Part shown: one piece after another, positions 1 through 64,000 of the stretch
Layout: each line of letters begins with the position of its first letter
Position numbering within the stretch: the stretch's first letter is position 1
Source of the DNA: Yuukianura sp. NJ FZ-2021
Taxonomy: Eukaryota
NCBI GenBank assembly: GCA_046563655.1
Contig: CM102286.1
Location: 15,252,001-15,316,000 of the forward strand
Length of the DNA stretch: 64,000 nt
Reading direction: 5' to 3'
The notes under the pieces: model-generated
Told to the model about the DNA's origin: nothing
The model's database searches: none
What the model saw: only the letters and a program-made list of their open reading frames with translations
Program-made: the position numbers and the translations under genes

Positions 1-1172
1 CGTCACAAACTTAACAATTTTCTCGGATTGTGGAAAAATAAAGTAAGAAGTTGTTTACCCCCCAGTTGTGACTTTGGTTCCGAATGGTGTTGAACCAGAG
101 AACTTCTCCCTCTGGCCACAGCCATCTTCTCCAGAAGATGGAGTCAATTAGAAACGTTAGAGCCAGTGACCCAAGCCCACTCGGAATTGAATACTTGATT
201 GCCCTACCAAAGAATTATTGTAAATAAAGTACTAAGAATGGTTCGTAGTAATGCGATGATGATGATAGAATATTTAAATCTTACGATAGAAGTGATATTC
301 TTCTACGAAGTAATTCGTAGATTAGAAGGAGGCCAAAGAGGGAGACTAGTTCGGCCCTGAAGACCAAGGAATCAAAAGCTGCTGCCAGAATGAATAGTGC
401 ATGATGTCCTTCCATCCAAAAGTGCAAAGCTAGTAGAGCTAAAAGAAGAAATAGAAATTCAAATTCAAATTCCTTTCATAAGACGTTTAGAGAGAAGTGG
501 ATGACCTGGTGGAAGTGCAAAGATGTTGGGAAGTGTTCGTCCCATGTAGAAGACAAAGTGAAACTGAGATGCAGTGATCATGACTAGCCACCAGCCCACT
601 CTGGAACCAAATTGCTTCGACACACTTCTGCGGAATTGTTGGAAGGCTCGAATGACGCATTCTGCCAAGCAGATTCGGACTAAAATGCAAATGAAACAAT
701 GGAACTTATAACTGAAGTAAATGTTTGATTTTATTGATGAAGTGGTGTTTTACCAATGATTTGTGCTGGAAACTTGGTGAAGAAGAGTTGTGAAAGGATG
801 ACGAAGGGATATGAGACAGCGGAGAGAAGCAATGGTCCAATAAACGTTCTTGGAACGACTCCCCCAAACTCCAGATGATCATACTGCGAAAAAGACAAAG
901 GGTTAAAACGTTGAACTTGAAAGTTAGTTTATATAAAAAATGAAGTGTAGTGGACTTACTGAATCCAAGTTAGTTTGATGGTAGATGAGATCGTGCGTAG
1001 CCTGGAGATTGAAGCTCTCTTCTACCTTGGTGAGTGGACAAGTGAAGATGTGGATGAGGGCAACTACTCGCAGAAGCACTTCCGGTTGCAACGCAAACAC
1101 TGGAACCTTTGCTACTTCCAGTCTTTTCTCTTCTCTTCCTTGCCATTTGCCTGAACCTCCGCGTTGTTTCAT
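1..1172 (-). CDS. ALG12: Dol-P-Man:Man7GlcNAc2-PP-Dol alpha-1,6-mannosyltransferase, multi-exon, 3' part runs off the window
   Basis: Exons translate to [42 protein letters not shown] and [20 protein letters not shown], which match ALG12-family motifs. Introns are GT-AG. The start codon (1172) is uncertain. Confidence 0.9.
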
Positions 1173-1641
1173 GCTTACCTTACTCAACCGGCAGTTAATT
1201 AAACACTTACTGAAAACAGATATCAACGTTCTTGCCAAACCAAGAGATATTGATACAAGTCGATTCAATTATCAATCGGTTTGTGCCCGTAGTTGCACAA
1301 TTCAGTGAAACCGCATATTGAATTTTAAAGTCTCTTTTGTTTACACTTTTAAATTGGCACCTTTCCCGCTCTACCTTTGGGGGAAATTGAGACAGTGGAG
1401 AATGGAGCAGGCTAATCCTCAGAATTGACATATTTGTCAGAATCACATCCAGGAATTGTCATTATGGCTGCATTTGGACGGATTTAACTAATTAGTGATG
1501 ATTAGTGAGTTTGTGTAATTTACACAAACCTCAATGACATCAAATGCAACTTTTGTAGTTGCAAAACTCCTTACGAAACTTTTGCTAGTCAATGCATGAG
1601 CCGTTTATTGGTGTCATGATAATTGTTGTGAGTTGTTGACT

Positions 1642-4300
1642 TCAAGACGTTCTCCACCTGAGTTCCGATGCGGTGTCATGGTTCACTTTGAATCTCCATC
1701 CAAGGACACCCAGAACAGCAACCAACGTCACACAAATACAAGTGACCACCACTGTAGCCACCACCGGATGACCCTCTAACCTCAAACATCAATTAATCCC
1801 ACTCTCCACTTTCTAATATCCAAATAAAGACTGAATGTTACCTTGGACAAAGACGCTGAATCGCTTCTCTGCTTTACTTGCGATGTTCTCTGCCACACAC
1901 AAGTACTCTCCATGAACATCGTAGGAAGCGACGAGGAACTTCAACGTCAAAGTCCCATTGCTTTGTATCACTTTCACATTGTTTGTGTTGACGACCACTT
2001 TTCCATTCTTGAGCCAAGCCATCTGAGGAGGTGGGTCTCCACTTCCATCACACTGGATACTCACTTCAGTGTCATTGAGAGTCCAGTACAAAGTGGGGGC
2101 ATTCGGACTACTCAACTCCACAGAACTGGGGTCTAAAATGAAATGATTTAAAAACATGTTTCTAAGTTCTGTTTGAGCAATTGTTGAGTGGAAATTGAAA
2201 GTGTAACTGAGCCTTACCTTTGGTATTCAGAACGTATTCTTTGTGGACCCAGTCAGTTGAGTTCCAGATGGGGGCCATGCAAACCATGGAATGGATTTGA
2301 GTGTTCACAATGACATGCACTGTCCTCGGAGGAACCCAGTACCAATAGCTAGACTCATTAGGATCTCTCACAACTACAAAGTTTTCACATTATTTTAGAA
2401 TTTCATTCCAAGATATTGTTGAAAAATAGTTAAGATTGAGATGTTTAGACTGAGAGTTGCCTTACTGGGGACGTAAGAACTGGTGTTGTTTTTCCATTTA
2501 ATTTTCCAGGCAACTCCGTCTGCAAAGTAGAAGTTGGCAGGTTGGCATGAGAATGAGATGTTCTGGCCAGAGTAGAGAGTGGGGGTGGGTCCATGCCCAA
2601 CTTGGTAGTAAGTCCAGGGCGAGTGATAAAGTGAAGTATCGGGAGAACGCTCGATCTGCATATTGACCACGACCAGCTTTTGCTGCTTCTCCGCTGTGAT
2701 TTCATCCCAAGACCAAACTAAAACAGACAGAATATTAAAAAGTGTGTTGATCTGAGAATACTAGTGAAATCTTTACAAATGTCCCTGGTGTATGTTCCAT
2801 TGTTGTAGTCGTGTGTTGTGAAGGCGACTTTGGTCACATCCACTCCATCTCCAACACATCTGTAAGCCCCCTGGTACATGTAGTTGGACACACAGTTCCC
2901 ACGCACACTCCTTCCCCAGTAACTGTACACTTTCATCTTCTCCACCATCTACAAAACAAACACAAACCAATACAAAAGAAACCCAACACCTACCCCATTT
3001 TCCCACAATTTTTAGCAGTGTTCAGAAATTTAGCAAAATTTAAATCTATTTTGAGGTATAGCAATCCATTAATTTGTTGAATTTGATTACGTTGTGTGAA
3101 AGGAGTGGTGTTGCAATTCTGCAGTGGACGTAGGAGCTGCACCAGAGTGAGAAGATGGTGGGCGCCTTGTCACTGCTGGAGCAGCACACAAACTGCTCCG
3201 AAGTTTTGTTGTAGAAGACTTTGGCCCCACCCTCCAACTTGTAGCCACCAGACTGCTCTGTTGGTGGGATCTTCTCTGGAACCACGACCACAGTGACCAC
3301 ATCGTCCTTCTCTGCAGTGAGACACTTGTACTCTCCATCAATGGATTTGTTCCTATCAATTGTGTTGTCCATCATGAAGCCCACTGTGGGGTCAAAAGTT
3401 ATAGGAGCCACAGCGGAAGTGTTCGAGTTGAACTCAAGGTCAACAAACTTGAGTTCAGTCATCTAAAAAAATTGAAAACAATAAAAATGAATGTTCAAAA
3501 AAGTAAAACCAATTGAAAAATTACGGTTCCTTTTGAAAGAGTATTTGTTTTACATTGTCTTTGCTGGTGACGTTAATTTTTCGCTGGAGGAAGACATCCA
3601 CTTCTGGAAAAGCGACTGGGCAGGGGAGTGTGACACTTCCCTGGCCAAGTGAACTCACTTTCACCGTCTTCCCAGCCCCCATGAGGTATGGCGGGGAGTT
3701 TCCTATTGTCCATTTAATTTCAAAAGATAAACTTTGAGTTAAATTGTTTGATAGTTTGTAAAATGTGAATGGATTTTGAGTGTTACCTTCCCAGAAGAGG
3801 TAGATTTGTGTCTGGATGTCTGCGAAGAAGCTGTGTTCGTCGGCGTCTGCCTTGCGACAAATGTACTTTCCCGTGAATGCATTCGTGTCTCCATAAAGGA
3901 CTAGTTTCATGGAGAAGCGGAAAGGAGAGTCCTTACTGCCGTCTCCCTCTCTCCTCGCAGCAGAGTAGAGATTAAAGACCATGGCGCTAGTGTCCAAGTG
4001 CTACAAAAAGAGACCCTTAAGTACCCTCTAAATTTGAAATATGAGTTTAGTTACTTCGTCTGGGGCGAATTCCCACAGGATGGGGTAGGAAGCGTTGCAG
4101 AGGATCGTGAGTCCATAGATGTCTCCTGGTATGATGAACGTCGTTTTGTTGTGAGTGATTCCCTGCACTTCCATTTCACTTCCAGACTTCCACTTGTGAT
4201 CGTCAGCCTCCATCCATGACAGGATCTGGACCACTGGCAGGTCTACTGCCACACAGCAACAGATCAGCAATGTCACAATTAACAAAGTACTTGGGGTCAT
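1642..4300 (-). CDS. Multi-Ig-domain single-pass membrane protein (PVR/VEGFR-ectodomain-like) with a short cytoplasmic tail
   Basis: Signal peptide MTPSTLLIVTLLICCCVA. Ig motifs include TGKYIC, VTLPC..., DGEYKC and IQCDGSGDPPPQMAWLKNG...HGEYLCVAEN. The last exon (1642-1775) encodes a TM segment VVATVVVTCICVTLVAVLGVLGW, then ~17 aa and TGA. Confidence 0.75.
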
Positions 4301-4956
4301 ATCAACCTCCGTCACCTGGAAACCAAAAACAGTTTCAGTAAATTGTTCAACTTCTCAAATGGAATTAGGTGGAGAGAGTAAATGTGGGCGGATTGTGAAG
4401 ATTGCGTGATGGAGAGATCCAGAAAAAGCATTGTCATTGGTGGTCCATTTTATAAATCGTGTCCGGTTGCCACAAAACATGAAAAGCCACTAATTCCAAA
4501 GGTATTCTTAGTACTCAATATTTTCAAGGCAACATTCTCTAAAGTCAAATTAATTTTTTGTCAAAAAATTGAAAACGCAAGGAAAAGTTGGAGATTTTCT
4601 AGATATGAAACTGAATTCTTGAAAAGTTAGTTTAAAATTTAAATTTTGGAATTCGGAATACGGGCATAAATGACTTCAAGAGCCAAAGATTCATTTGAAA
4701 ACCAAAAAGGGAAATCGTTTGTGTTAATTTGTGCACTAATTTTGAAAAAAAGAGGTGGAAATGGAAAAGACTTTGGGAGCGATAACGGAATTTTAAAAAA
4801 TGGAAATGAAGCTCCACAGAACTGCTTATGTCTGTTTTTCATTAGAGAGACAGGATGACCTGTTGACCTGTTCAAAGTTTCATGTGAACTGGAAAACAAA
4901 AGGACTTTCCGTCACAAAAAGTTGATGAAAAGTTGAGCTTACGGAAAGAAGTGAAG

Positions 4957-6343
4957 ATGCTGAGCAGCTACGAGTTGAAGTTGATGAAGTTCGTGTTGAG
5001 CGTTTCGTCTACGCTCAAACTTTGTCCATTTGCATATGAGGACGGAATTGTGCATACGAGTTCCAAGGCGTATTTTCGGAACTTGATCCTTGGGAATCTG
5101 TTAATCGGGCAGATTATGGCGTACCTCGGTCTGTGTTTGTATCAAGTGGACAATTCCTCAATCCACCGAAGGGCTACAATGGCCTACCTCTGTCTCATGG
5201 CTGCCAGCGGAATCTTCGTCAGAGCCACACTTTTACTCTACCATTCCGAACTCGTCCATCTCCTCAACAACATCTTCAACATCCACAAAGCAATCGGTAA
5301 CAAAGTAACATTTACAACATTAACGTCTAAGCGAGTTACAGCAGCAAGCACAAGGCAGCTTATAAAAGAGTTAGCAGTATCTCATCAAGACAAAATTTAA
5401 GGCATTCCTCAGTTTGCACTCATCAAAGCAAAATCTTAGGCAGTTATAAGTAAGAGGAAATATTAAAAATTGTGAACGGAAAAGAGTAAAATATGTATGA
5501 ATTGTTTAGAGAAAATCCTGACGTCTGGTATGAAGCCATGTTTGAAGGAGAGCAAAGTGAGAGGTGGATTGCTGACTTTGGTGCTGGCGACATGCTGCCT
5601 CAGTGTGACATTCGTCACACTCCAAAGCATCCAACTCAATCGCCATCTTCTCACTTCTCCCATCTCAGCATCACTCTACATCGCAGCATCAACCATCTTC
5701 TGCATCGCCACTTCACACGATGTCACCATTTGCGTCTCTGCTCTCACTGCATCCATCTTCACACTCTCCTTCTGGCTTCAAAAGTCATGGTAACAAATAC
5801 TTCCCAGTATTTCCAAATACTCACAAATACTTCCCAGTACTAGTCTAAATTTCTTCCAGCATCGAATGGCCTGGAACTGGGACGCAGGGGGTGGAGGGGG
5901 ACTGTATCCGAGTGTATCGAGCCATGAAGATCCTCAACGACGTCCATAATCTCGTCTTCGGGAAACTGTACATTCCAGCCATCAAGGTCCTCCTCGTCCT
6001 CTGTGTCTTTGTGACAGTGTACTGCGCAGTTCGTCTGCGCACTCACCTCACTCCCACCGTCCATGTCATGATCCTCATCTACCTCGTCACTCTCGTGGCT
6101 CTCATCCTCCCTGGGGCAATGATCATGTCACAAGTATTCAACATCTCCACTCACTTCCAACACAACATGGCTCTCTGTCTCCTCCCCCAAACACATACAA
6201 TGGACATCCATAAGACTCTCCGGTCTCTGCCTGTTCTCAAGTGCACCATCGGAGGATTCTACCACATGGAGGGAAAAGCCAAACTCACACTCGCAGACAA
6301 CATCGCCAATGGAGTAGCAGCAGTTCTTCTCTCTTCAAATTAA
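4957..6343 (+). CDS. Gustatory-receptor-like 7TM chemoreceptor (~367 aa, 3 exons)
   Basis: Exons 4957-5296, 5510-5789 and 5860-6343 join in frame (1104 nt). The protein has several hydrophobic helices and a C-terminus LRSLPVLKCTIGGFYHMEGKAKLTLADNIANGVAAVLLS resembling the arthropod chemoreceptor TM7 region. Confidence 0.65.
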
Positions 6344-6471
6344 ACAGTAAAGTAGGAAGAAGTTTGGAAAATGTTAGTTTAGAAATGATTAGTCAGGAAA
6401 ACCCGCCACCAATTTCAGAGTTTGTTAGTTAAATTTTAATTCAGCATAAAAATGGTTAGGTAATTTAAAGC

Positions 6472-9400
6472 TTAGTACTCTTCTTGAAGCACTTTTAAGT
6501 TCCTACGTTGTCATTAAAAATGTTTGTGCTTACCCCTGTTCGTTGTGCTGTTGTGGTGGGGCAGAGAGGGATCCAAAGTCCTCTGGAGGGAGTTTGGTCA
6601 CATGACTTCCCAAACTGCTAGTAGTTACTTTGTGTGTTTTGGTGGGAGAGGATGCAGGAGAGGGCTGGATGGAGAGACTGACGTAGTAGTTCCTGGACGG
6701 ATCTAAACTGTTGTTTGGCAACGTAAAGATTTGGGAAGTGGCACCCTGTTGTACTTCGACTGTGATTGGACTCGAAGTTTCCTCTCTTCTCGGAGCAATA
6801 ATCATTTGAACTCCCGGATTCGGTTTCTGGAGTGGAGAGCGACTGAGGGGTCCTGGAGGTTTACTTCCATCAACCTTCGGCAGAAACGGCGTCCTCCTTC
6901 CCTTTGCAACTAAAAAAAAAGTCAATTTCATAAAATTAAACAATCGAACTGTGAAAGGTAGAGTGTCTGCAAAATTAGGTTTAACCATAACAGCATTGGG
7001 AGGCAGATGCCAAAGCTTTCATGGTTGAATAAAACTGTGTAGAGCGACCCCACAGGTCAATTTAACCATAAAAGCATTGGGAGAGACTTCCTATGTTTTT
7101 ATGGTTAAATCGAACTGTGTAGAGTATCCATACAGTTGAATTTAACCATAAAAGCATTGGGAGAGACTTCCTATGTTTTTATGGTTAAACAGAACTGTGT
7201 AGAGTATCCATACAGTTGAATTTAACCATAAAAGCATTGGGAGAGACTTCCTATGTTTTTATGGTTAAACAGAACTGTGTAGAGTATCCATACAGTTGAA
7301 TTTAACCATAAAAGCATTGGGGGAGACTTTCCATGTTTTTATGGTTACGCCTGCTACGGACTTACTGTGCTGCTGCTGTGCTGTTGCCGTGCCATCCCCG
7401 TGCTTTGCATTGTTAGCATCCTAACTTCCCAATTTTTAGCGGAAGCACAACATGCTCTCTGCTTACCGTGCTCATGCTCTGTTCAAATTTCATCCGGTAA
7501 GTTAGGATCGAATCGGTAAATTTTCTTGCATTTTTGCAAGCAAATCACTGGTTTCCCACTCAAAAGTCATTTTTAAATCACTATTTAATAAAAAATGTCA
7601 GATTTGTGTTCTCCATACACGAATTAGTCTAAAAACTGATTTTCATCAAAATCAAGCAAAAAAAAAGTTTCGAAAAAAAATTTTTTTTAATTTTTTTAAA
7701 ACAGTTTTTGAGAGCGTGACAAAAAATAGGTTTACGTGTTCAGGGGTCCATAAGGTATTTTAGAAAAAAAAATTTAAAAAAATCCGAGTCACATGCTGAA
7801 AGTAATATTTTTCCCAACTATCTCCACCAACAGTTTCATGGGCTCTTCATGACGAAAATAAGGTCGTCGTCCACTGGCACCGCGATAGGTCAAGGGCCAA
7901 AGGTCAAAGGCCATCATGCTTTACGTCAATCAACTCCACTTGGTCTCCCCTTTCGATTGAAATACTATATGCCTATGTTTCCTTTGATTTCCCATGAGGT
8001 CACTGCGCCGGTGTCAAAGGTCAAAGGACAGGTCAACATGTGACATAGCCTACGCTTTTCGGAGTGACCTCACGAAGAGAAGGACACCTCATTTGTCCAA
8101 ATCGGTCCAGTAGTTTCGGAGGAGTATTCAGAAAATGAACAAAAAATAATTGTAAAAGCAAATTTGCTCTCGTCGTGCTTCCTCAAAAGTTGCTTCCGTC
8201 CCTACTTTCAAAAAAGCACGGTAAGAGCAGGAGCACGGTAAGGTAAACGGTAAGTTAGGATGCTTGCCCTTGCTCTGTCGTTGCCTTGGGAAAATGAGGC
8301 AGCACAGCACGGGGAAGGCACAAGTAAGTTAGGATCGGTAATTTTTAACAAAAACAACGCAGCAAAGCATCGTCAAGGCAGCAGCACGGTAAGTCCGTAC
8401 CGAGCGTTAAACAGAACTGTGTAGAGTATCCATACAGTTGAATTTAACCTTAAAAGCATTGGGAGAGACTTCCTATGTTTTTATGGTTAAACAGAACTGT
8501 GTAGAGTATCCTTACAGTTGAATTTAAGAATAAAAGGATTGGGAGAGACTTCCAGTTTTTATGGTTAAACAGAACTGTGTAGAGTATCATTACAGTTGAA
8601 TCTATTATATACTAATGAGCACCTGTCACCCCGGAATTGCATAGCAACCGATAGTTTGTTAATTTTGAATTCGGTGCCCGCATAGTTACGAGAGAATTTG
8701 TTTACACTAAAATTTTTTGACACAAAAACACAAACCCAAAAAAAAAACAACATTTTCCTTTGTTTCCGAATATACCGTACACGATGTCGTCTTAACAACA
8801 GTAAGAGGGAGAAATTCGCACATGGACCCATCTATATATCTGTTATATTACTAATGAGCACTGGTAATTCCGCTTCTGCCTAGCATCCGATAGTTTGATG
8901 ACTTCGGCGAATAGTTACTGATTTAACAACGGCTTATTGTTGATTATTTAACATCAATCGTTTCCGTTAACAACTGCAAATTTATTTCTGCTTAACTGCT
9001 ACTCTCTCTTCATGAATCCGCGTTGACGTGAGCACAAATCTGAATTTAAAAAGTGTGATTTTTTATATTTCATTTTTAATGTTTTGAAATTTGGAATTAT
9101 GTTATTTAAAAAGAGTGATTTTCCTACCAAACTTTTAACGTTTTGGAATTTGGAATTATGTTATTTAAAAAGAGTGATTTTCCTACTAAACTTTTAACGT
9201 TTTGGAATTTGGAATTATGTTATTTAAAAAGAGTGATTTTCCTACTAAACTTTTAACGTTTTGGAATTTGGAATTATGTTATTTAAAAAGAGTGATTTTC
9301 CTACTAAACTTTTAACGTTTTGGAATTTGGAATTATGTTATTTAAAAAGAGTGATTTTCCTACTAAACTTTTAACGTTTTGGAATTTGGAATTATGTTAT

Positions 9401-12400
9401 TTAAAAAGAGTGATTTTCCTACTAAACTTTTAACGTTTTGGAATTTGGAATTATGTTATTTAAAAAGAGTGATTTTCCTACTAAACTTTTAACGTTTTGG
9501 AATTTGGAATTATGTTATTTAAAAAGAGTGATTTTCCTACTAAACTTTTAACGTTTTGGAATTTGGAATTATGTTATTTAAAAAGAGTGATTTCCCTACT
9601 AAACTTTTAACGTTTTGGAATTTGGAATTATGTTATTTAAAAAGAGTGATTTCCCTACTAAACTTTTAACGTTTTGGAATTTGGAATTATGTTATTTAAA
9701 AAGAGTGATTTTCCTACTAAACTTTTAACGTTATGGAATTTGGAATTATGTTATTTAAAAAGAGTGATTTTCCTACTAAACTTTTAACGTTTTGGAATTT
9801 GGAATTATGTTATTTAAAAAGAGTGATTTTCCTACTAAACTTTTAACGTTATGGAATTTGGAATTATGTTATTTAAAAAGAGTGATTTTCCTACTAAACT
9901 TTTAACGTTATGGAATTTGGAATTATGTTATTTAAAAAGAGTGATTTTCCTACTAAACTTTTAACGTTTTGGAATTTGGAATTATGTTATTTAAAAAGAG
10001 TGATTTTCCTACTAAACTTTTAACGTTTTGGAATTTGGAATTATGTTATTTAAAAAGAGTGATTTTCCTTCTATCTATCCATTATACTAATGAGAAGTTG
10101 CTATTCCGGAATTGCATAGTTTACCGATTTCCCAAACACCAAAAATACCTCTTGATAATTTTGCCACAGACTTTTTATCTGTATGCTAGACACATCGTAG
10201 CAGGAACAGATTTCAGTGCGATTTAACCCGAGGGACATCAGCTAAAACTTTGGAATTCAGTGTGATTTAACACCAGACACATTAGCTAAGATTTCAGAAT
10301 TCAGTATGATTGGCCAGCTCCCGATAATCTTCAAATCATCAACCTCCCTGGGAAAAACCAACAAGGCTGCTTAAATTGTGACCAGGACGATTGAACGGGT
10401 CTGGGGCGAAGCCCCAGCAAGTTTTGCGCAGCAAAGCTTGTTTAACCATAAAAGCATTGGGAGAGACTTCCTATGTTTTTATGGTTAAACAGAACTGTGT
10501 AGAGTATCCTTACAGTTGAATTTAACCATAAAAGGATTGGGAGAGACTTCCAATGTTTTTATGGTTAAACAGAACTGTGTAGAGTATCCTTACAGTTGAA
10601 TTTAACCATAAAAGGATTGGGAGAGACTTCCAATGTTTTTATGGTTAAATAGAACTGTATAGAGTATCCATACAGTTGAATTTAACCATAAAAGCATTGG
10701 GACGTATATGCGGATGTACTTATGGTTAAAAAAGACGAAAGAAAGGAAGTTGTCTCACTGTAAGCGGCACAAGGAATGCCGACGTAAGCGTGGGATGCAT
10801 GGTGACATCTATGAGTCAAGTGAGTGCAGTCTTCGTTGTGATGACTGTCTGGTCGTTCGTATTCTTCCAGAAAAGGTAACTTTGTTGCGTTCATTTTCTT
10901 GAGTGCCAAACTCAACTTTTCCAAGTCATCCGATGGAGCAAATCTCGGCAGAAGTTTCCGATTCGCTTGAAGAAGACGCAGTTGTTCTGCAAAATAAGAT
11001 TCACATTGCTATAACTTCAAGTTCTTTTAAAATGGTTTGAAATTGTTACCGTATAAATATTTTTCGAAACTTCTAAAAGTGTAAGCTCCATCAAACTCCC
11101 TGTAGTTGATGCTCAGCCCTGCTTTTCTGTATCCATCGGCTAAGCGTTTCACCAAAACTTGTTCGTTTGCCTTTCCCGCCCGAATTTGAAGTCGTTTCAA
11201 TTCCAGAAGCTCTTGAAATATTTTCCTCTCCAGATGATACCTTCCAAAGACAAATTCAAATTCACTTTTAGAAGAAAACTTTCGGAATTCTTGTTTGTTT
11301 TTGCTTACTTTCTCATGCTGGCTTGCATGGCTTGTGTGACAGAAATGGGCGTGTCCACATCCAAACTTTTCTTCTGGTATGGACTCATGACAGCATTTAA
11401 ATTCTCCCCCTTTGTAAAAGTCAACTTGGAGCGAGGTCTGTTGGTCACTGCTCTGCCTTTTGTGTGGTCCATCCGAAATCCATCTTCACTCGTCACTGAA
11501 CCCCCGTGCGAATGCGACGTGGATCCAGCAGATCCATTCTCCAAAGGTGGAAGGCGGGACGATGTGAATCTTTGACTCTGCACTTTCGAATCACCAATCT
11601 TCTGTCCATTTCCTTTGGTTCCACCCACAGAAACTCCAGAATTGGATCCAGGACGTCTGGAAATGACTTTGCGACGAGACAACCCACCGCCAGTCACTTT
11701 AGACCCACTTCCATCCTCCACTCCTCGCTGCTTTGATCTCAACTGAAACCGAGTCTGATCTTCAGATGCAGAAGTGGTGTGATGAACCTCACTGTAGCCA
11801 GAATCTCTTTTCCAAGACAGTGGAGTTCCATCTGACTGCGTACTCGTCTTCCCCTCAGAAATATTCCGCATTCGCACCACTCTTTTCTCTCCAGGGATTG
11901 AAAGCGTGGTCCTCTCAACTCCAGTTGTGCTTGATTTGGGAATTTTGGAAGTTTTGCGTCGACTGGGAAGAGAATAAGTGGAAGCGGGATAGTAAACTTC
12001 TTCATACTCTTCTGGATTTTCTAGTTCCGAAGCAGAAGTGTAACTTTTCTGGCTAAACCGCTGTCCAATTTGTTTTCCTGAGGATTTGGAGAAGGCAGCA
12101 GTCGATTTCTTCTCCAGCATCTCTCGATTGGCTTTGAATTGCTCACGAACACTCAGTCTCTCGGTGCTTTTGGCAGAAACACTCAAAGTGTTTTTAATTC
12201 TCCCATCTACAATTTCCTTTTCTTTCTTCAGTTGAGGCTTTTCGTTTGGATTTTGGCTTTTTGCTGATTGTTCCTCCTTTTGCTGTTTGCTTTTTCTGCG
12301 TTTGGCGTAAGCTTCCTGGAGAGAAAGGCCTTGTGCCCCTTCCTTGCTTCCGTCCAGCCAAATCGTGTCATCCGTGTCCTCAGTTTCTTGGTCCTTGGAA

Positions 12401-15400
12401 GTGACAGAATCATAGTCTGGTGCAATGGTTCTTGAGGATTCAGTTTTAGGAAGTTGATGGACGTTGTGGTCTGATTTGTGTGAAGTTGTTGCAGTTGTGG
12501 TCGTGGTTTCAAAGGAAGTGCTTGGAGACACCTCTTCTTTGGCTTCTTCAACTATGGACGAAATTTCTTGCAAATTGGATTCAGCCGATCTTCTCTCCAA
12601 AATGGAATCAGTGGATTTTGTTTCAGTTGATACAAAGTCTGCAGGAGGAGGAACTTGCGCTGCTTGGTTTTCATCCAATGTCTGACCATTCAAGTCGGAA
12701 TCTCTCTTCATTTCTACAGTTTCACCAACCTCTGCTGTTTCTTGGACTAATTTGGAATGTTCTGTTGGTTGAACTGTGACATGTAGCGTAGAATCTGTGA
12801 AATTCTTTGGATTAGCTTCCACTGTCGTCTCCGAAGCACGCCATTACATCAGAAAAAAGACATAAGCAGAAAAGACATAAGCACCAAACACATAAGCACG
12901 AAAGACATAAGCAATGCAAAGACATCAGCACTGCAAACACATCAGCACGAAACACATAAGCAGGAAAGACATAAGCATGTCAAACACATCAGCAACGTAA
13001 ACACATCAGCAGATCACAAATTCCTCCGAAATTAAATTGAACTGCATTGACGTTTTTTTTTTCATTTTTTAGTGAATGTAGTTTATAAATAACGTTAAGG
13101 TTAAGGTTATGGTCATCTTTAAGTAAATACCATTAGTAGGATTAGTAAGTAGATTCTGTTAAAAATCTTTAGGTTAGGTTTGGTAAGGCTATCAATTGGG
13201 AGATTGGGCGAGATTAAGTTGTAACTTACAACTTGTAAGTCATTAGGTTAGGTTTGGTTAGCACATGAAACTGCTCGAAACGCCATAATGCAATTTATTT
13301 TAATTTCGGAGGAATTTGTGATCTGCTGATGTGTTTACGTTGCTGATGTGTTTGACATGCTTATGTCTTTCCTGCTTATGTGTTTCGTGCTGATGTGTTT
13401 GCAGTGCTGATGTCTTTGCATTGCTTATGTCTTTCGTGCTTATGTGTTTGGTGCTTATGTCTTTTCTGCTGATGTCTTTTTTCTGATGTATTGGCATGGA
13501 CCCGTCGTCTCAATTCCAGCACTGGAAGATGGGTCCTTGGATTCTGTGATTGGAGAAACAACTGGTACTGGAGGAGATTCTTCACTTGTGTTGGTGGGAC
13601 TGGCACTTGAAGCAGATTCAGCAGTTGAAGTAGGTGTATTAACTCCAAATCCAGCACATTCCTTAGTTTCCGTTTCTTGAATCGCAGAAAGTCTTGTGGG
13701 TTGAATGGCTTCAGATGTTTGTACATCCACTTTTGCTAAAGCGGCAACTGCGGGGTGCAACTCTTCCTGTCTAGCGTCACTCTCCGCCGAATGATCAACA
13801 TTCTCCAGCTCAGAAAAGTGTTGACTGGAAAAGTCAGTTTCACTTCCAGCAGACACGACTTCTCTCCTGGCGGACAAAGCTCTCTCCCCTTGAATAATTG
13901 AGGACGTTTGGTCATTAAGCTCTTCTTTCCCAGTCACACTTCCTCCTTTGGGTGGCAATGACTCAGAGTCATCCACCTTATCCAAAATGACAACTTGTGG
14001 TTCCTCTGACATTTGAGGTTGTTGACTCCCTTCAACAGTCAAGTCATCCACCACTTGCGACTCGCTTTTCACTGCAGTTGAAGACGTTGAGCGACGACTG
14101 GCACGAGATCGGTTGAATTCGGGCATAACTTCAGCAGAATCTGTGCTTTCATTGGCATACGAAGGACTCTTCTCCCTTGGCATTGACTTTCGCTTTTTCC
14201 TTACTTTCTTGACAGAAACTCTGGAGGAAGAGGAGAGACGCCGCTCTAAAGTCACTTCAAGTTTAGAGACGTCTGGATTGGTAGCTTCGTCAATTCCGTT
14301 GGCCACTTGTGTCTGTGCATTTCTAAGGTAAAGTGTTGAATCTGTTTGAACAGAGTCGTCTGTGATTGGAGTTGGAGCTGGAGTGGCTGTAGATGCATTG
14401 GCAGTTTCCTTCAAAATTGCACCAACTAAAGAATTGGCATAGTCCGCAACAGTGGATTCTTCTGTTGGTGGCAGAGGCGTTAGGAAGGGAGGATGCAGAG
14501 CCACGTCTGGAGAAGACTCAAAGTGGACTGGATGCCCAAGGTCACTTCCACGCAAACTGCTCGTAGTTCCACCTTCGCTCTCAACATTCCTACAAACAAT
14601 CAGTTTCATCAAAATTAATTCATAAATTAATTATAAATTAATAGATTAATAATAAATTAAAATCCAATAAACATAATTAATAATTAGGAATGAATTACCT
14701 TGTAAATCTTCTCTGGAGAGCGACTGAAGAATTGAGAGAGTTGGCAGGGAGTCCCCCATGCATTTGGAGGAATTTGGCCACTGCACTGTTTCCTTTATGC
14801 AATGCTGCGTCGAGGGGAGTCATTGGAATGCCTTTTCCAGTGCGCATGAGTGGATTAACTTCAGCATGGTGATCCAGCAGAATCTAAAACAAACTTGTAG
14901 TTACAAATGAGGAAGGAATTGAAGTTTATGAAGTTAAGATTATTCTGAAGTTCTACCTTGAGCATTTCCATGTTGTTGTGGAGAGCTGCCAAGTGGATGG
15001 GACACCTTCCGTCGTTGTTTCCCGAGTTGACTACATGTTCTCTCTGAGAGACGAGCCAGAGGACGAGATCTTTGCGTTTTGAGATGACAGCTTCATGCAG
15101 AGGCAGATCTCCCCTCACGTTCTTCATCCACAGATTCCCCCCGTGTTTAGCCAGTAGTTTGATCGTCTCCAACTGCCCTTTGCTAGCTCCGCAGTGCGCA
15201 GGAGTCCTTCCTTTCCGATCCTGTCGATTCGGATCTGCTCCAAAGTTCAGCAGAAGCTCAGTACAGTCGGCATGCCCAAGTGTCACGGCGTAGAAAATGG
15301 CTGCACATCCGTTGTTGTCAATCACATCAACTTCTGCTCCACACAACCCAATCAGCGTCTCCAAACAGTCAGTGTGACCTCGACTAGCCGCACAGTGCAG

Positions 15401-17021
15401 AGCTGCAATCATAATCATTCCATTTATCCCAATTCCAATTGATTTATTAAATTAATAGATTAGAGAATTGAACAGACCTGTTAGGCCATCCTTGTCTTCA
15501 GCCTGGACACTCGCGCCTGCATTGACGAGACACAGGATTCCATCAGCACTTCCTAAAAAAAAATTGATTTTCAAAAATTTTGAAAGTAAACAATCGGCAA
15601 CTTTGGAATTGCGGAATTACATCTTCTCATTAGTATTATAATTAATACTATTGAGAAGATGAACGTCCAGAGTTATATTTTTCCATTAGTATTGTAATTA
15701 CAATTTGTAATTGGTAATAATTACCAATTACAGATAGTACATAAATCACACCGTTGAATTTAACCATAAAAGCATAGGGAGAGACTTCCCATGTTTTTAT
15801 GGTTAAATAGAACTGTGTAGAGTAGCCATACAGTTGAATTTAACCATAAAAGCATTGGGAGAGACTTCCAATGTTTTTATGGTTAAACAGAACTGTGTAA
15901 AGTTTCGACACAGTTGAATTTAACCATAAAAGCATTGGGAGAGACTTCCAATGTTTTTATGGTTAAACAGAACTGTGTAGAGTATCCTTACAGTTGAATT
16001 TAACCATAAAAGCATTGGGAGAGACTTCCAATTTATGTAATTTGTGATAGAGATTGTTGTGAAGTACCTTACCTGCACTTGCCGCCCACAGAAGAGGTTG
16101 TCTTCCGTCTCTGTCCTTGACATCCACTGGAACGCCGTGCTGGAGGAGTTTATGCAAAATGGCCAAGGCCCTCTTGGGATTAACTCCGAACACACTTCTG
16201 ACTCTGTCTCCCTCTGCTCGTCTTCCTCCTCCATCACCACACATTTGACTGGCGTAGTGGATGGGATGGGCGTTATGAATGTCTGGAGTGGCTGCTGGAG
16301 CACCGGCAGACAGAAGAATGTCCACAATCTCCACCTCACCACACACTGAAACGAAAAAGAAGAAAGTGACATACAAAGTGACACTACAATCAATTTGAGT
16401 TGATGACTTACCGGTGGCCCAGTGGACGAGGGAGTGTTTCTCATTGTCTAAGCAGTTGACTTGAGCCTTGGCCCCCAGTAGACTCTTCACAATATCTCCG
16501 TGTCCATTGATCACTGCGAGATGCAGAGGAGTGTAGCCCTCTTCATCGCAGGAATTGAGCAGTGTAGGATCAGCAGCCAGGAGGAGATGGAGACACTTCA
16601 CACTGCCCCCTTCACAGCAAAAATGCAACGCCACTTTCCCACTCTTGCTCCTCACCCGAACAGAATCCTTCTAAAAAACAAACAAAAGAACAGCAATATT
16701 GCAAAATGTTGAACAAAAAGTTAAGAGTTTTTAAAAATGGCTGGGAATTACGTTTTTTCTGAGGAGAGCCTTGACATCGTGGATTCTGCTTTGGAGAGCT
16801 GCTAGCATGAGTGCCGTGAGTCCCTCTGCGTTCTGCGGCTGACCTGAAGAAGTGTCTTGTGTGGGTGAGGTCATGGTTTGTGTGTAGTTGAGCTGGAGTG
16901 TGGTTGTGGTCGTCGTGGTTCTGTTGAGAGTGTAGTAGGAAGGGGGGAACTGGATTCGTTTCCTTCTGCTTCCAGTGTCTCTACTTCCGTTTCGGTGGAT
17001 CTCAGTTCCACCTCCAGCCAT
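6472..17021 (-). CDS. Large ankyrin-repeat protein (N-terminal ankyrin array, long Ser/Thr/Glu-rich region, conserved-looking His/Cys C-terminal motif)
   Basis: Ankyrin exons at ~14700-16870 (GYTPLHLAVINGH, TPAHCGASKG, GDLPLHEAV, GRCPIHLAALHN). The long exon 11307-14589 is split by an inserted element. C-terminal exons lie at ~10759-10987 (CTHLTHRCHHASHAYVGIPCAAY), ~6534-6909 and 6472-6502; their splice phases are compatible. Confidence 0.8.
6975..7347. repeat. 80-bp palindromic minisatellite, block 1
   Basis: tttaaccata recurs at 7061, 7141, 7221 and 7301. Each unit has inverted arms TTAACCATAAAA...TTTTATGGTTAA. Confidence 0.9.
7348..8406. mobile_element. Non-autonomous TIR element (MITE) with TTA target-site duplication, PIF/Harbinger-like
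   Basis: Left end CGCCTGCTACGGACTTACTGTGCTGCTGC matches the reverse complement of the right end, CGCTCGGTACGGACTTACCGTGCTGCTGC. TTA lies at 7345-7347 and 8407-8409. Removing the element restores the satellite unit atggTTAaacag. Confidence 0.8.
8407..8600. repeat. 80-bp palindromic minisatellite, block 2
   Basis: Same unit as 6975-7347, about 2.5 copies. Confidence 0.9.
8601..10440 (+). mobile_element. Non-autonomous Helitron with central tandem array
   Basis: Starts with TC at 8601 and ends with CTTG at 10440, after hairpins CTGGGGCGAAGCCCCAG and CAAGTTTTGCGCAGCAAAGCTTG. It sits between host A(8600) and T(10441) with no TSD. Removing it restores the satellite junction gttgaa|tttaacc. Confidence 0.8.
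9045..10068. repeat. 59-bp tandem repeat, ~17 near-identical copies, inside the Helitron
   Basis: Unit ttggaattatgttatttaaaaagagtgattttcctactaaacttttaacgttttggaat with period 59 (e.g. 9091, 9150). Confidence 0.95.
10441..10730. repeat. 80-bp palindromic minisatellite, block 3
   Basis: tttaaccata at 10441, 10521, 10601 and 10681. Confidence 0.9.
12832..13503. mobile_element. 672-bp non-autonomous element with ~200-bp TIRs and an 8-bp TSD, inserted in a coding exon
   Basis: 12832-~13036 is a near-perfect inverted copy of ~13299-13503, built from GACATAAGCA/CACATCAGCA subrepeats. GTCGTCTC flanks both sides (12824-12831 and 13504-13511). Removing the element plus one TSD fuses the two long ORFs in frame (AGIETT-VEANPK). 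Confidence 0.9.
15750..16033. repeat. 80-bp palindromic minisatellite, block 4 (another intron of the same gene)
   Basis: Same unit as 6975-7347, about 3.5 copies. Confidence 0.9.
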
Positions 17022-17899
17022 CAAGGTTCACTCACTCATTCCATCAAATGTCAATCTGCAAGAATAACAAATAATTAATCACAATCCACCCAACGTAGAC
17101 ACGAAACTACGAGAGAAAGTGAATGGCCAAAGTCTGTCAGTTGTTGGGCTTGCTTAATAATTTAGTGAGTTTTGCAGGTGCCTCTGTTGGATCTCAAATT
17201 GTCCAGAAAAACGAAAGTAAGCAAGAAAAAAGTGTACAAAACCCCATTTCTTTCATACTAACTTAAGCCTATTGCCATTTCCAAAGGAGGTCAATAGGCC
17301 AACATTCTACAATATTTTTAAAGTAAAAAGCGCGAATGTTCTACTTTAGGTTCCAAAGTATTCCAATGTTCATGAAACTGCCGATTGTAAATGAATTGTG
17401 CAAAGTTCTGCAATTTGGAAGAGTGAATGATTTGGAATGTTAAGATTGTTTTTTACAGAATGAGTCCTTGATCTCATTGTGCAGAATGAAATGGCAGAGC
17501 GGTAGTTTGCGTGACTACTTCGGTCGTATTTTTGCAAAATTCGTTTTTTTTTTATGGAAGGTAAAGTTGGGGGTATTTAGCTTGGAAAAGGCAAGGATTT
17601 AATGCGCAATTTCGTTTGAGTTCGTTTGAAGGAGAATTTGGAGAGGAAGTAAAAGCGACACCTCCGAATGCTAATCCCCTGGTTGCGTGTCACCGGGGCT
17701 CAATGTCCAGGAATCGATTACTCAGCTCAATCGTTGACCTCGGCCTCTCAGTCAACGGGGGGATTGAAAAGACTTTCTAAGAGCCCGAGCGACAAATACT
17801 AACCACAACTACACAAGGACAATTAACAAAGGAACAAATTGCCTAGTAAAGACTCGGAGTTGCACCAAAGTTTACGTTAAAAGTCTGATGTAACCTACC

Positions 17900-18450
17900 T
17901 GTTCTCTAGCAAAGACTTTATGGTAAAAAGATAAACAGTAGGGATACTTCCAGTGGCCGATTTTTGTTAATTTTGTATACCAGCGTTCTACCAATGACTT
18001 TATGGTGAAAAGATAAACAGTAGGGATACTTCCAGTGGCCGATTTTTGTTAAATTTTGTATATCGGTGTTCTAGCTATGATTTTATGGTGAAAAGATAAA
18101 CAGCAAGGATACTTCCACAGTGGCCGATTTTTGTTAATTTTGTATAGCATCGTTCTACCAATGACTTTATGGTGAAGAGATAAACAGTAGGGATACTTCC
18201 AGTGGCCGATTTTTGTTAATTTTGTATACCAGCGTTCTACCAATGACTTTATGGTGAAAAGATAAACAGTAGGGATACTTCCAGTGGCCGATTTTTTTTA
18301 AATTTTGTATACCAGCGTTCTACCAATGACTTTATGGTGAAAAGATAAACAGTAGGAATACTTCCAGTGGCCGATTTTTGTTAATTTTGTATATCTGTGT
18401 TCTAGCTATGATTTTATGGTTAAAAGACAACAGTGGGATTTCTCCAGTAC
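17900..18450. repeat. ~82-bp minisatellite, ~6 copies
   Basis: Unit tttatggtgaaaagataaacagtagggatacttccagtggccgatttttgttaattttgtatac...; gggatact at 17941, 18023 and onward. Confidence 0.9.
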
Positions 18451-18553
18451 TACTTCTTTTCCTTAAGTTTCTCTCGTCGGATAACGACTTTATAGTGAAA
18501 CCGGGGTTCAGTTAGAGTTAGTTGAATGAAACATTTACCTTACCTAAGGAATA

Positions 18554-19899
18554 GGGTCGGTGCACCTAAGTGTGATCGTTTTTTCTGAGTTTCGACTTTG
18601 AGCACCAAAATCTCTCAATCTAAACGTATTTTGACCAATCCAAAGCATCAGCTCTTAAGTACAACTTGTCCCCAATGAGACAAATTAATTTTTTATTTAA
18701 ATCTTGCTGCCTAACTTTGTTTTAACGAATTTTAAAAAAATTTGAACAGCCGATCACACTTTCCCCAAAATGGGGCAAGTGTGATTTTTTTGTGGGAAAG
18801 TGTGATCTGTTGAAAAGCATTATGTATTCAAGTTTTTTAATTCTACATTAACACAAAACCTTGCAATTCAAACGTTTAAGCATTATCTAGGCTCTATGAT
18901 TCACTGGAAATTCAAGTGTAGAATTGAATATTCCGCATTTCTCGAATCCTTTTTTGATAATGTCCGGAAATACTGCGCTTTATGTTTTCCAGAAGATATT
19001 GGCAAAAACTGACTTTGGTAGTAACGTTGCATAGTTATGTCCTGCCAATTCCGTAAGCATCCTATCCCATTTGCACTTAACACCTCAAAAAACTGTAACG
19101 TCGAGCAGTTGAAGGATAAACAAAGTGTGAGGTAGCAATTTCAAAATTGTAGCTTTGGCAAACTCTCCTTCCTAAGTCCAAATCTCAATTTGTTCATCGT
19201 TTTTAGCATGTCCGAACAGTCCTGTCTCCTGCTCAATTGAATTGTTGCCATTCTGCCTCCTCTACATACGCTTTCGAGTGCTGACTTCCCGCCTTTCCGA
19301 CCTTTCGTTGTCAATAAGAGTGTAGTTCTTGGTAGGCCGAATTGGGACGCGGCTGTAGCAATTGAGAGTCCATTTTGTCCTGCTTCACGTGTCCAGGCGC
19401 TTCCACATCGTCTGTTTGTGTTTTGTACGTAATTTTGTAGAATTTAGTACAGAATCAGATGTTTGTTTTATCAGTTTTCCCTTCTGGTTTCGCTAATCAC
19501 ACTTCCCCCACTTTTTGAAAAATCGGGGGGAAAGTGTGATTCCAGTGTTGCTAAACACTGGACTATCTAATCACTGGAAACTCGACGTACATTGTTTCTT
19601 AACGCTTAGGAGAAGAGAATTGTTGGAACAGCTGATTCCTGACCTCAAGGTTTGACCTTTTAAATTCCAACTCTCTTTGGAAATTGAGAATTAGAAAGAA
19701 AAGTTTAGAGTTGGTCCACAAATAAAACCCACCTTTTCTTATATGCAAATTAGCTGATAAAATCCCGCGAGCACTAAATCTTGTAGCACGTTACCCCCTG
19801 AACAACGTGTACTTTTTAGAATTTTAAAATTCATTACCCCAGTGATGCTATAAGCTGCGATCACAATTGCCCCGCAATCACACTTAGGTGCACTCACCC
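18554..19899 (-). mobile_element. Internally deleted, decayed pogo-family (Tc1/mariner superfamily) DNA transposon
   Basis: TIRs GGGTCGGTGCACCTAAGTGTGAT and GGGTGAGTGCACCTAAGTGTGAT, flanked by TA at 18552-18553 and 19900-19901. Minus-strand remnants are QNGLSIATAASQFGLPRTTL (psq-type HTH, ~19320-19380) and KLLPHTLFILQLLDVTVF*GVKCKW (pogo DDE C-terminal motif, ~19067-19142), with stops and frameshifts. Confidence 0.8.
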
Positions 19900-20114
19900 T
19901 ACGTCAGAAAGAGTGCATGTGTAGATAATCTTCATCAGCGCGTTGCGAAGCTGGGAGTAAATGAGGTCACAGTGTTGACGGCCCGTTTCGGAACAGTATG
20001 GATTTGGAAGTGGGACCTCCAGCGACGAGAATAGGATGTTTGGAACTTGGAAGTCCAGAGAGTGACTGTGACACTGGAGACTGTGGAAGGGAGCAAGTGA
20101 GGTGGAGAGAGAGA

Positions 20115-20128
20115 GTATCCATGGCAAC
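20115..20128. promoter_or_regulatory. RFX X-box-like palindrome upstream of the ankyrin gene
   Basis: GTATCCATGGCAAC matches the consensus GTHNYYATRRNAAC. Confidence 0.4.
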
Positions 20129-21836
20129 AGAACGAAAACACAAGAGATGGTTGGTGACATTGCGTTGGCTGATGCATTGGTGACAGATGACAACTCGCTT
20201 CCACTCCAATCGTTAATCCTGTTCTCAAGTTAAAAATAACAATAAAGTAAATCGTTAATTTTAATCGATGCACAATTATTAAAACAAATTCTGTTCATTT
20301 CCTTCGACAATCACCTGTTTGTTGTTTTGATTTTAACTTTTTGAATATTTGAACTTGAGTTCCCGCCCTTCCTCAACACTACGAGGGCTGTCTAATCCTC
20401 AGAAAAGGCAGACCATCTCCAGTTAGGGTTGACGTACGGCTTAACTCCTCCTATTGTCTCCGCATCTGAAATAATCAATGAAAAACAATGTAACAATGCA
20501 ACTTATTTATGAAATTAAAAGTGTTACTGCTGAGTCTAACCTTTGTGTTGCCTTACTAAAAGCAAAAAACCGAATTTTCTTTTAAAAATAGAGATCTTAC
20601 GATTGTTGCTTTCGTTCACCGCAGATTCAATCGGATTTCCCGTATCACCTACGAATTGTCTCCATTGGAACGAATTTCCTAGTCGTCGGCACTTCCTACA
20701 AAGCTCACTTTTGAAGAAATGAAGAAGAAATTGAAGCCAACTTGAAAGTTTATTTAGTCAGCAGTCATTTAAAATTGAACAAGAAGAATAGACAAGAGTT
20801 TGAAGTTAATTAACGAAAGAGGCCTTCATCTCAACCATCCCCCGCTTCCCTGCTGGGGTTGACCCTTGACCTCCCCAGTTGGCTACTTACTTAGTTCCTG
20901 ACCAGAGTAACTACGTACATTGAGTAACAAGGAAACAAAGAAACCCAAACATGTAACTAAACAACATGCATCATCCAAAGAAGTTCAAAGTGGGGACAGC
21001 GTGAAACAAAGGTTGTGGTGGGACTAAATTAACTTAAATGTAACCATTCCCTCCAATGATGGACGAAAGCACCAATACAATGTTTCCTTAAGCACACCAA
21101 AAACAAAACTACACTAAACAAAGTTAATCCATGACTAAATTAAAACAACTAAAGTATCCCTCGTAAAGCTTTGTCCATGACTATGCTAAGTTTGACTCTT
21201 GACCTCTCACTCCGCTTGCCCTCCTCAAATGAACGTGATTGTACTTAACTCTTAATCTGCCCATGCTCTTAACTAAGTTACAAGTAGTCATAAAATTAAA
21301 CCGGCATTTGTTAAAGTTAGGAAGTTCCAAAATACACCCTCTCAAATTAACCCTCTTCTCCACACTTTCAATCCACTTTTCATAAATATTCTGTTTGATT
21401 TTGACGTCAATGCAAAAGTAAAACTCTTCTCGACGTTTAGCCTAAATACTGATTGCACTTGTGGGACAGTCAATTTACGTGCTTTGAAAAAAGAGCTCAG
21501 AGCTCTGGCTGGACCACTGATTACGAATTGTTTTTGAAAAGAGGCCCCTTACAAAATGAAGCCTTGATTCTAAAGTTTGCACTGGTTTTGTTTACCCCTC
21601 CTCCCCCCATGGGAAAGTGCCCACTAGGCTACCCAACGAAAGGTACGTATCACACTAGACTTTAACTTGCTCAAAACACAAGAAACTAGATTTGTTAGGT
21701 TTGGGTTAAAACTAGAACTTAACACTAAGTGACCCTCACTTCCAACCACTGTCTCCCTCCGCCAGAGGGAATCACAAGTGACACTTACGTGGGAGCGTGG
21801 ATGTTGGTCCTTTGGTGGTGCGCAGAAGAGTTGTGA

Positions 21837-24800
21837 TCATCCGCTGTAGTCATTGGCTGTCGTGATGAGAGTGGCAAGAACTGAGGCTGTGTTGGACGTG
21901 GGACTCACTGCCGAGTGATTGGAGTTTGAATTGCTGTGCAGAGCAGAGTTCGTGGGGCACTTGGGCTTCCCGTGCTTCACTCGCACATGCGCATTGAGGT
22001 TGTCACTGCGTGTGTAGACACAGGGGCAGTAGGGACAGGCATAAGTGCCAGGCATGTGCACGAACCGGTGCTTCCTTCCGCGAACCAACTTCCCACACAA
22101 CTTGCACCGCTTCAAGTGCGGACTCCCTTTCACCTTCTCAAAGATCGAACCGAAGATCCGACCTGCAATGCAAAACAACCAAAGTAAACAACTTTGAGAC
22201 TGAAACGTTGTGAAAATGTTACCGAATAACGCATCTTTACTTTGGATTGAAGTTAGTTGAACTTTGACCACACAATTTAACAAATTCAGTTTTAATTCTA
22301 AAATCCCCATCCCAATAACATAGTAACTAGTAGTAAGCACTACAATTATTTCTCATAACCAAAGAAAGAGGAAGTTAGGGAAACATTTTGGCTCTAATTT
22401 GAAGGTGGGCCTCGCTTTGGTTCAAGTGGTTTGGTGATTGTGGGTGGGGCGAAGGTAGGTAGGTGGGAATGTGGTTGAACGTCCACTTTGTGGTACACTT
22501 TGAGATGATTTCTGAGCGTGGACTCTCGTGGGTACTCGTGGCTGCACAAATAGCACACGAAGCTCCTCCCCCGCCCTCCTCCGTAAACTTCCGGTAAAGA
22601 TCCTCTACTTGTTCGTCTCCCCGGCAGAAACGAGGTCAAGGTCACTGCAGAGCTGGATCTAAGCGGGAAGGGAACTCCGTGAGGAAGTGGCTGCCCTCTG
22701 TGGACATGAATTGTGTCCCGTGTCCCACCCACCCTTGTGGCCACCTTGATTGGAGTGGAGTGAGAACTGGACGCTTCCCTCCCTACGCCAACTGCAACCA
22801 ACAAAACAAAGGTTGGGAGTAGTTGAGCCACCACTTTAACAATCTAACTCCAGTTCTCACTCCAGTTCCTCACTATAACTTTAATCTCTTCTCCCAAAAA
22901 CTTAAAAACTACCAAGAATTTAACACTTTTTGTTGTGTAGTTTCATAATAAAAATGTACAAGTAAAGTTGAATGCATACCATCCTGAACGTCAAGCCCAT
23001 CCAGATTTGCAGAGCCTAGTTCAGATCCATCTTTGTCATCGTCACTTGTAGACTTGTCCTGGAATTCACAAATTATAAAGTTACAAGTAGTTATACTTCG
23101 TATTTAGTGTTTAAATTTTTAAGTAAAAGTACCAAGAGTGAGGCAGCATGTGGGTAGTAGCCAATGGAGTAGCCACCTTCATCCAACTCCTCGTCATCAT
23201 CGTCGTCGTCCTCCGCCTTGATGTCCATGTTCAAACCATCCTCATCATCGTAGTCCTCTCCATCATCTTCTCCAGCGTCTCTCTCGAGCACTGGCATGAG
23301 GAAAGAAGTAGGTTCCACGAGCGTCTGCCCACTCTCCGTCATTGAACTCACACGCACTGGGTTCTTCACTTTTCCACTCGACCTAATGGCTATCAGCCCC
23401 GGAGGGGAAGGACGACCCCCTGATGATGAAGAAATAGACACTGAATCAGCTCCTCGACACTGCTCTACTTTGGCCATCTAAAATACAAACAATATTCACC
23501 AACAATTTAAAAACAGTTTGACTTTACACAAAACTGAATTTGTATTAAAAATCTGACAATACTAAAAAATGTACGGTTTATTTGTCTGTCTCAAATGGGG
23601 GATTTTTGCCCCCGATTGGCCAAGCTATTGGTTCCCTGTTTTCTTTTTCAGTATATTTGACATTATGTGAATTCTAAAAATTCCACAACATTCTTTTTAT
23701 CTTTTTTAAAACACCAGTTGAACGGGCGAAGCCCCAGTAAGCATGCTTAGCATCCCTAGTATGTACTCTCTGGCTACTACAAAACAAATATGACCTTGGT
23801 AAGTAGTAGCCACAGAGTACATACTACTTATGGTTAAAAGATAAACAGTGGGGATACTTCCAGTGGCTGATTTTTGTTAATTTTATATACCTGCTTTCTA
23901 GCAATGATTTTATGGTTAAAAGACAAACAGTGGGGATACTTCCAGTGGCTGATTTTTGTGAATTTTGTATACCTGCTTTCTAGCAATAATTTTATGGTTA
24001 AAAGCCAAACAGTAGGGATACTTCCAGTGGCTGATTTTTGTGAATTTTGTATACTTGCTTTCTAGCAATGATTTTATGGTTAAAAGACAAACAGTGAGGA
24101 TACTTCCAGTGGCTGATTTTTGTTAATTTTGTATACTTGCTTTCTAGCAATGATTTTATGGTTAAAAGACAAACAGTGAGGATACTTCCAGTGGCTGATT
24201 TTTGTGAATTTTGTATACCTGCTTTCTAGCTATGATTTTATGGTAGTAGTCCCTCAAGTAACAATTACCAGGAGGCTTGCAATTTTCTGGGACGAAGTCC
24301 CAGCAAGCATGCTTTGCATTCTTGTTAAAAACTAAAATCGAATAAAAATCGTAACTTACGCTGGAGTCTTCGTCGCCGCTGCTGTTGGATAGTCGTCGTT
24401 TCTTGTGTCTGTTGGAAGCGTGTGTTTCAGGCGTGCGTGGTTCCGTTGTGTTGGAGGTGGGTGGGTGCGGGGCAGAGGGGTGTCTGGTGGCTGTGGCGGG
24501 TGGAGTTGGTGGCGTGCCTGAGTCGGGGTCGTTGGAAGAGGAGTCGCATCCCTCTGTGAGTCCGCGTATTTTTAAGGCCTCTGCAGTTTTGAGGAAGTCT
24601 GACAAAGTGGACTGAGAGACGTTGACCTCTCCTTTGTACATGAAAGAGAGGAGAGCCTTCATCTCCTGCCCCTTGATGTCCTTCATGAAGATGATGGGAT
24701 GTGGGTGGGCGTTCTTGACAAGGACACTTTCAAAGTAGGGGAGCAGGCGGAGAGGACTGTTTGGTGGGCCTTGAAGGTCTGTCCTTCGCAGGCCAGCGTC

Positions 24801-24904
24801 ACATCGGTTAGAGCTTCCTCCTGCAGCAGTCGGTCCATGACCTCTGCGAAGTTGGACGCATGGTTGTTCCAGCGGAGACAAAAGTGCTGGTCAATCCCAC
24901 CCAT
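21837..24904 (-). CDS. fru: Fruitless-like BTB-zinc-finger transcription factor with alternative terminal zinc-finger exons; apparent 1-bp frameshift in the BTB exon
   Basis: The BTB domain [11 protein letters not shown]...[34 protein letters not shown]...[12 protein letters not shown]...[11 protein letters not shown]...FLKTAE closely resembles Fru. Common exons: 24360-24904, ~23133-23477, 22980-23058. Terminal exons: 22394-22791 (single C2H2) and 21837-22162 (CKLCGK...HMPG...YTRSDNL, FruC-like). Orthology is from recalled similarity, not a search. Confidence 0.75.
23826..24245. repeat. ~82-bp minisatellite (same family as 17900-18450) in a fru intron
   Basis: gggatact at 23851, 23933 and onward; about 5 copies. 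Confidence 0.9.
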
Positions 24905-27798
24905 CTCACTTACTCCTGAAATAAACAATTAACTTCATTAACTTTTCCAGTATTTAGTCCAATGTACAAAAACCATAGTATTTGGAAGGGTTGACTATGC
25001 CTAGACAAGAATGTTTCCTTGGAAAAGGACTTGAGAGAGAGTGGAAGTGGTTCCTTGGGTGTGGGTAGGGTTGCCATGGAGACTCCAGGAAGTTCCCTTG
25101 GCAATCGATGGGAAGGGAGAGGGGAACCTTCATTTAAGGCTCTTTCTCCCCTCCGATCAATAAGTCCCTCCACGAAGGGTCTGGACAAGTGCTGGAATTA
25201 CTCATCCCATGACTCACCCTCTCAGCTGACTCTCACATGCGCACTCTGACCTCCTTTAAATCCACACTAACTAATCAAGTAATGAAGTACCTGAGTAATT
25301 AAGTCGAAGAGCCTTGGAGTGACTAAGTAGCTGATTAAGATGAAATTAGGACTGTAGTTGCAATTAGGAAGTGAATGGACTGTAGGTGGGTCCTTAGGAG
25401 AGTGTGGGTGACTGCCCTTCGTCTTCCGCTTCCACTCGTCTTCTGGAGGAGTCTCCCTTCATTCCCATGCATTGGACCCCATTCCAAGGGGACCACCAAG
25501 GGGCTCCTCACACGCAAACTCACTCTCCTTCAAATCACAAAATTATGCACAGAGGACTACACTGTAAGGAACCACTCAGTCATATAACAAAATCCACACA
25601 AAAATGGAAAAACACCTAACAAAATTAAGAATCCTACGAACAATTCCCCTTGTATTTCCTAAATGTTGATGCCAAGGACTGGAATTGGCGGGAATGACTA
25701 AGGAGGGACACTTTGAGAGAATGTATCTAAAAGTATTTGGTGAGAAGAAGATGAGGCTGAGTGTGGGTGGGAGTCGAAGGCATTCTGAGGGGCCATTGAC
25801 CCTGAGAAGGGAGAGCCAGGAACCCTGCTCTCTGCTCTCTCATCCCTATCCCTCCTCCGGTCAAATTCCAGCACGAGGCAAGGCAGTCACTGCCCTCCAC
25901 TCAAATGATCTGGGAGTGAAGGGGTCCAAAGGCACTCCCAACGCAATCTCTGCACCTCTTTTTGCAACCGGATAAATCCACCTGCAAAACCCCCTTGGAT
26001 GGCTAAAATTGGACAGGAGAGGGAGAGATGAGGAGGGAGGATGGCCTTCGGAACATTCAATGGGAAGATCTAACTATTTCTGTTCCTTCTCCCAAGCTCC
26101 ACAACCACAATTACGCAATTCATTCCCATACTACACAAGTGACCTTCCAAAATTTAACACTACCTTACAATACATACAATAGTAGATGCAGTCGATCAGA
26201 GAGCCCTTGAGGCACAGGTAGAGCACTTCACAATGCAAAGTACCTCATTAACATCCATCTTGAGAAGGGCAAAGGGCCCATTGCGCAACTTCAAACACCT
26301 CCATTTACTCTATTCAATTTAACCTCATTTTAATCCTGAATGCGAAACCACGGAAAGTAGACTCTCCTATTCCACTTTACGATACTCCGCAATGGATTCC
26401 ATTACTATCCATACTTAACCAGAATGTAAACCACTTTGAGAAAGGAGGAAAAAAGTGGATGGAACCATTTTGTCTAGTCCTGGCTCAAGTAAAACCCATC
26501 AATTCCACTGAATCGTATGTCCAGAACTGAGATTGTACTTAAGAATGAAGTACTTACGTGAGTAGTCCGAGTAAGTATAAAGTTGACCTTTGGGTGACCC
26601 TTCGAATGTAGTGACTAGAGCTGAGGGTGAACCTGTTGCGTGTCCAGTGACTGGAGTGTTGTTAAGGTGCCATTGGAGGAGTAACTGAGTGGTGGCCACT
26701 TGAGTCCCAAAGTGGGAGTTGTGGTCTCCCTGCCCTGTTTAGTGACAAGGCATGCCAAGGGAGGAGACTCCCTTCCCTCCTGGCCCATGCTAAACACAGT
26801 TCCAGCCAACTTCAGTCTCTGCCACTCAACCACTCTCAACACACGCAGCATTTGCCCAACTAATAGCACCTCTTAGTAATACTCCCGTCAAATATTACTA
26901 TTTTCACTCCAAAATCACCTGTTTACGTCAAAATAAATACAACCACAAAAATCAATACACATTACTGGATATAGTACTTGGGACACAGTACGGATTTAAA
27001 ATTAAATTCAAAATTCAAACTGGGATTATTTTTCAAAAAGGTTACAAAAGAAATCAAAAATGGCGCTAAGAAAAACTGGAGCTGCGAAAAATAAACTGAC
27101 CCTCGCGCTGTTTCGGAAACAATCGTTAATAAATGTTAAAATACAAAATAAACCGGGTATGAAATAAATTTCCAAATAAAGTTAAGAAATTTCGGAAATA
27201 TCCATCAGAAATTAGTCACAATTCCAAATAAATGAAACCGGGTATGAAATTTTGAAACAAACGTAAGAAATTGGTAAGATATCCATCAGAAATAAAAGAA
27301 AAGTAAGGGTTTTTCTTTTAACCGTTAGATTTTCTCATTATTTCGCGTCGCATGCAGATGCGATTCGACTTTCGCATTGGCTGACGGAGTACTTAATTAC
27401 ACAAGTGGCACAGACTGGTCTCAGCCTCTCCCTCGGCTCTACTAACGAACATACACACACCCAGTCACCCACGCCTCACAGCTGGGCATCCTCAAATCTA
27501 CAAAATTAAAAACAAAAATAAAATTGAAATCAAGACAAAAATAATAATAATAATAAAAATCAATAAAATGTAGATTAATTGAGGCAACTTTACTGGCTCT
27601 CAATAAATTATTGTTATATTTAAACTTGGTTTGAGGGACTTACATAGTCTTACCTGAACAAAATGTTTAATTTAAACAAAGTTCGGAATGAAGCGGAGGT
27701 GGATGAGATTCGGGGTGCCTAAAGTTGACCTTGGGGAAGGAAATTGTTAAAGGAAGCTATGAATAAACATTAAAAGTTAAAATTAGTGTAGATTTGAA

Positions 27799-30700
27799 CT
27801 AACCCAAGTAGAAGGGGAGGTGTTGTTCATATGGAACTTGTGTAGCTGTGGGACGCCGTTCAAAGTGTGTCACTCTGGACATGTGACATTCTGGGTCCGG
27901 ATTTTGGAAGGGCGGTTGGGGTGGGGATGGTCGCTTGGCTCTTTTGCCTCTCGTGGAGCCGGGAGTGAGTTGTCGCTTCGTCTCGAGCCCCGTGATGCGG
28001 GTCGCCTCCTCCTTCGTCTTCCCATGGACTGACATGAGGTGGGTGAAGAGCTGCTCTCTTCGCACGTACTTCCGGAGACAATATTCGCAAGTCTTTGGCT
28101 TCACTGCCACCGTGTACTTCCGGATGGCGGGAGGGAGCTTCACTTTGGCCAGAGACCGAGCCTCTTCGTCACTCAGTTTGTGGACTGACATGAGGTGGTC
28201 CTTGAGGTAGTGCTTGAAGGCATAGCCCTTCCCACACAACTCGCAGATCTGGTCGATGATCGTCTTCTTGACGTGCTGCCTCCGTTTGTGGATCTCCATC
28301 CGCTGCTTCACCTTGAACACTTTCCCACAAATGTCGCAGACGGAAGGATCCCCTGCGCATGGGCCTCTGCCTTGTGCAAGTCCAGATTGTAGCGACGTCG
28401 AAACTTGGCTCCACAAATGTCGCAGTCTTTGCTTCTGCGCAGTCGCCCGTTATGAATCCCCTCATGTTCTTGCAAGTAGGCTAAAAAGTTAACAGGCCAT
28501 CAGTTAATTTTGTTATCGAGGAAGTGTTGATTGTGTAGAATCGTAGAATATGGCGGCCCCAGAAAGCCAATCTATTCTTGCATTTTGTAATTCAAATAGC
28601 ATTGCAATTGCATTTTTTAAATCAATTGCAATTGCATTTTATTTTGCATTTCAACTCCGAATGCAGTTGAAATGAAAATAAAATTACAATAAAAATACAA
28701 TTGCAAATTGCAATTGACATGCAACGGAAAATACAACTGAAATGCAAATGAAATACAATAGTAATTGTAATTTGCAATTCAAATGGCAATAAAAATGTAA
28801 ATTGGAATTTAAATGTAAATGAAAATATTGCAATTGAAAGGAAATTGAAAATACAATGGAAATTGAAATGAAGGTATAAATGCAAGTGAAATGCTATTTG
28901 AATTACAAAACGACAAAAACAGCGTTGGCACTCTGGGGCCACCATAGACTTAAGCTTACATTTGGAGTTGAAGGAGGCCCCGCAGAGTGAGCACAGGAAT
29001 TTCTGTGCTGTTCCGTCGTGAGTGACTGCCCTGTGCTGTTTCAAACTCAGTTCGTTCACAAAGTCTCTCCCACAAGTTTCACAGGGAACACGACCAGTTC
29101 TGAGGTGGACTGACTGGACATGCGTGAGCAGAACGAAGCGACTCTTGAACTTCTTGCCGCAGAGGGGGCAGGGACGCACTTTGCCTGGAATGGGCACAAG
29201 AGTGTCGCTGGAATGGAAGTTGTAGCCAGTATGGACAGAGTGCGTCTCCTCCTGATGAACAACCCAGTCTCGGAAAGTGGGCAGCGACACTGCTGGACAC
29301 GAAGTGGCATCGCACTTGTACTCCGTAGTGATGAGCAGTGTTTTCTCCTCTTCCGTCATGTCTCTTGCTTTTCGTCTCTTGGTCACTTTCTGGACATGTC
29401 GATGAGGGTGTGTACGCTTGACGTGACTACGCAGAGCATCGTTCGTCCGGAAGTTTTTGTGGCAACCCTCTTCATCACAAAAGAAAGGACGCAGAGCTGC
29501 ATGTGTGTTCACTTCGTGCTCCTCCAAGTAGCCTACGAACAATAAAAAAAAACAAATATCACACTTTAGCTTAGCAATAGTATTACAACTAGCATGCTGC
29601 CCATGCTTGCCGGGGCTTTGCCCCAGATCCGTTCAACCGATTAAAAGTTCTAAAGCTAAATAAAAATTCAACGAAAATCTAACTTTCGGACGTCCTAGAT
29701 TAGACAAAAATTCAACTGAAATCTAACAAGATTTCATCAAGAAGAAATTTTAGGTATCCCTGAGACTTAGCCAGATTTCATCCAGAAGAAATTTTAGATA
29801 GACCTGAGACAGCTATATTTTATCCGGAAGAAGTTTTCGATATTCTTGAGCTTACATGTAAGTGTATAGATTTTATCCTAGCCTAACCTAATCCAAGATT
29901 TCAATCCTAGCCTAACCTCATATAGGAATTCGAATCCCATCCTAACCTAATCTAATCTAACGCTTCGAATCCTAGCCTAAACTAATCTAAGGATTCAAAT
30001 CCTAATAGGAAATTTTAGATATTATTGAGACAGCTAGATTTCATCAAGAAGAAATTTTCGATATTCCTGAGACTTAGCCAATCTAATCCCATCCTAACCT
30101 AATCTAATCTAACGATTAGAATCCTAGCCTAAATTATGTAAGAATTCGAATCCTATCCTAGCCTCAGCTAATTTAAGGATTGCAATCCTATCCTAACCTA
30201 ATCTAATCTAAGGATTAAAGGAAAAATTTTAGATATTCCTGAGACAGCTAGATTTCATCAAGAGGAAATTTTATATATTATTGAGACAGCTAGATTTCAT
30301 CCAGAAGAAATTTTCGATATTCCTGAGACTTAGCTAATCTAATCCCATCCTAACCTAATCTAATCTAACGATTAGAATCCTAGCCTAAATTATGTAAGAA
30401 TTCGAATCCTATCCTAGCCTCAGCTAATTTAAGGATTGCAATCCTATCCTAACCTAATCTAATCTAACGATTAGAATCCTAGCCTAAATTATGTAAGAAT
30501 TCGAATCCTATCCTAGCCTAAGCTAAGCTAAAATTTAATTCAGGATATTCCTCGAGCATTTTGCTCGAGAAATTTATTCCAGGATATTCCTCGAGCAGTT
30601 TGCTCGAAAAAATCAGGATATTCCTGAGACTTTTAGCTAGATTTCAAGGAAAAATTTTAGATATTCCTGATACAGCTAGATTTCATCAAGAGGAAATTTT

Positions 30701-33700
30701 AGATATTCCTGAGACTTAGCTAATCTAAACCCATCCTAACCTAATCTAATCTAACGATTAGAATCCTAGCCTAAATTATGTAAGAATTCGAATCCTATCC
30801 TAGCCTCAGCTAATTTAAGGATTGCAATCCTATCCTAACCTAATCTAATCTAACGATTAGAATCCTAGCCTAAATTATGTAAGAATTCGAATCCTATCCT
30901 AGCCTAAGCTAAGCTAAGCTAAGCTAAAATTTATTCCAGGATATTCCTCGAGCATTTTGCTCGAGAAATTTATTCCAGGATATTCCTCGAGCAGTTTGCT
31001 CGAAAAAATCAGGATATTCCTGAGACTTTTAGCTAGATTTCAAGGTAAAATTTTAGATATTCCTGACACAGCTAGATTTCATCAAGAGGAAATTTTAGAT
31101 ATTATTGAGACAGCTAGATTTCATCAAGAAGAAATTTTCGATATTCCTGAGACTTAGCTAATCTAATCCCATCCTAACCTAATCTAATCTAACGATTAGA
31201 ATCCTAGCCTAAATTATGTAAGAATTCGAATCCTATCCTAGCCTCAGCTAATTTAAGGATTGCAATCCTATCCTAACCTAATCTAATCTAACGATTAAAG
31301 GAAAAATTTTAGATATTCCTGAGACAGCTAGATTTCATCAAGAGGAAATTTTATATATTATTGAGACAGCTAGATTTCATCCAGAAGAAATTTTAGATAG
31401 ACCTGAGACAGCTATATTTTATCCGGAAGAAGTTTTCGATATTCTTGAGCTTACATGTAAGTGTATAGATTTCATCCTAGCCTAACCTAATCCAAGATTT
31501 CAATCCTAGCCTAACCTCATATAGGAATTCGAATCCCATCCTAACCTAATCTAATCTAACGCTTCGAATCCTAGCCTAAACTAATCTAAGGATTCAAATC
31601 CTAATAGGAAATTTTAGATATTATTGAGACAGCTAGATTTCATCAAGAAGAAATTTTCGATATTCCTGAGACTTAGCTAATCTAATCCCATCCTAACCTA
31701 ATCTAATCTAACGATTAGAATCCTAGCCTAAATTATGTAAGAATTCGAATCCTATCCTAGCCTCAGCTAATTTAAGGATTGCAATCCTATCCTAACCTAA
31801 TCTAATCTAACGATTAGAATCCTAGCCTAAATTATGTAAGAATTCGAATCCTATCCTAGCCTAAGCTAAGCTAAGCTAAGCTAAAATTTATTCCAGGATA
31901 TTCCTCGAGCATTTTGCTCGAGAAATTTATTCCAGGATATTCCTCGAGCAGTTTGCTCGAAAAAATCAGGATATTCCTGAGACTTTTAGCTAGATTTCAA
32001 GGTAAAATTTTAGATATTCCTGACACAGCTAGATTTCATCAAGAGGAAATTTTAGATATTATTGCGACAGCTATAGATTTCATCTAGAAGAAATTTTCGA
32101 TATTCCTGAGACTTAGCTAATCTAATCCCATCCTAACCTAATCTAATCTAACGATTAGAATCCTAGCCTAAATTATGTAAGAATTCGAATCCTATCCTAG
32201 CCTCAGCTAATTTAAGGATTGCAATCCTATCCTAACCTAATCTAATCTAACGATTAAAGGAAAAATTTTAGATATTCCTGAGACAGCTAGATTTCATCAA
32301 GAGGAAATTTTATATATTATTGAGACAGCTAGATTTCATCCAGAAGAAATTTTAGATAGACCTCAGACAGCTATATTTTATCCGGAAGAAGTTTTCGATA
32401 TTCTTGAGCTTACATGTAAGTGTATAGATTTTATCCTAGCCTAACCTAATCCAAGATTTCAATTCTAGCCTAACTCAGGTTTTTAGGTTAGTAAATATAA
32501 AATTTAAGTCCGGGACTACATTACATCTTCTCATTAGTTATTGTAATAAATGAGATTAAAACGGTGGATAAATACCTTTGGTTGGGAATGCAGCGGAGCA
32601 AGTGAGGCATTTGAATTTGTTAGGGTGGCCACTGTGAGCTGACTTGGAGTGCCACTTGAGTCCGAGTCTGCTGGCAAAGTACCTGGGACAGGCGTCGCAG
32701 GAGAACTGCTTCAGTCGCAGATGAACTGTCCGAATGTGGAGGAGCATCTTGGGGTGACTGGGGGCCTTCCGCCCACACCTTGGGCAGGGCCCTTTGACAC
32801 AATATCACAATTATTGGAAAAGTTGAAGGAGATTTGAAAGAGTCCTTACTTGGTTTTCCAGGAACCGGGAGGAGCGGATCAGCGTGTAGATCATATCCAG
32901 TGTCGAGAGAATGAACAGAGTGCTGGTGAACCACCCACTGCTTGAAGGTGGGGAAAGAGACGTCAGTGCAGTCTTTGGAGTCACACTTGAAGTCGGAAGT
33001 GTTGAGAAGGGATTCCTCCTCGGAAGTGGGCACGTAGCTCCTTCGGTCCTTGTTCTTCAAATCACACTTTCTCACTTTCTTCTGCTCTTCACAATACTCG
33101 TCCTGTAACACAAAAACTGTTTAGTTTGTGATTCATATCTGGATTAATTTCCAAATGGATATTTAGTACACTGCTTGCCTCGGAGCGAGTGGATTTGCTT
33201 CCCCCTTGGCTGGATCTTGTGCATCTTCTCTTCCCTTGCATCTCCAAGGGAACTTCACCTTCAAATTCTGACTCCGATGATGGGACGACGCTCTCTTGCA
33301 AACCAACCTCTTTTCCAGTCGGACTTATCCCGCCTCTTCTACATTTCCGAATCCTCTCCAACTGCCAGGCGAAAAGTATAATCAATTATCAGATTAAGAA
33401 ACATTTTTTAGTACTTTAGCAAATTAGTAGTTTTCTAACTTACTTTTTCGAGTACTAGACAACCCCGTTCTGTTGCTTGTTTCTTTCCCAAGTTCCTGGT
33501 ACTTTTCCTTGTCTGGCCCAAGTCATGTCTACTTGATGGTTCGGAATGATTGGGTGCTACCACTCGATCGTGAGTCAATTGTGTGTCTCCTGAAGGGGCT
33601 GCTTCTGTCGGAATTCCTTCCGCTTGTCCAGACTCAATTCCTTCACTCTTTCCCCAAATGACGTTCTGTCCAGCGTCGTCCAAGGACTCTGATCCCAAGT

Positions 33701-34085
33701 CACCAGTCTCCCCATCGTTGGCTTCAACCTTGACGAGAGAAGAGGCGTCCATGGAATGATTAGAATAGATAAGTTGTTTGACATAGGACTGGGCTGCCGT
33801 GGCACTCGTGAACTTGTGGTACCACTTGAGAGTCTTCCCAAAGACATGTCCACACGATGCACAGAGTTTGAGGAGAGCAGTGGGAGTGACCTCGTCCACT
33901 GGGCCTTCTCTGGACTTGAAGATGAGTTCCAGTCCTTCGTAGACGCTGATTCTGGAGTTGGGAGTGGAGTAGAACGCAACACAAGTATCCACTGAAAGGA
34001 TCTCTTCGCAATTGGCACAGCACGACTGCAGACGAAGCGACTCTTCCTCACAAGGCATCCTCTCCTTTATGTCGTCCGAATCCAT
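27799..34085 (-). CDS. ZAD-like N-terminal domain plus multiple C2H2 zinc fingers; apparent 1-bp frameshift in the last exon
   Basis: N-terminal CANC...LKLCASC. C2H2 fingers include CDACPRYF...HSKSAH, CPLCGKKF...HVQSVH, CDICGKVF...HKRRQH and CELCGKGY...HLMSVH. GT-AG introns; one ~3-kb intron holds a Helitron. Confidence 0.8.
29589..32555 (-). mobile_element. Non-autonomous Helitron filled with a complex higher-order satellite
   Basis: On the minus strand it starts TC...ACTAATGAGAAG at 32555 and ends ...TTGAACGGATCTGGGGCAAAGCCCCGGCAAGCATGGGCAGCATGCTAG at 29589, between host A and T with no TSD. Both ends resemble the element at 8601-10440. Confidence 0.8.
29720..32480. repeat. Mosaic satellite of gagacagctagatttcatcaagaagaaatttt, cctaacctaatctaa and gatattcctcgagc modules
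   Basis: Modules recur in higher-order blocks; for example the ccagaagaaattttagatagacct block appears at ~29782, ~31381 and ~32340. Confidence 0.9.
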
Positions 34086-34667
34086 CACTTCTCACGTCCA
34101 CTGAAAAGGTAAAACAAGGAATTAGCATTCACAACTCCATAAATCTACTCTTATCTTTACATTCGTTGACATTTCTTACAGATGAACACTTTGAGTAGAA
34201 GTGTGTTGTCCTTTGTCTAGTTGTGTTGTCACTCTGGAATGCACTGTAACAGCCACTCATAACACACCAACTGACTAATCCCCATCACAACATCCATTAA
34301 CCACTTCAATTACTTCAATTAATCGTGATTAATTATAAAAGACCGGAGCCCTTTGCTTTTGACTGACTGAAGAAATGAATATGAATTGTTTTTGAGAGGC
34401 AACTAAAAAACTCCTCCCTTCTATGAGGAGAAGGAACAAATTCGGCAAAACGGCGCTTCGATTGTTTGCGAACAAAATATCATTTTATATCAATTTTTGG
34501 GCGTAGATTCCGAATCTGAAATCCGTTTTTAGCGGTCGCACCTCCTTCCTGGTAAGATTAATTAATTAACATTTTAATTAACAGTGAATGCATTTCATAT
34601 GTAGAATGAGTTTGTAACCAATGGAGATTCGAATTTATTGTTGTTATATGCTAACCAAACCTAACGC

Positions 34668-35237
34668 GCGATTTCCCGGGGTTATCGCCATATCTGTGGT
34701 AGATCTGCTAGGGCGATTTCCCGGGGTTATCGCCATATCTGTGGTAGATCTGCTAGGGCGATTTCCCGGGGTTATCGCCATATCTGTGGTAGATCTGCTA
34801 GGGCGATTTTCCGGGGTTATCGCCATATCTGTGGCAGATCTGCTAGGGCGATTTCCCGGGGTTATCGCCATATCTATGGTAGATCTGCTAGGGCGATTTC
34901 CCGGGGTTATCGCCATATCTATGGTAGATCTGCTAGGGCGATTTCCCGGGGTTATCGCCATATCTATGGGAGATCTGCTAGGGCGATTTCCCGGGGTTAT
35001 CGCCATATCTATGGTAGATCTGCTAGGGCGATTTCCCGGGGTTATCGCCATATACGTTGTAGATCTGCGAGGGCGATTTCCCGGGGTTATCGCCATATAC
35101 GTTGTAGATCTGCGAGGGCGATTTCCCGGGGTTATCGGCATATCTGTTGTAGATCTGCGAGGGCGATTTCCCGGGGTTATCGGCATATCTGTTGTAGATC
35201 TGCGAGGGCGATTTCCCGGGGTTATCGCCATATCTGT
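34668..35237. repeat. 45-bp GC-rich tandem repeat, ~12.5 copies
   Basis: Unit gcgatttcccggggttatcgccatatctgtggtagatctgctagg. It produces the 15-aa periodic ORFs seen on both strands. Confidence 0.95.
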
Positions 35238-35689
35238 TTTTTACCAAATGCACGTAAACGAATAACTGTTACTTTCACTGTCAGCTGTAGTTGAATCCAA
35301 TCAGAAATTGATTTCGTGGAAAGCTGATGTAGTGAGAGACCGTGGATGACAATCTTGAGATGCTTTTCATTTATGGGCGTGGTATTGCCCCGCGGAAGCG
35401 GCAATTCCAGAATTTTTGAAAATTTGAGTTCGAAAATAATTTTTAGATTGGTAAACTGTGCTAGGTCAGCGGCAGAGAATTCGTATGTTCCAATTAGACT
35501 TATTAGACTTTCTAAACAAAATGTAGCAACTTCCATTGCAGGATTTAATAGCTACAATAGTTTGGTCAGAATAGAGGCTGAAGGAGAGGAACTCGGTGAC
35601 AAGTCTGCACTGGGTGACGTCTCAAATCGAACTCCTTTTCTGAGTCTAGCAACATCTTTACTATAGAAATTGAAAAATTCGAATTTTTC

Positions 35690-35975
35690 CAAGTATAGAA
35701 CCAGCTTTACTTTAAAAATTTAATAATTCCATTTTTCCAAGTGTAGAGCCACATTTACTTTAAAAATTCCAATTTTTCCGACGACTCAGCCACACCTTTA
35801 CTTTAAAAATCCCAATGCTTTCGAGTGTAGCAACACCTTTAATTTAAAAATTTAAAAATTCTAATTTTCTTGAGTGTAGCAACACCTTTACTTTAAAAAT
35901 TTAAAAATTCTAATTTTCTTGAGTGTAGCAACACTTTTACTTGAAAAATTAAAAAATCCCAATTTTTCCGAGTCT
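35690..35975. repeat. Degenerate ~50-bp AT-rich tandem repeat
   Basis: Recurrent gagtgtagcaacacctttactttaaaaatt...aatttt. Confidence 0.75.
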
Positions 35976-36758
35976 TTTATTATTTTTTTTATTTATTTGT
36001 TACTCTCCCTGCGGGCCCAAAGCCCATGGAGAGGGAGTTCGATTTGAATTCTAATAACATATGAGTTGTTCCTATAACTACAGTGAGAAATGGTACTGTG
36101 CGTTAAGTTGTTAAAAATGGTTAGATTAAGTTGAGACCAAAGATGAGGGTGTAGTGGTGACGTCATTTTCGTTGTCTCTTCTCCTTAAATTTTGCTTTGG
36201 CTTCGGCTAGCTTGACTTTCAATAAGGACTGGTTTATGCTGGTTAGTGATTCATCGTTGATGGAACCGTATAATGTGGCAATTTCGGTCTTGAAAGCATC
36301 TCGGCTTTGCGATGCAGCTGACCAGCGCATGAAGCTAGGTTAGCTGCATTAGGAAGCTTTGCTAGGAAGCTTTTTTTATTCGTATTTAGTATGGTGGATT
36401 GACATATTTTTTATTATTTATTTGTTATTTCTTTATTATTTATTATCTCTTTAAATACCTTTTCTGTGCCTTTTCCTTTATTAACAAAAAAAAAAGTTCC
36501 ACGAAGAAAATTTAAGTCGCAGGGTTGAGTGTTCTGGAAGAGATTTCCCCCCACATGGTTCTCTTTTATCAATCTTTATTTTTGTGGGTCCAACAAAGGA
36601 ACACACACACCCAACTCCCTCCCTATGCAGAGATGGACACAAATTCATGTTATTAAACCTCTTACAGCGGATTTACTTTTAATTAATTAAGACTGGTTTA
36701 TTATTTTTTAAATTAACAACTAGTTTGAACAATTATTGTTCAGTGCTAATATTAACAT

Positions 36759-37581
36759 TGTAAGATAAGGAATTTACGTAGTGGTTAAATTAAGGGACTT
36801 CTCTTCCGCTCTAATTTGAAACCCCAACCTTTTCCGTTCCTATCCTTACGTTTTTCCCGGGCCCTTAGCAGTTTCACCTTGAAAGGGGGTTTCTTCCCTT
36901 CCAAGGGCCGACCGGTCACTCAAGGTCACGACTTGACCTCCTTTTTACCTCTGGTAGTAGTAGAAAGAAATTGGCCTCAGTTGATCAGCTACTCCAGCCC
37001 GTTATTGATCTCGAGTACTCCAGCCCGAAAATCCAGAATCCCGCACCCCAGTGCCGCACCAAACCAACTCCACACGAACCAACCAACCAGTACTAACTAC
37101 CAATAACTCACATGCCGCGGTACACAGCAATTTAAGGGGTCACCAACCCCGTGACATGAGACTGAGATGTTGTGAGTTCAATTCCAAACAACAAAAAGAG
37201 AAAACCGCGCCGCGCCGATTTACCGCGCTCAAATCGCTAAGATAATGTGAAAACCAATTGTGGAAAACCAAATGAGAAAAACTCTAATTGAATAACACGT
37301 AGATGAAACGGTAATGAACGAAAAACGAAACGGTACTTTACGGTAAACGAAACGGAATGAAACGAAAATGCCGAACCCTAATCCGCCGAGCCCTACGAGA
37401 ATGTCAGGATAGCTCCAACATTCGAACCACCTGGTGGCAGGCAAGTTATCTCACCACTGTCCACCGTACCTGTGACGTCTTCTTGATCCGGCAGCATGAC
37501 TGGGTCCCGAGTGTATGGAAGATGAGCTCCTGCTACCCTTTTCCATGTAAAAGGCAGCCTCATCCATACACTCCTTTTACA
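36759..37581. mobile_element. Possible solo LTR or other retroelement fragment
   Basis: A higher-GC non-coding block bounded by TGTAA...TTACA, with internal hairpins. No TSD could be matched. Confidence 0.3.
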
Positions 37582-37910
37582 ATTTAAAACAACAGAAGAG
37601 AGTAGCAGCTGATCTAATTGTACTTAGTACTAATCAACTTTCTTCTAGGAGTTGATTAGTACTAAGTTGGAGATGATCGGAGTCCCTAACTTCATTTAAA
37701 ATTCGATTAATTAGTCGTGGTTGAGTTTGTGTTTTTTCCTGCCTTTTGACTTGGAAGTGAAAAGATGAAAAGTGGAAGAGTTGTCCCTAAACTACCAATA
37801 GAGGGCGCGCGCTTCTCTTTCTTGTTATGAACATGACGCTATCTTTGCAGTCTCACAACATTTAATAGTTACCTCAATTGTATGCTCAATTGATTGAAGA
37901 ACTTAAATTC

Positions 37911-39053
37911 CTAGATCGGAAGATGACTGGAAGTTACGTCTGACGCAGTGACATTAACGCCCAAGTACCGCTCTCTGGAAACTTGGTCAGCATAGCTGAG
38001 ACAAGTACCCATGAAGGTACACTGCACAACACGCAGGAACTCGGCCACTCCCTCCATGTCCCCGTAAGTCTCCTCCAGAATCTCCAGCATCACTTCCATG
38101 TCCCGCACTTCGGCACAGAAGGAGTCCACTGCCTCGGAAAACGACTGCTCAAGGCCCCACCCTCGCTCAATAACATTCCTAAGGATGCTGGAGTCCTTCC
38201 AGGCATTCTCAGCCACATCCCGCTTCACACCAACTATCGCATTGAGCAGAGCAGTTCCATTTCCAAAGGAATCCATCAGCATCTGGAACAACAACGTTTT
38301 CCTGACGACTGGAGGCACAGAGGCAACTCCAGTCAATAAGGCATTCCCCTCCACTGCCATTCGCATCCCATGCACAAACTGACCCATGCTCCTCCTGTAA
38401 GTCACATTCGACAGAGACATGGATGGTTTTGATTTAGCAGCGAGAGACAAGTAGGAGGAAATGGCAGAGCAGTTGGATTCTTCCAGCAAGTGCTCCATCT
38501 CCCCAGCATCCTTGGCGTGTTGAGAAAGTGCAGAGATGGCTTGGCTGAAGCCATTGAGCAGCACTTCCAGCATATTTCCGTCTTCCGAACTTCCGTTGTG
38601 CAGAATCTGTGGAAGGAAACTGTTCAGATTAGAGTGAGGTTGGCCGAGGACTGAGATAAAAGCAAGAAGGATTCTGTAGTTGGTGACTCCGTCCATGATG
38701 GACACAGCAGAGTCCACGATGTCGTCCAGTAGAATAGCATGGACCATGAGGTTGACCATTGCCCGTAGTCCAGCACTTTGTTCCCAGTCCAAAGTGGGGT
38801 TTTGGTAGATGGCCATCAGGAGGGGCAGACCCACCTTCTTGTGTCCAGGAAAGTGTTTGAAGGTGGCTCCAACTTCCAAAGTCATTTCGTCCAGTCGATC
38901 TCTGTCCACTGCGGGCAGTTCGTAGTCACAATTGGAAAGCAGAGGAAGCTTAGCTTTGAGGTTGAGTGCCTTTCCGAATGTGGGGTGTTGGATCGGCCCC
39001 ACATCCACTTCCAGTTCCCACCCCATCACGACTCTTCTTACATTCTGAGTCAT
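37911..39053 (-). CDS. Intronless microbial-type class I terpene synthase-like protein (380 aa)
   Basis: Single ORF with DDIVD (DDxxD, 38712-38726), a YRR segment (possible pyrophosphate-sensor Arg), an NSE-like LLNAIVGVKRD (NAIVGVKRD at 38217-38243) and a C-terminal RY pair (37965-37970). Motif order and spacing match single alpha-domain terpene cyclases. Confidence 0.75.
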   Translation of the reverse strand: MTQNVRRVVMGWELEVDVGPIQHPTFGKALNLKAKLPLLSNCDYELPAVDRDRLDEMTLEVGATFKHFPGHKKVGLPLLMAIYQNPTLDWEQSAGLRAMVNLMVHAILLDDIVDSAVSIMDGVTNYRILLAFISVLGQPHSNLNSFLPQILHNGSSEDGNMLEVLLNGFSQAISALSQHAKDAGEMEHLLEESNCSAISSYLSLAAKSKPSMSLSNVTYRRSMGQFVHGMRMAVEGNALLTGVASVPPVVRKTLLFQMLMDSFGNGTALLNAIVGVKRDVAENAWKDSSILRNVIERGWGLEQSFSEAVDSFCAEVRDMEVMLEILEETYGDMEGVAEFLRVVQCTFMGTCLSYADQVSRERYLGVNVTASDVTSSHLPI

Positions 39054-39462
39054 CTCCACTCCTTTTATACTAAAATCATACTCAAAATATACTTTAGTTA
39101 GATAATGAGATTAAGAGTGGTAATTGATGTGTTTGTTGGAGATCCGGGTAGTGGGAACTTTTGTTGAGTTGTGAAACAAAGTAGAGCGATTGTTGAAGGA
39201 GATGCGCACAAACACTTATCTAGACAATCTTAATTTGAGAATACTATGTAAATTGGGTAATTGTTCAATTGCTCAACCAGGAAATAGGGCGAGATGTTGA
39301 GATACTTAATTCCCTACTTCCAGTGACTGGAGTAATTGGAATGAAGAAATTCCAAGTACAAAGTGATTACGTTTTAATTCCTATTTCGTTTAGTTAATTG
39401 GTAGCGTACCTTAGTATTGCTGAGTCGCAATAGTGGAAAACATTAGGAAAGAATGAGTTTTG

Positions 39463-40453
39463 TTAGGCCTTGGGATCCCCGTAAGCATCCGGCATTCGCT
39501 CAATCGTGAACCGATGTTGAGAGATGTACATGATGGGAACTCCAGGGATTTTTCTTATGCGCCTCTTCAAGTCCTTGTCACAAGTGCCCACTATGTAGCA
39601 TTTGTGCTGGAAAAACAAAGTAAAAGTAAGTTACAAACAGCGAATCAAAACATTTGATCATTCTTTATTGAATATTTGAATTTGAAACTGTAAAAGTACT
39701 GACCTGTGTGACCCTTTGCACGAGACAGTCGTCTGCATAAGTCCCTTTGTGGAAGCAGGGGAGGCGGTGGAAACGAGGGTCCTTCACAATCTTGAGTGCA
39801 ATTCTGTAGCGAGATCCCAGCTTCTCCAGTTCACCCATGACACAGTCAGTGATGTAGGGAGTGCCTATGTCACAAGAATCATCAGTCACTTTACTTCTAC
39901 TAGGAAGATGCGTACTTGTGCTTACATTTGGCATAGAGACAGTCCATGAGAGACTGGTAAATGTCCAGTTTGTTCTTGATTGCAAAGTTGATAAAGTTTG
40001 TGTCCAGTAGAATGTGGTAGGGCGGTCCAAGTTGTGTGTTGTACTCGAAGAACAAGGCAGAAGACGTCTGTGGCCTACAAATAACAACGGTCACTTCAAT
40101 TTCCAGTTTTTATAGGGTCAAAGTGGATTAACTTTGGGACTCACAGTTCCTTCTTTGTGGGCTCCTTTGGAGCTTGTTCCTTGGCTTTCTTCTGCACTCG
40201 GTCTTTGGCTTTCCTGTTTACAAACGTCATTGATAAGATGACTATTGAAATGAGCCTTCCAGTTTAAATGTACTGAAAGGAACGAAGTGATTCGGATGGA
40301 CTTACAGCCTGGGATCGTTGAGACTGATCATTCGCTTCATTTTGGCAAAGTCCTGCCTTGCTCCACGCGTCTTCTTGTTACGACCCTAAGAAAAAACAAT
40401 AAGAAATACAAAGAAACACTCTTCATATATAATGAAGATTCTATTATTACCAT
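39463..40453 (-). CDS. FCF1: rRNA-processing PIN-domain protein FCF1/UTP24
   Basis: [75 protein letters not shown]. The first coding exon is ATG only (40451-40453). Confidence 0.95.
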
Positions 40454-41938
40454 GTTAGTTGTTCCGTTTAGAAGTAATGTCACTCCAGCTGTCAATTGAT
40501 TAAACCCCGATGTTCTATGATGTTCTATATTGTTTAGAAGTTGATTAACCGATCAACTAATCCAGGATTACTAATCGTTAATTCAACAAAAGACCAAACA
40601 ACACATGTTTCCAAAAAAAAATATTTAAAAGAAGTGGTGGACGATTCGACAGAATCCGCAGATTCGGCGGAGTGCATGAGTTGCGGGTTTCGCAGGAATA
40701 AAAAGTTAGCACAGTCGCAGGAATAAAACGTGGAACTAGACTTTAGAAACGTATTAATTATAATTAATTAGGATTTTTAGCGTACTCACACTAAAGTATG
40801 TTAAAGATATTGGATTAAGTAATTTATAAAGTTGCAAGCTGGCAGACTTGACTTATCGCAGCAAAGGAAAGATGCTTCATGGTAAACGGTACGCGAACTG
40901 TGCTGTCTTCACAAAAACTCTTCCCACTCAGTTGACGTCAACGTCAATTCCATCCATTGTTACCACAATCAAATTAATTACAATTCTTACATTTAACAAT
41001 AACTACACGATATGTATTATTTGTGATTTACTCAAATTCTCAACCTGCCATTAGCAGGTGCATGATTTTATTTGTAAAACTAAGTTTGTTTAAATTAATT
41101 TAATTACTGCCGATTTTAACACTAAGTTGAGGTTTTTTTTTAAGTTTTGGATACAAATATAATTTTTTCGATGTAACCACTGATTTACTAGCATATGTCG
41201 ATTGCGCAAGTGGTCATAGCGTTTATACTATTGCCTGGTTACAATGAGTTTAATTTCGGTTACTTCAACAGAATATCGGGTTCAAATGTAGACTGATCGC
41301 CTTTGTTGTAACCACTATTGCTGCTATCGCCGCCGCCGTAGCTCTAACCACTGAGCTAGCGATATGGTGTTACACTGAGATTTTGATTGATGGCTATGCT
41401 AGATGGTGACAATGTAACTACCGGTTACGTATTCTTAATAAATACGCAATCTAGATTTTTGATTGCGGCGCGAAATGTTATGGTCACAAGTGAGAAAATG
41501 CATGTTCGTGTCAACCATTGTGTTGTGTTTGAAATGCCCAGCTGAGAGGTCATGTGATTGATTTTGTGTATTTTGATTGGTGGGGATTTGCCTCTCCTTC
41601 TCTTGTTCTTTCGATTGAACTTTTGTTTGTGCTGTTATACATTAAATTGATAGGAAGGAAAGGTCACGATCGGTCAATTCCAGGTCAAGTGGTTGTGTTG
41701 TGTGGACATAACCATGAAGTACCCTTGATACTCGTCCTGGAATCCACCTTTTCATAACCGTGTGTGGATCCGTCGTCCCACACTTTGGCCTCGTCCTTTC
41801 GTTGAAGTTGAGTGCAGAAGTTGAATTACGCAATCAGGTACTCCTCTTCTTTACTTGGATTTCATGTGGTTGTGTATCAATCGACCTCTTTAATAGGCAA
41901 TTGATTTGGTGGATCCTTGACTTGGTGCCGTTTGAAGG

Positions 41939-44900
41939 ATGCCCCTGCTCAAACGAACTCCGTTCATCCCTAACCCAATTCCGGATGACCTCAGACCAGA
42001 CGAAACTGTCTTCTACTCCAAACTCACCAATGAAATATTCAGAGACTACGAGTAAGATATTGGAGTAACAGTGTACAGAACCATCTGATCCATCTCCTAC
42101 TCCCAAATATAAGTTTCTCATTTTATGTTTATGTAATTTCCAGGGAATACTTTGAGCGAGTGATTTTGTGCAATTCGTTGGTGTGGGCCTGTTCCGTGAC
42201 TGGGAAGATCAATCTGACTTTCGACGAAGCTCTACAAAGTGAGAGACAAGCACAGAAAACTGTCCATTCATTCTGTCCTGCCGTAAGTCGCTTTCACTTG
42301 TTTCAATTGTTATGAACTTTGAAGTTGGGAAGTGGATGAGAGTGTGATGTGATTGTTTTTAGCTAAAGAAGGGTCTTCTGTACCTAATCAACGAAACTCG
42401 ACGGGGGAAGGTGGGTGACATTGTGGAGGACATTTTCTCCTACGCCAAAGAGCACTACTTTGTGGGGGAGAGTGTGCTGGGAGTCATTGGGAACTTGTGG
42501 TGTCACTCCAGGGTCATCAGAGTCATTCCACCCACAAAACAGGAAATCGACCAGTTCAGACGAGAGAAGGAGGCCAAGGGCAAACTAGAACCCAACGACT
42601 ACCTCAGGTATCACTCAACATTACAACTTATTAATTTATTATAATTTATTAATTATGATTTATTAATTATAATTTGTTGTAGTGATGACACTTGGGGCCC
42701 GCCTCCTGATCTCTTTCGCTACGAAGTGGAGGAGACTGATCCTGATGATCCCACCCTCCATGAAGTCCACATTCTGGAGTCCATAGATGTGAAGAGGGAG
42801 AAAGTGAGTTTGACAAAAGACAAATGTCGGTTCTTGATCAAGGCCACTTCCATCTACGACGAAGAGGAGTGTGTGTGGCGAGTGAGAGAGGAAGTGGCAG
42901 CCTCTGTTGGTCTGCGCAGTGTTGTTTTTGACGGTGGGCTGTTCGTGGGTCCAGTTCCAATTTTTGAGTCTTCTCCTGGTCCAGTCAGGAAAAGCGAAGG
43001 GAAGAAGAGGAAACAGACAGAGTCACCCACTGCTTCAAAACCAAAGCCGAAACAAAAACTTTCCAATGGGAACGGAGTTTCTCCAATCAATAAGCCGTCT
43101 CCGCCCCCAGTTTTGTCCAAGAGTGACCAGACGCGTAACCGACCGAAGAAGTCGGCAGAAAAGTAAGTTCTACTGCTATTATTTCCTTCTAATTTTTCTT
43201 TATGAACTTTCATTTTAATTTTTGTTTAGGAAGGAGAAGGTGCTTTCACCAGAGGAGCTGAAACGGCTGGAATTGGAACGACGAATGGTGGAGAAAGAAG
43301 CACAGAAGGAAGAGAAGAAAGTGCTGGCTGAATTCAAGAAACTTTGGCTGCGACCGAAGGAGGATCTGGAAGTGGAGGATCTACAGGTTTGTACTAATTA
43401 TTTGTTGAATCGCCAAACTACATACCAAAAAAATGTTAAATGTTTTTTTTTGTTGCTTAGGAACTTCCTGTGGGTGATCCCGTTGACTGCAAAATTCCTG
43501 GTGAGCTGTTTGGTGACTTCCTGCTGGTTCTGGAGTACCTCAATTGTGGCTCTCCCTTTCTGCGTCTGCGTGACTCTTTTCCGCAGGGACTTGAGTTTGA
43601 CGTGCTGGAAAGAGCTCTGTGCAAATCAGAAGTTGCAGGTAATTCTCCTCTTTCTACTTTTTTTAGTATCTCAACATTCTGCACTCTACTAACTTTGATT
43701 TGTGATTGACAGGACCTTTGAGTGACATTCTCCAACTACTACTGGGAGCAATATTTCGTCTGCAGGAGAGAGAGGCAGCTGAAATCACACAAGAACAAAA
43801 AGCAACTCCAGCACTTGGTTAGTTTCTTCTTTTTGAGTTGAGAAAAAAGATTGAAGTTTGTATTGTTTAGAGTTGGAAGAGGATGGCTGTGACGAAGTGG
43901 GTTTGGTGGAACAAGCGACGGTGGCTGCGACATGGCCACTCATATACCAGGGATTGCCACTTTATCAGTTGACTTTGGACCACTTGTCTTTGTCTGAACT
44001 GTTAAGACTTCATCTCCTGTCGTCTGGAGCTCGTTGTGGAGACAAGGATGTGAAGTGGAGAGTGCAGAATCGAGGCGGTTATTCGCACAGAGAGGATCCA
44101 GGACTGGGTTATCGCCTGGAGGAGGCAGAGGCCCTCAAGGGACTCCAAACTGGAAGTGTGTATGAGTTGTCTGTGAAGCAGAAACTGAAGCTCCTCTCTT
44201 GTCTCATTCATCAGATCCTGAGCTACGCAGAAGTGAGAGATTCCATCGAGCAGAACTTTGATCAGTTGAGGGAAACACGGTTGGAACTGAGGACTCTGCA
44301 GGCGGCAGAGAGGAGACACGAAACAGAGGACAACGCTTGGAAGTAAGCCTCAATCTTAGTTACTTTCAAAATCAACTCTGTATTTGTCTATTTCAACTTT
44401 GTTTCTGTTCATTTCAATTGTCTATTTTGTATTTCAACTGTTTATGTTTGTATTTGTGTTTTAGAGCGAAGCTGAAGAGTGAGCGCCTTGTTCCGCCTGA
44501 GAATTTCCTCAAGAATCCGACTGCGTCCGTACCTGAGAAAGCCCGACTTTTGTCTGATGATGAAATTGAGGGATTCGTTGCGAAGCGGAGTCGAGAGGCG
44601 ACGAGGCGGAAGGAGAACTTTGAATGTCGGATTGAAGAGTTGTGGCGTCGTCAGCAGCGGCAAGAGAGACTGCTGGGGCTCCATCCGTTGGGCAGAGACA
44701 GAGCATACAGAAGATACTGGCTCTCCCCCTCTGTCCCTGCACTCTTCGTGGAAAATGAGGATGAGCACATGGGCCCTTGCTGTCCAGTCCCCACTCCACA
44801 CATTCCCAACATTGACATCCAAGACATCTCTTTCGTCCGCAAATACCACAAACAGGTACTTTCTACTCCTCCATTATCAATCAATTAATAGTAAACTAAG

Positions 44901-47586
44901 ATTTAATTGATTTATTAAGTGGAATTAGTAATTTGGAATGTTGGTTTGTGCAGTTGGTGGAGACTGAAGAGGGAAAGACGAGGAAGAAGACGAAGCCAAG
45001 ACCGGCTTCAGTCGCTGCTGCTCAAATGGACAGTCATGCTAAACTGCTGACGTGTTCAGGGGGAGTTGGTTCTTGTCCAGTTCACTCGCACAAGGAGAGA
45101 AGTAGTTGGACTTTTTTGTGGCGAGAGGATCAACTGGACCAACTCATTGCCTCTCTCAGTGTCAGAGGCATTCGAGAGAAGGAGTTGAGACAAGTGCTGA
45201 TGGACGAGGCAGGGACGATTCGGGATTTAGTGAAGAAATGTCCAGCGGGGAAGTTGAACCTGGAGAAAGAGTATCCAGAGCTGGCAGAAGGGAAGAAAAC
45301 TAGAGCGACTAAGAGTGGCCTTGATCCCAACCTCAACTACCCTCCGAAAACACCCATCTCCACAATCATGGAACTCCAACTGCGTGACCTCATTCTGGAA
45401 GCAGAGGATAAAATATTCCTAGGCACTCTCGGCTCTCTCAAGGTTACTATTTCTTTTAGTTCTTTTAGTACTTGTTAGTAGTATTCTTTGATTTCAAAGT
45501 TTTGTTTTTGTTAAGTTTCTCCAGTTGAATTGTTGATTTGTAGGTAAAGGATCGTGGTTTGTGGGTGAAGGCGTTGGAAGGACGAGAGTACGATGCTCAG
45601 ACATCAGAACTTTTCTGGGGTGACGAGAAGCGTCAGTGGAAAAGTGTGGAAGGTGGGACAGAGCAGAGTGTGGTGGTGGATTTGTGTTGTGCCATTCTGC
45701 AGTTGGAGCAGAGTGTGGAGCCCAAATTCCTCAAACCTCCGCTGGGAGAAGAAGTGGGTGACAAGAAGAAGAAGGGCGACACTTCAGCCCAATTGCGTCC
45801 GCATTGGGTGGAAGGAAGTCCTCTCAGTCGCTGGGAAACTTCACTCATGCAGTCTACCACCTTCTCACAACTATTCGTTCACTTCTTCACGCTCGGTAAC
45901 CAACAGCATTTCCAAATCAAAACTAAAACTAAAATCCAAAATACTTTTTTGTTTTTCAAAACTGTAATTCAAGTTTATGATTGTGTAGATAAGAGCATCA
46001 GTTGGAACCGATCAGTATTGAATGCCCGGTGCAGAATGTGCAGGAGAAAGGGAGATGCAGAGAACATGCTGCTGTGCGATGGATGCAACAAAGGTGTCCA
46101 TGCCTACTGCTTCAAACCACCAATCGACGTAAGTCAGGAAACAGTCTTATATTTAGTAAAATAAGGAAAGTGTGTCAAGAAATGGTTGTATTTGCAGGAG
46201 ATTCCGAAGGGTGATTGGTTTTGCCTGGACTGCAAACCCCTCCACTGCCCCCCAGCCCCAAACCACGCAAAGGGCGCACTGCTTCCTCTCCAGCAGAAAG
46301 TGAGGATGAGTCCATGCCTGTTTTGGAAGAACAACAAATCCTGAATGAGTTCTGCGTTGTGTGTGGGAATGGAGGTGAAGTGATTTGCTGCGATGGCTGT
46401 CCCACGCTCTACCATCTCCACTGTCTCCATCCCCCCAAACAAAGAGTTCCCCGCGGTCTCTGGTAAAAATTCTCAACTTTCAATTTTTAGTAAATTCATT
46501 ACTTATTTTAACAAATTCATGATTTGTTTCGTTTCAGGTACTGTGACTCTTGCAAGGAGGGGACAGACCGGAAGAATGGACCAGCAACTTCCAAGGCAAC
46601 TTCTTCTGACAGTGAGGAAGAAGATAGCCAGGAATCTTCCGGTAAGTAGTTTTTACTGTGAAAAGCAAAGTACTTGTATCAAAGTTTGGAATTAGGTTAG
46701 GTTACAAACGAAATCATTGATTGTTTTAGTTGAGGAGGAAGAGGAGGAGAGTGTTCCTGTCAAAGTTCGTTTCGGTGCAAGTCCCCGCAAGATTCCTTCT
46801 GCCTCTGAGGCGAGTGATGAGGAAGAGGAGCTGGGTCGAGGGGTGAAGCGGAAGTGTGCGAGCAAGGCGATTCGGAAAATCTCCAAAGTGGCGAAGCGAC
46901 TGCGCGGTGGGTCAAAGGTCAGCAGTGAGAGTGAAGCCAGTTCGTCCGAGTCGAGCCGAGGGCTGGAAGAGGAGTCTTCTGCGCCGGACAGGAAACGAAC
47001 CCGCCTCCAGCGAGGGCAGACAGATCGATGTGGGGATTCGGGTGACCTGGACAACGTTCTTCTGGATAAACTGATGCAGGATCTGATGAGACACGCAGAC
47101 GCATGGCCCTTCTTGAAACCAGTCACGAAACTAGACGTAAGTTTACATTCCAATTGAATGTTGATTGAGTTGATGATTGTGTTTGGTGTTTAGGCGCCTG
47201 ACTACCATGATATTGTCAAGACTCCCATGGACCTCGGAACCATCAAGTACAAGTGAGTTAACATAATTATAAAATATATAATATTTATAATATATTAATT
47301 ATTTGACTTGTGGTTACTTTTTTAGACTAAACTCGATGGTGTACACTTGTAATCAGGAGTTCCTGGCTGATCTCCATTTGGTTTTCCACAATTGCTTCAA
47401 CTACAACGCCCCCACTGCTCCCGTCTTCAAGTAACACAAAACTTCAACTAAAATGTCGCTGTATTAAATAGTTGACTATTTTTTATAAATGTATTTTGTA
47501 TTTCCAGAGCTGGTGAACAATTGAAAGCGTATTGCAAAGGACGTTGTGAGAAGGCAGGCCTTCACTTTGAAGATTACGACGAATGA
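41939..47586 (+). CDS. BAZ1A: Acf1/BAZ1A chromatin-remodelling subunit (WAC, DDT, WHIM, two PHD fingers, bromodomain); apparent 1-bp frameshift near 46240
   Basis: MPLLKRTPF...[21 protein letters not shown] (WAC), [12 protein letters not shown] (WHIM), [24 protein letters not shown] and [17 protein letters not shown] (PHDs), AWPFLKPV...[18 protein letters not shown] (bromodomain). Confidence 0.92.
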
Positions 47587-47885
47587 ACTTTATTTTGTGT
47601 CTCCCCATCGGAAGTGAAAACCTATTTTCCCAAATTAATGCAAGAGAAGAGAGTGTCGCTTTGAAATCAGCAAAGAATCTTAAGAGGAACTGTTAATTTT
47701 AAGTTGTACTTTTACGTTAGTGTATTTAGGAGGTGTTGGAACACTTCCATTGTATCAATCTCTCTCACTAAAGTGGAGAGTGGAATAAAGTGACTGAGTG
47801 CATGATAGTGGGTTGCTTTATTCCTCGTATCAGAATGAAAGTGAGTGGGGCTGGAAGGGCAGTAGTGGTGGGTCGAGTGGAATTC

Positions 47886-49034
<1,149 letters not shown>

Positions 49035-50476
49035 GATTGGAGATGCGGTGCCTGACGACTGAGTTTGTGCTGGATAGTTGGGTAACTGTTGAATCTGTCA
49101 AGGTCACAATGATGGACACGTCTTGCTGTAGTACTGACCAGGGTTCAGTTAATTCACTGATCATAAACAATAACAGTTTTTCCCAGTTTCTGTCTTCTCT
49201 TTTCCTTAAAAGGACAATAATTTAAACACGCCCAACTCCCGCCATTTCCCAGTGATTCACTAGAATAACAATTACTATTACATATAAAATTCAAACTTCA
49301 GAGGCAACTAAACTATTTAGAGGCAACAGTAGAGGCTACCTATGCAACACTGTCACCCACTTTATCGAAGTATAGCATATGGTCACGTAGCAAAAATTAC
49401 ATTAACAGAACTAAAAAATTTATTGAAATAATTGTCAAACAATTAACACTTTTTTTCAGAGATTTATTTTAATTAAAAACCGTTAACTTTGAGCTGATTT
49501 TTTAGCACACTAAAATATTTTGTGTTTCTATTTATTGAAAGTGTTCACAGGCGAAGGCGAGCAATAGTGAAGCGAAAGTAGCAGTTTGTTCAGCCGAATT
49601 ATTTTTCTGGAATTTAAAATTATGGAGTCGGCGCCAATGCTTCAACAAGCGTCCTGCCTTCCTTATGAGCATCAAACTGACTTCTGAGTTTCAACGGAGA
49701 AAGTTATTTTGTCAATTGGAAAGTTGTGCAAACTAATTGACCTTTAACGATTAATTTGAAGCCTAAGTGGCGGTTGATCAGATTCAAACAATTTTCCCCA
49801 ACGTATTTCTTGTCACCTCACCAGAAGAAACACTCACTTCAACATCAACTCCTTGTTTTCGCCTAAAAAACTGCATTTTCAAAACTGCAACCAAAACTAG
49901 AAAGAAAGTAGTGAAAACAATGTGCAGAAAGTGGAATTAGAAAGATTTTGAACCTTGACTTTGATTAAATAACCGAACACAGAAGGAGAACTTGTGTTTT
50001 TAGAGTGGACGAAACCAAAATTGAAAATAAAGTGGAGTCAACTCGCATAGAGTCTCCCTGTTCTCGGGAACTTTTTCCGTTTTCACACTCAAAAATTGAA
50101 GCGTTCCTTACGTAAATGATGTCGGAAAAGCTTGAAAAATGACTTTTTTTTTACATAAAGTTGTTCCAACTGTCAAGAAACAACAACTTCAGCACTAATT
50201 GGCCCATTCAGCCCTATTTTCGGTTAAATAACACGAAAAACGCATTTTTTTAACTTTCATAAGAAAAGGACAAAGGAAGTTTAGGAAAAGAAAGCAGAAA
50301 AAGTGAAATTGAAAAGGTTTTAGAACTTTTACTTAGATTTAAGAAGGGAAACTGCATTAAGAAGATGTGAGTTTAGTCTACAAAAACCAAAATACAGTTG
50401 AAGTGGAGTGACCTCCAAAAGATTCTGCCTGTTCTTTGCAACTTTCTCCGTTTTTTCACTCAAAATATTTGTTTTT

Positions 50477-50950
50477 GGGGGGTTTGGAGTTGGGATGGTC
50501 CCTGCATGCATTTTTTCCATTGCCACCCACTCCCTCCCCCAACATCCAACTCCAAAAGAGTAAAACACTCCTTCGTTCTACTCCTTCCGTCTTCATATAA
50601 AAGGGAAGCTCTACCAATTCTTCTCATTCACTTTGTGGTGTCCTTCGAGAGATGAAGGAAGAGGAGACACAGTTTCCTTATGTGAACAAACGGCATCTGT
50701 TTCTTCTTCACTTATTTTTAATTGCTGTCTCCAATTAACTCTTCTTTTAGTTGATTAATCGATTGAATTATCAATCAAATGATTCGGGGATTAAATGCAT
50801 CAAAATATTGTATTTTGAATTTGTGAAAAGAAGATGTCGGGGGTTTGGAGTTGGGATGGTCCCTCTATGCATTTTTTCCATTGCCCCCTCAGTCTCTCCC
50901 CCAGCCACCAACTCCAAAAGAGTAAGATTCTGCCTCGTTCTACTCCTTGG
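50477..50950. repeat. Diverged direct duplication (~110 bp; 50477-50587 and 50838-50948) of a stem-loop-forming element
   Basis: Both copies contain TTTGGAGTTGG...CCAACTCCAAA followed by AGAGTAA...CTACTCCTT. Confidence 0.8.
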
Positions 50951-52212
50951 AGAGTAGGATTGAGGTGATTTTGGTTTGCGTCTCCTTTTATATGAGACCA
51001 AGACGAGGGCCAACTAGATTCAAGTGCGGACCTCCGGTGTAACAAAAATCCTCCGCAACTTGGTTTTAGTGATTTTGTCTCAAGTTCCGAGTTCCATTGG
51101 AGGCTAATTCTCTGAAAACACGGAAACTGCGGACATGTTATCTCAGCATTAGACACTTTTGTGTTTGAACTTGAGACAAAAGTCCGCCAAATCTTTTCAA
51201 AAATTCAAAAGCTAAAATCAAAACAAAGGAAGCGAACAAAGAAAAGCTTAAGCATTTAGTAGTGTGACTGATTAAAAAACAATTAATTAGTTACTTAGTT
51301 AGTTTGTATGTCAATTAGTTCCGCAATTAGTCGTTAATTAGTATGTTGAGGTGGAGTGTGGAGAATGAAGGAAGTGGAGGAGACGGGAGGTGTCCATGGG
51401 AGGTACCTAGTTGGCCCAAGGTCAAGATGAGGTCACCCATTCCTCCGTCCTTCATCATCGCAAGTCAGAAGTGAGGAAAGTGCCAAAGTGACAGAAGTGT
51501 AAACTTTTGTTTGAAGATCCAAACCCACCCACTACTTCCTTCGTCATCTTCCGCCCACGACCAGTGAGGGATGAAACGCTCAACAGAAATTGCCAAAAAT
51601 CATCAGTTGGCTTTTGGTCTTTGTGCCAAAAGCAACTTCATCTCTCCTCTGCCGCATCACAACCCCGTCAACAAGACATCTTACTACTGTCCAAGTCCAA
51701 AGGCACAACGACCTTCAAAAGTAAGCTTAGTCATAGTTAAATGCTGACAATAGTCAATTGACATAAGAATTCGGTTGAGACCTCTTTAATTAGCCACTCA
51801 TTTGAGGAGTCGAGTGGAGGTCATATTGTGGCCAACTGCTTTAGGAACCACAAGGTTTGACACATTCCCTTCTATGGGATGCTTCCTAATTTGGTCAATT
51901 GGCACAATCCTCCATTGCATTGCATCTCACGCACTCCCACTTTCACTCAAAAAGGAAACAGCCCCATCTACGAAACATCCCAATCAGGTCATGAATGATT
52001 GACCTCACACGCACAGAATAAACCTCATTCCAACCATTCGTGTGGGTGGGTTCGGCTGTTGGGTGACCTGCTTCAGAAGCACTTGGTTTATTGGCCAGTA
52101 GCCAACATCACTCTAAAAATACTCTCCTCTTTTCTCCGACAGGAAGTGAATCCCTTACCACAACTGGGACAGAGCAGCTCTTTTGACGGATAGATCATCA
52201 ATTCCTGGGAGG

Positions 52213-54198
52213 ATGGCGACAGTGAGTAGGACAAGCACAGTGGCCAAGTCCAGTGTCACCGGCGGAGGAGACTGGGACCACAGACTCAGTAAAACTAAAT
52301 ATTCAAACTGAATAACTGATGCTGAATTGTGATTAATTGAATTTGTGCTGTTTCAGATCGACTTCTGGAGGATCTGCAGGGGTCCGTTGTGCCGGAACAA
52401 GGAAAGTCCAGTGGGACGGAATACCGAGAGTATCGAATGACTTCCAGCACTCGCAGCAACGACGATCCTCCAGTCAAAACTGAGGAAAAGTGGGTGGAGT
52501 ATGGGACCAGAGGCACTGAGCCCACTTACCATTCCCATGTCAGAGATCATGGCCACATCACGTCTACTTCATCTTCGTCTTCATCTAGAATCTGCGACAG
52601 AGCAGCGTCCAGAGCTACAACTTCGTATGGAGTGGATCCAGGCCTCAAAGACTCACCAAGGGACCACACGACACAAATAGAGTACTTGACACCAGCAAAT
52701 TCAACGACCTTCATCAGTAAGCGACTGTCACTTTATAACTATTTAAAAGGAACAAAAACTTAACTTACTATTTAAACACAGAATCCGGAAGCAGTTCTTC
52801 TGCAGCTCCACCTTCGGTGGTTCACACGACGTCGCTTTTACCGTCATCTTCACCAAAAGTGGAACGCAAAGAGTTCTACGCCAAGGCTTCTTATACAACA
52901 CTCATCAAAGGAGGAGGAGCAAACGGAATGGAGCCAATTGATCAGCAACACATTCATGATGGAAGTGTAGAACGCTTTGAAAACTTCCCTTCGCTTCAAA
53001 CTGGACAATACTATCCACCACCACCACCAACGCTCTCATCGACCAAAACATCCAGCGAAACACGCAGAGAATATTCACGAACGACGGAACGGAGGGAATC
53101 TCCGGCCAGAACCTTTGAACCGCTGGAGCCACCAATGTACACGCCAACCCAACACTCTTACAGCTCCACCAGAGCCACCCGATTGGAAGAAAATGGAATG
53201 AGAAGCCCAACTCCCCCGCCAGTCGATCCACTCAAAACTCCACCACTCATTCGGAAAATGATGCAGCAGAGTGAGAGCAACTACCGCAAGGAAGTACGCA
53301 CAACTGGAAGAGAACCCATCTCCCACGACATTCAAGCATCAAAGCCACCCTCCACCCAATTCTACACTTCTACCACCACTCGGACAGAAACACGCCAAAG
53401 AGACGGAACTTCACCCGTCAGAACGTTTCCCACACAACAGAAAGTGACTTACGATGGACAACCGCCCAAGAGATTGGAAGAACTCCTCGCCACTTTTGGA
53501 GAGTCATACACCGTAAGCTACAATTCATGTCAAATGTTTAGGTTCTTCACTTTTTTCAAAATTCTGATCCCTTCATAGTTACATTTCTACTAAATTTTCA
53601 AAAAGTATCTCTAAAAGTTGGACTTTAATTTTTTAAAATTGAAGTATCTCTAAAAGTTAGACTTTAATTTTTTAAAATTGAAGTTATCTCTAAAAGTTAG
53701 ACTTTCATTTTTTAAGATTGAAGTATCTGTAAAAGTTAGATTTTAGTTGAATTGTTGAAAAATGAAATTGGTGTAACTGAGATTGTGTTTGCTGTTTAGG
53801 AGACTTCCAAAATCAGCGGAGATGGAGGGGGGCCGTGGAAATCGACCCCCTACGGCCCTGGAACTCAGCAGATTCGGTCTGTTCGTGTGGAGGAGAACAA
53901 CCTGAGTCGCAGTGGGAACTTGGAAGAGCGTGACTCGTTGATCCAGCGGAAAGTGGGTGGGAGTGGGCGTGTGGAATCAGGGCCAGTGGCCCTGTACCCC
54001 CCTGGACCAGTGTTCAAGGGGGAGGAGAGTGCGGAGTTGAGAGGGGGCGACAAGGGGAAGGCGAAGATGAAGATGGACAGGAAGTACGAGGCTGGAGAGA
54101 AGTCCAAGTCCAAGCACTCGGAGAGAGGGGGGCAGGGGGCTGCTCCAGTCCCGGTCTGTCTCCCCATTTGCTGTGCTGCTCCCTGTGTCATCATGTAA
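52213..54198 (+). CDS. Uncharacterised Pro/Thr-rich protein ending in a CaaX box (CCAAPCVIM)
   Basis: Exons ~52213-52288, 52357-~52717, ~52782-53512 and 53800-54198. Motifs WDHRLNRLLEDLQ, PPKRLEELLATF and VALYPPG; the protein ends VPVCLPICCAAPCVIM*. Confidence 0.75.
53600..53745. repeat. ~39-bp intronic tandem repeat, ~4 copies
   Basis: aagtatctctaaaagttagactttaattttttaaaattg repeated. Confidence 0.85.
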
Positions 54199-54432
54199 CT
54201 TGTGTCTGCTGCCCTCTACTAACAATCCTTCCTTTGAGCCAAAGGAAATAAAGACTAACCGGAAGAAGTGGAAGTGTTGCCCACTTTTAATTTGAGGGAC
54301 GGAGGTCCCTTGGATAAAAACTAAGTTTCAAAACCTGCATAAAGTTAAAAGAGTAGTTGGTAGGAACTAAAATTAGAAGAGGATCATTTCGGCGGAAGAA
54401 ACTTCGCCCTGCGACCCCTGTCATTGGGAAGG

Positions 54433-56740
54433 CTAGTGCTTGAGGTCCTTGGTTATGGACAGACTCTTGAGACTTGGTTCGGAGTAAGTCCTGCTCAGCG
54501 GAGTGAGGGACGTTCTCAACTTGTCTTTGCTGATGAAGTAGATTTGGATTTCGTCCAGCGTCTTCCCCTTCGTCTCAGGTACGCACAGGAACACAAATAT
54601 CACACCTATGAAGAGATTGGAATGATTAATTACTGTTTACTATTTATTAGTAGATTATTTATTACCGAAGAAGCAGATGACTCCGAAGATGTAGTAAGTC
54701 TTGTCCACTCCAATGTCATGCTCAAGTGTTTCGAACAGATTCGTCACTCCGAAGCCCAGAACCCATCGAATCATGAGAACACCACAAGATGTCATGCCTG
54801 GAATTAGGATGTAAGTGACACTTGTATTGCTCAAAGTAACTTTCTAACTTTGTAAATTGTTGTTACCTTTGATGTGTGAGGGAACTAGTTCGCCCATCAT
54901 CATGAGGGCGAGAGGCCCAATACCAACAGAATATGCGATGATGAAGACGTTGAGGGCGACTAGCGGCAAAAGACCCAGCTCAGGGTTGACCAACTTGTTC
55001 TTTGTCCCTGCCTCGTACTCGGCCAGAGAGAAGAAAACACCCATGGCAACCAGAGACACGAACATGAAGAACTCAGAGATCATGAGCAGAAGGCGCCTCC
55101 CGCACTTGTCCACAATGAAGGCTGCTGGGATGGTAGCAATCTAACACACATAAATTTATTAGTTATGAATGTAGTATTAATTATTAATGTATTAATGTGA
55201 TAGATGGCGTACCACTTGGACAGCACCCAGGATCATGGTAGACTCTTTGGGGTCGAGACTGCTTCCGGTAGACTCGAAGATGTCCACTGCGTAGAAGATG
55301 ATGGCGTCCACTGCAGACATTGTGTAGAAGAAAAGAACTGCGACGCAGATGAGAATCGGTTTGAGGACGGACAACTTCATCACAACTTTCCTGAAGTTGA
55401 CTGGTTTCGCCTGACTCTCAATTACACTCCGTGTCAGCTGCAAGAAGGAAACATAAAGTAAGTGGAAAAGCGAAATTTGAGTAGGATTTGTCTTACGGTG
55501 TCCACTTCTTCTGCCAGTTCTTCTGCTTCTAGGCCAAAGAACCAAGTGAGAGCTTGTGTCGCTTCTTCCGTTCGGCCTCTTTCGATGAGGAATCTCGGGG
55601 ACTCGGGCACAACGAGCATCATGACGTGACAGATGATGGGCACAATGGCACACGACAGAGCCTACAAGAAGTGTGACGTGAGAGCATGATTTGAGCTGCG
55701 ATGGTTGACGTGACTCACCTGGATCTTGTAGTCGTAATAGGCCCCGATCACGTAACTGAAACCAAACAAACACTTTATCTAATGCTCTTTAGTGTTAATT
55801 GTGCAAGAGAACATTAGGAAATTAAGAGTCCATTCACACGCTAATCAGAGCACGTTTCCAGAACAATGAATTGCGGGGTTACTCACATGTAGAGCATGCC
55901 GACAGACAGCATGAGGTCGAACCCAGCAGCCAACCCTCCTCGGATCTTCACATGCGCAGACTCCGCGATGAACACGGGACTGATGATCGTAAAGGCTCCT
56001 CCGCAGAACCCTAAACCACAGAAAAAGTTAGGAAATGCTCAGCAAGTACTTGTTGAGGCAACTGACCTGTGAGGACTCTGCCCAAGTAAATCGTCTCCAA
56101 GGGGTATGGGGACTTTTCTGCAAATGCGATAAGGAGCCAGCCAAGGACGAAGGGGGCTGTGAGGATGAGCATACTCATTCTTCTTCCATATCTCACCATG
56201 GAATAGCCTGCAGCAGGACATGCCGCCAAAGCTCCCAACTAGACAAACCACAATTACCAAGTGACCTTGTGACCTCTGACCTCCAAACTTACGGTGACAA
56301 TGGATCCAATCCACGCCTCTGCACTCTTGCTAATGTCTCCAATGTCGTCGTCCAACCTTAAACTGGGCAGTGCTACAAAGAGAGAAGAATGAAGAGGCTG
56401 TCACGAAAAGAGAAGAGAAGGGACTCACCTGTGGCACTCCATGCTAAAACTGCTCCCAGAGCAAAGGCCCCCATGTTGGCTAAACAAAGAAGGACGCAAC
56501 TGGAAATGATGAATTGTGATGGAAATGAAGAGAGAAGCATATGGCCTAACCTGCGAGTGCTGCAAAGATCTGCGTCCTCTTCCTCACTCTGACCTTGGGA
56601 GCAACATGGACTTCCACTGCGACGAAGGGGTAGGAGTGCGTTCTGGAGAGCCCTCCAAGGGCCTCCTTCTCAGTCCTCACAAAGGCCTCGTTGTCGAAAC
56701 ACTCTCTTTTGTCCATGACACGGAGGAGATGTGGGGTCAT
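54433..56740 (-). CDS. MFS sugar porter (Tret1-like facilitated trehalose transporter family)
   Basis: Motifs RYGRR, VFIAESA...IRG, VPESPRFL, VDKCGRR, GIGPLALMMMGELVP and VPETKGKTLDEI across about 10 exons. Confidence 0.9.
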
Positions 56741-57756
56741 TTGTACAACTGTTAGAAGGAAAGTGTGGGTTAGAAGGATGCTGGACGGAGACTGCGGCTG
56801 GCACAAGGTGAGTCCCTGTATTTGAGTAAGGGAACTGCTTAATGTTTGTTAAATTATGTATCTACGTAGATCCTCCAGCACCCTCCTCATCTCCATCTCA
56901 TCTCCATATGGCGTCAACTGTGGATCCACCACAAGGTGACACATTCACGTCTTTTGTTGATTTCAACTGCTGTTTAGTAAATGTTTTGTAAACTGGCTCA
57001 ATTAGGCCCAGTTCGTGAACCACATCATTTGCAAATGGAATTAGGGAAATGAGTGAATGGAATTAGTGGAATCCCTCATCTCCATTCCAAATTAGCACTC
57101 GGACATTACCTCAACTAATTTCCTCAACACATCAACCGATTTGCAAATTAATCATCAATAATCAACTGTCTCATTTGGGTTTAAATGCACATTTTCCTTT
57201 GACTATAATGGACATCATGCTGGAATTGAATGGTTGTGTGGTGGACAAGTGCTAAGGAGTGGAGACTTTAATTGGGGGCTAATTGAGTGACATGGAAAGT
57301 GCCAAGTGACACCATCGCTTGACACATTTCCATCACAATGCCCACCTTAAACAGGTTGACGTCAAAGGTTTTTCCGCATTTCAATTACATTGACAAACAT
57401 GTTTAGGAAATTAATCAAATTCATCAAATCAACCACCAATGTTCCCTGGAACTGTTAAAAGTTTCCGGAAACTGATGTGAGGAGTATTTGATGATAAATT
57501 GGATTTGACAAGAATTCTCTCTACTCAATTTCAATTAAATTCCCACTCAAATTGGAAGGAAAGTGGCAAGGTGCTCAGTATTTTTAGACACTTTGTTCTG
57601 GAAAATTCCAGCGACTGTTTAATTTGGAAAGCGGAGTGAGGTGAAGAATAGAAATGAAGGTTGATAATTACCAATTGCCGTTTGTTTGTGCGCAGGAGAT
57701 GGTCCTTATCCAACCATGTCAACTGACACGTCAATGGAGGGACTTTGTGGAATTGC

Positions 57757-57770
57757 GTCGCTATGACAAC
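57757..57770. promoter_or_regulatory. RFX X-box upstream of DRC2
   Basis: GTCGCTATGACAAC matches GTHNYYATRRNAAC and lies ~195 bp before the ATG of a motile-cilium gene. Confidence 0.65.
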
Positions 57771-57964
57771 AGTCTCAAATGGGAAATTGATCAAACAAGG
57801 AAAACAACGTGACTTTGCGGGGGTTGAGAGAGGACTGAAAGGGTAAGTCTAAGTTTAGCCTTCAACCGACTTGTCATTCCTTTGATTTGGGGGACTTAAG
57901 GTAAGGAATTTCCTTGAGTGAGCCCTTGAGTGACCTTTAGTTGTTTGTAGAACAGTTTGGAAGA

Positions 57965-60363
57965 ATGGGGAAGTCTCGTTCTAAGTCACGAGGGAAGAAG
58001 AAGGGGAAGAAGAAGGACTTGTTGACGGATGAAGAGAAAAGAAAGCAGGCTGAGCAGAGGGCGCTGGCGGAGAGGGAGAAGTTGGTGGCGAGACAGAGTT
58101 TGACGAAGGCCTTTCTCAAGGTCACTTCCATCTAAACTAAAACTAAAAACTTCAAACTAAACTCTAATTTGTGTTTTTGATTCCAGGTCAAAAAAGACAA
58201 GGAGTATGAGTTGGTGAGAGTGAACCAGAACAAGATCCTGGACTTGTGGCGACCACACCTCCGGAAGCAGAAGATCAAGGAGTTGCTGGAACAGTTCCAG
58301 GTCAAACCACTCTCTCTCCTTAGCTTAATTTAAAGAATAGTTTGATAATTTGTAATTTTTGTAGGAAATGCGAGATGCTTTCGAGAAGGCTTTTGCAAAG
58401 AAGAGTCAATGGATTGAGGACTTGGACAGGAGTGTGAATGGGAATGAGGGGGACTACGCAGAGGCGACGGATGGTCACCTCTACCAAGTGGACAAGATGA
58501 TGGGTAAGACTTTCACTTTTGCACAAGTTCAACTAAAGTAATTGTTTTTGGTTTTTAGAGTTCTACGAGATGCGTCTGAAGGAAGTGTTGCGGATGTACG
58601 AAGAGGCGAAGGAGGAGTTGTACTTGACATTGAACTTTGAGAGACAGCGTCTAGCTGCAGTGCATTCTGAGAACATGAACAGTTTGCGTAAGGGGATGAG
58701 GGACTTGGGAGAAAGTGTGGCCAAGGCAGACAAAGAGGCGAGGGCAGAGCAGTATGCGAAGTTAGTGGAACTGAGAACAAAGGTAAGTGACTTGTTCCAG
58801 TAATCCCTCAATTTCCACTCAATCCAATTCATTTGTGTTAAGGGCAACCACGAGCTGTACCTCTTCCGCAGCATCATGACGGAGAAAGTGAACAAGATTT
58901 GGAGTGACCTCCACCTCAAAGTTCTTGGCTACGTCGTAAGTTTTGACAAGGTTTTTGTTTCTTTTTGCAATGCATAACTTTAGTGAGACCTTTGTTAGAA
59001 TATGAATGCAGACAAGAAGACGGAACTGATTGACCTTCTGGCAAAGGACGAAGAAATGGCCAAGACAATCGAAGACTTGTTCAAACGAAGAGCAGTCCTC
59101 GTCGTACTTTCTACTTTCACTTTATTAAAAATAATAGTTTAAATATTTTATTGGTTTTACAATTTGTAATATTTTGTTATATTTTCCTGTTGGTAGGAAG
59201 GGATTGGGCAACTGCGGAAGAAGCGTCAACTGTTTGAGGAGGCCTTTGACCTCTACATGTTCAACATCCGACAAGTTCGCGACTCCTGTCGCCTCGCCTA
59301 CAATCAACTCGCACAAAAGCGAAGGAAGACGCTGGCCACGACGCAGGCAGCTCTGAGGGACCTCCTCCTCACTGTCCACGACGTCCACCAGGTCACACCC
59401 ACTTTTTACACTACGCACTCTGATCCACTTTTCAAAAGTTGACATTTTAGCATTTCAAAAAGTGGACATTTTATCATTTTTTGAAATGGAACTGGACATT
59501 TGTTGGTCCATTTCTACTTCTTTTCAAAACTCAGAGTGCGTCCAACAAAAAACAATTTGTTAGAATGAAATGAGATGTTTTAATTAGAGTGTGTTTAATT
59601 TAGGAGCTGAGTGAGTTGGTGTCGAAGAGAGAGAAAGTGGTGGTTTTGGTGGGGCGAATTGTGGAGACGGAGACGGGAAGTGAGAGGGTGGATCCATTTC
59701 TGGAGCGGTGGGGCCTTGGAGGGACAGCACTGCAAGAGTGGAAGGCACAAGTACAGGACGCTTCCGACTTCTCTGCCCAACAGAGAGGTCTCAATCGCTT
59801 CAGTCTGGCTGTGTCTGACGTCGTGCATCGCTTCGACTGTCGCTGTTCCAAATGCGAATGTGAATCCACTGACGATCCTGAAGGAAGTGGCCTCATTGCT
59901 CCCATCAACTCTGTAATTTCAATTTCAGTTCAAAATTTCATTTTGTGTTGAGGAAATGTACTTGAGTGTTGCTTTTGAGATGGTGAAGACGTATGAGAAG
60001 CTGGAATTGTTCTGGATTCGGTTCAACAAAGTGGGTCTGGAGAAGGCAGCTCTCCAGCATCAGCGTCAACTCGTTCTGAGGGACAATCGGGATTTGAAGA
60101 CTTGTGTTCGGCAGTACATGAGCCACATGAACCCACCTTCCCTGCTTTCCGCCTACCCCTTCCCACCGCCACTTCCGGAGGCCATTGTAAGTTACAACTT
60201 TGGTTTCTAGTTTATAACTTTTGTTTCTTTTCACTTTGTCTCAAGTGGGGCTTTTGTATTTTAGGAGGAGAGTACGGAGAGACTGGGTGAATTGCGTCAG
60301 AGGAACAAACTAAACCAACTGCGACGCAACTGCAGTCAACTCAGGATGGACACTCTTCAGTAA
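57965..60363 (+). CDS. DRC2: Dynein regulatory complex subunit 2 (CCDC65)-like coiled-coil protein
   Basis: Lys-rich N-terminus, NQNKILDLWRPHLRKQKIKEL, ETETGSERVDPF and LELFWIRFNKVGLEKAALQHQRQLVLRDNRDLKTCVRQYM resemble DRC2 conserved blocks. About 10 exons; the last is 60265-60363. Confidence 0.75.
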
Positions 60364-60813
60364 AACACAACCTAAAAACAGAAATAAAGAAGGTGCGTCA
60401 CCAAAAACATTTCTTTTCTGTGCCACCTTTCACATTTATTATTTGATGGTTTATTTAATGTGGGGGTAAAAAGTTTACCGGAAATTAGCGCATGCAGGTT
60501 TTTGTTTGAGTAGGGTGACCTTAGGATGCTGACGACGCAGACTGTTAAAAATTGAACAAATTTCATAACTGGTTGTGCATTTGGGAACGAAGGTGGACTT
60601 TAGTTGGAGATTGGGGAGTGATAGATGGGTTAAGTTGGTGATTCAGACGAGTGACCTTGTGACCTTTGGGAGAGGAGACTCTGATCTCTGATCTGAGTGT
60701 GGGAGTAGATGTGAGTTGTGTTCCAGATCTCAGTTCCAATCCCAACTCCCTCCAGCCAACATCCTCCCACTCACTTCTTCCTCCACTTCCAACTTGAGTC
60801 ATCTTGTTTTGTG

Positions 60814-62457
60814 ATGGATTCCAAGGAAGGAACGAACGGCTACTGTTCCTTCAAGGGCCCCAAACCGTCGCCCTTGGTCATGGACACGGCAGAACTCAAA
60901 AGAAGAAGAAGTCTCTTGTCCAGAACATCGCTTTCCCACGATCCTCTGGAGGCTGACCCCCCTGGGTCCCCCCTCGGCCCCAGAACAGGCACTTCTCCAG
61001 GTAAATACAAATTCTAAAGTGAGAAGGAGGGAAGTGAATGGTTGTTTGTGTTGCAGGGCATGAGCACTGCAGTCTGCATCATGACATGGAGCTGGACCAC
61101 AAGCCCCCCACTCGGGAGGCCCTTCTGCCCTCCATGGCGGGGGCCTACAAGGAGTTGCTCTGGAGTCTCGGTGAGAATCCAGAGAGACCAGGACTACTGA
61201 AGACGCCGGACAGAGCAGCCAAGGCCATGCTCTTCTTTACCAAGGGATACGACCAAACTCTCGAAGGTAAGTGCTGGAACAGGGCTAAGATCGATATTCT
61301 CCGCTTCATCTTCCAACTTCACACTTTCCATGGGGGCACATCCATTCCACAATCAATCTCACCTCAAAAACCATCAACTAAAATTTCAAGTTCAAAAATT
61401 AGTTTTCGTAAATTCAAATCCGGTCCAGTCAGAAATAAGTGGACAAAAAATCCACTGCTGAAAAAAATCGGTTGTAAGAAATTCAGCTAAAGACACACTT
61501 TGAAACTTCAAAAAAAGACTTCCGTTTTTCGCTGACCGCTAGCTAGGAAAACTTCAAATTTTTTTGGTAGTAAAAAAATTTCAGCTGCAAGTAAATATTA
61601 ATATCGCGGTAAAATAGAATTATAGCCATATTAATTTTTACTGTCAGTGAATTATAGCTGCAGTAAAAGTACGAAAACGGAATGAATTGTAGTCCAAATG
61701 ACTGGAATTCCAAGGAGGTTGGAGGGATCATTAATAGACTATAAATTAATTAATTATTATTACTATAAATTAAAATTATTACTACAAATTAATTATTAAT
61801 TAGTAAATAATTAACTAATACTTAATACTTAAGTATTAGTTAAATTAAGTTTATAAGCGTGGTTTGTTTTTAATTTTCAAAAATGTAGAGAATGCGGGAG
61901 AATGTGAAGTGATTTTTGGAAGAGAAGTCCCTCCATTGGATCTGAAATGAGTGTTTCCAGTTGCGCTAATTGAGAAACTGTTGTTTTCAGAGGTGCTGAA
62001 CGATGCTATTTTTGACGAGGACACTGACGAGATGGTGGTGGTGAAGGAGATAGAGATGTTCTCCATGTGTGAGCATCATCTTGTTCCCTTCTTCGGCAAA
62101 GTGGCCATTGGCTACCTCCCCAACAAGAAGGTCCTCGGCCTCAGCAAACTGGCCAGGATCGTAGAAGTGTACTCGCGTCGCTTGCAGGGTAAGTCACACC
62201 TCTACGTTGTTCCAAAGTGACCGACTGATAGTTTGTGTTTAGTTCAGGAACGACTGACGCGTCAAATCGCTGAAGCAGTGCTGGAAGCGATCGAGCCAAG
62301 GGGCGTGGGTGTGGTGGTGGAGGCAGCTCACATGTGCATGGTCATGCGCGGAGTGCAGAAAATCAACTCCAAAACACTGACGAGTTCCATGCTCGGAGAG
62401 TTCAGAGACAACTCCAAGACACGCGAAGAGTTCCTGTCATTCTGTCGATCCAACTAG
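60814..62457 (+). CDS. GCH1: GTP cyclohydrolase I (Punch), 269 aa
   Basis: Exons 60814-61000, 61057-61266, 61991-62188 and 62243-62457 join in frame (810 nt). Motifs [43 protein letters not shown] and HMCMVMRGV. Confidence 0.97.
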
Positions 62458-63241
62458 GCGGGGCCATTAATACTTGGACAACACGGTGCTAACTTCCACG
62501 ACTTCCCAATTATTCAAGGGACCAATCTACGACGAAACAAAGGAGACTGGAGAGGGACCAAACTAATCGTAGACGTGCATAATAGCATAATAGGCACAAC
62601 TACTATGATAGTCTAGAGTAGAACTTCCGACAATTCAGAGGAAAGGCCTCCTTTTAATTAATCCTTGTTGCAGCAAAGTCCTTTATTGATTATAGACTAA
62701 GTAAAGAGTGGGACCAACCATTTACTCGCATAATCGCTTAAGCCAATTGTTGTAGTCAAATAAATTAAACGTTTGGGTTACATGCAAGGGACGAATGTGC
62801 TAGGCAAAGCGACGCTCATCAAATGCTCAAATGCAGCTCTCCGTTTCCGGCTGACATAACACAGCTTTTAATCCATTGTGACCAAAAGTGCCAGATAATT
62901 GTAACCCACGTTCGTTGGAACAGTGCCCAAGTAAAAAAATAACTTTAAGATCTTATTAGAATCACAAACACATTTTTCAAAAGTAAATTAACTTTGAATT
63001 TTCTATGAAAATTCATAACTCGGGAACGAAAAGTGATAGAGACGTTAGCTCGACCGTTCTGAAGTCGCCAAAGTAAGAAGAATTTTATAGAAAATTAAAA
63101 CCACGACCCAAATTCTTGACGAAATTTCATAAAAATTGAAGGCTATAGCCTAGGATTTATTTTTGGCGGAAAATTTTTTCTTCGTTTTTGACCCTTTTAA
63201 AATTTCTAAAAATTCTCCATATGTGTCAATGTTCTTTTCAC

Positions 63242-64000
63242 ATCACAACATCTTCCCTGACAACTGCATCAAATTTAATTTGATATCAAAAAAGTAGCGT
63301 TTTCATTTAGTTTTGTCTCAAAACAATTTCGGCAAACTCCTCCTTATGGACGTTTCTATACAAAAACTTTAGATGTCTACAGTAACCATGTCTTACGTCA
63401 CACATAGCAACATATATACATTTTCTGAATCAGGAAGTCAAGCCCTTTCCAACGATATGCTACTTGCATGTGGTCGTCATAAGATCAAATGACGTCATTT
63501 GAATCCCCGTCACACTTTACCCTTTGCTTCTGGAGGGCTGAAAATTGATACAAATGATTACAACATCTTCCCTGACAACTGCATCAAATTTAATTCGATT
63601 TCAAAAAAGTAGCGTTTTCATTTAGTTTTGTCTCAAAACAATTTCGGCAAACTCCTGCTTATGGACTTTTCTATACAAAAACTTTAGATGTCTACAGTAA
63701 CCATGTTTTACGTCACACGTAGCAACATATATACATTTTCTGAATCAGGAAGTCAAGCCCTTTCCAACGATATGCTACTTGCATGTGGTCGTCATAAGAT
63801 CAAATGACGTCATTTGAATCCCCGTCACACTTTACCCTTTGCTTCTGGAGGGCTGAAAATTGATACAAATGATCACAACATCATCCCTGACAACTGCATC
63901 AAATTTAATTCGATTTCAAAAAAGTAGCGTTTTCATTTAGTTTTGTCTCAACAATTTCGGCAAACTCCTCCTTATGGACTTTTCTATACAAAAACTTTAG
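63242..64000. repeat. 315-bp tandem repeat, at least 2.4 copies, runs off the window
   Basis: acaacatc...cctgacaactgcatc starts at 63245, 63560 and 63875. Confidence 0.92.

Follow-up and report, generated by a model that had tools for sequence, protein, structure and literature searches.

Exonic transposons whose termini offer cryptic splice sites are represented by Ds and dSpm in maize, 412 in the vermilion gene of Drosophila and Tc1 in C. elegans, and some transcripts of these alleles lose most of the element. The splicing of such classical intron-like alleles is cDNA-proven and usually imprecise. Members of the hAT superfamily combine an 8-bp target-site duplication with short terminal inverted repeats (TIRs) of roughly 10-25 bp, and the target-site duplication of Galileo is 7 bp long. 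The Mutator-like elements (MULEs) of Aedes are treated in passages of PMC5225508, according to which all 14 of 14 families have 8-9-bp duplications and 12 of the 14 have TIRs of more than 100 bp; 10 of these 12 long-TIR families carry 9-15-bp subterminal tandem repeats, and the non-autonomous derivatives have heterogeneous internal sequence. The Tetris element, as presented in excerpts of PMC4079207, has 8-10-bp duplications and lacks an ORF, and its authors based their Mutator assignment on these features. A further point of reference is the Introners. In the passages searched for Introners together with insects, no report of an insect Introner family was found, and the word 'insect' appears only in passing in the relevant passages of PMC12130899 and PMC9860276.

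The locus described here lies in a window of 64,000 nt, the whole stretch of DNA that was analysed. At a rough probability of three in four (0.76), it is best read as a young, segregating insertion of Mutator-like/Foldback type, which forms an ordinary and most likely disruptive allele and not a new intron. The inserted sequence is a non-autonomous foldback-type DNA transposon of 672 bp (12832-13503, minus strand) without a long ORF and with 10-16 stops per sense frame. It is bordered by two copies of an 8-bp target-site duplication, GTCGTCTC on the plus strand at 12824-12831 and the same letters again at 13504-13511; both the sequence and the joint of the empty site identify the second copy, and the eight letters of that joint fit either side. 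The two TIR arms, each of 212 nt, occupy 12837-13048 and, as the reverse complement, 13287-13498. They are 97% complementary, with 6 mismatches in 212 nt, and in each arm a 14-nt motif recurs ~10 times as a subterminal tandem repeat, spaced at 15/17 nt. The arms enclose an internal region of 238 nt with CCTAA-rich motifs (13049-13286), which is the loop of the hairpin. The outermost 5 nt of the element ends are unlike (GGGTC and CGAAG), and this 5-nt tip is unpaired. With 2 occurrences of the terminal 19-mer against 0.06 expected, and a predicted RNA hairpin of -428.9 kcal/mol (z-score -41), the TIR and the duplication are far above chance.

TIRs of more than 100 bp, a duplication within 8-10 bp and subterminal tandem repeats are all found in the element (3/3), and the proposed superfamily placement as Mutator-like/Foldback is one by structure only, that is, by TIRs, subterminal repeats and duplication. 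The element may alternatively belong to the hAT superfamily, which the 8-bp duplication fits, but of which TIRs of 212 bp with tandem subrepeats are atypical.

The transposon family is multi-copy. Summed contig depth in the public sequencing runs reaches as much as 12,726 over the arms compared with ~250 on the flanks (up to ~50 times), and many distinct flanks start at 12832 and 13503 in the run contigs. The boundaries of the element are also the points at which the contigs of other copies diverge, the contig ends being loose at 12832 ('before') and at 13503 ('behind'). Joints that skip 106 nt and 536 nt and have different letters in between are present in the same contigs; other family members have a different or a shorter sequence in place of the 238-nt internal region. 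Within the 64,000-nt window there is no second copy of the element, as only self-matches and matches of at most 20 nt were obtained. A scan with the terminal 22-mer gave 0 hits in genome_contigs and 0 in viral_contigs. Its single match in metagenome_contigs (locus L001) was rejected as chance, consisting of 23-26 nt shared in AT-rich sequence without an inverted repeat.

The element inserted into a gene for an ankyrin-repeat protein, in a long exon that evolves fast and encodes a disordered region. As assembled, the coding exon spans 11309-14589 on the minus strand (3281 nt), with an inferred acceptor at 14590 and an inferred donor GTAAGC at 11308, both boundaries being drawn solely via ORF continuity. 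Minus the insertion it comprises 2601 nt, or 867 codons, and the phase is equal at the two inferred ends. An upstream exon of the same gene (14864-15451, minus strand) encodes ankyrin repeats (Ank_2, E = 2e-37), and an additional Ank exon lies at 15966-16670. The host exon is truly coding, because 24 of the 40 haplotype differences listed in it are synonymous, compared with 23.7% expected (p = 1e-6), and the indels listed in the flanks are all frame-preserving. Variants on either side of the insertion include 12754 G/T and 13591 T/A. A comparison of the exon with 1.84 billion protein representatives gave 3 matches only, without a name or Pfam family and all to the final ~80 residues; the region of the insertion site is therefore without detectable relatives in that collection. 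The upstream half of the exon had no match among longer proteins. A preliminary description of this DNA had placed a 672-bp element plus an 8-bp duplication, 680 bp in total, inside a ~2.6-kb coding exon with flanking ORFs of 385 and 505 aa. The coordinates and the exon (2601 nt) are confirmed and the 505 codons hold, but the figure of 385 does not, as the upstream stop-to-stop ORF has 375 host codons (362 from the inferred start at 14589).

The empty form of the site is found in all four public runs analysed, which come from 2 studies (X1, X2 and X4 are one sample, X5 another study). The joint leads from 12823 to 13504, skips 680 nt and has 8 ambiguous letters. Record 17 of X4 (3378 nt) joins 11400-12823 to 13504-14600, and record 28 of X5 joins 12644-12823 to 13504-13731. 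Since the longest records are 403 kb in X1 and 275 kb in X4, these two runs are DNA. The pre-insertion sequence, which the preliminary description had reconstructed, consequently exists as DNA. Because a precise empty site is present as DNA with a single copy of the duplication, the insertion is a presence/absence polymorphism: the chromosome of the window has the insertion, while the exon is intact on other haplotypes of the same sample and of the second study. The evidence for the carrier (filled) allele is the assembly itself; no contig bridging the filled junction occurs among the matches listed for the four runs, and contigs discard rarer variants by design. A non-autonomous cut-and-paste element appears to have inserted recently, creating the 8-bp duplication, and is still polymorphic.

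On the minus strand, the insertion brings together two nominal splice dinucleotides. The 5' splice GT (13500-13501, context CGG/GTCCAT) belongs to the 5 unpaired nt at the tip of the element, and the 3' splice AG (12822-12823) is host sequence directly outside the duplication. The interval from GT to AG is exactly 680 nt, compared with a median of 71 nt for the inferred local introns, and joining the two sites reads E-T-T-V-E-A-N, which equals the empty allele save for ACG instead of ACA, a synonymous difference. The spliced product is expected to show a joint from 12821 to 13502 with one ambiguous letter, one letter off the empty allele; this joint is absent among those listed for the four runs. 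Splice matrices were derived from 30 hand-picked introns, defined by ORF continuity without RNA verification and all short (46-142 nt); this set was used in place of shortest frame-preserving GT..AG calls between ORFs, which were too noisy (antisense ORFs). Both the splice scores and the comparison of lengths are approximate, because the introns are inferred, hand-chosen and short. On these matrices the nominal donor scores 1.7 bits, under 29 of the 30 inferred local donors; of 120 decoy GTs in the exon, 23% score equal or higher. The nominal acceptor, at -14.2 bits, is under 30/30 inferred local acceptors and is equalled or exceeded by 76% of 220 decoy AGs. The 20 nt upstream of the nominal AG contain 4 Ts, compared with 8-15 in local acceptors, and a CTGAT is located 25-29 nt upstream. 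Stronger cryptic sites are present within the element, namely a donor at 13338 (6.7 bits) and an acceptor at 12931 (7.75 bits), with other strong donors at 13051, 13093, 13130 and 13229.

When sense-orientation insertions were simulated in the same exon, 221 of 2532 (8.7%) had an AG directly after the duplication. The GT..AG geometry is not beyond chance, and the AG at this site is a ~9% coincidence. Since the AG forms part of neither element nor duplication, the family is without a built-in means of supplying it. GTC donors occur in 4 of the 30 inferred local introns (58121, 58301, 56066 with GTCAGT and 484 with GTCTTA), in keeping with a host that uses relaxed donors; possible GTC donors at 40140 (GTCCCA) and 59392 were excluded from the 30 as unverified. 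For the gene at 57.9-59.4 kb, a homology search gave no match, and ORF continuity alone is the basis of its GTC donors. The score of the nominal donor at the insertion is not far under that of the weakest of these relaxed donors.

The raw observations of the preliminary description are borne out here. The GT at 13501-13500 and the AG at 12823-12822, their spacing of 680 nt and the restored E-T-T-V-E-A-N with one synonymous change are all in the sequence, as is the difference between the TIR tips (GGGTC and CGAAG). The donor GTCCAT is weak, as had been said, and of the GTC donors named elsewhere in the window, 58121 and 58301 are supported via ORF continuity, with 56066 and 484 now added.

The predicted hairpin starts 3 nt past the nominal donor G and stops 14 nt short of the nominal AG, and the fold computation places both the T tract and the branch-point-like CTGAT within the 212-bp stem. 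In a carrier transcript, the arms would form a double-stranded RNA hairpin of ~215 bp; ahead of the nominal AG, the sole T tract and the motif resembling a branch point would both be hidden in it. Translation would proceed through GAG-ACG-ACG into the element and stop after 15 more codons; the first in-frame stop on read-through is at 13455-13457 (minus strand), preceded by ETT from the duplication and 15 element-encoded residues. Alternatively, the transcript could be mis-spliced at the stronger cryptic sites within the element. Given a read-through stop or mis-splicing, with the signals buried in the hairpin, the carrier allele is most likely, as far as the sequence indicates, a loss-of-function or truncating variant that exists alongside intact alleles.

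The preliminary description had interpreted the same features as a possible Introner-like intron gain, in which the spliceosome excises exactly 680 nt, from GT 13501 to AG 12822, the protein is restored with one synonymous change, and the family serves as an Introner in this animal. The GT..AG interval and the restored frame are real, the window contains other GTC donors (58121, 58301, 56066 and 484), CAG is a favoured acceptor triplet, and the AG is preceded by CTGAT at a distance of 25-29 nt. In addition, documented Introners bring along one splice site and recruit the second, as stated in a passage of PMC9860276, and excerpts of PMC11282704 describe TIR pairing that draws the intron ends close to each other in some transposon-derived introns. 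This explanation is nevertheless very improbable. With the AG outside element and duplication, nothing would make an AG recur at other insertions, and its presence here matches a chance of 221/2532. The acceptor is outscored by every one of the 30 local acceptors and by 76% of decoys and the donor by 29/30, the T tract and CTGAT are enclosed in the 212-bp stem, and the stronger sites within the element would compete. A length of 680 nt also stands against a median of 71 nt and a range of 46-142 nt in the curated set, and in 4/4 runs the contigs traverse the site in its empty form, which fits a rare, possibly deleterious insertion. The more far-reaching idea that GT13501 and AG12822 are spliced precisely, perhaps with the hairpin bringing the sites within ~17 nt, and that a foldback family is seeding introns in an arthropod-like short-intron genome, deserves hardly any weight. 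What survives of the earlier interpretation is that a real coding exon was hit by a transposon that duplicated 8 bp, together with the reconstructed pre-insertion sequence; the intron gain is not upheld.

A leaky or regulatory allele, which would retain part of its function through imprecise routes, is unlikely, although several features of the locus would allow one. Internal cryptic splicing could draw on the strong donors at 13338, 13051, 13093, 13130 and 13229 and the acceptor at 12931, and imprecise splicing of exonic transposons is classical in maize, Drosophila and C. elegans; splicing at internal sites, however, keeps element stops in the mRNA (10-16 per frame). The symmetric 2601-nt exon could be skipped in frame, having 867 codons without the insert and matching phase at its inferred boundaries, but those boundaries are known solely from ORF continuity. 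The near-perfect 212-bp hairpin formed by the arms could also give rise to small RNAs. An assembly artefact, for instance through read chimerism or the misjoining of haplotypes, with no chromosome that has the insertion, is scarcely credible. It would agree with the empty form of the site-crossing contig in 4/4 runs and with the lack of a bridge over the filled junction among the matches listed, but rarer variants are dropped from contigs by design, and a complete element with a perfect 8-bp duplication is a true transposition signature, in which the duplication is something an artefact would not make.

Read as a young and probably disruptive insertion, the locus is a textbook case of recent exonic transposition. 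Filled and empty alleles are both in view, as are the exact duplication of 8 bp and a foldback family of multiple copies. For gene annotation, no 680-nt intron is to be modelled from sequence alone, and the element is useful for the repeat library of this genome. If precise splicing in carriers were true, the locus would gain greatly in importance: an Introner would have been caught while polymorphic, and the empty allele would be its direct 'before' state. To our knowledge, there are few animal cases in which intron gain from a transposon was observed while the insertion was still polymorphic. A spliced carrier transcript would be told from the transcript of the empty allele by a single letter, G instead of A.

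Compared with the classical alleles of Ds/dSpm, 412 and Tc1, in which splicing was shown by cDNA, the element here is known from DNA alone. It resembles the Introners described in parts of PMC9860276, PMC12130899 and PMC11282704 in being a short, non-autonomous, multi-copy transposon with TIRs and a target-site duplication in a coding exon, with one nominal splice dinucleotide in its tip, and the removal of element plus duplication would restore the mRNA. It differs in that the co-opted site of those Introners comes from the duplication or the element, whereas the AG here is unduplicated host sequence. Its splice signals score like decoys, and its 672 bp fall just over the median lengths of 30-654 nt given for families in the same three sources.

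The closer likenesses are structural. The Foldback-like elements Tetris (excerpts of PMC4079207) and Galileo of Drosophila share long, internally repetitive TIRs that flank a short non-coding middle, although Galileo, of the P superfamily, has longer TIRs than this element. The families Muta1 and Muta5 of Aedes aegypti, in the passages of PMC5225508 devoted to them, have long TIRs of 145-151 bp, compared with 212 bp here, and a short terminal motif plus ~9 copies of a 12-15-bp subterminal tandem repeat with short spacers, whereas the present element has ~10 copies spaced at 15/17 nt. The likeness is one of structure, and the present element has an unpaired tip of 5 nt. In Muta1 and Muta5, duplications of 8-9 bp correspond to the 8 bp found at this locus, and these families likewise have imperfectly paired tips and many heterogeneous non-autonomous derivatives.

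The element (12832-13503; 672 bp) lies between two copies of the 8-nt duplication GTCGTCTC (plus strand; 12824-12831 and 13504-13511). Its inverted arms (12837-13048 and 13287-13498) are 212 nt each, 97% complementary with mismatches at 6 of 212 positions in the arm-to-arm comparison, and are separated by a spacer of 238 nt. Each arm consists of ∼10 copies of a 14-nt motif spaced at 15/17 nt. The outermost 5 nt of the tips, GGGTC and CGAAG, are unpaired, with pairing from CAYGCCAWTACATCAG inward. The element has no ORF, as 10-16 stops are present per frame. On the coding (minus) strand, the exon enters the element as ...ATT GAG ACG AC/GGGTCCATGCC... (13511-13493; slashes mark boundaries) and exits as ...GCGTGCTTCG/GAGACGAC AG TGGAAGC (12841-12815). 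The interval from the GT at 13501-13500 to the AG at 12823-12822 (minus) is 680 nt, and its removal would yield the junction peptide E-T-T-V-E-A-N. The preliminary description, which proposed this interval as an Introner-like perfect intron, is accurate in its coordinates, element, duplication and GT..AG; only one count differs, the upstream ORF containing 375 host codons rather than 385.

The stop-to-stop ORF on the upstream side (13455-14630) encodes 391 aa, including these 375 host codons, and that on the downstream side (11305-12843) encodes 512 aa, 505 of them past the AG. Based on ORF continuity, the exon would have its acceptor at 14590 (TTGTTTGTAG/ga) and its donor at 11308 (aaa/GTAAGC), giving a size of 3281 nt as assembled and of 2601 nt, or 867 codons, without the insertion. 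Ankyrin-repeat coding stretches are present upstream of this exon at 14864-15451 (Ank_2, E = 2e-37) and at 15966-16670. The exon is real coding sequence with coding-like haplotype variation. Among 40 listed differences from public contigs, 24 are synonymous (random expectation 23.7%, p = 1e-6), a further 119 differences lying outside this set, and all listed flank indels preserve the frame (21, 3, 3, 6, 3 and 6 nt, and a GC+T pair 4 nt apart). The exon is also fast-evolving. A search among longer proteins returned zero relatives of its upstream half, and only three proteins among 1.84 billion representatives match the downstream half, each to the last ∼80 residues.

Several repeats and genes share the window with this gene. 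A very homogeneous minisatellite lies just downstream of it (9044-10073; 59-nt unit x 17.4, 98% identity). An 80-nt tandem unit (91-96% matches) occurs at 6980-7347, 8406-8601, 10441-10702 and 15753-16032, one array being located at the junction of a host-gene ankyrin exon and the next intron; it may be dispersed satellite-like or MITE-borne. An 82-nt unit (89-95% matches) forms a second dispersed tandem array, with 5-6.5 copies each at 17905-18439 and 23828-24244. A region of complex nested repeats at 29729-32408 (units of 35, 42, 99, 256 and 386 nt) has many CCTAA/CCTAACCTAA motifs, and the transposon interior (∼13160-13260) contains similar AACCTAACCTAA motifs, with matches of just ∼20 nt at 85%. 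The array at 34668-35237 (45-nt unit x 12.7, 96% identity) is open in several frames on both strands and hence produces spurious ORFs of ∼200 aa. Neighboring genes, assigned by Pfam or motif, encode a WHIM1/WSD/PHD (BAZ/Acf1-like) chromatin protein (42034-46537, plus) and an MFS-family sugar transporter (54606-56669, minus); 61001-61490 (plus) is, by eye, what we take to be a probable GTP cyclohydrolase I exon.

Contigs of four of the five available public runs, all five provisionally DNA, three from one sample (S1; runs X1, X2 and X4) and one from a second study (X5), were compared over 11400-14600. All four contain a joint from 12823 to 13504 that skips 680 nt, with eight letters fitting either side, which is an empty site with a single duplication copy. 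In X4, record 17 (3378 nt) joins 11400-12823 to 13504-14600 in a haplotype ∼3% diverged from the window; in X5, which bears another organism label, record 28 joins 12644-12823 to 13504-13731 with 4 and 0 differences; and in X1, record 6 has the joint, followed by a right flank with 231 nt of perfect identity to the window. Spliced RNA was rejected as the source of the joint, since splicing gives ...ACGG/TGG... where ...ACAG TGG... is observed, and the spliced form aligns from 12821 to 13502 with one ambiguous letter, as opposed to 12823 to 13504 with eight. The longest records of X1 (403 kb) and X4 (275 kb) also identify these as DNA assemblies. The pre-insertion sequence reconstructed in the preliminary description thus exists as DNA, and the insertion is polymorphic and of recent origin. 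Contigs that cross the site do so in the empty form in every run compared; no record among those listed bridges the filled junction, an absence from which no conclusion is drawn, as contigs lose rarer variants. S1 harbors at least two empty-site haplotypes: the right flank of one equals that of the window, and the other differs by ∼3% and has several frame-preserving indels. Such diversity suggests that the sample is very highly heterozygous or pooled.

The proposed intron relies on an AG that is host sequence following the second duplication copy, part of neither element nor duplication, and the element has no built-in means of reproducing it at other sites. Passages of PMC9860276 describe Introners whose co-opted splice site comes from the duplication or the element. 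In a simulation of insertion positions in the exon, 221 of 2532 (8.7%) in the sense orientation and 20 of 2532 in antisense gave a perfect 680-nt GT..AG. Any sense insertion with an AG directly after it has an equal interval, and the coincidence is unremarkable. Splice signals were compared with 30 short introns of the window, curated by hand on ORF continuity rather than verified by RNA (median 71 nt, range 46-142). Their donors are relaxed, with A, C and T at +3 in 24, 4 and 2, A at +4 in 23, and G at +5 in just 12. The GTC donors noted earlier are borne out by ORF continuity at 58121 and 58301, along with 56066 and 484 (both minus); +4 is A or T in all four, and AG precedes three. C at donor +3 is apparently tolerated in this genome, mostly as AG/GTCA (4 of the 30 hand-curated introns). 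The candidate donor CGG/GTCCAT scores 1.7 bits, a value equaled or exceeded by 23% of 120 exon-flank GTs, and the candidate acceptor -14.2 bits, equaled or exceeded by 76% of 220 decoy AGs. The 20 nt before the acceptor CAG contain four T compared with 8-15 in local acceptors (0.3 to 16.5 bits), where the T run directly adjoins the AG. The position of the AG and these signals do not support the Introner-like reading; in leave-one-out scoring, the donor is outscored by 29 of the 30 local donors and the acceptor by all 30 local acceptors. Stronger donors (13338, 6.7 bits; 13051, 13093, 13130, 13229) and a stronger acceptor (12931, 7.75 bits) lie within the element, and their use would leave stop-bearing element sequence in the mRNA.

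The predicted RNA fold of 12790-13540 reaches -428.9 kcal/mol compared with -159 ± 7 for shuffles (z = -41). Its stem begins 3 nt past the donor G and stops 14 nt short of the AG. The T tract and CTGAT earlier proposed as splice signals are both buried within this predicted stem, and another branch point would be impossible because just 14 unpaired nt precede the AG. Such a hairpin could bring the intron ends together or hide the signals; given these positions, we judge that it would hinder splicing. The exon GGACCC (13531-13536, minus) lies upstream of the insertion by ∼30 nt and is the complement of the tip GGGUCC (13498-13503). In the predicted fold they pair with each other, so that the nominal donor would be occluded still further, and their complementarity is probably a coincidence.

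The element is a member of a multi-copy family; no second copy is present within the 64-kb window. Summed contig depth in X1 reaches 12,726 over the arms compared with ∼250 in the flanks. Many contigs follow the element as far as 12832 or 13503, where they pass into unrelated sequence, which confirms its bounds, including the unpaired 5-nt tips. Variants with an exchanged interior have joints that skip 106 nt or 536 nt, with ∼35 other letters between. This structure matches mosquito Mutator-like elements as covered in sections of PMC5225508, with duplications of 8-9 bp in 14 of 14 families, TIRs >100 bp in 12 of 14, subterminal tandem repeats of 9-15 bp in 10 of those 12, and hundreds of non-autonomous derivatives of varied internal sequence; the tips of one, Muta1, pair imperfectly, and it is termed a type-2 Foldback element. 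Tetris of Drosophila virilis is likewise an ORF-less foldback, with duplications of 8-10 bp (8 bp here), on which basis its authors placed it in Mutator (excerpts of PMC4079207). Because of this structural match, the element is filed as a non-autonomous Mutator-like/Foldback-type transposon, a superfamily assigned by structure and not proven. The 8-bp duplication also fits hAT.

The locus is best read as a young, still segregating insertion, probably disruptive, by a new member of a Mutator-like/Foldback family. Read-through of the carrier allele would add 15 element-encoded residues after ETT before a stop at 13455-13457, so that the protein would be cut after the ankyrin repeats and ∼362 exon residues. 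Other possible fates are cryptic splicing within the element, loss of the entire symmetric exon by skipping with the frame kept, and conversion of the hairpin to small RNAs. Precise splicing of the element, as in an Introner, is very improbable. The element resembles Introners in being short, multi-copy, exonic and bounded by TIRs and a TSD, and in the one nominal splice site at its tip; it differs from them in that its AG comes from neither element nor duplication and in the lack of host-like signals. The portions of main text covered in the Introner literature contain no insect Introner family. Classical exonic transposon alleles of maize, Drosophila and C. elegans are at times partially spliced; the present locus would function as an allele of this kind.

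Follow-up and report, generated by a model that had tools for sequence, protein, structure and literature searches.

A single-exon arthropod gene for a probable, highly divergent class I terpene synthase of the alpha-domain type

The window analyzed in this study is a stretch of 64,000 nucleotides, whose minus strand carries at positions 37911 to 39053 a single open reading frame (ORF) of 380 amino acids, running from ATG to stop in the ORF listing (stop-to-stop span, 37911 to 39110). The features of the locus are given below, each with its basis in parentheses.

37911..39053, minus strand: single-exon ORF, 380 aa, putative divergent class I (alpha-domain) terpene synthase (ORF listing, relatives, family profile, and predicted structure)
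39063..39069, minus strand: TATAAAA-like box, 10 to 16 bp 5' of the first ATG (sequence read)
37861..37866, minus strand: ATTAAA, a putative poly(A) signal, 45 bp past the stop codon (sequence read)
39463..40109, minus strand: 3' exons of FCF1, the upstream neighbor on the same strand, with an intron-split Fcf1 domain and an ATTAAA at 39373 to 39378 (Pfam and sequence read)
36754..37856, no strand assigned: 1,103-bp insertion made up of high-copy repeat sequence, beginning 54 bp past the stop codon of the ORF (contig joint 36753>37857; depths in the thousands)

Residues 19 to 363 of the protein encoded by the ORF (the window protein) align with residues 2 to 358 of its nearest relative, P0001; the ORF therefore spans the whole homologous length, and no further exon is needed, in agreement with the preliminary description of an intronless gene at 37911 to 39053. 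The same description called it the only intronless gene in the window, and the other Pfam-recognizable genes are indeed each spread over several ORFs, a comparison that rests on Pfam matches and not on full gene models. If used, the TATAAAA-like box would place the transcription start within codons 1 to 9 and the start of translation at Met10 (position 39026), which is where the relative P0025 begins in the alignment. Because the ORF is preceded by a TATAAAA sequence of its own and FCF1 has its own ATTAAA, separate transcription of the two genes is plausible. Neither a poly(A) tract nor a flanking duplication was seen on reading the sequence at the ORF; a retrocopy origin is therefore neither supported nor contradicted.

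The Fcf1 profile is divided between two minus-strand ORFs, with positions 9 to 68 in the ORF at 39665 to 40090 and positions 62 to 99 in the ORF at 39463 to 39630, so that an intron splits the domain. The FCF1 stop codon (39463 to 39465) is separated by 409 bp from the ATG of the terpene synthase ORF at 39053, which agrees with the distance of approximately 410 bp given earlier. On both sides, the ORF is flanked by animal genes that Pfam assigns to Ig, ankyrin-repeat, BTB/C2H2 zinc-finger, BAZ1/Acf1-like (WHIM1, WSD, and PHD), sugar transporter, and GTP cyclohydrolase I proteins. One BTB exon (24683 to 24928, minus strand) starts with FCLRWN, which fits the FxLRWN signature of BTB domains of the TTK type. 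Such domains are reported solely from arthropods in the available text of PMC11426971; this exon thus identifies the host as an arthropod. An Rfam scan of the window gave 0 matches, and an Atlas search with the BTB exon returned both Chordata and Arthropoda clusters.

Contigs of public sequencing runs were aligned to positions 36500 to 41500 of the window. One contig of 11,889 bp from run X1 spans positions 37857 to 40989 without a break and so links the ORF, through the spacer, to the FCF1 exons, which establishes the ORF as host DNA and bears out the earlier argument that the proximity of FCF1 speaks against a contaminant. This contig differs from the window at 73 positions over 3,133 bp and represents a second haplotype or individual; run X1 is possibly from the same sample as the assembly, and it counts as another assembly and not necessarily as another animal. 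The base composition of the ORF (GC, 51.4%; GC3, 59%) is host-like, the neighboring exons having a GC content of 43 to 56% and a GC3 of 36 to 66%. The 1,103-bp repeat is present in the haplotype of the window, where it begins 4 bp past the only ATTAAA, and is absent from the contigs of runs X1, X2, X3, and X5.

When the window protein alone was searched against Pfam and NCBIfam, no terpene synthase model was matched even at E ≤ 10, and there was no Pfam match to PF00348 (polyprenyl synthetase). The best single-sequence matches are Pfam Focal_AT (0.019), NCBIfam YfbU (0.074), and, in a phmmer search of PDB sequences that returned no terpene synthase, kinases (0.26); the single-sequence AlphaFold model is likewise poor (pLDDT = 35). 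With phmmer, 24 relatives were recovered at E ≤ 1e-3 among 1.84 billion representative proteins. P0001 stands at 1.9e-66 with 38 to 39% identity, and the remaining ones are at 2.8e-13 or weaker, with identities of at most 34% except for an 80-aa fragment at 41%. PF19086 (Terpene_syn_C_2) is matched by 18 of the 24 at E ≤ 0.01, by 16 at E ≤ 1e-3, and by 12 above the Pfam cut-off. The preliminary description had proposed weighing PF19086 against PF00348; the protein itself matches neither, and it is the relatives that point to PF19086. The place of the window protein in the PF19086 family would accordingly be transitive only, via these relatives and the family profile.

An alignment of 22 family members (A1) served as the basis of the family profile and of a second AlphaFold model. 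The top matches of the profile in the PDB are Copu9 (7ofl; 2.8e-8) and BcBOT2 (8h6q; 2.9e-8), followed by TaTC6, T-muurolol synthase, AcCop4, and 10-epi-cubebol synthase. With A1, AlphaFold gives a model with a pLDDT of 84.4 and a pTM of 0.87. Every entry in the Foldseek listing for this model is a class I terpene synthase of bacterial or fungal origin (best E = 5.3e-7, TM ≤ 0.80). The best VIA-align match is selinadiene synthase (4okm_B; Z-score = 29.7, RMSD = 2.8 Å, 312 aligned residues), and 48 of the 50 entries listed, with Z-scores of 27.2 to 29.7, are terpene synthases, the other two being the N-prenyltransferases DabA and KabA. The terpenoid-synthase fold that the preliminary description expected structure prediction to reveal is therefore present in the model. 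A feature search of the ESM Atlas returned terpene synthase families in 30 of 30 matches (score, 0.95; 210 of 256 features). The relatives, the family profile, the model fold, and the ESM Atlas matches support assigning the protein as a predicted single-domain (alpha) class I terpene synthase of the microbial type, as first read, and not as a derivative of an isoprenyl diphosphate synthase (IDS), since it has no PF00348 match and a single DDxxD motif, and its top fold matches are all terpene synthases. An IDS-derived insect terpene synthase, which is likewise an animal source of terpenes and belongs to a different family, was rejected on the same grounds, with one DDxxD motif being present where two would be expected.

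The anatomy of the predicted protein is as follows, all features being on the minus strand.

38943..39020, minus strand: N-terminal beta-hairpin, residues 12 to 37, with the motif G-x-I-x-H-P-x-F-G-K and a pLDDT of about 89 to 94 (AlphaFold model and family table)
38712..38726, minus strand: DDIVD (D110, D111, and D114), aspartate-rich motif for metal binding, at the C-terminus of helix 94-114 (motif script, alignment, and model)
38367..38396, minus strand: helix-G break region, R220 to G229, with Gly224 in the sensor-arginine column (profile alignment and family table)
38217..38243, minus strand: NAIVGVKRD (N271, G275, and D279), residues 271 to 279, variant of the NSE/DTE metal-binding triad (alignment and family table)
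37965..37970, minus strand: RY pair (R362 and Y363), directly after the last long helix (alignment, model, and motif script)

The three motifs named in the preliminary description, i.e., DDxxD, an NSE-like triad, and a terminal RY pair, are found at residues 110 to 114, 271 to 279, and 362 to 363, respectively, with DDIVD as the sole DDxxD of the protein and with "NSE-like" to be read as N-A-x-x-G-x-x-x-D. Compared with the canonical (N/D)Dxx(S/T)xxx(E/D), NAIVGVKRD keeps the asparagine and the last acidic residue, whereas the Ser/Thr is replaced by Gly and the Asp at the second position by Ala, and the triad consensus is not matched. In the model, N271 ends helix 254-274, G275 lies at a short break, and D279 lies in the following turn. 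In A1, N271 and G275 are invariant, and D110, D111, D114, D279, R362, and Y363 are kept in at least 90% of the 22 sequences; the middle position of the triad is Gly in all 32 rows of the family table. Because the motifs fall on invariant or near-invariant columns of the family alignment, their order and spacing are not chance. The N-terminal hairpin motif is found in 10 of the 32 rows, and the remaining rows may be truncated gene calls.

Helices 216-227 and 230-241 of the model are separated by a break that corresponds to the helix-G kink of terpene synthases. In bacterial terpene synthases, loss of the pyrophosphate-sensor arginine at this site usually cripples activity. The window protein has Gly224 in the corresponding column, which is 46 residues before the NSE asparagine and aligns with R206 of BcBOT2; R220 and R221 precede Gly224 by 3 to 4 residues, i.e., one helical turn. 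The position of the sensor arginine is named in the available text of PMC13638087.

According to the tree and the motif table, the family splits in two: one branch has Asn followed by Asp in the triad (N-D-x-x-G-L-x-K-D; ND), and the other (non-ND) has Ala, Cys, Gly, or Ser after the Asn. The sensor column holds Arg in 11 of the 12 distinct ND sequences and in none of the 11 distinct non-ND sequences, four of which have an Arg one position after that column; the window protein and P0001 both have Gly there. The loss of the Asp after Asn and the loss of the sensor Arg thus go together through the non-ND branch. These coupled changes follow the tree and may reflect only one or two events.

Of the 24 relatives, 18 were looked up; each of these is a protein without a name or labeled "hypothetical" on a short metagenome contig, and no named sponge enzyme is among them. 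A search for homologous proteins returned P0001 alone with the window protein and P0012 alone with the family alignment; no related loci were found among metagenome contigs with A3 or P0025, and none in prokaryote genomes (one per species, 185,579 species) by a method that reaches close relatives only. On these data, a recent horizontal transfer is excluded, because bacteria and fungi offer no close relative and the base composition is host-like. An ancient horizontal transfer and an old animal lineage would both fit, and the sequences do not tell them apart.

Microbial-type terpene synthases encoded by arthropods, namely springtails, acariform mites, and sciarid flies, are already in print (PMC11665903 and PMC13638087). 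Chen et al. (2024; PMC11665903) describe such enzymes from 12 mite species, two springtail species, and sciarid flies. Wang et al. (2026; PMC13638087) report 277 genes in 21 of 26 springtail genomes, with an average of 13 paralogues; 152 of the genes have introns and 125 (45%) are intronless, so the intronless state is not special. Four of five enzymes of Sinella curviseta are active on FPP to GFPP in the same study. In the sections of these two papers available to us, the enzymes most like the window protein (ScTC1-5, FcTPS/AfTPS, and the mite and sciarid TPS) are animal encoded, consist of the alpha domain only, are often intronless, carry DDxxD and RY, and have intron-bearing neighbors. An intronless microbial-type terpene synthase beside intron-bearing genes is therefore a known kind, and the novelty implied by the preliminary description was overtaken by these publications of 2024 to 2026.

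The differences from the arthropod enzymes lie in the diphosphate site and in detectability. As given in the available text of PMC13638087, ScTC1-5 have NDxxSxxxE and a sensor Arg, whereas the window protein has NAxxGxxxD and Gly in the sensor column. Both arthropod surveys picked genes by PF03936, PF19086, and PF06330, according to the parts of PMC11665903 and PMC13638087 at hand; the window protein matches none of these models at E ≤ 10, whereas 16 of its 24 relatives would pass PF19086 at E ≤ 1e-3. What sets the window protein apart is the combination of the Gly/Asp triad, the Ala after Asn, the missing sensor Arg, and the lack of a match to Pfam models. The N-terminus of ScTC1, 2, 3, and 5 (W-x(4-6)-G-x(2)-H-P-x-F/Y in the available part of the publication) resembles, by eye only, the W..G-P-I-Q-H-P-T-F hairpin of the window protein. 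This likeness hints at a fast-evolving gene from within the springtail radiation, as opposed to an import of the sponge type.

The sponge enzymes (uBuTS and AcT1TS1-10) share with the window protein the Gly and the final Asp of the triad as well as the RY pair, and like the window gene, most of their genes are single-exon and located between intron-bearing animal genes; the enzymes are biochemically active, whereas their triad has Asp at the second position (NDxxGxxxD), where the window protein has Ala. In the available text of PMC9992776, 12 of 13 characterized sponge synthases have NDxxGxxxD and are active, the NDxxGxxxD enzymes being sesquiterpene synthases, and in that of PMC13483135, AcT1TS6, with NNxxGxxxD, makes cembrene B. 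These examples demonstrate that an active enzyme can do without the Ser and also without the Asp at the second position. Dataset2 of PMC13483135 includes, besides other sequences, 100 bilaterian and 30 sponge terpene synthases; in spot checks, none of the signature peptides of the family turned up there, and the lone match to DDIVDS is an unrelated sequence with a canonical NDxxSxxxE triad. In the literature searched, NDxxGxxxD was found only in these two sponge papers and NAxxGxxxD in none. The Gly/Asp triad common to the sponge enzymes and the window protein may be convergent.

The solved bacterial and fungal enzymes (selinadiene synthase, 4okm; BcBOT2, 8h6q; Copu9, 7ofl; and T-muurolol synthase, 9hq*) have the same fold as the model (Z-score = 27 to 30, RMSD = 2.8 to 3.2 Å, approximately 300 residues), and their motif positions coincide with those of the window protein in profile alignments. 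On the other hand, the window protein is only 8 to 15% identical to them, has Gly in place of the triad Ser, lacks the sensor Arg, and has the extra N-terminal beta-hairpin. DabA and KabA also share the fold and, among the rows listed, give the longest aligned stretches, which reach the N-terminal part (DabA, 6vkz: Z-score = 28.2, 339 aligned residues, model residues 6 to 378; KabA, 9m1w: Z-score = 27.2, 346 aligned residues). A DabA-like enzyme was considered as a candidate and rejected: in the available text of the preprint (bioRxiv 10.1101/2020.03.31.014811), DabA has lost DDxxD (NDxxA) and kept a canonical N-T-E triad, which is the reverse of the intact DDIVD and altered triad of the window protein.

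Taken together, the locus probably contains a host-encoded, single-exon arthropod gene whose product would be a strongly diverged class I terpene synthase of the alpha-domain type. The analysis shows the fold, the motifs, the kinship with the family, and the linkage to host genes, and from these we infer expression, activity, substrate, and product. By analogy with the solved enzymes, a prenyl diphosphate, most likely FPP, GGPP, or GFPP, would be bound through a Mg2+ cluster; D110 and D114 would hold this cluster from one side, and N271, the G275 position, and D279 from the opposite side. At the G275 position, a water molecule or a backbone contact would replace the usual Ser/Thr hydroxyl group, while R278, R362, and Y363 would clamp the diphosphate; ionization would then start a carbocation cascade leading to a cyclic or linear terpene. 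Activity is rated as no better than probable mainly because the missing sensor Arg is without precedent in the literature searched. A role in defense or in the cuticle is pure conjecture.

The protein might instead have kept the fold and changed the chemistry, being a pseudo-enzyme, a binding protein, or an enzyme with another way of handling the diphosphate, e.g., intermolecular prenyl transfer. Such a change would account for the Gly in the sensor column and the Ala after the NSE asparagine, coupled as they are through the non-ND branch, and would suit the presence of the N-prenyltransferases DabA and KabA in the top VIA-align tier. We nevertheless regard it as unlikely: DDxxD, the N and D of the triad, R278, and RY, all of which a Mg2+-dependent ionizing enzyme needs, are conserved, the loss of DDxxD that is the hallmark of DabA in the available account of that enzyme is not seen, and DabA and KabA are missing from the profile-sequence search.

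It is quite unlikely that the gene is a silent or decaying paralogue, i.e., a young pseudogene with a still open ORF. Springtail genomes hold many terpene synthase paralogues, in line with the average cited above (PMC13638087, as far as its text was available), and in the haplotype of the window the repeat has inserted just past the stop codon and the only poly(A)-like hexamer. The three differences of the X1-contig allele listed within the ORF (E56Q, L59S, and L378P) all alter the amino acid, although the listed differences are the best-supported ones, with 267 more over the 5-kb stretch, so that no rate is derivable from them. Against decay, all 380 codons are open in the haplotype of the window, an unbroken (untranslated) contig covers the second haplotype, and an allele free of the repeat insertion also exists. 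Moreover, all of the catalytic-motif columns are kept relative to P0001, which is only 38 to 39% identical, and this means that purifying selection has acted on the lineage for a long time. Contamination with microbial DNA or a chimeric join in the assembly, to which the lack of introns and the unnamed metagenome proteins as nearest database relatives could be attributed, is very improbable given that a second assembly and haplotype bridges the ORF and FCF1, that animal genes lie on both sides within the window, that the composition is host-like, and that the prokaryote genomes contain no relative within the reach of that search, i.e., among close relatives.

Terpene synthases of the microbial type have been discovered in animal genomes only recently (corals and sponges in 2022 to 2023; arthropods in 2024 to 2026), and the window gene has little to add on their existence. 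It combines in one protein two changes of the diphosphate site, i.e., the Gly/Asp triad, in print so far for sponges only, and the missing sensor Arg, and it demonstrates that a conserved family member can drop below every Pfam threshold used for the published arthropod counts. We tentatively propose that the window protein may belong to an undescribed branch of animal terpene synthases, which would be marked by N-A-x-x-G-x-x-x-D, the absence of the sensor Arg, and the N-terminal beta-hairpin, in which the coupled losses would mean that the diphosphate is gripped and ionized unlike in all characterized class I synthases, and whose most divergent members would be missed by Pfam-based surveys. 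If this is true, such surveys under-count the diversity of arthropod terpene synthases, and, provided that the enzyme is active, arthropod genomes could usefully be re-scanned with a profile of its family.

The DNA immediately past the single-exon terpene synthase gene (37911-39053, minus strand) is structurally variable, and the following features were located in and beside the gene.

36754-37856: high-copy repeat DNA block of 1,103 bp, defined by contig word depths and contig comparison
36790-36810 and 37771-37791: sub-terminal inverted repeats of this block
38943-39020, minus strand: N-terminal β-hairpin of the terpene synthase (residues 12 to 37), from a confident structure prediction

Contig word depths reach thousands within the block, compared with about 60 to 230 in its flanks. 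The contigs of four public sequencing runs (X1, X2, X3, and X5) are cleanly without the block, and at the resulting joint (36753>37857), 6 letters are compatible with either side. The block resembles a polymorphic transposon insertion. The haplotypes also differ structurally at a second site, upstream of FCF1, the neighboring gene on the same strand, where 397 bp (40989-41387) are replaced by 78 different letters in the contigs of X1 and X2.

A 45-bp unit is tandemly repeated in roughly 14 copies at 34618-35265, in the stretch that separates the zinc-finger region from the terpene synthase; this array is open in several frames, e.g., as the repeating ...GRFPGVIAISVVDLL... The TTK-type BTB domain of a BTB/zinc-finger gene is divided over two overlapping frames on the minus strand (24683-24928 and 24162-24890). 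The break (...SACSP / YFESV...) falls inside a C run and reflects either an assembly error of one base or a genuine frameshift.

In the predicted structure, a C-terminal strand (residues 367 to 372) accompanies the N-terminal β-hairpin on the α-domain. A similar N-terminal sequence pattern was recognized by eye in the published springtail enzymes ScTC1, 2, 3, and 5 (PMC13638087).

The family sharing a Gly in the middle of the NSE triad was aligned (P0001 to P0032 and the window protein), and distinct sequences were counted. Where Asp follows the NSE Asn, the pyrophosphate-sensor Arg is present 46 residues upstream in 11 of 12 sequences, versus 0/11 of those lacking this Asp. This joint presence or absence suggests that the two residues may function as a pair in the Gly-type family.
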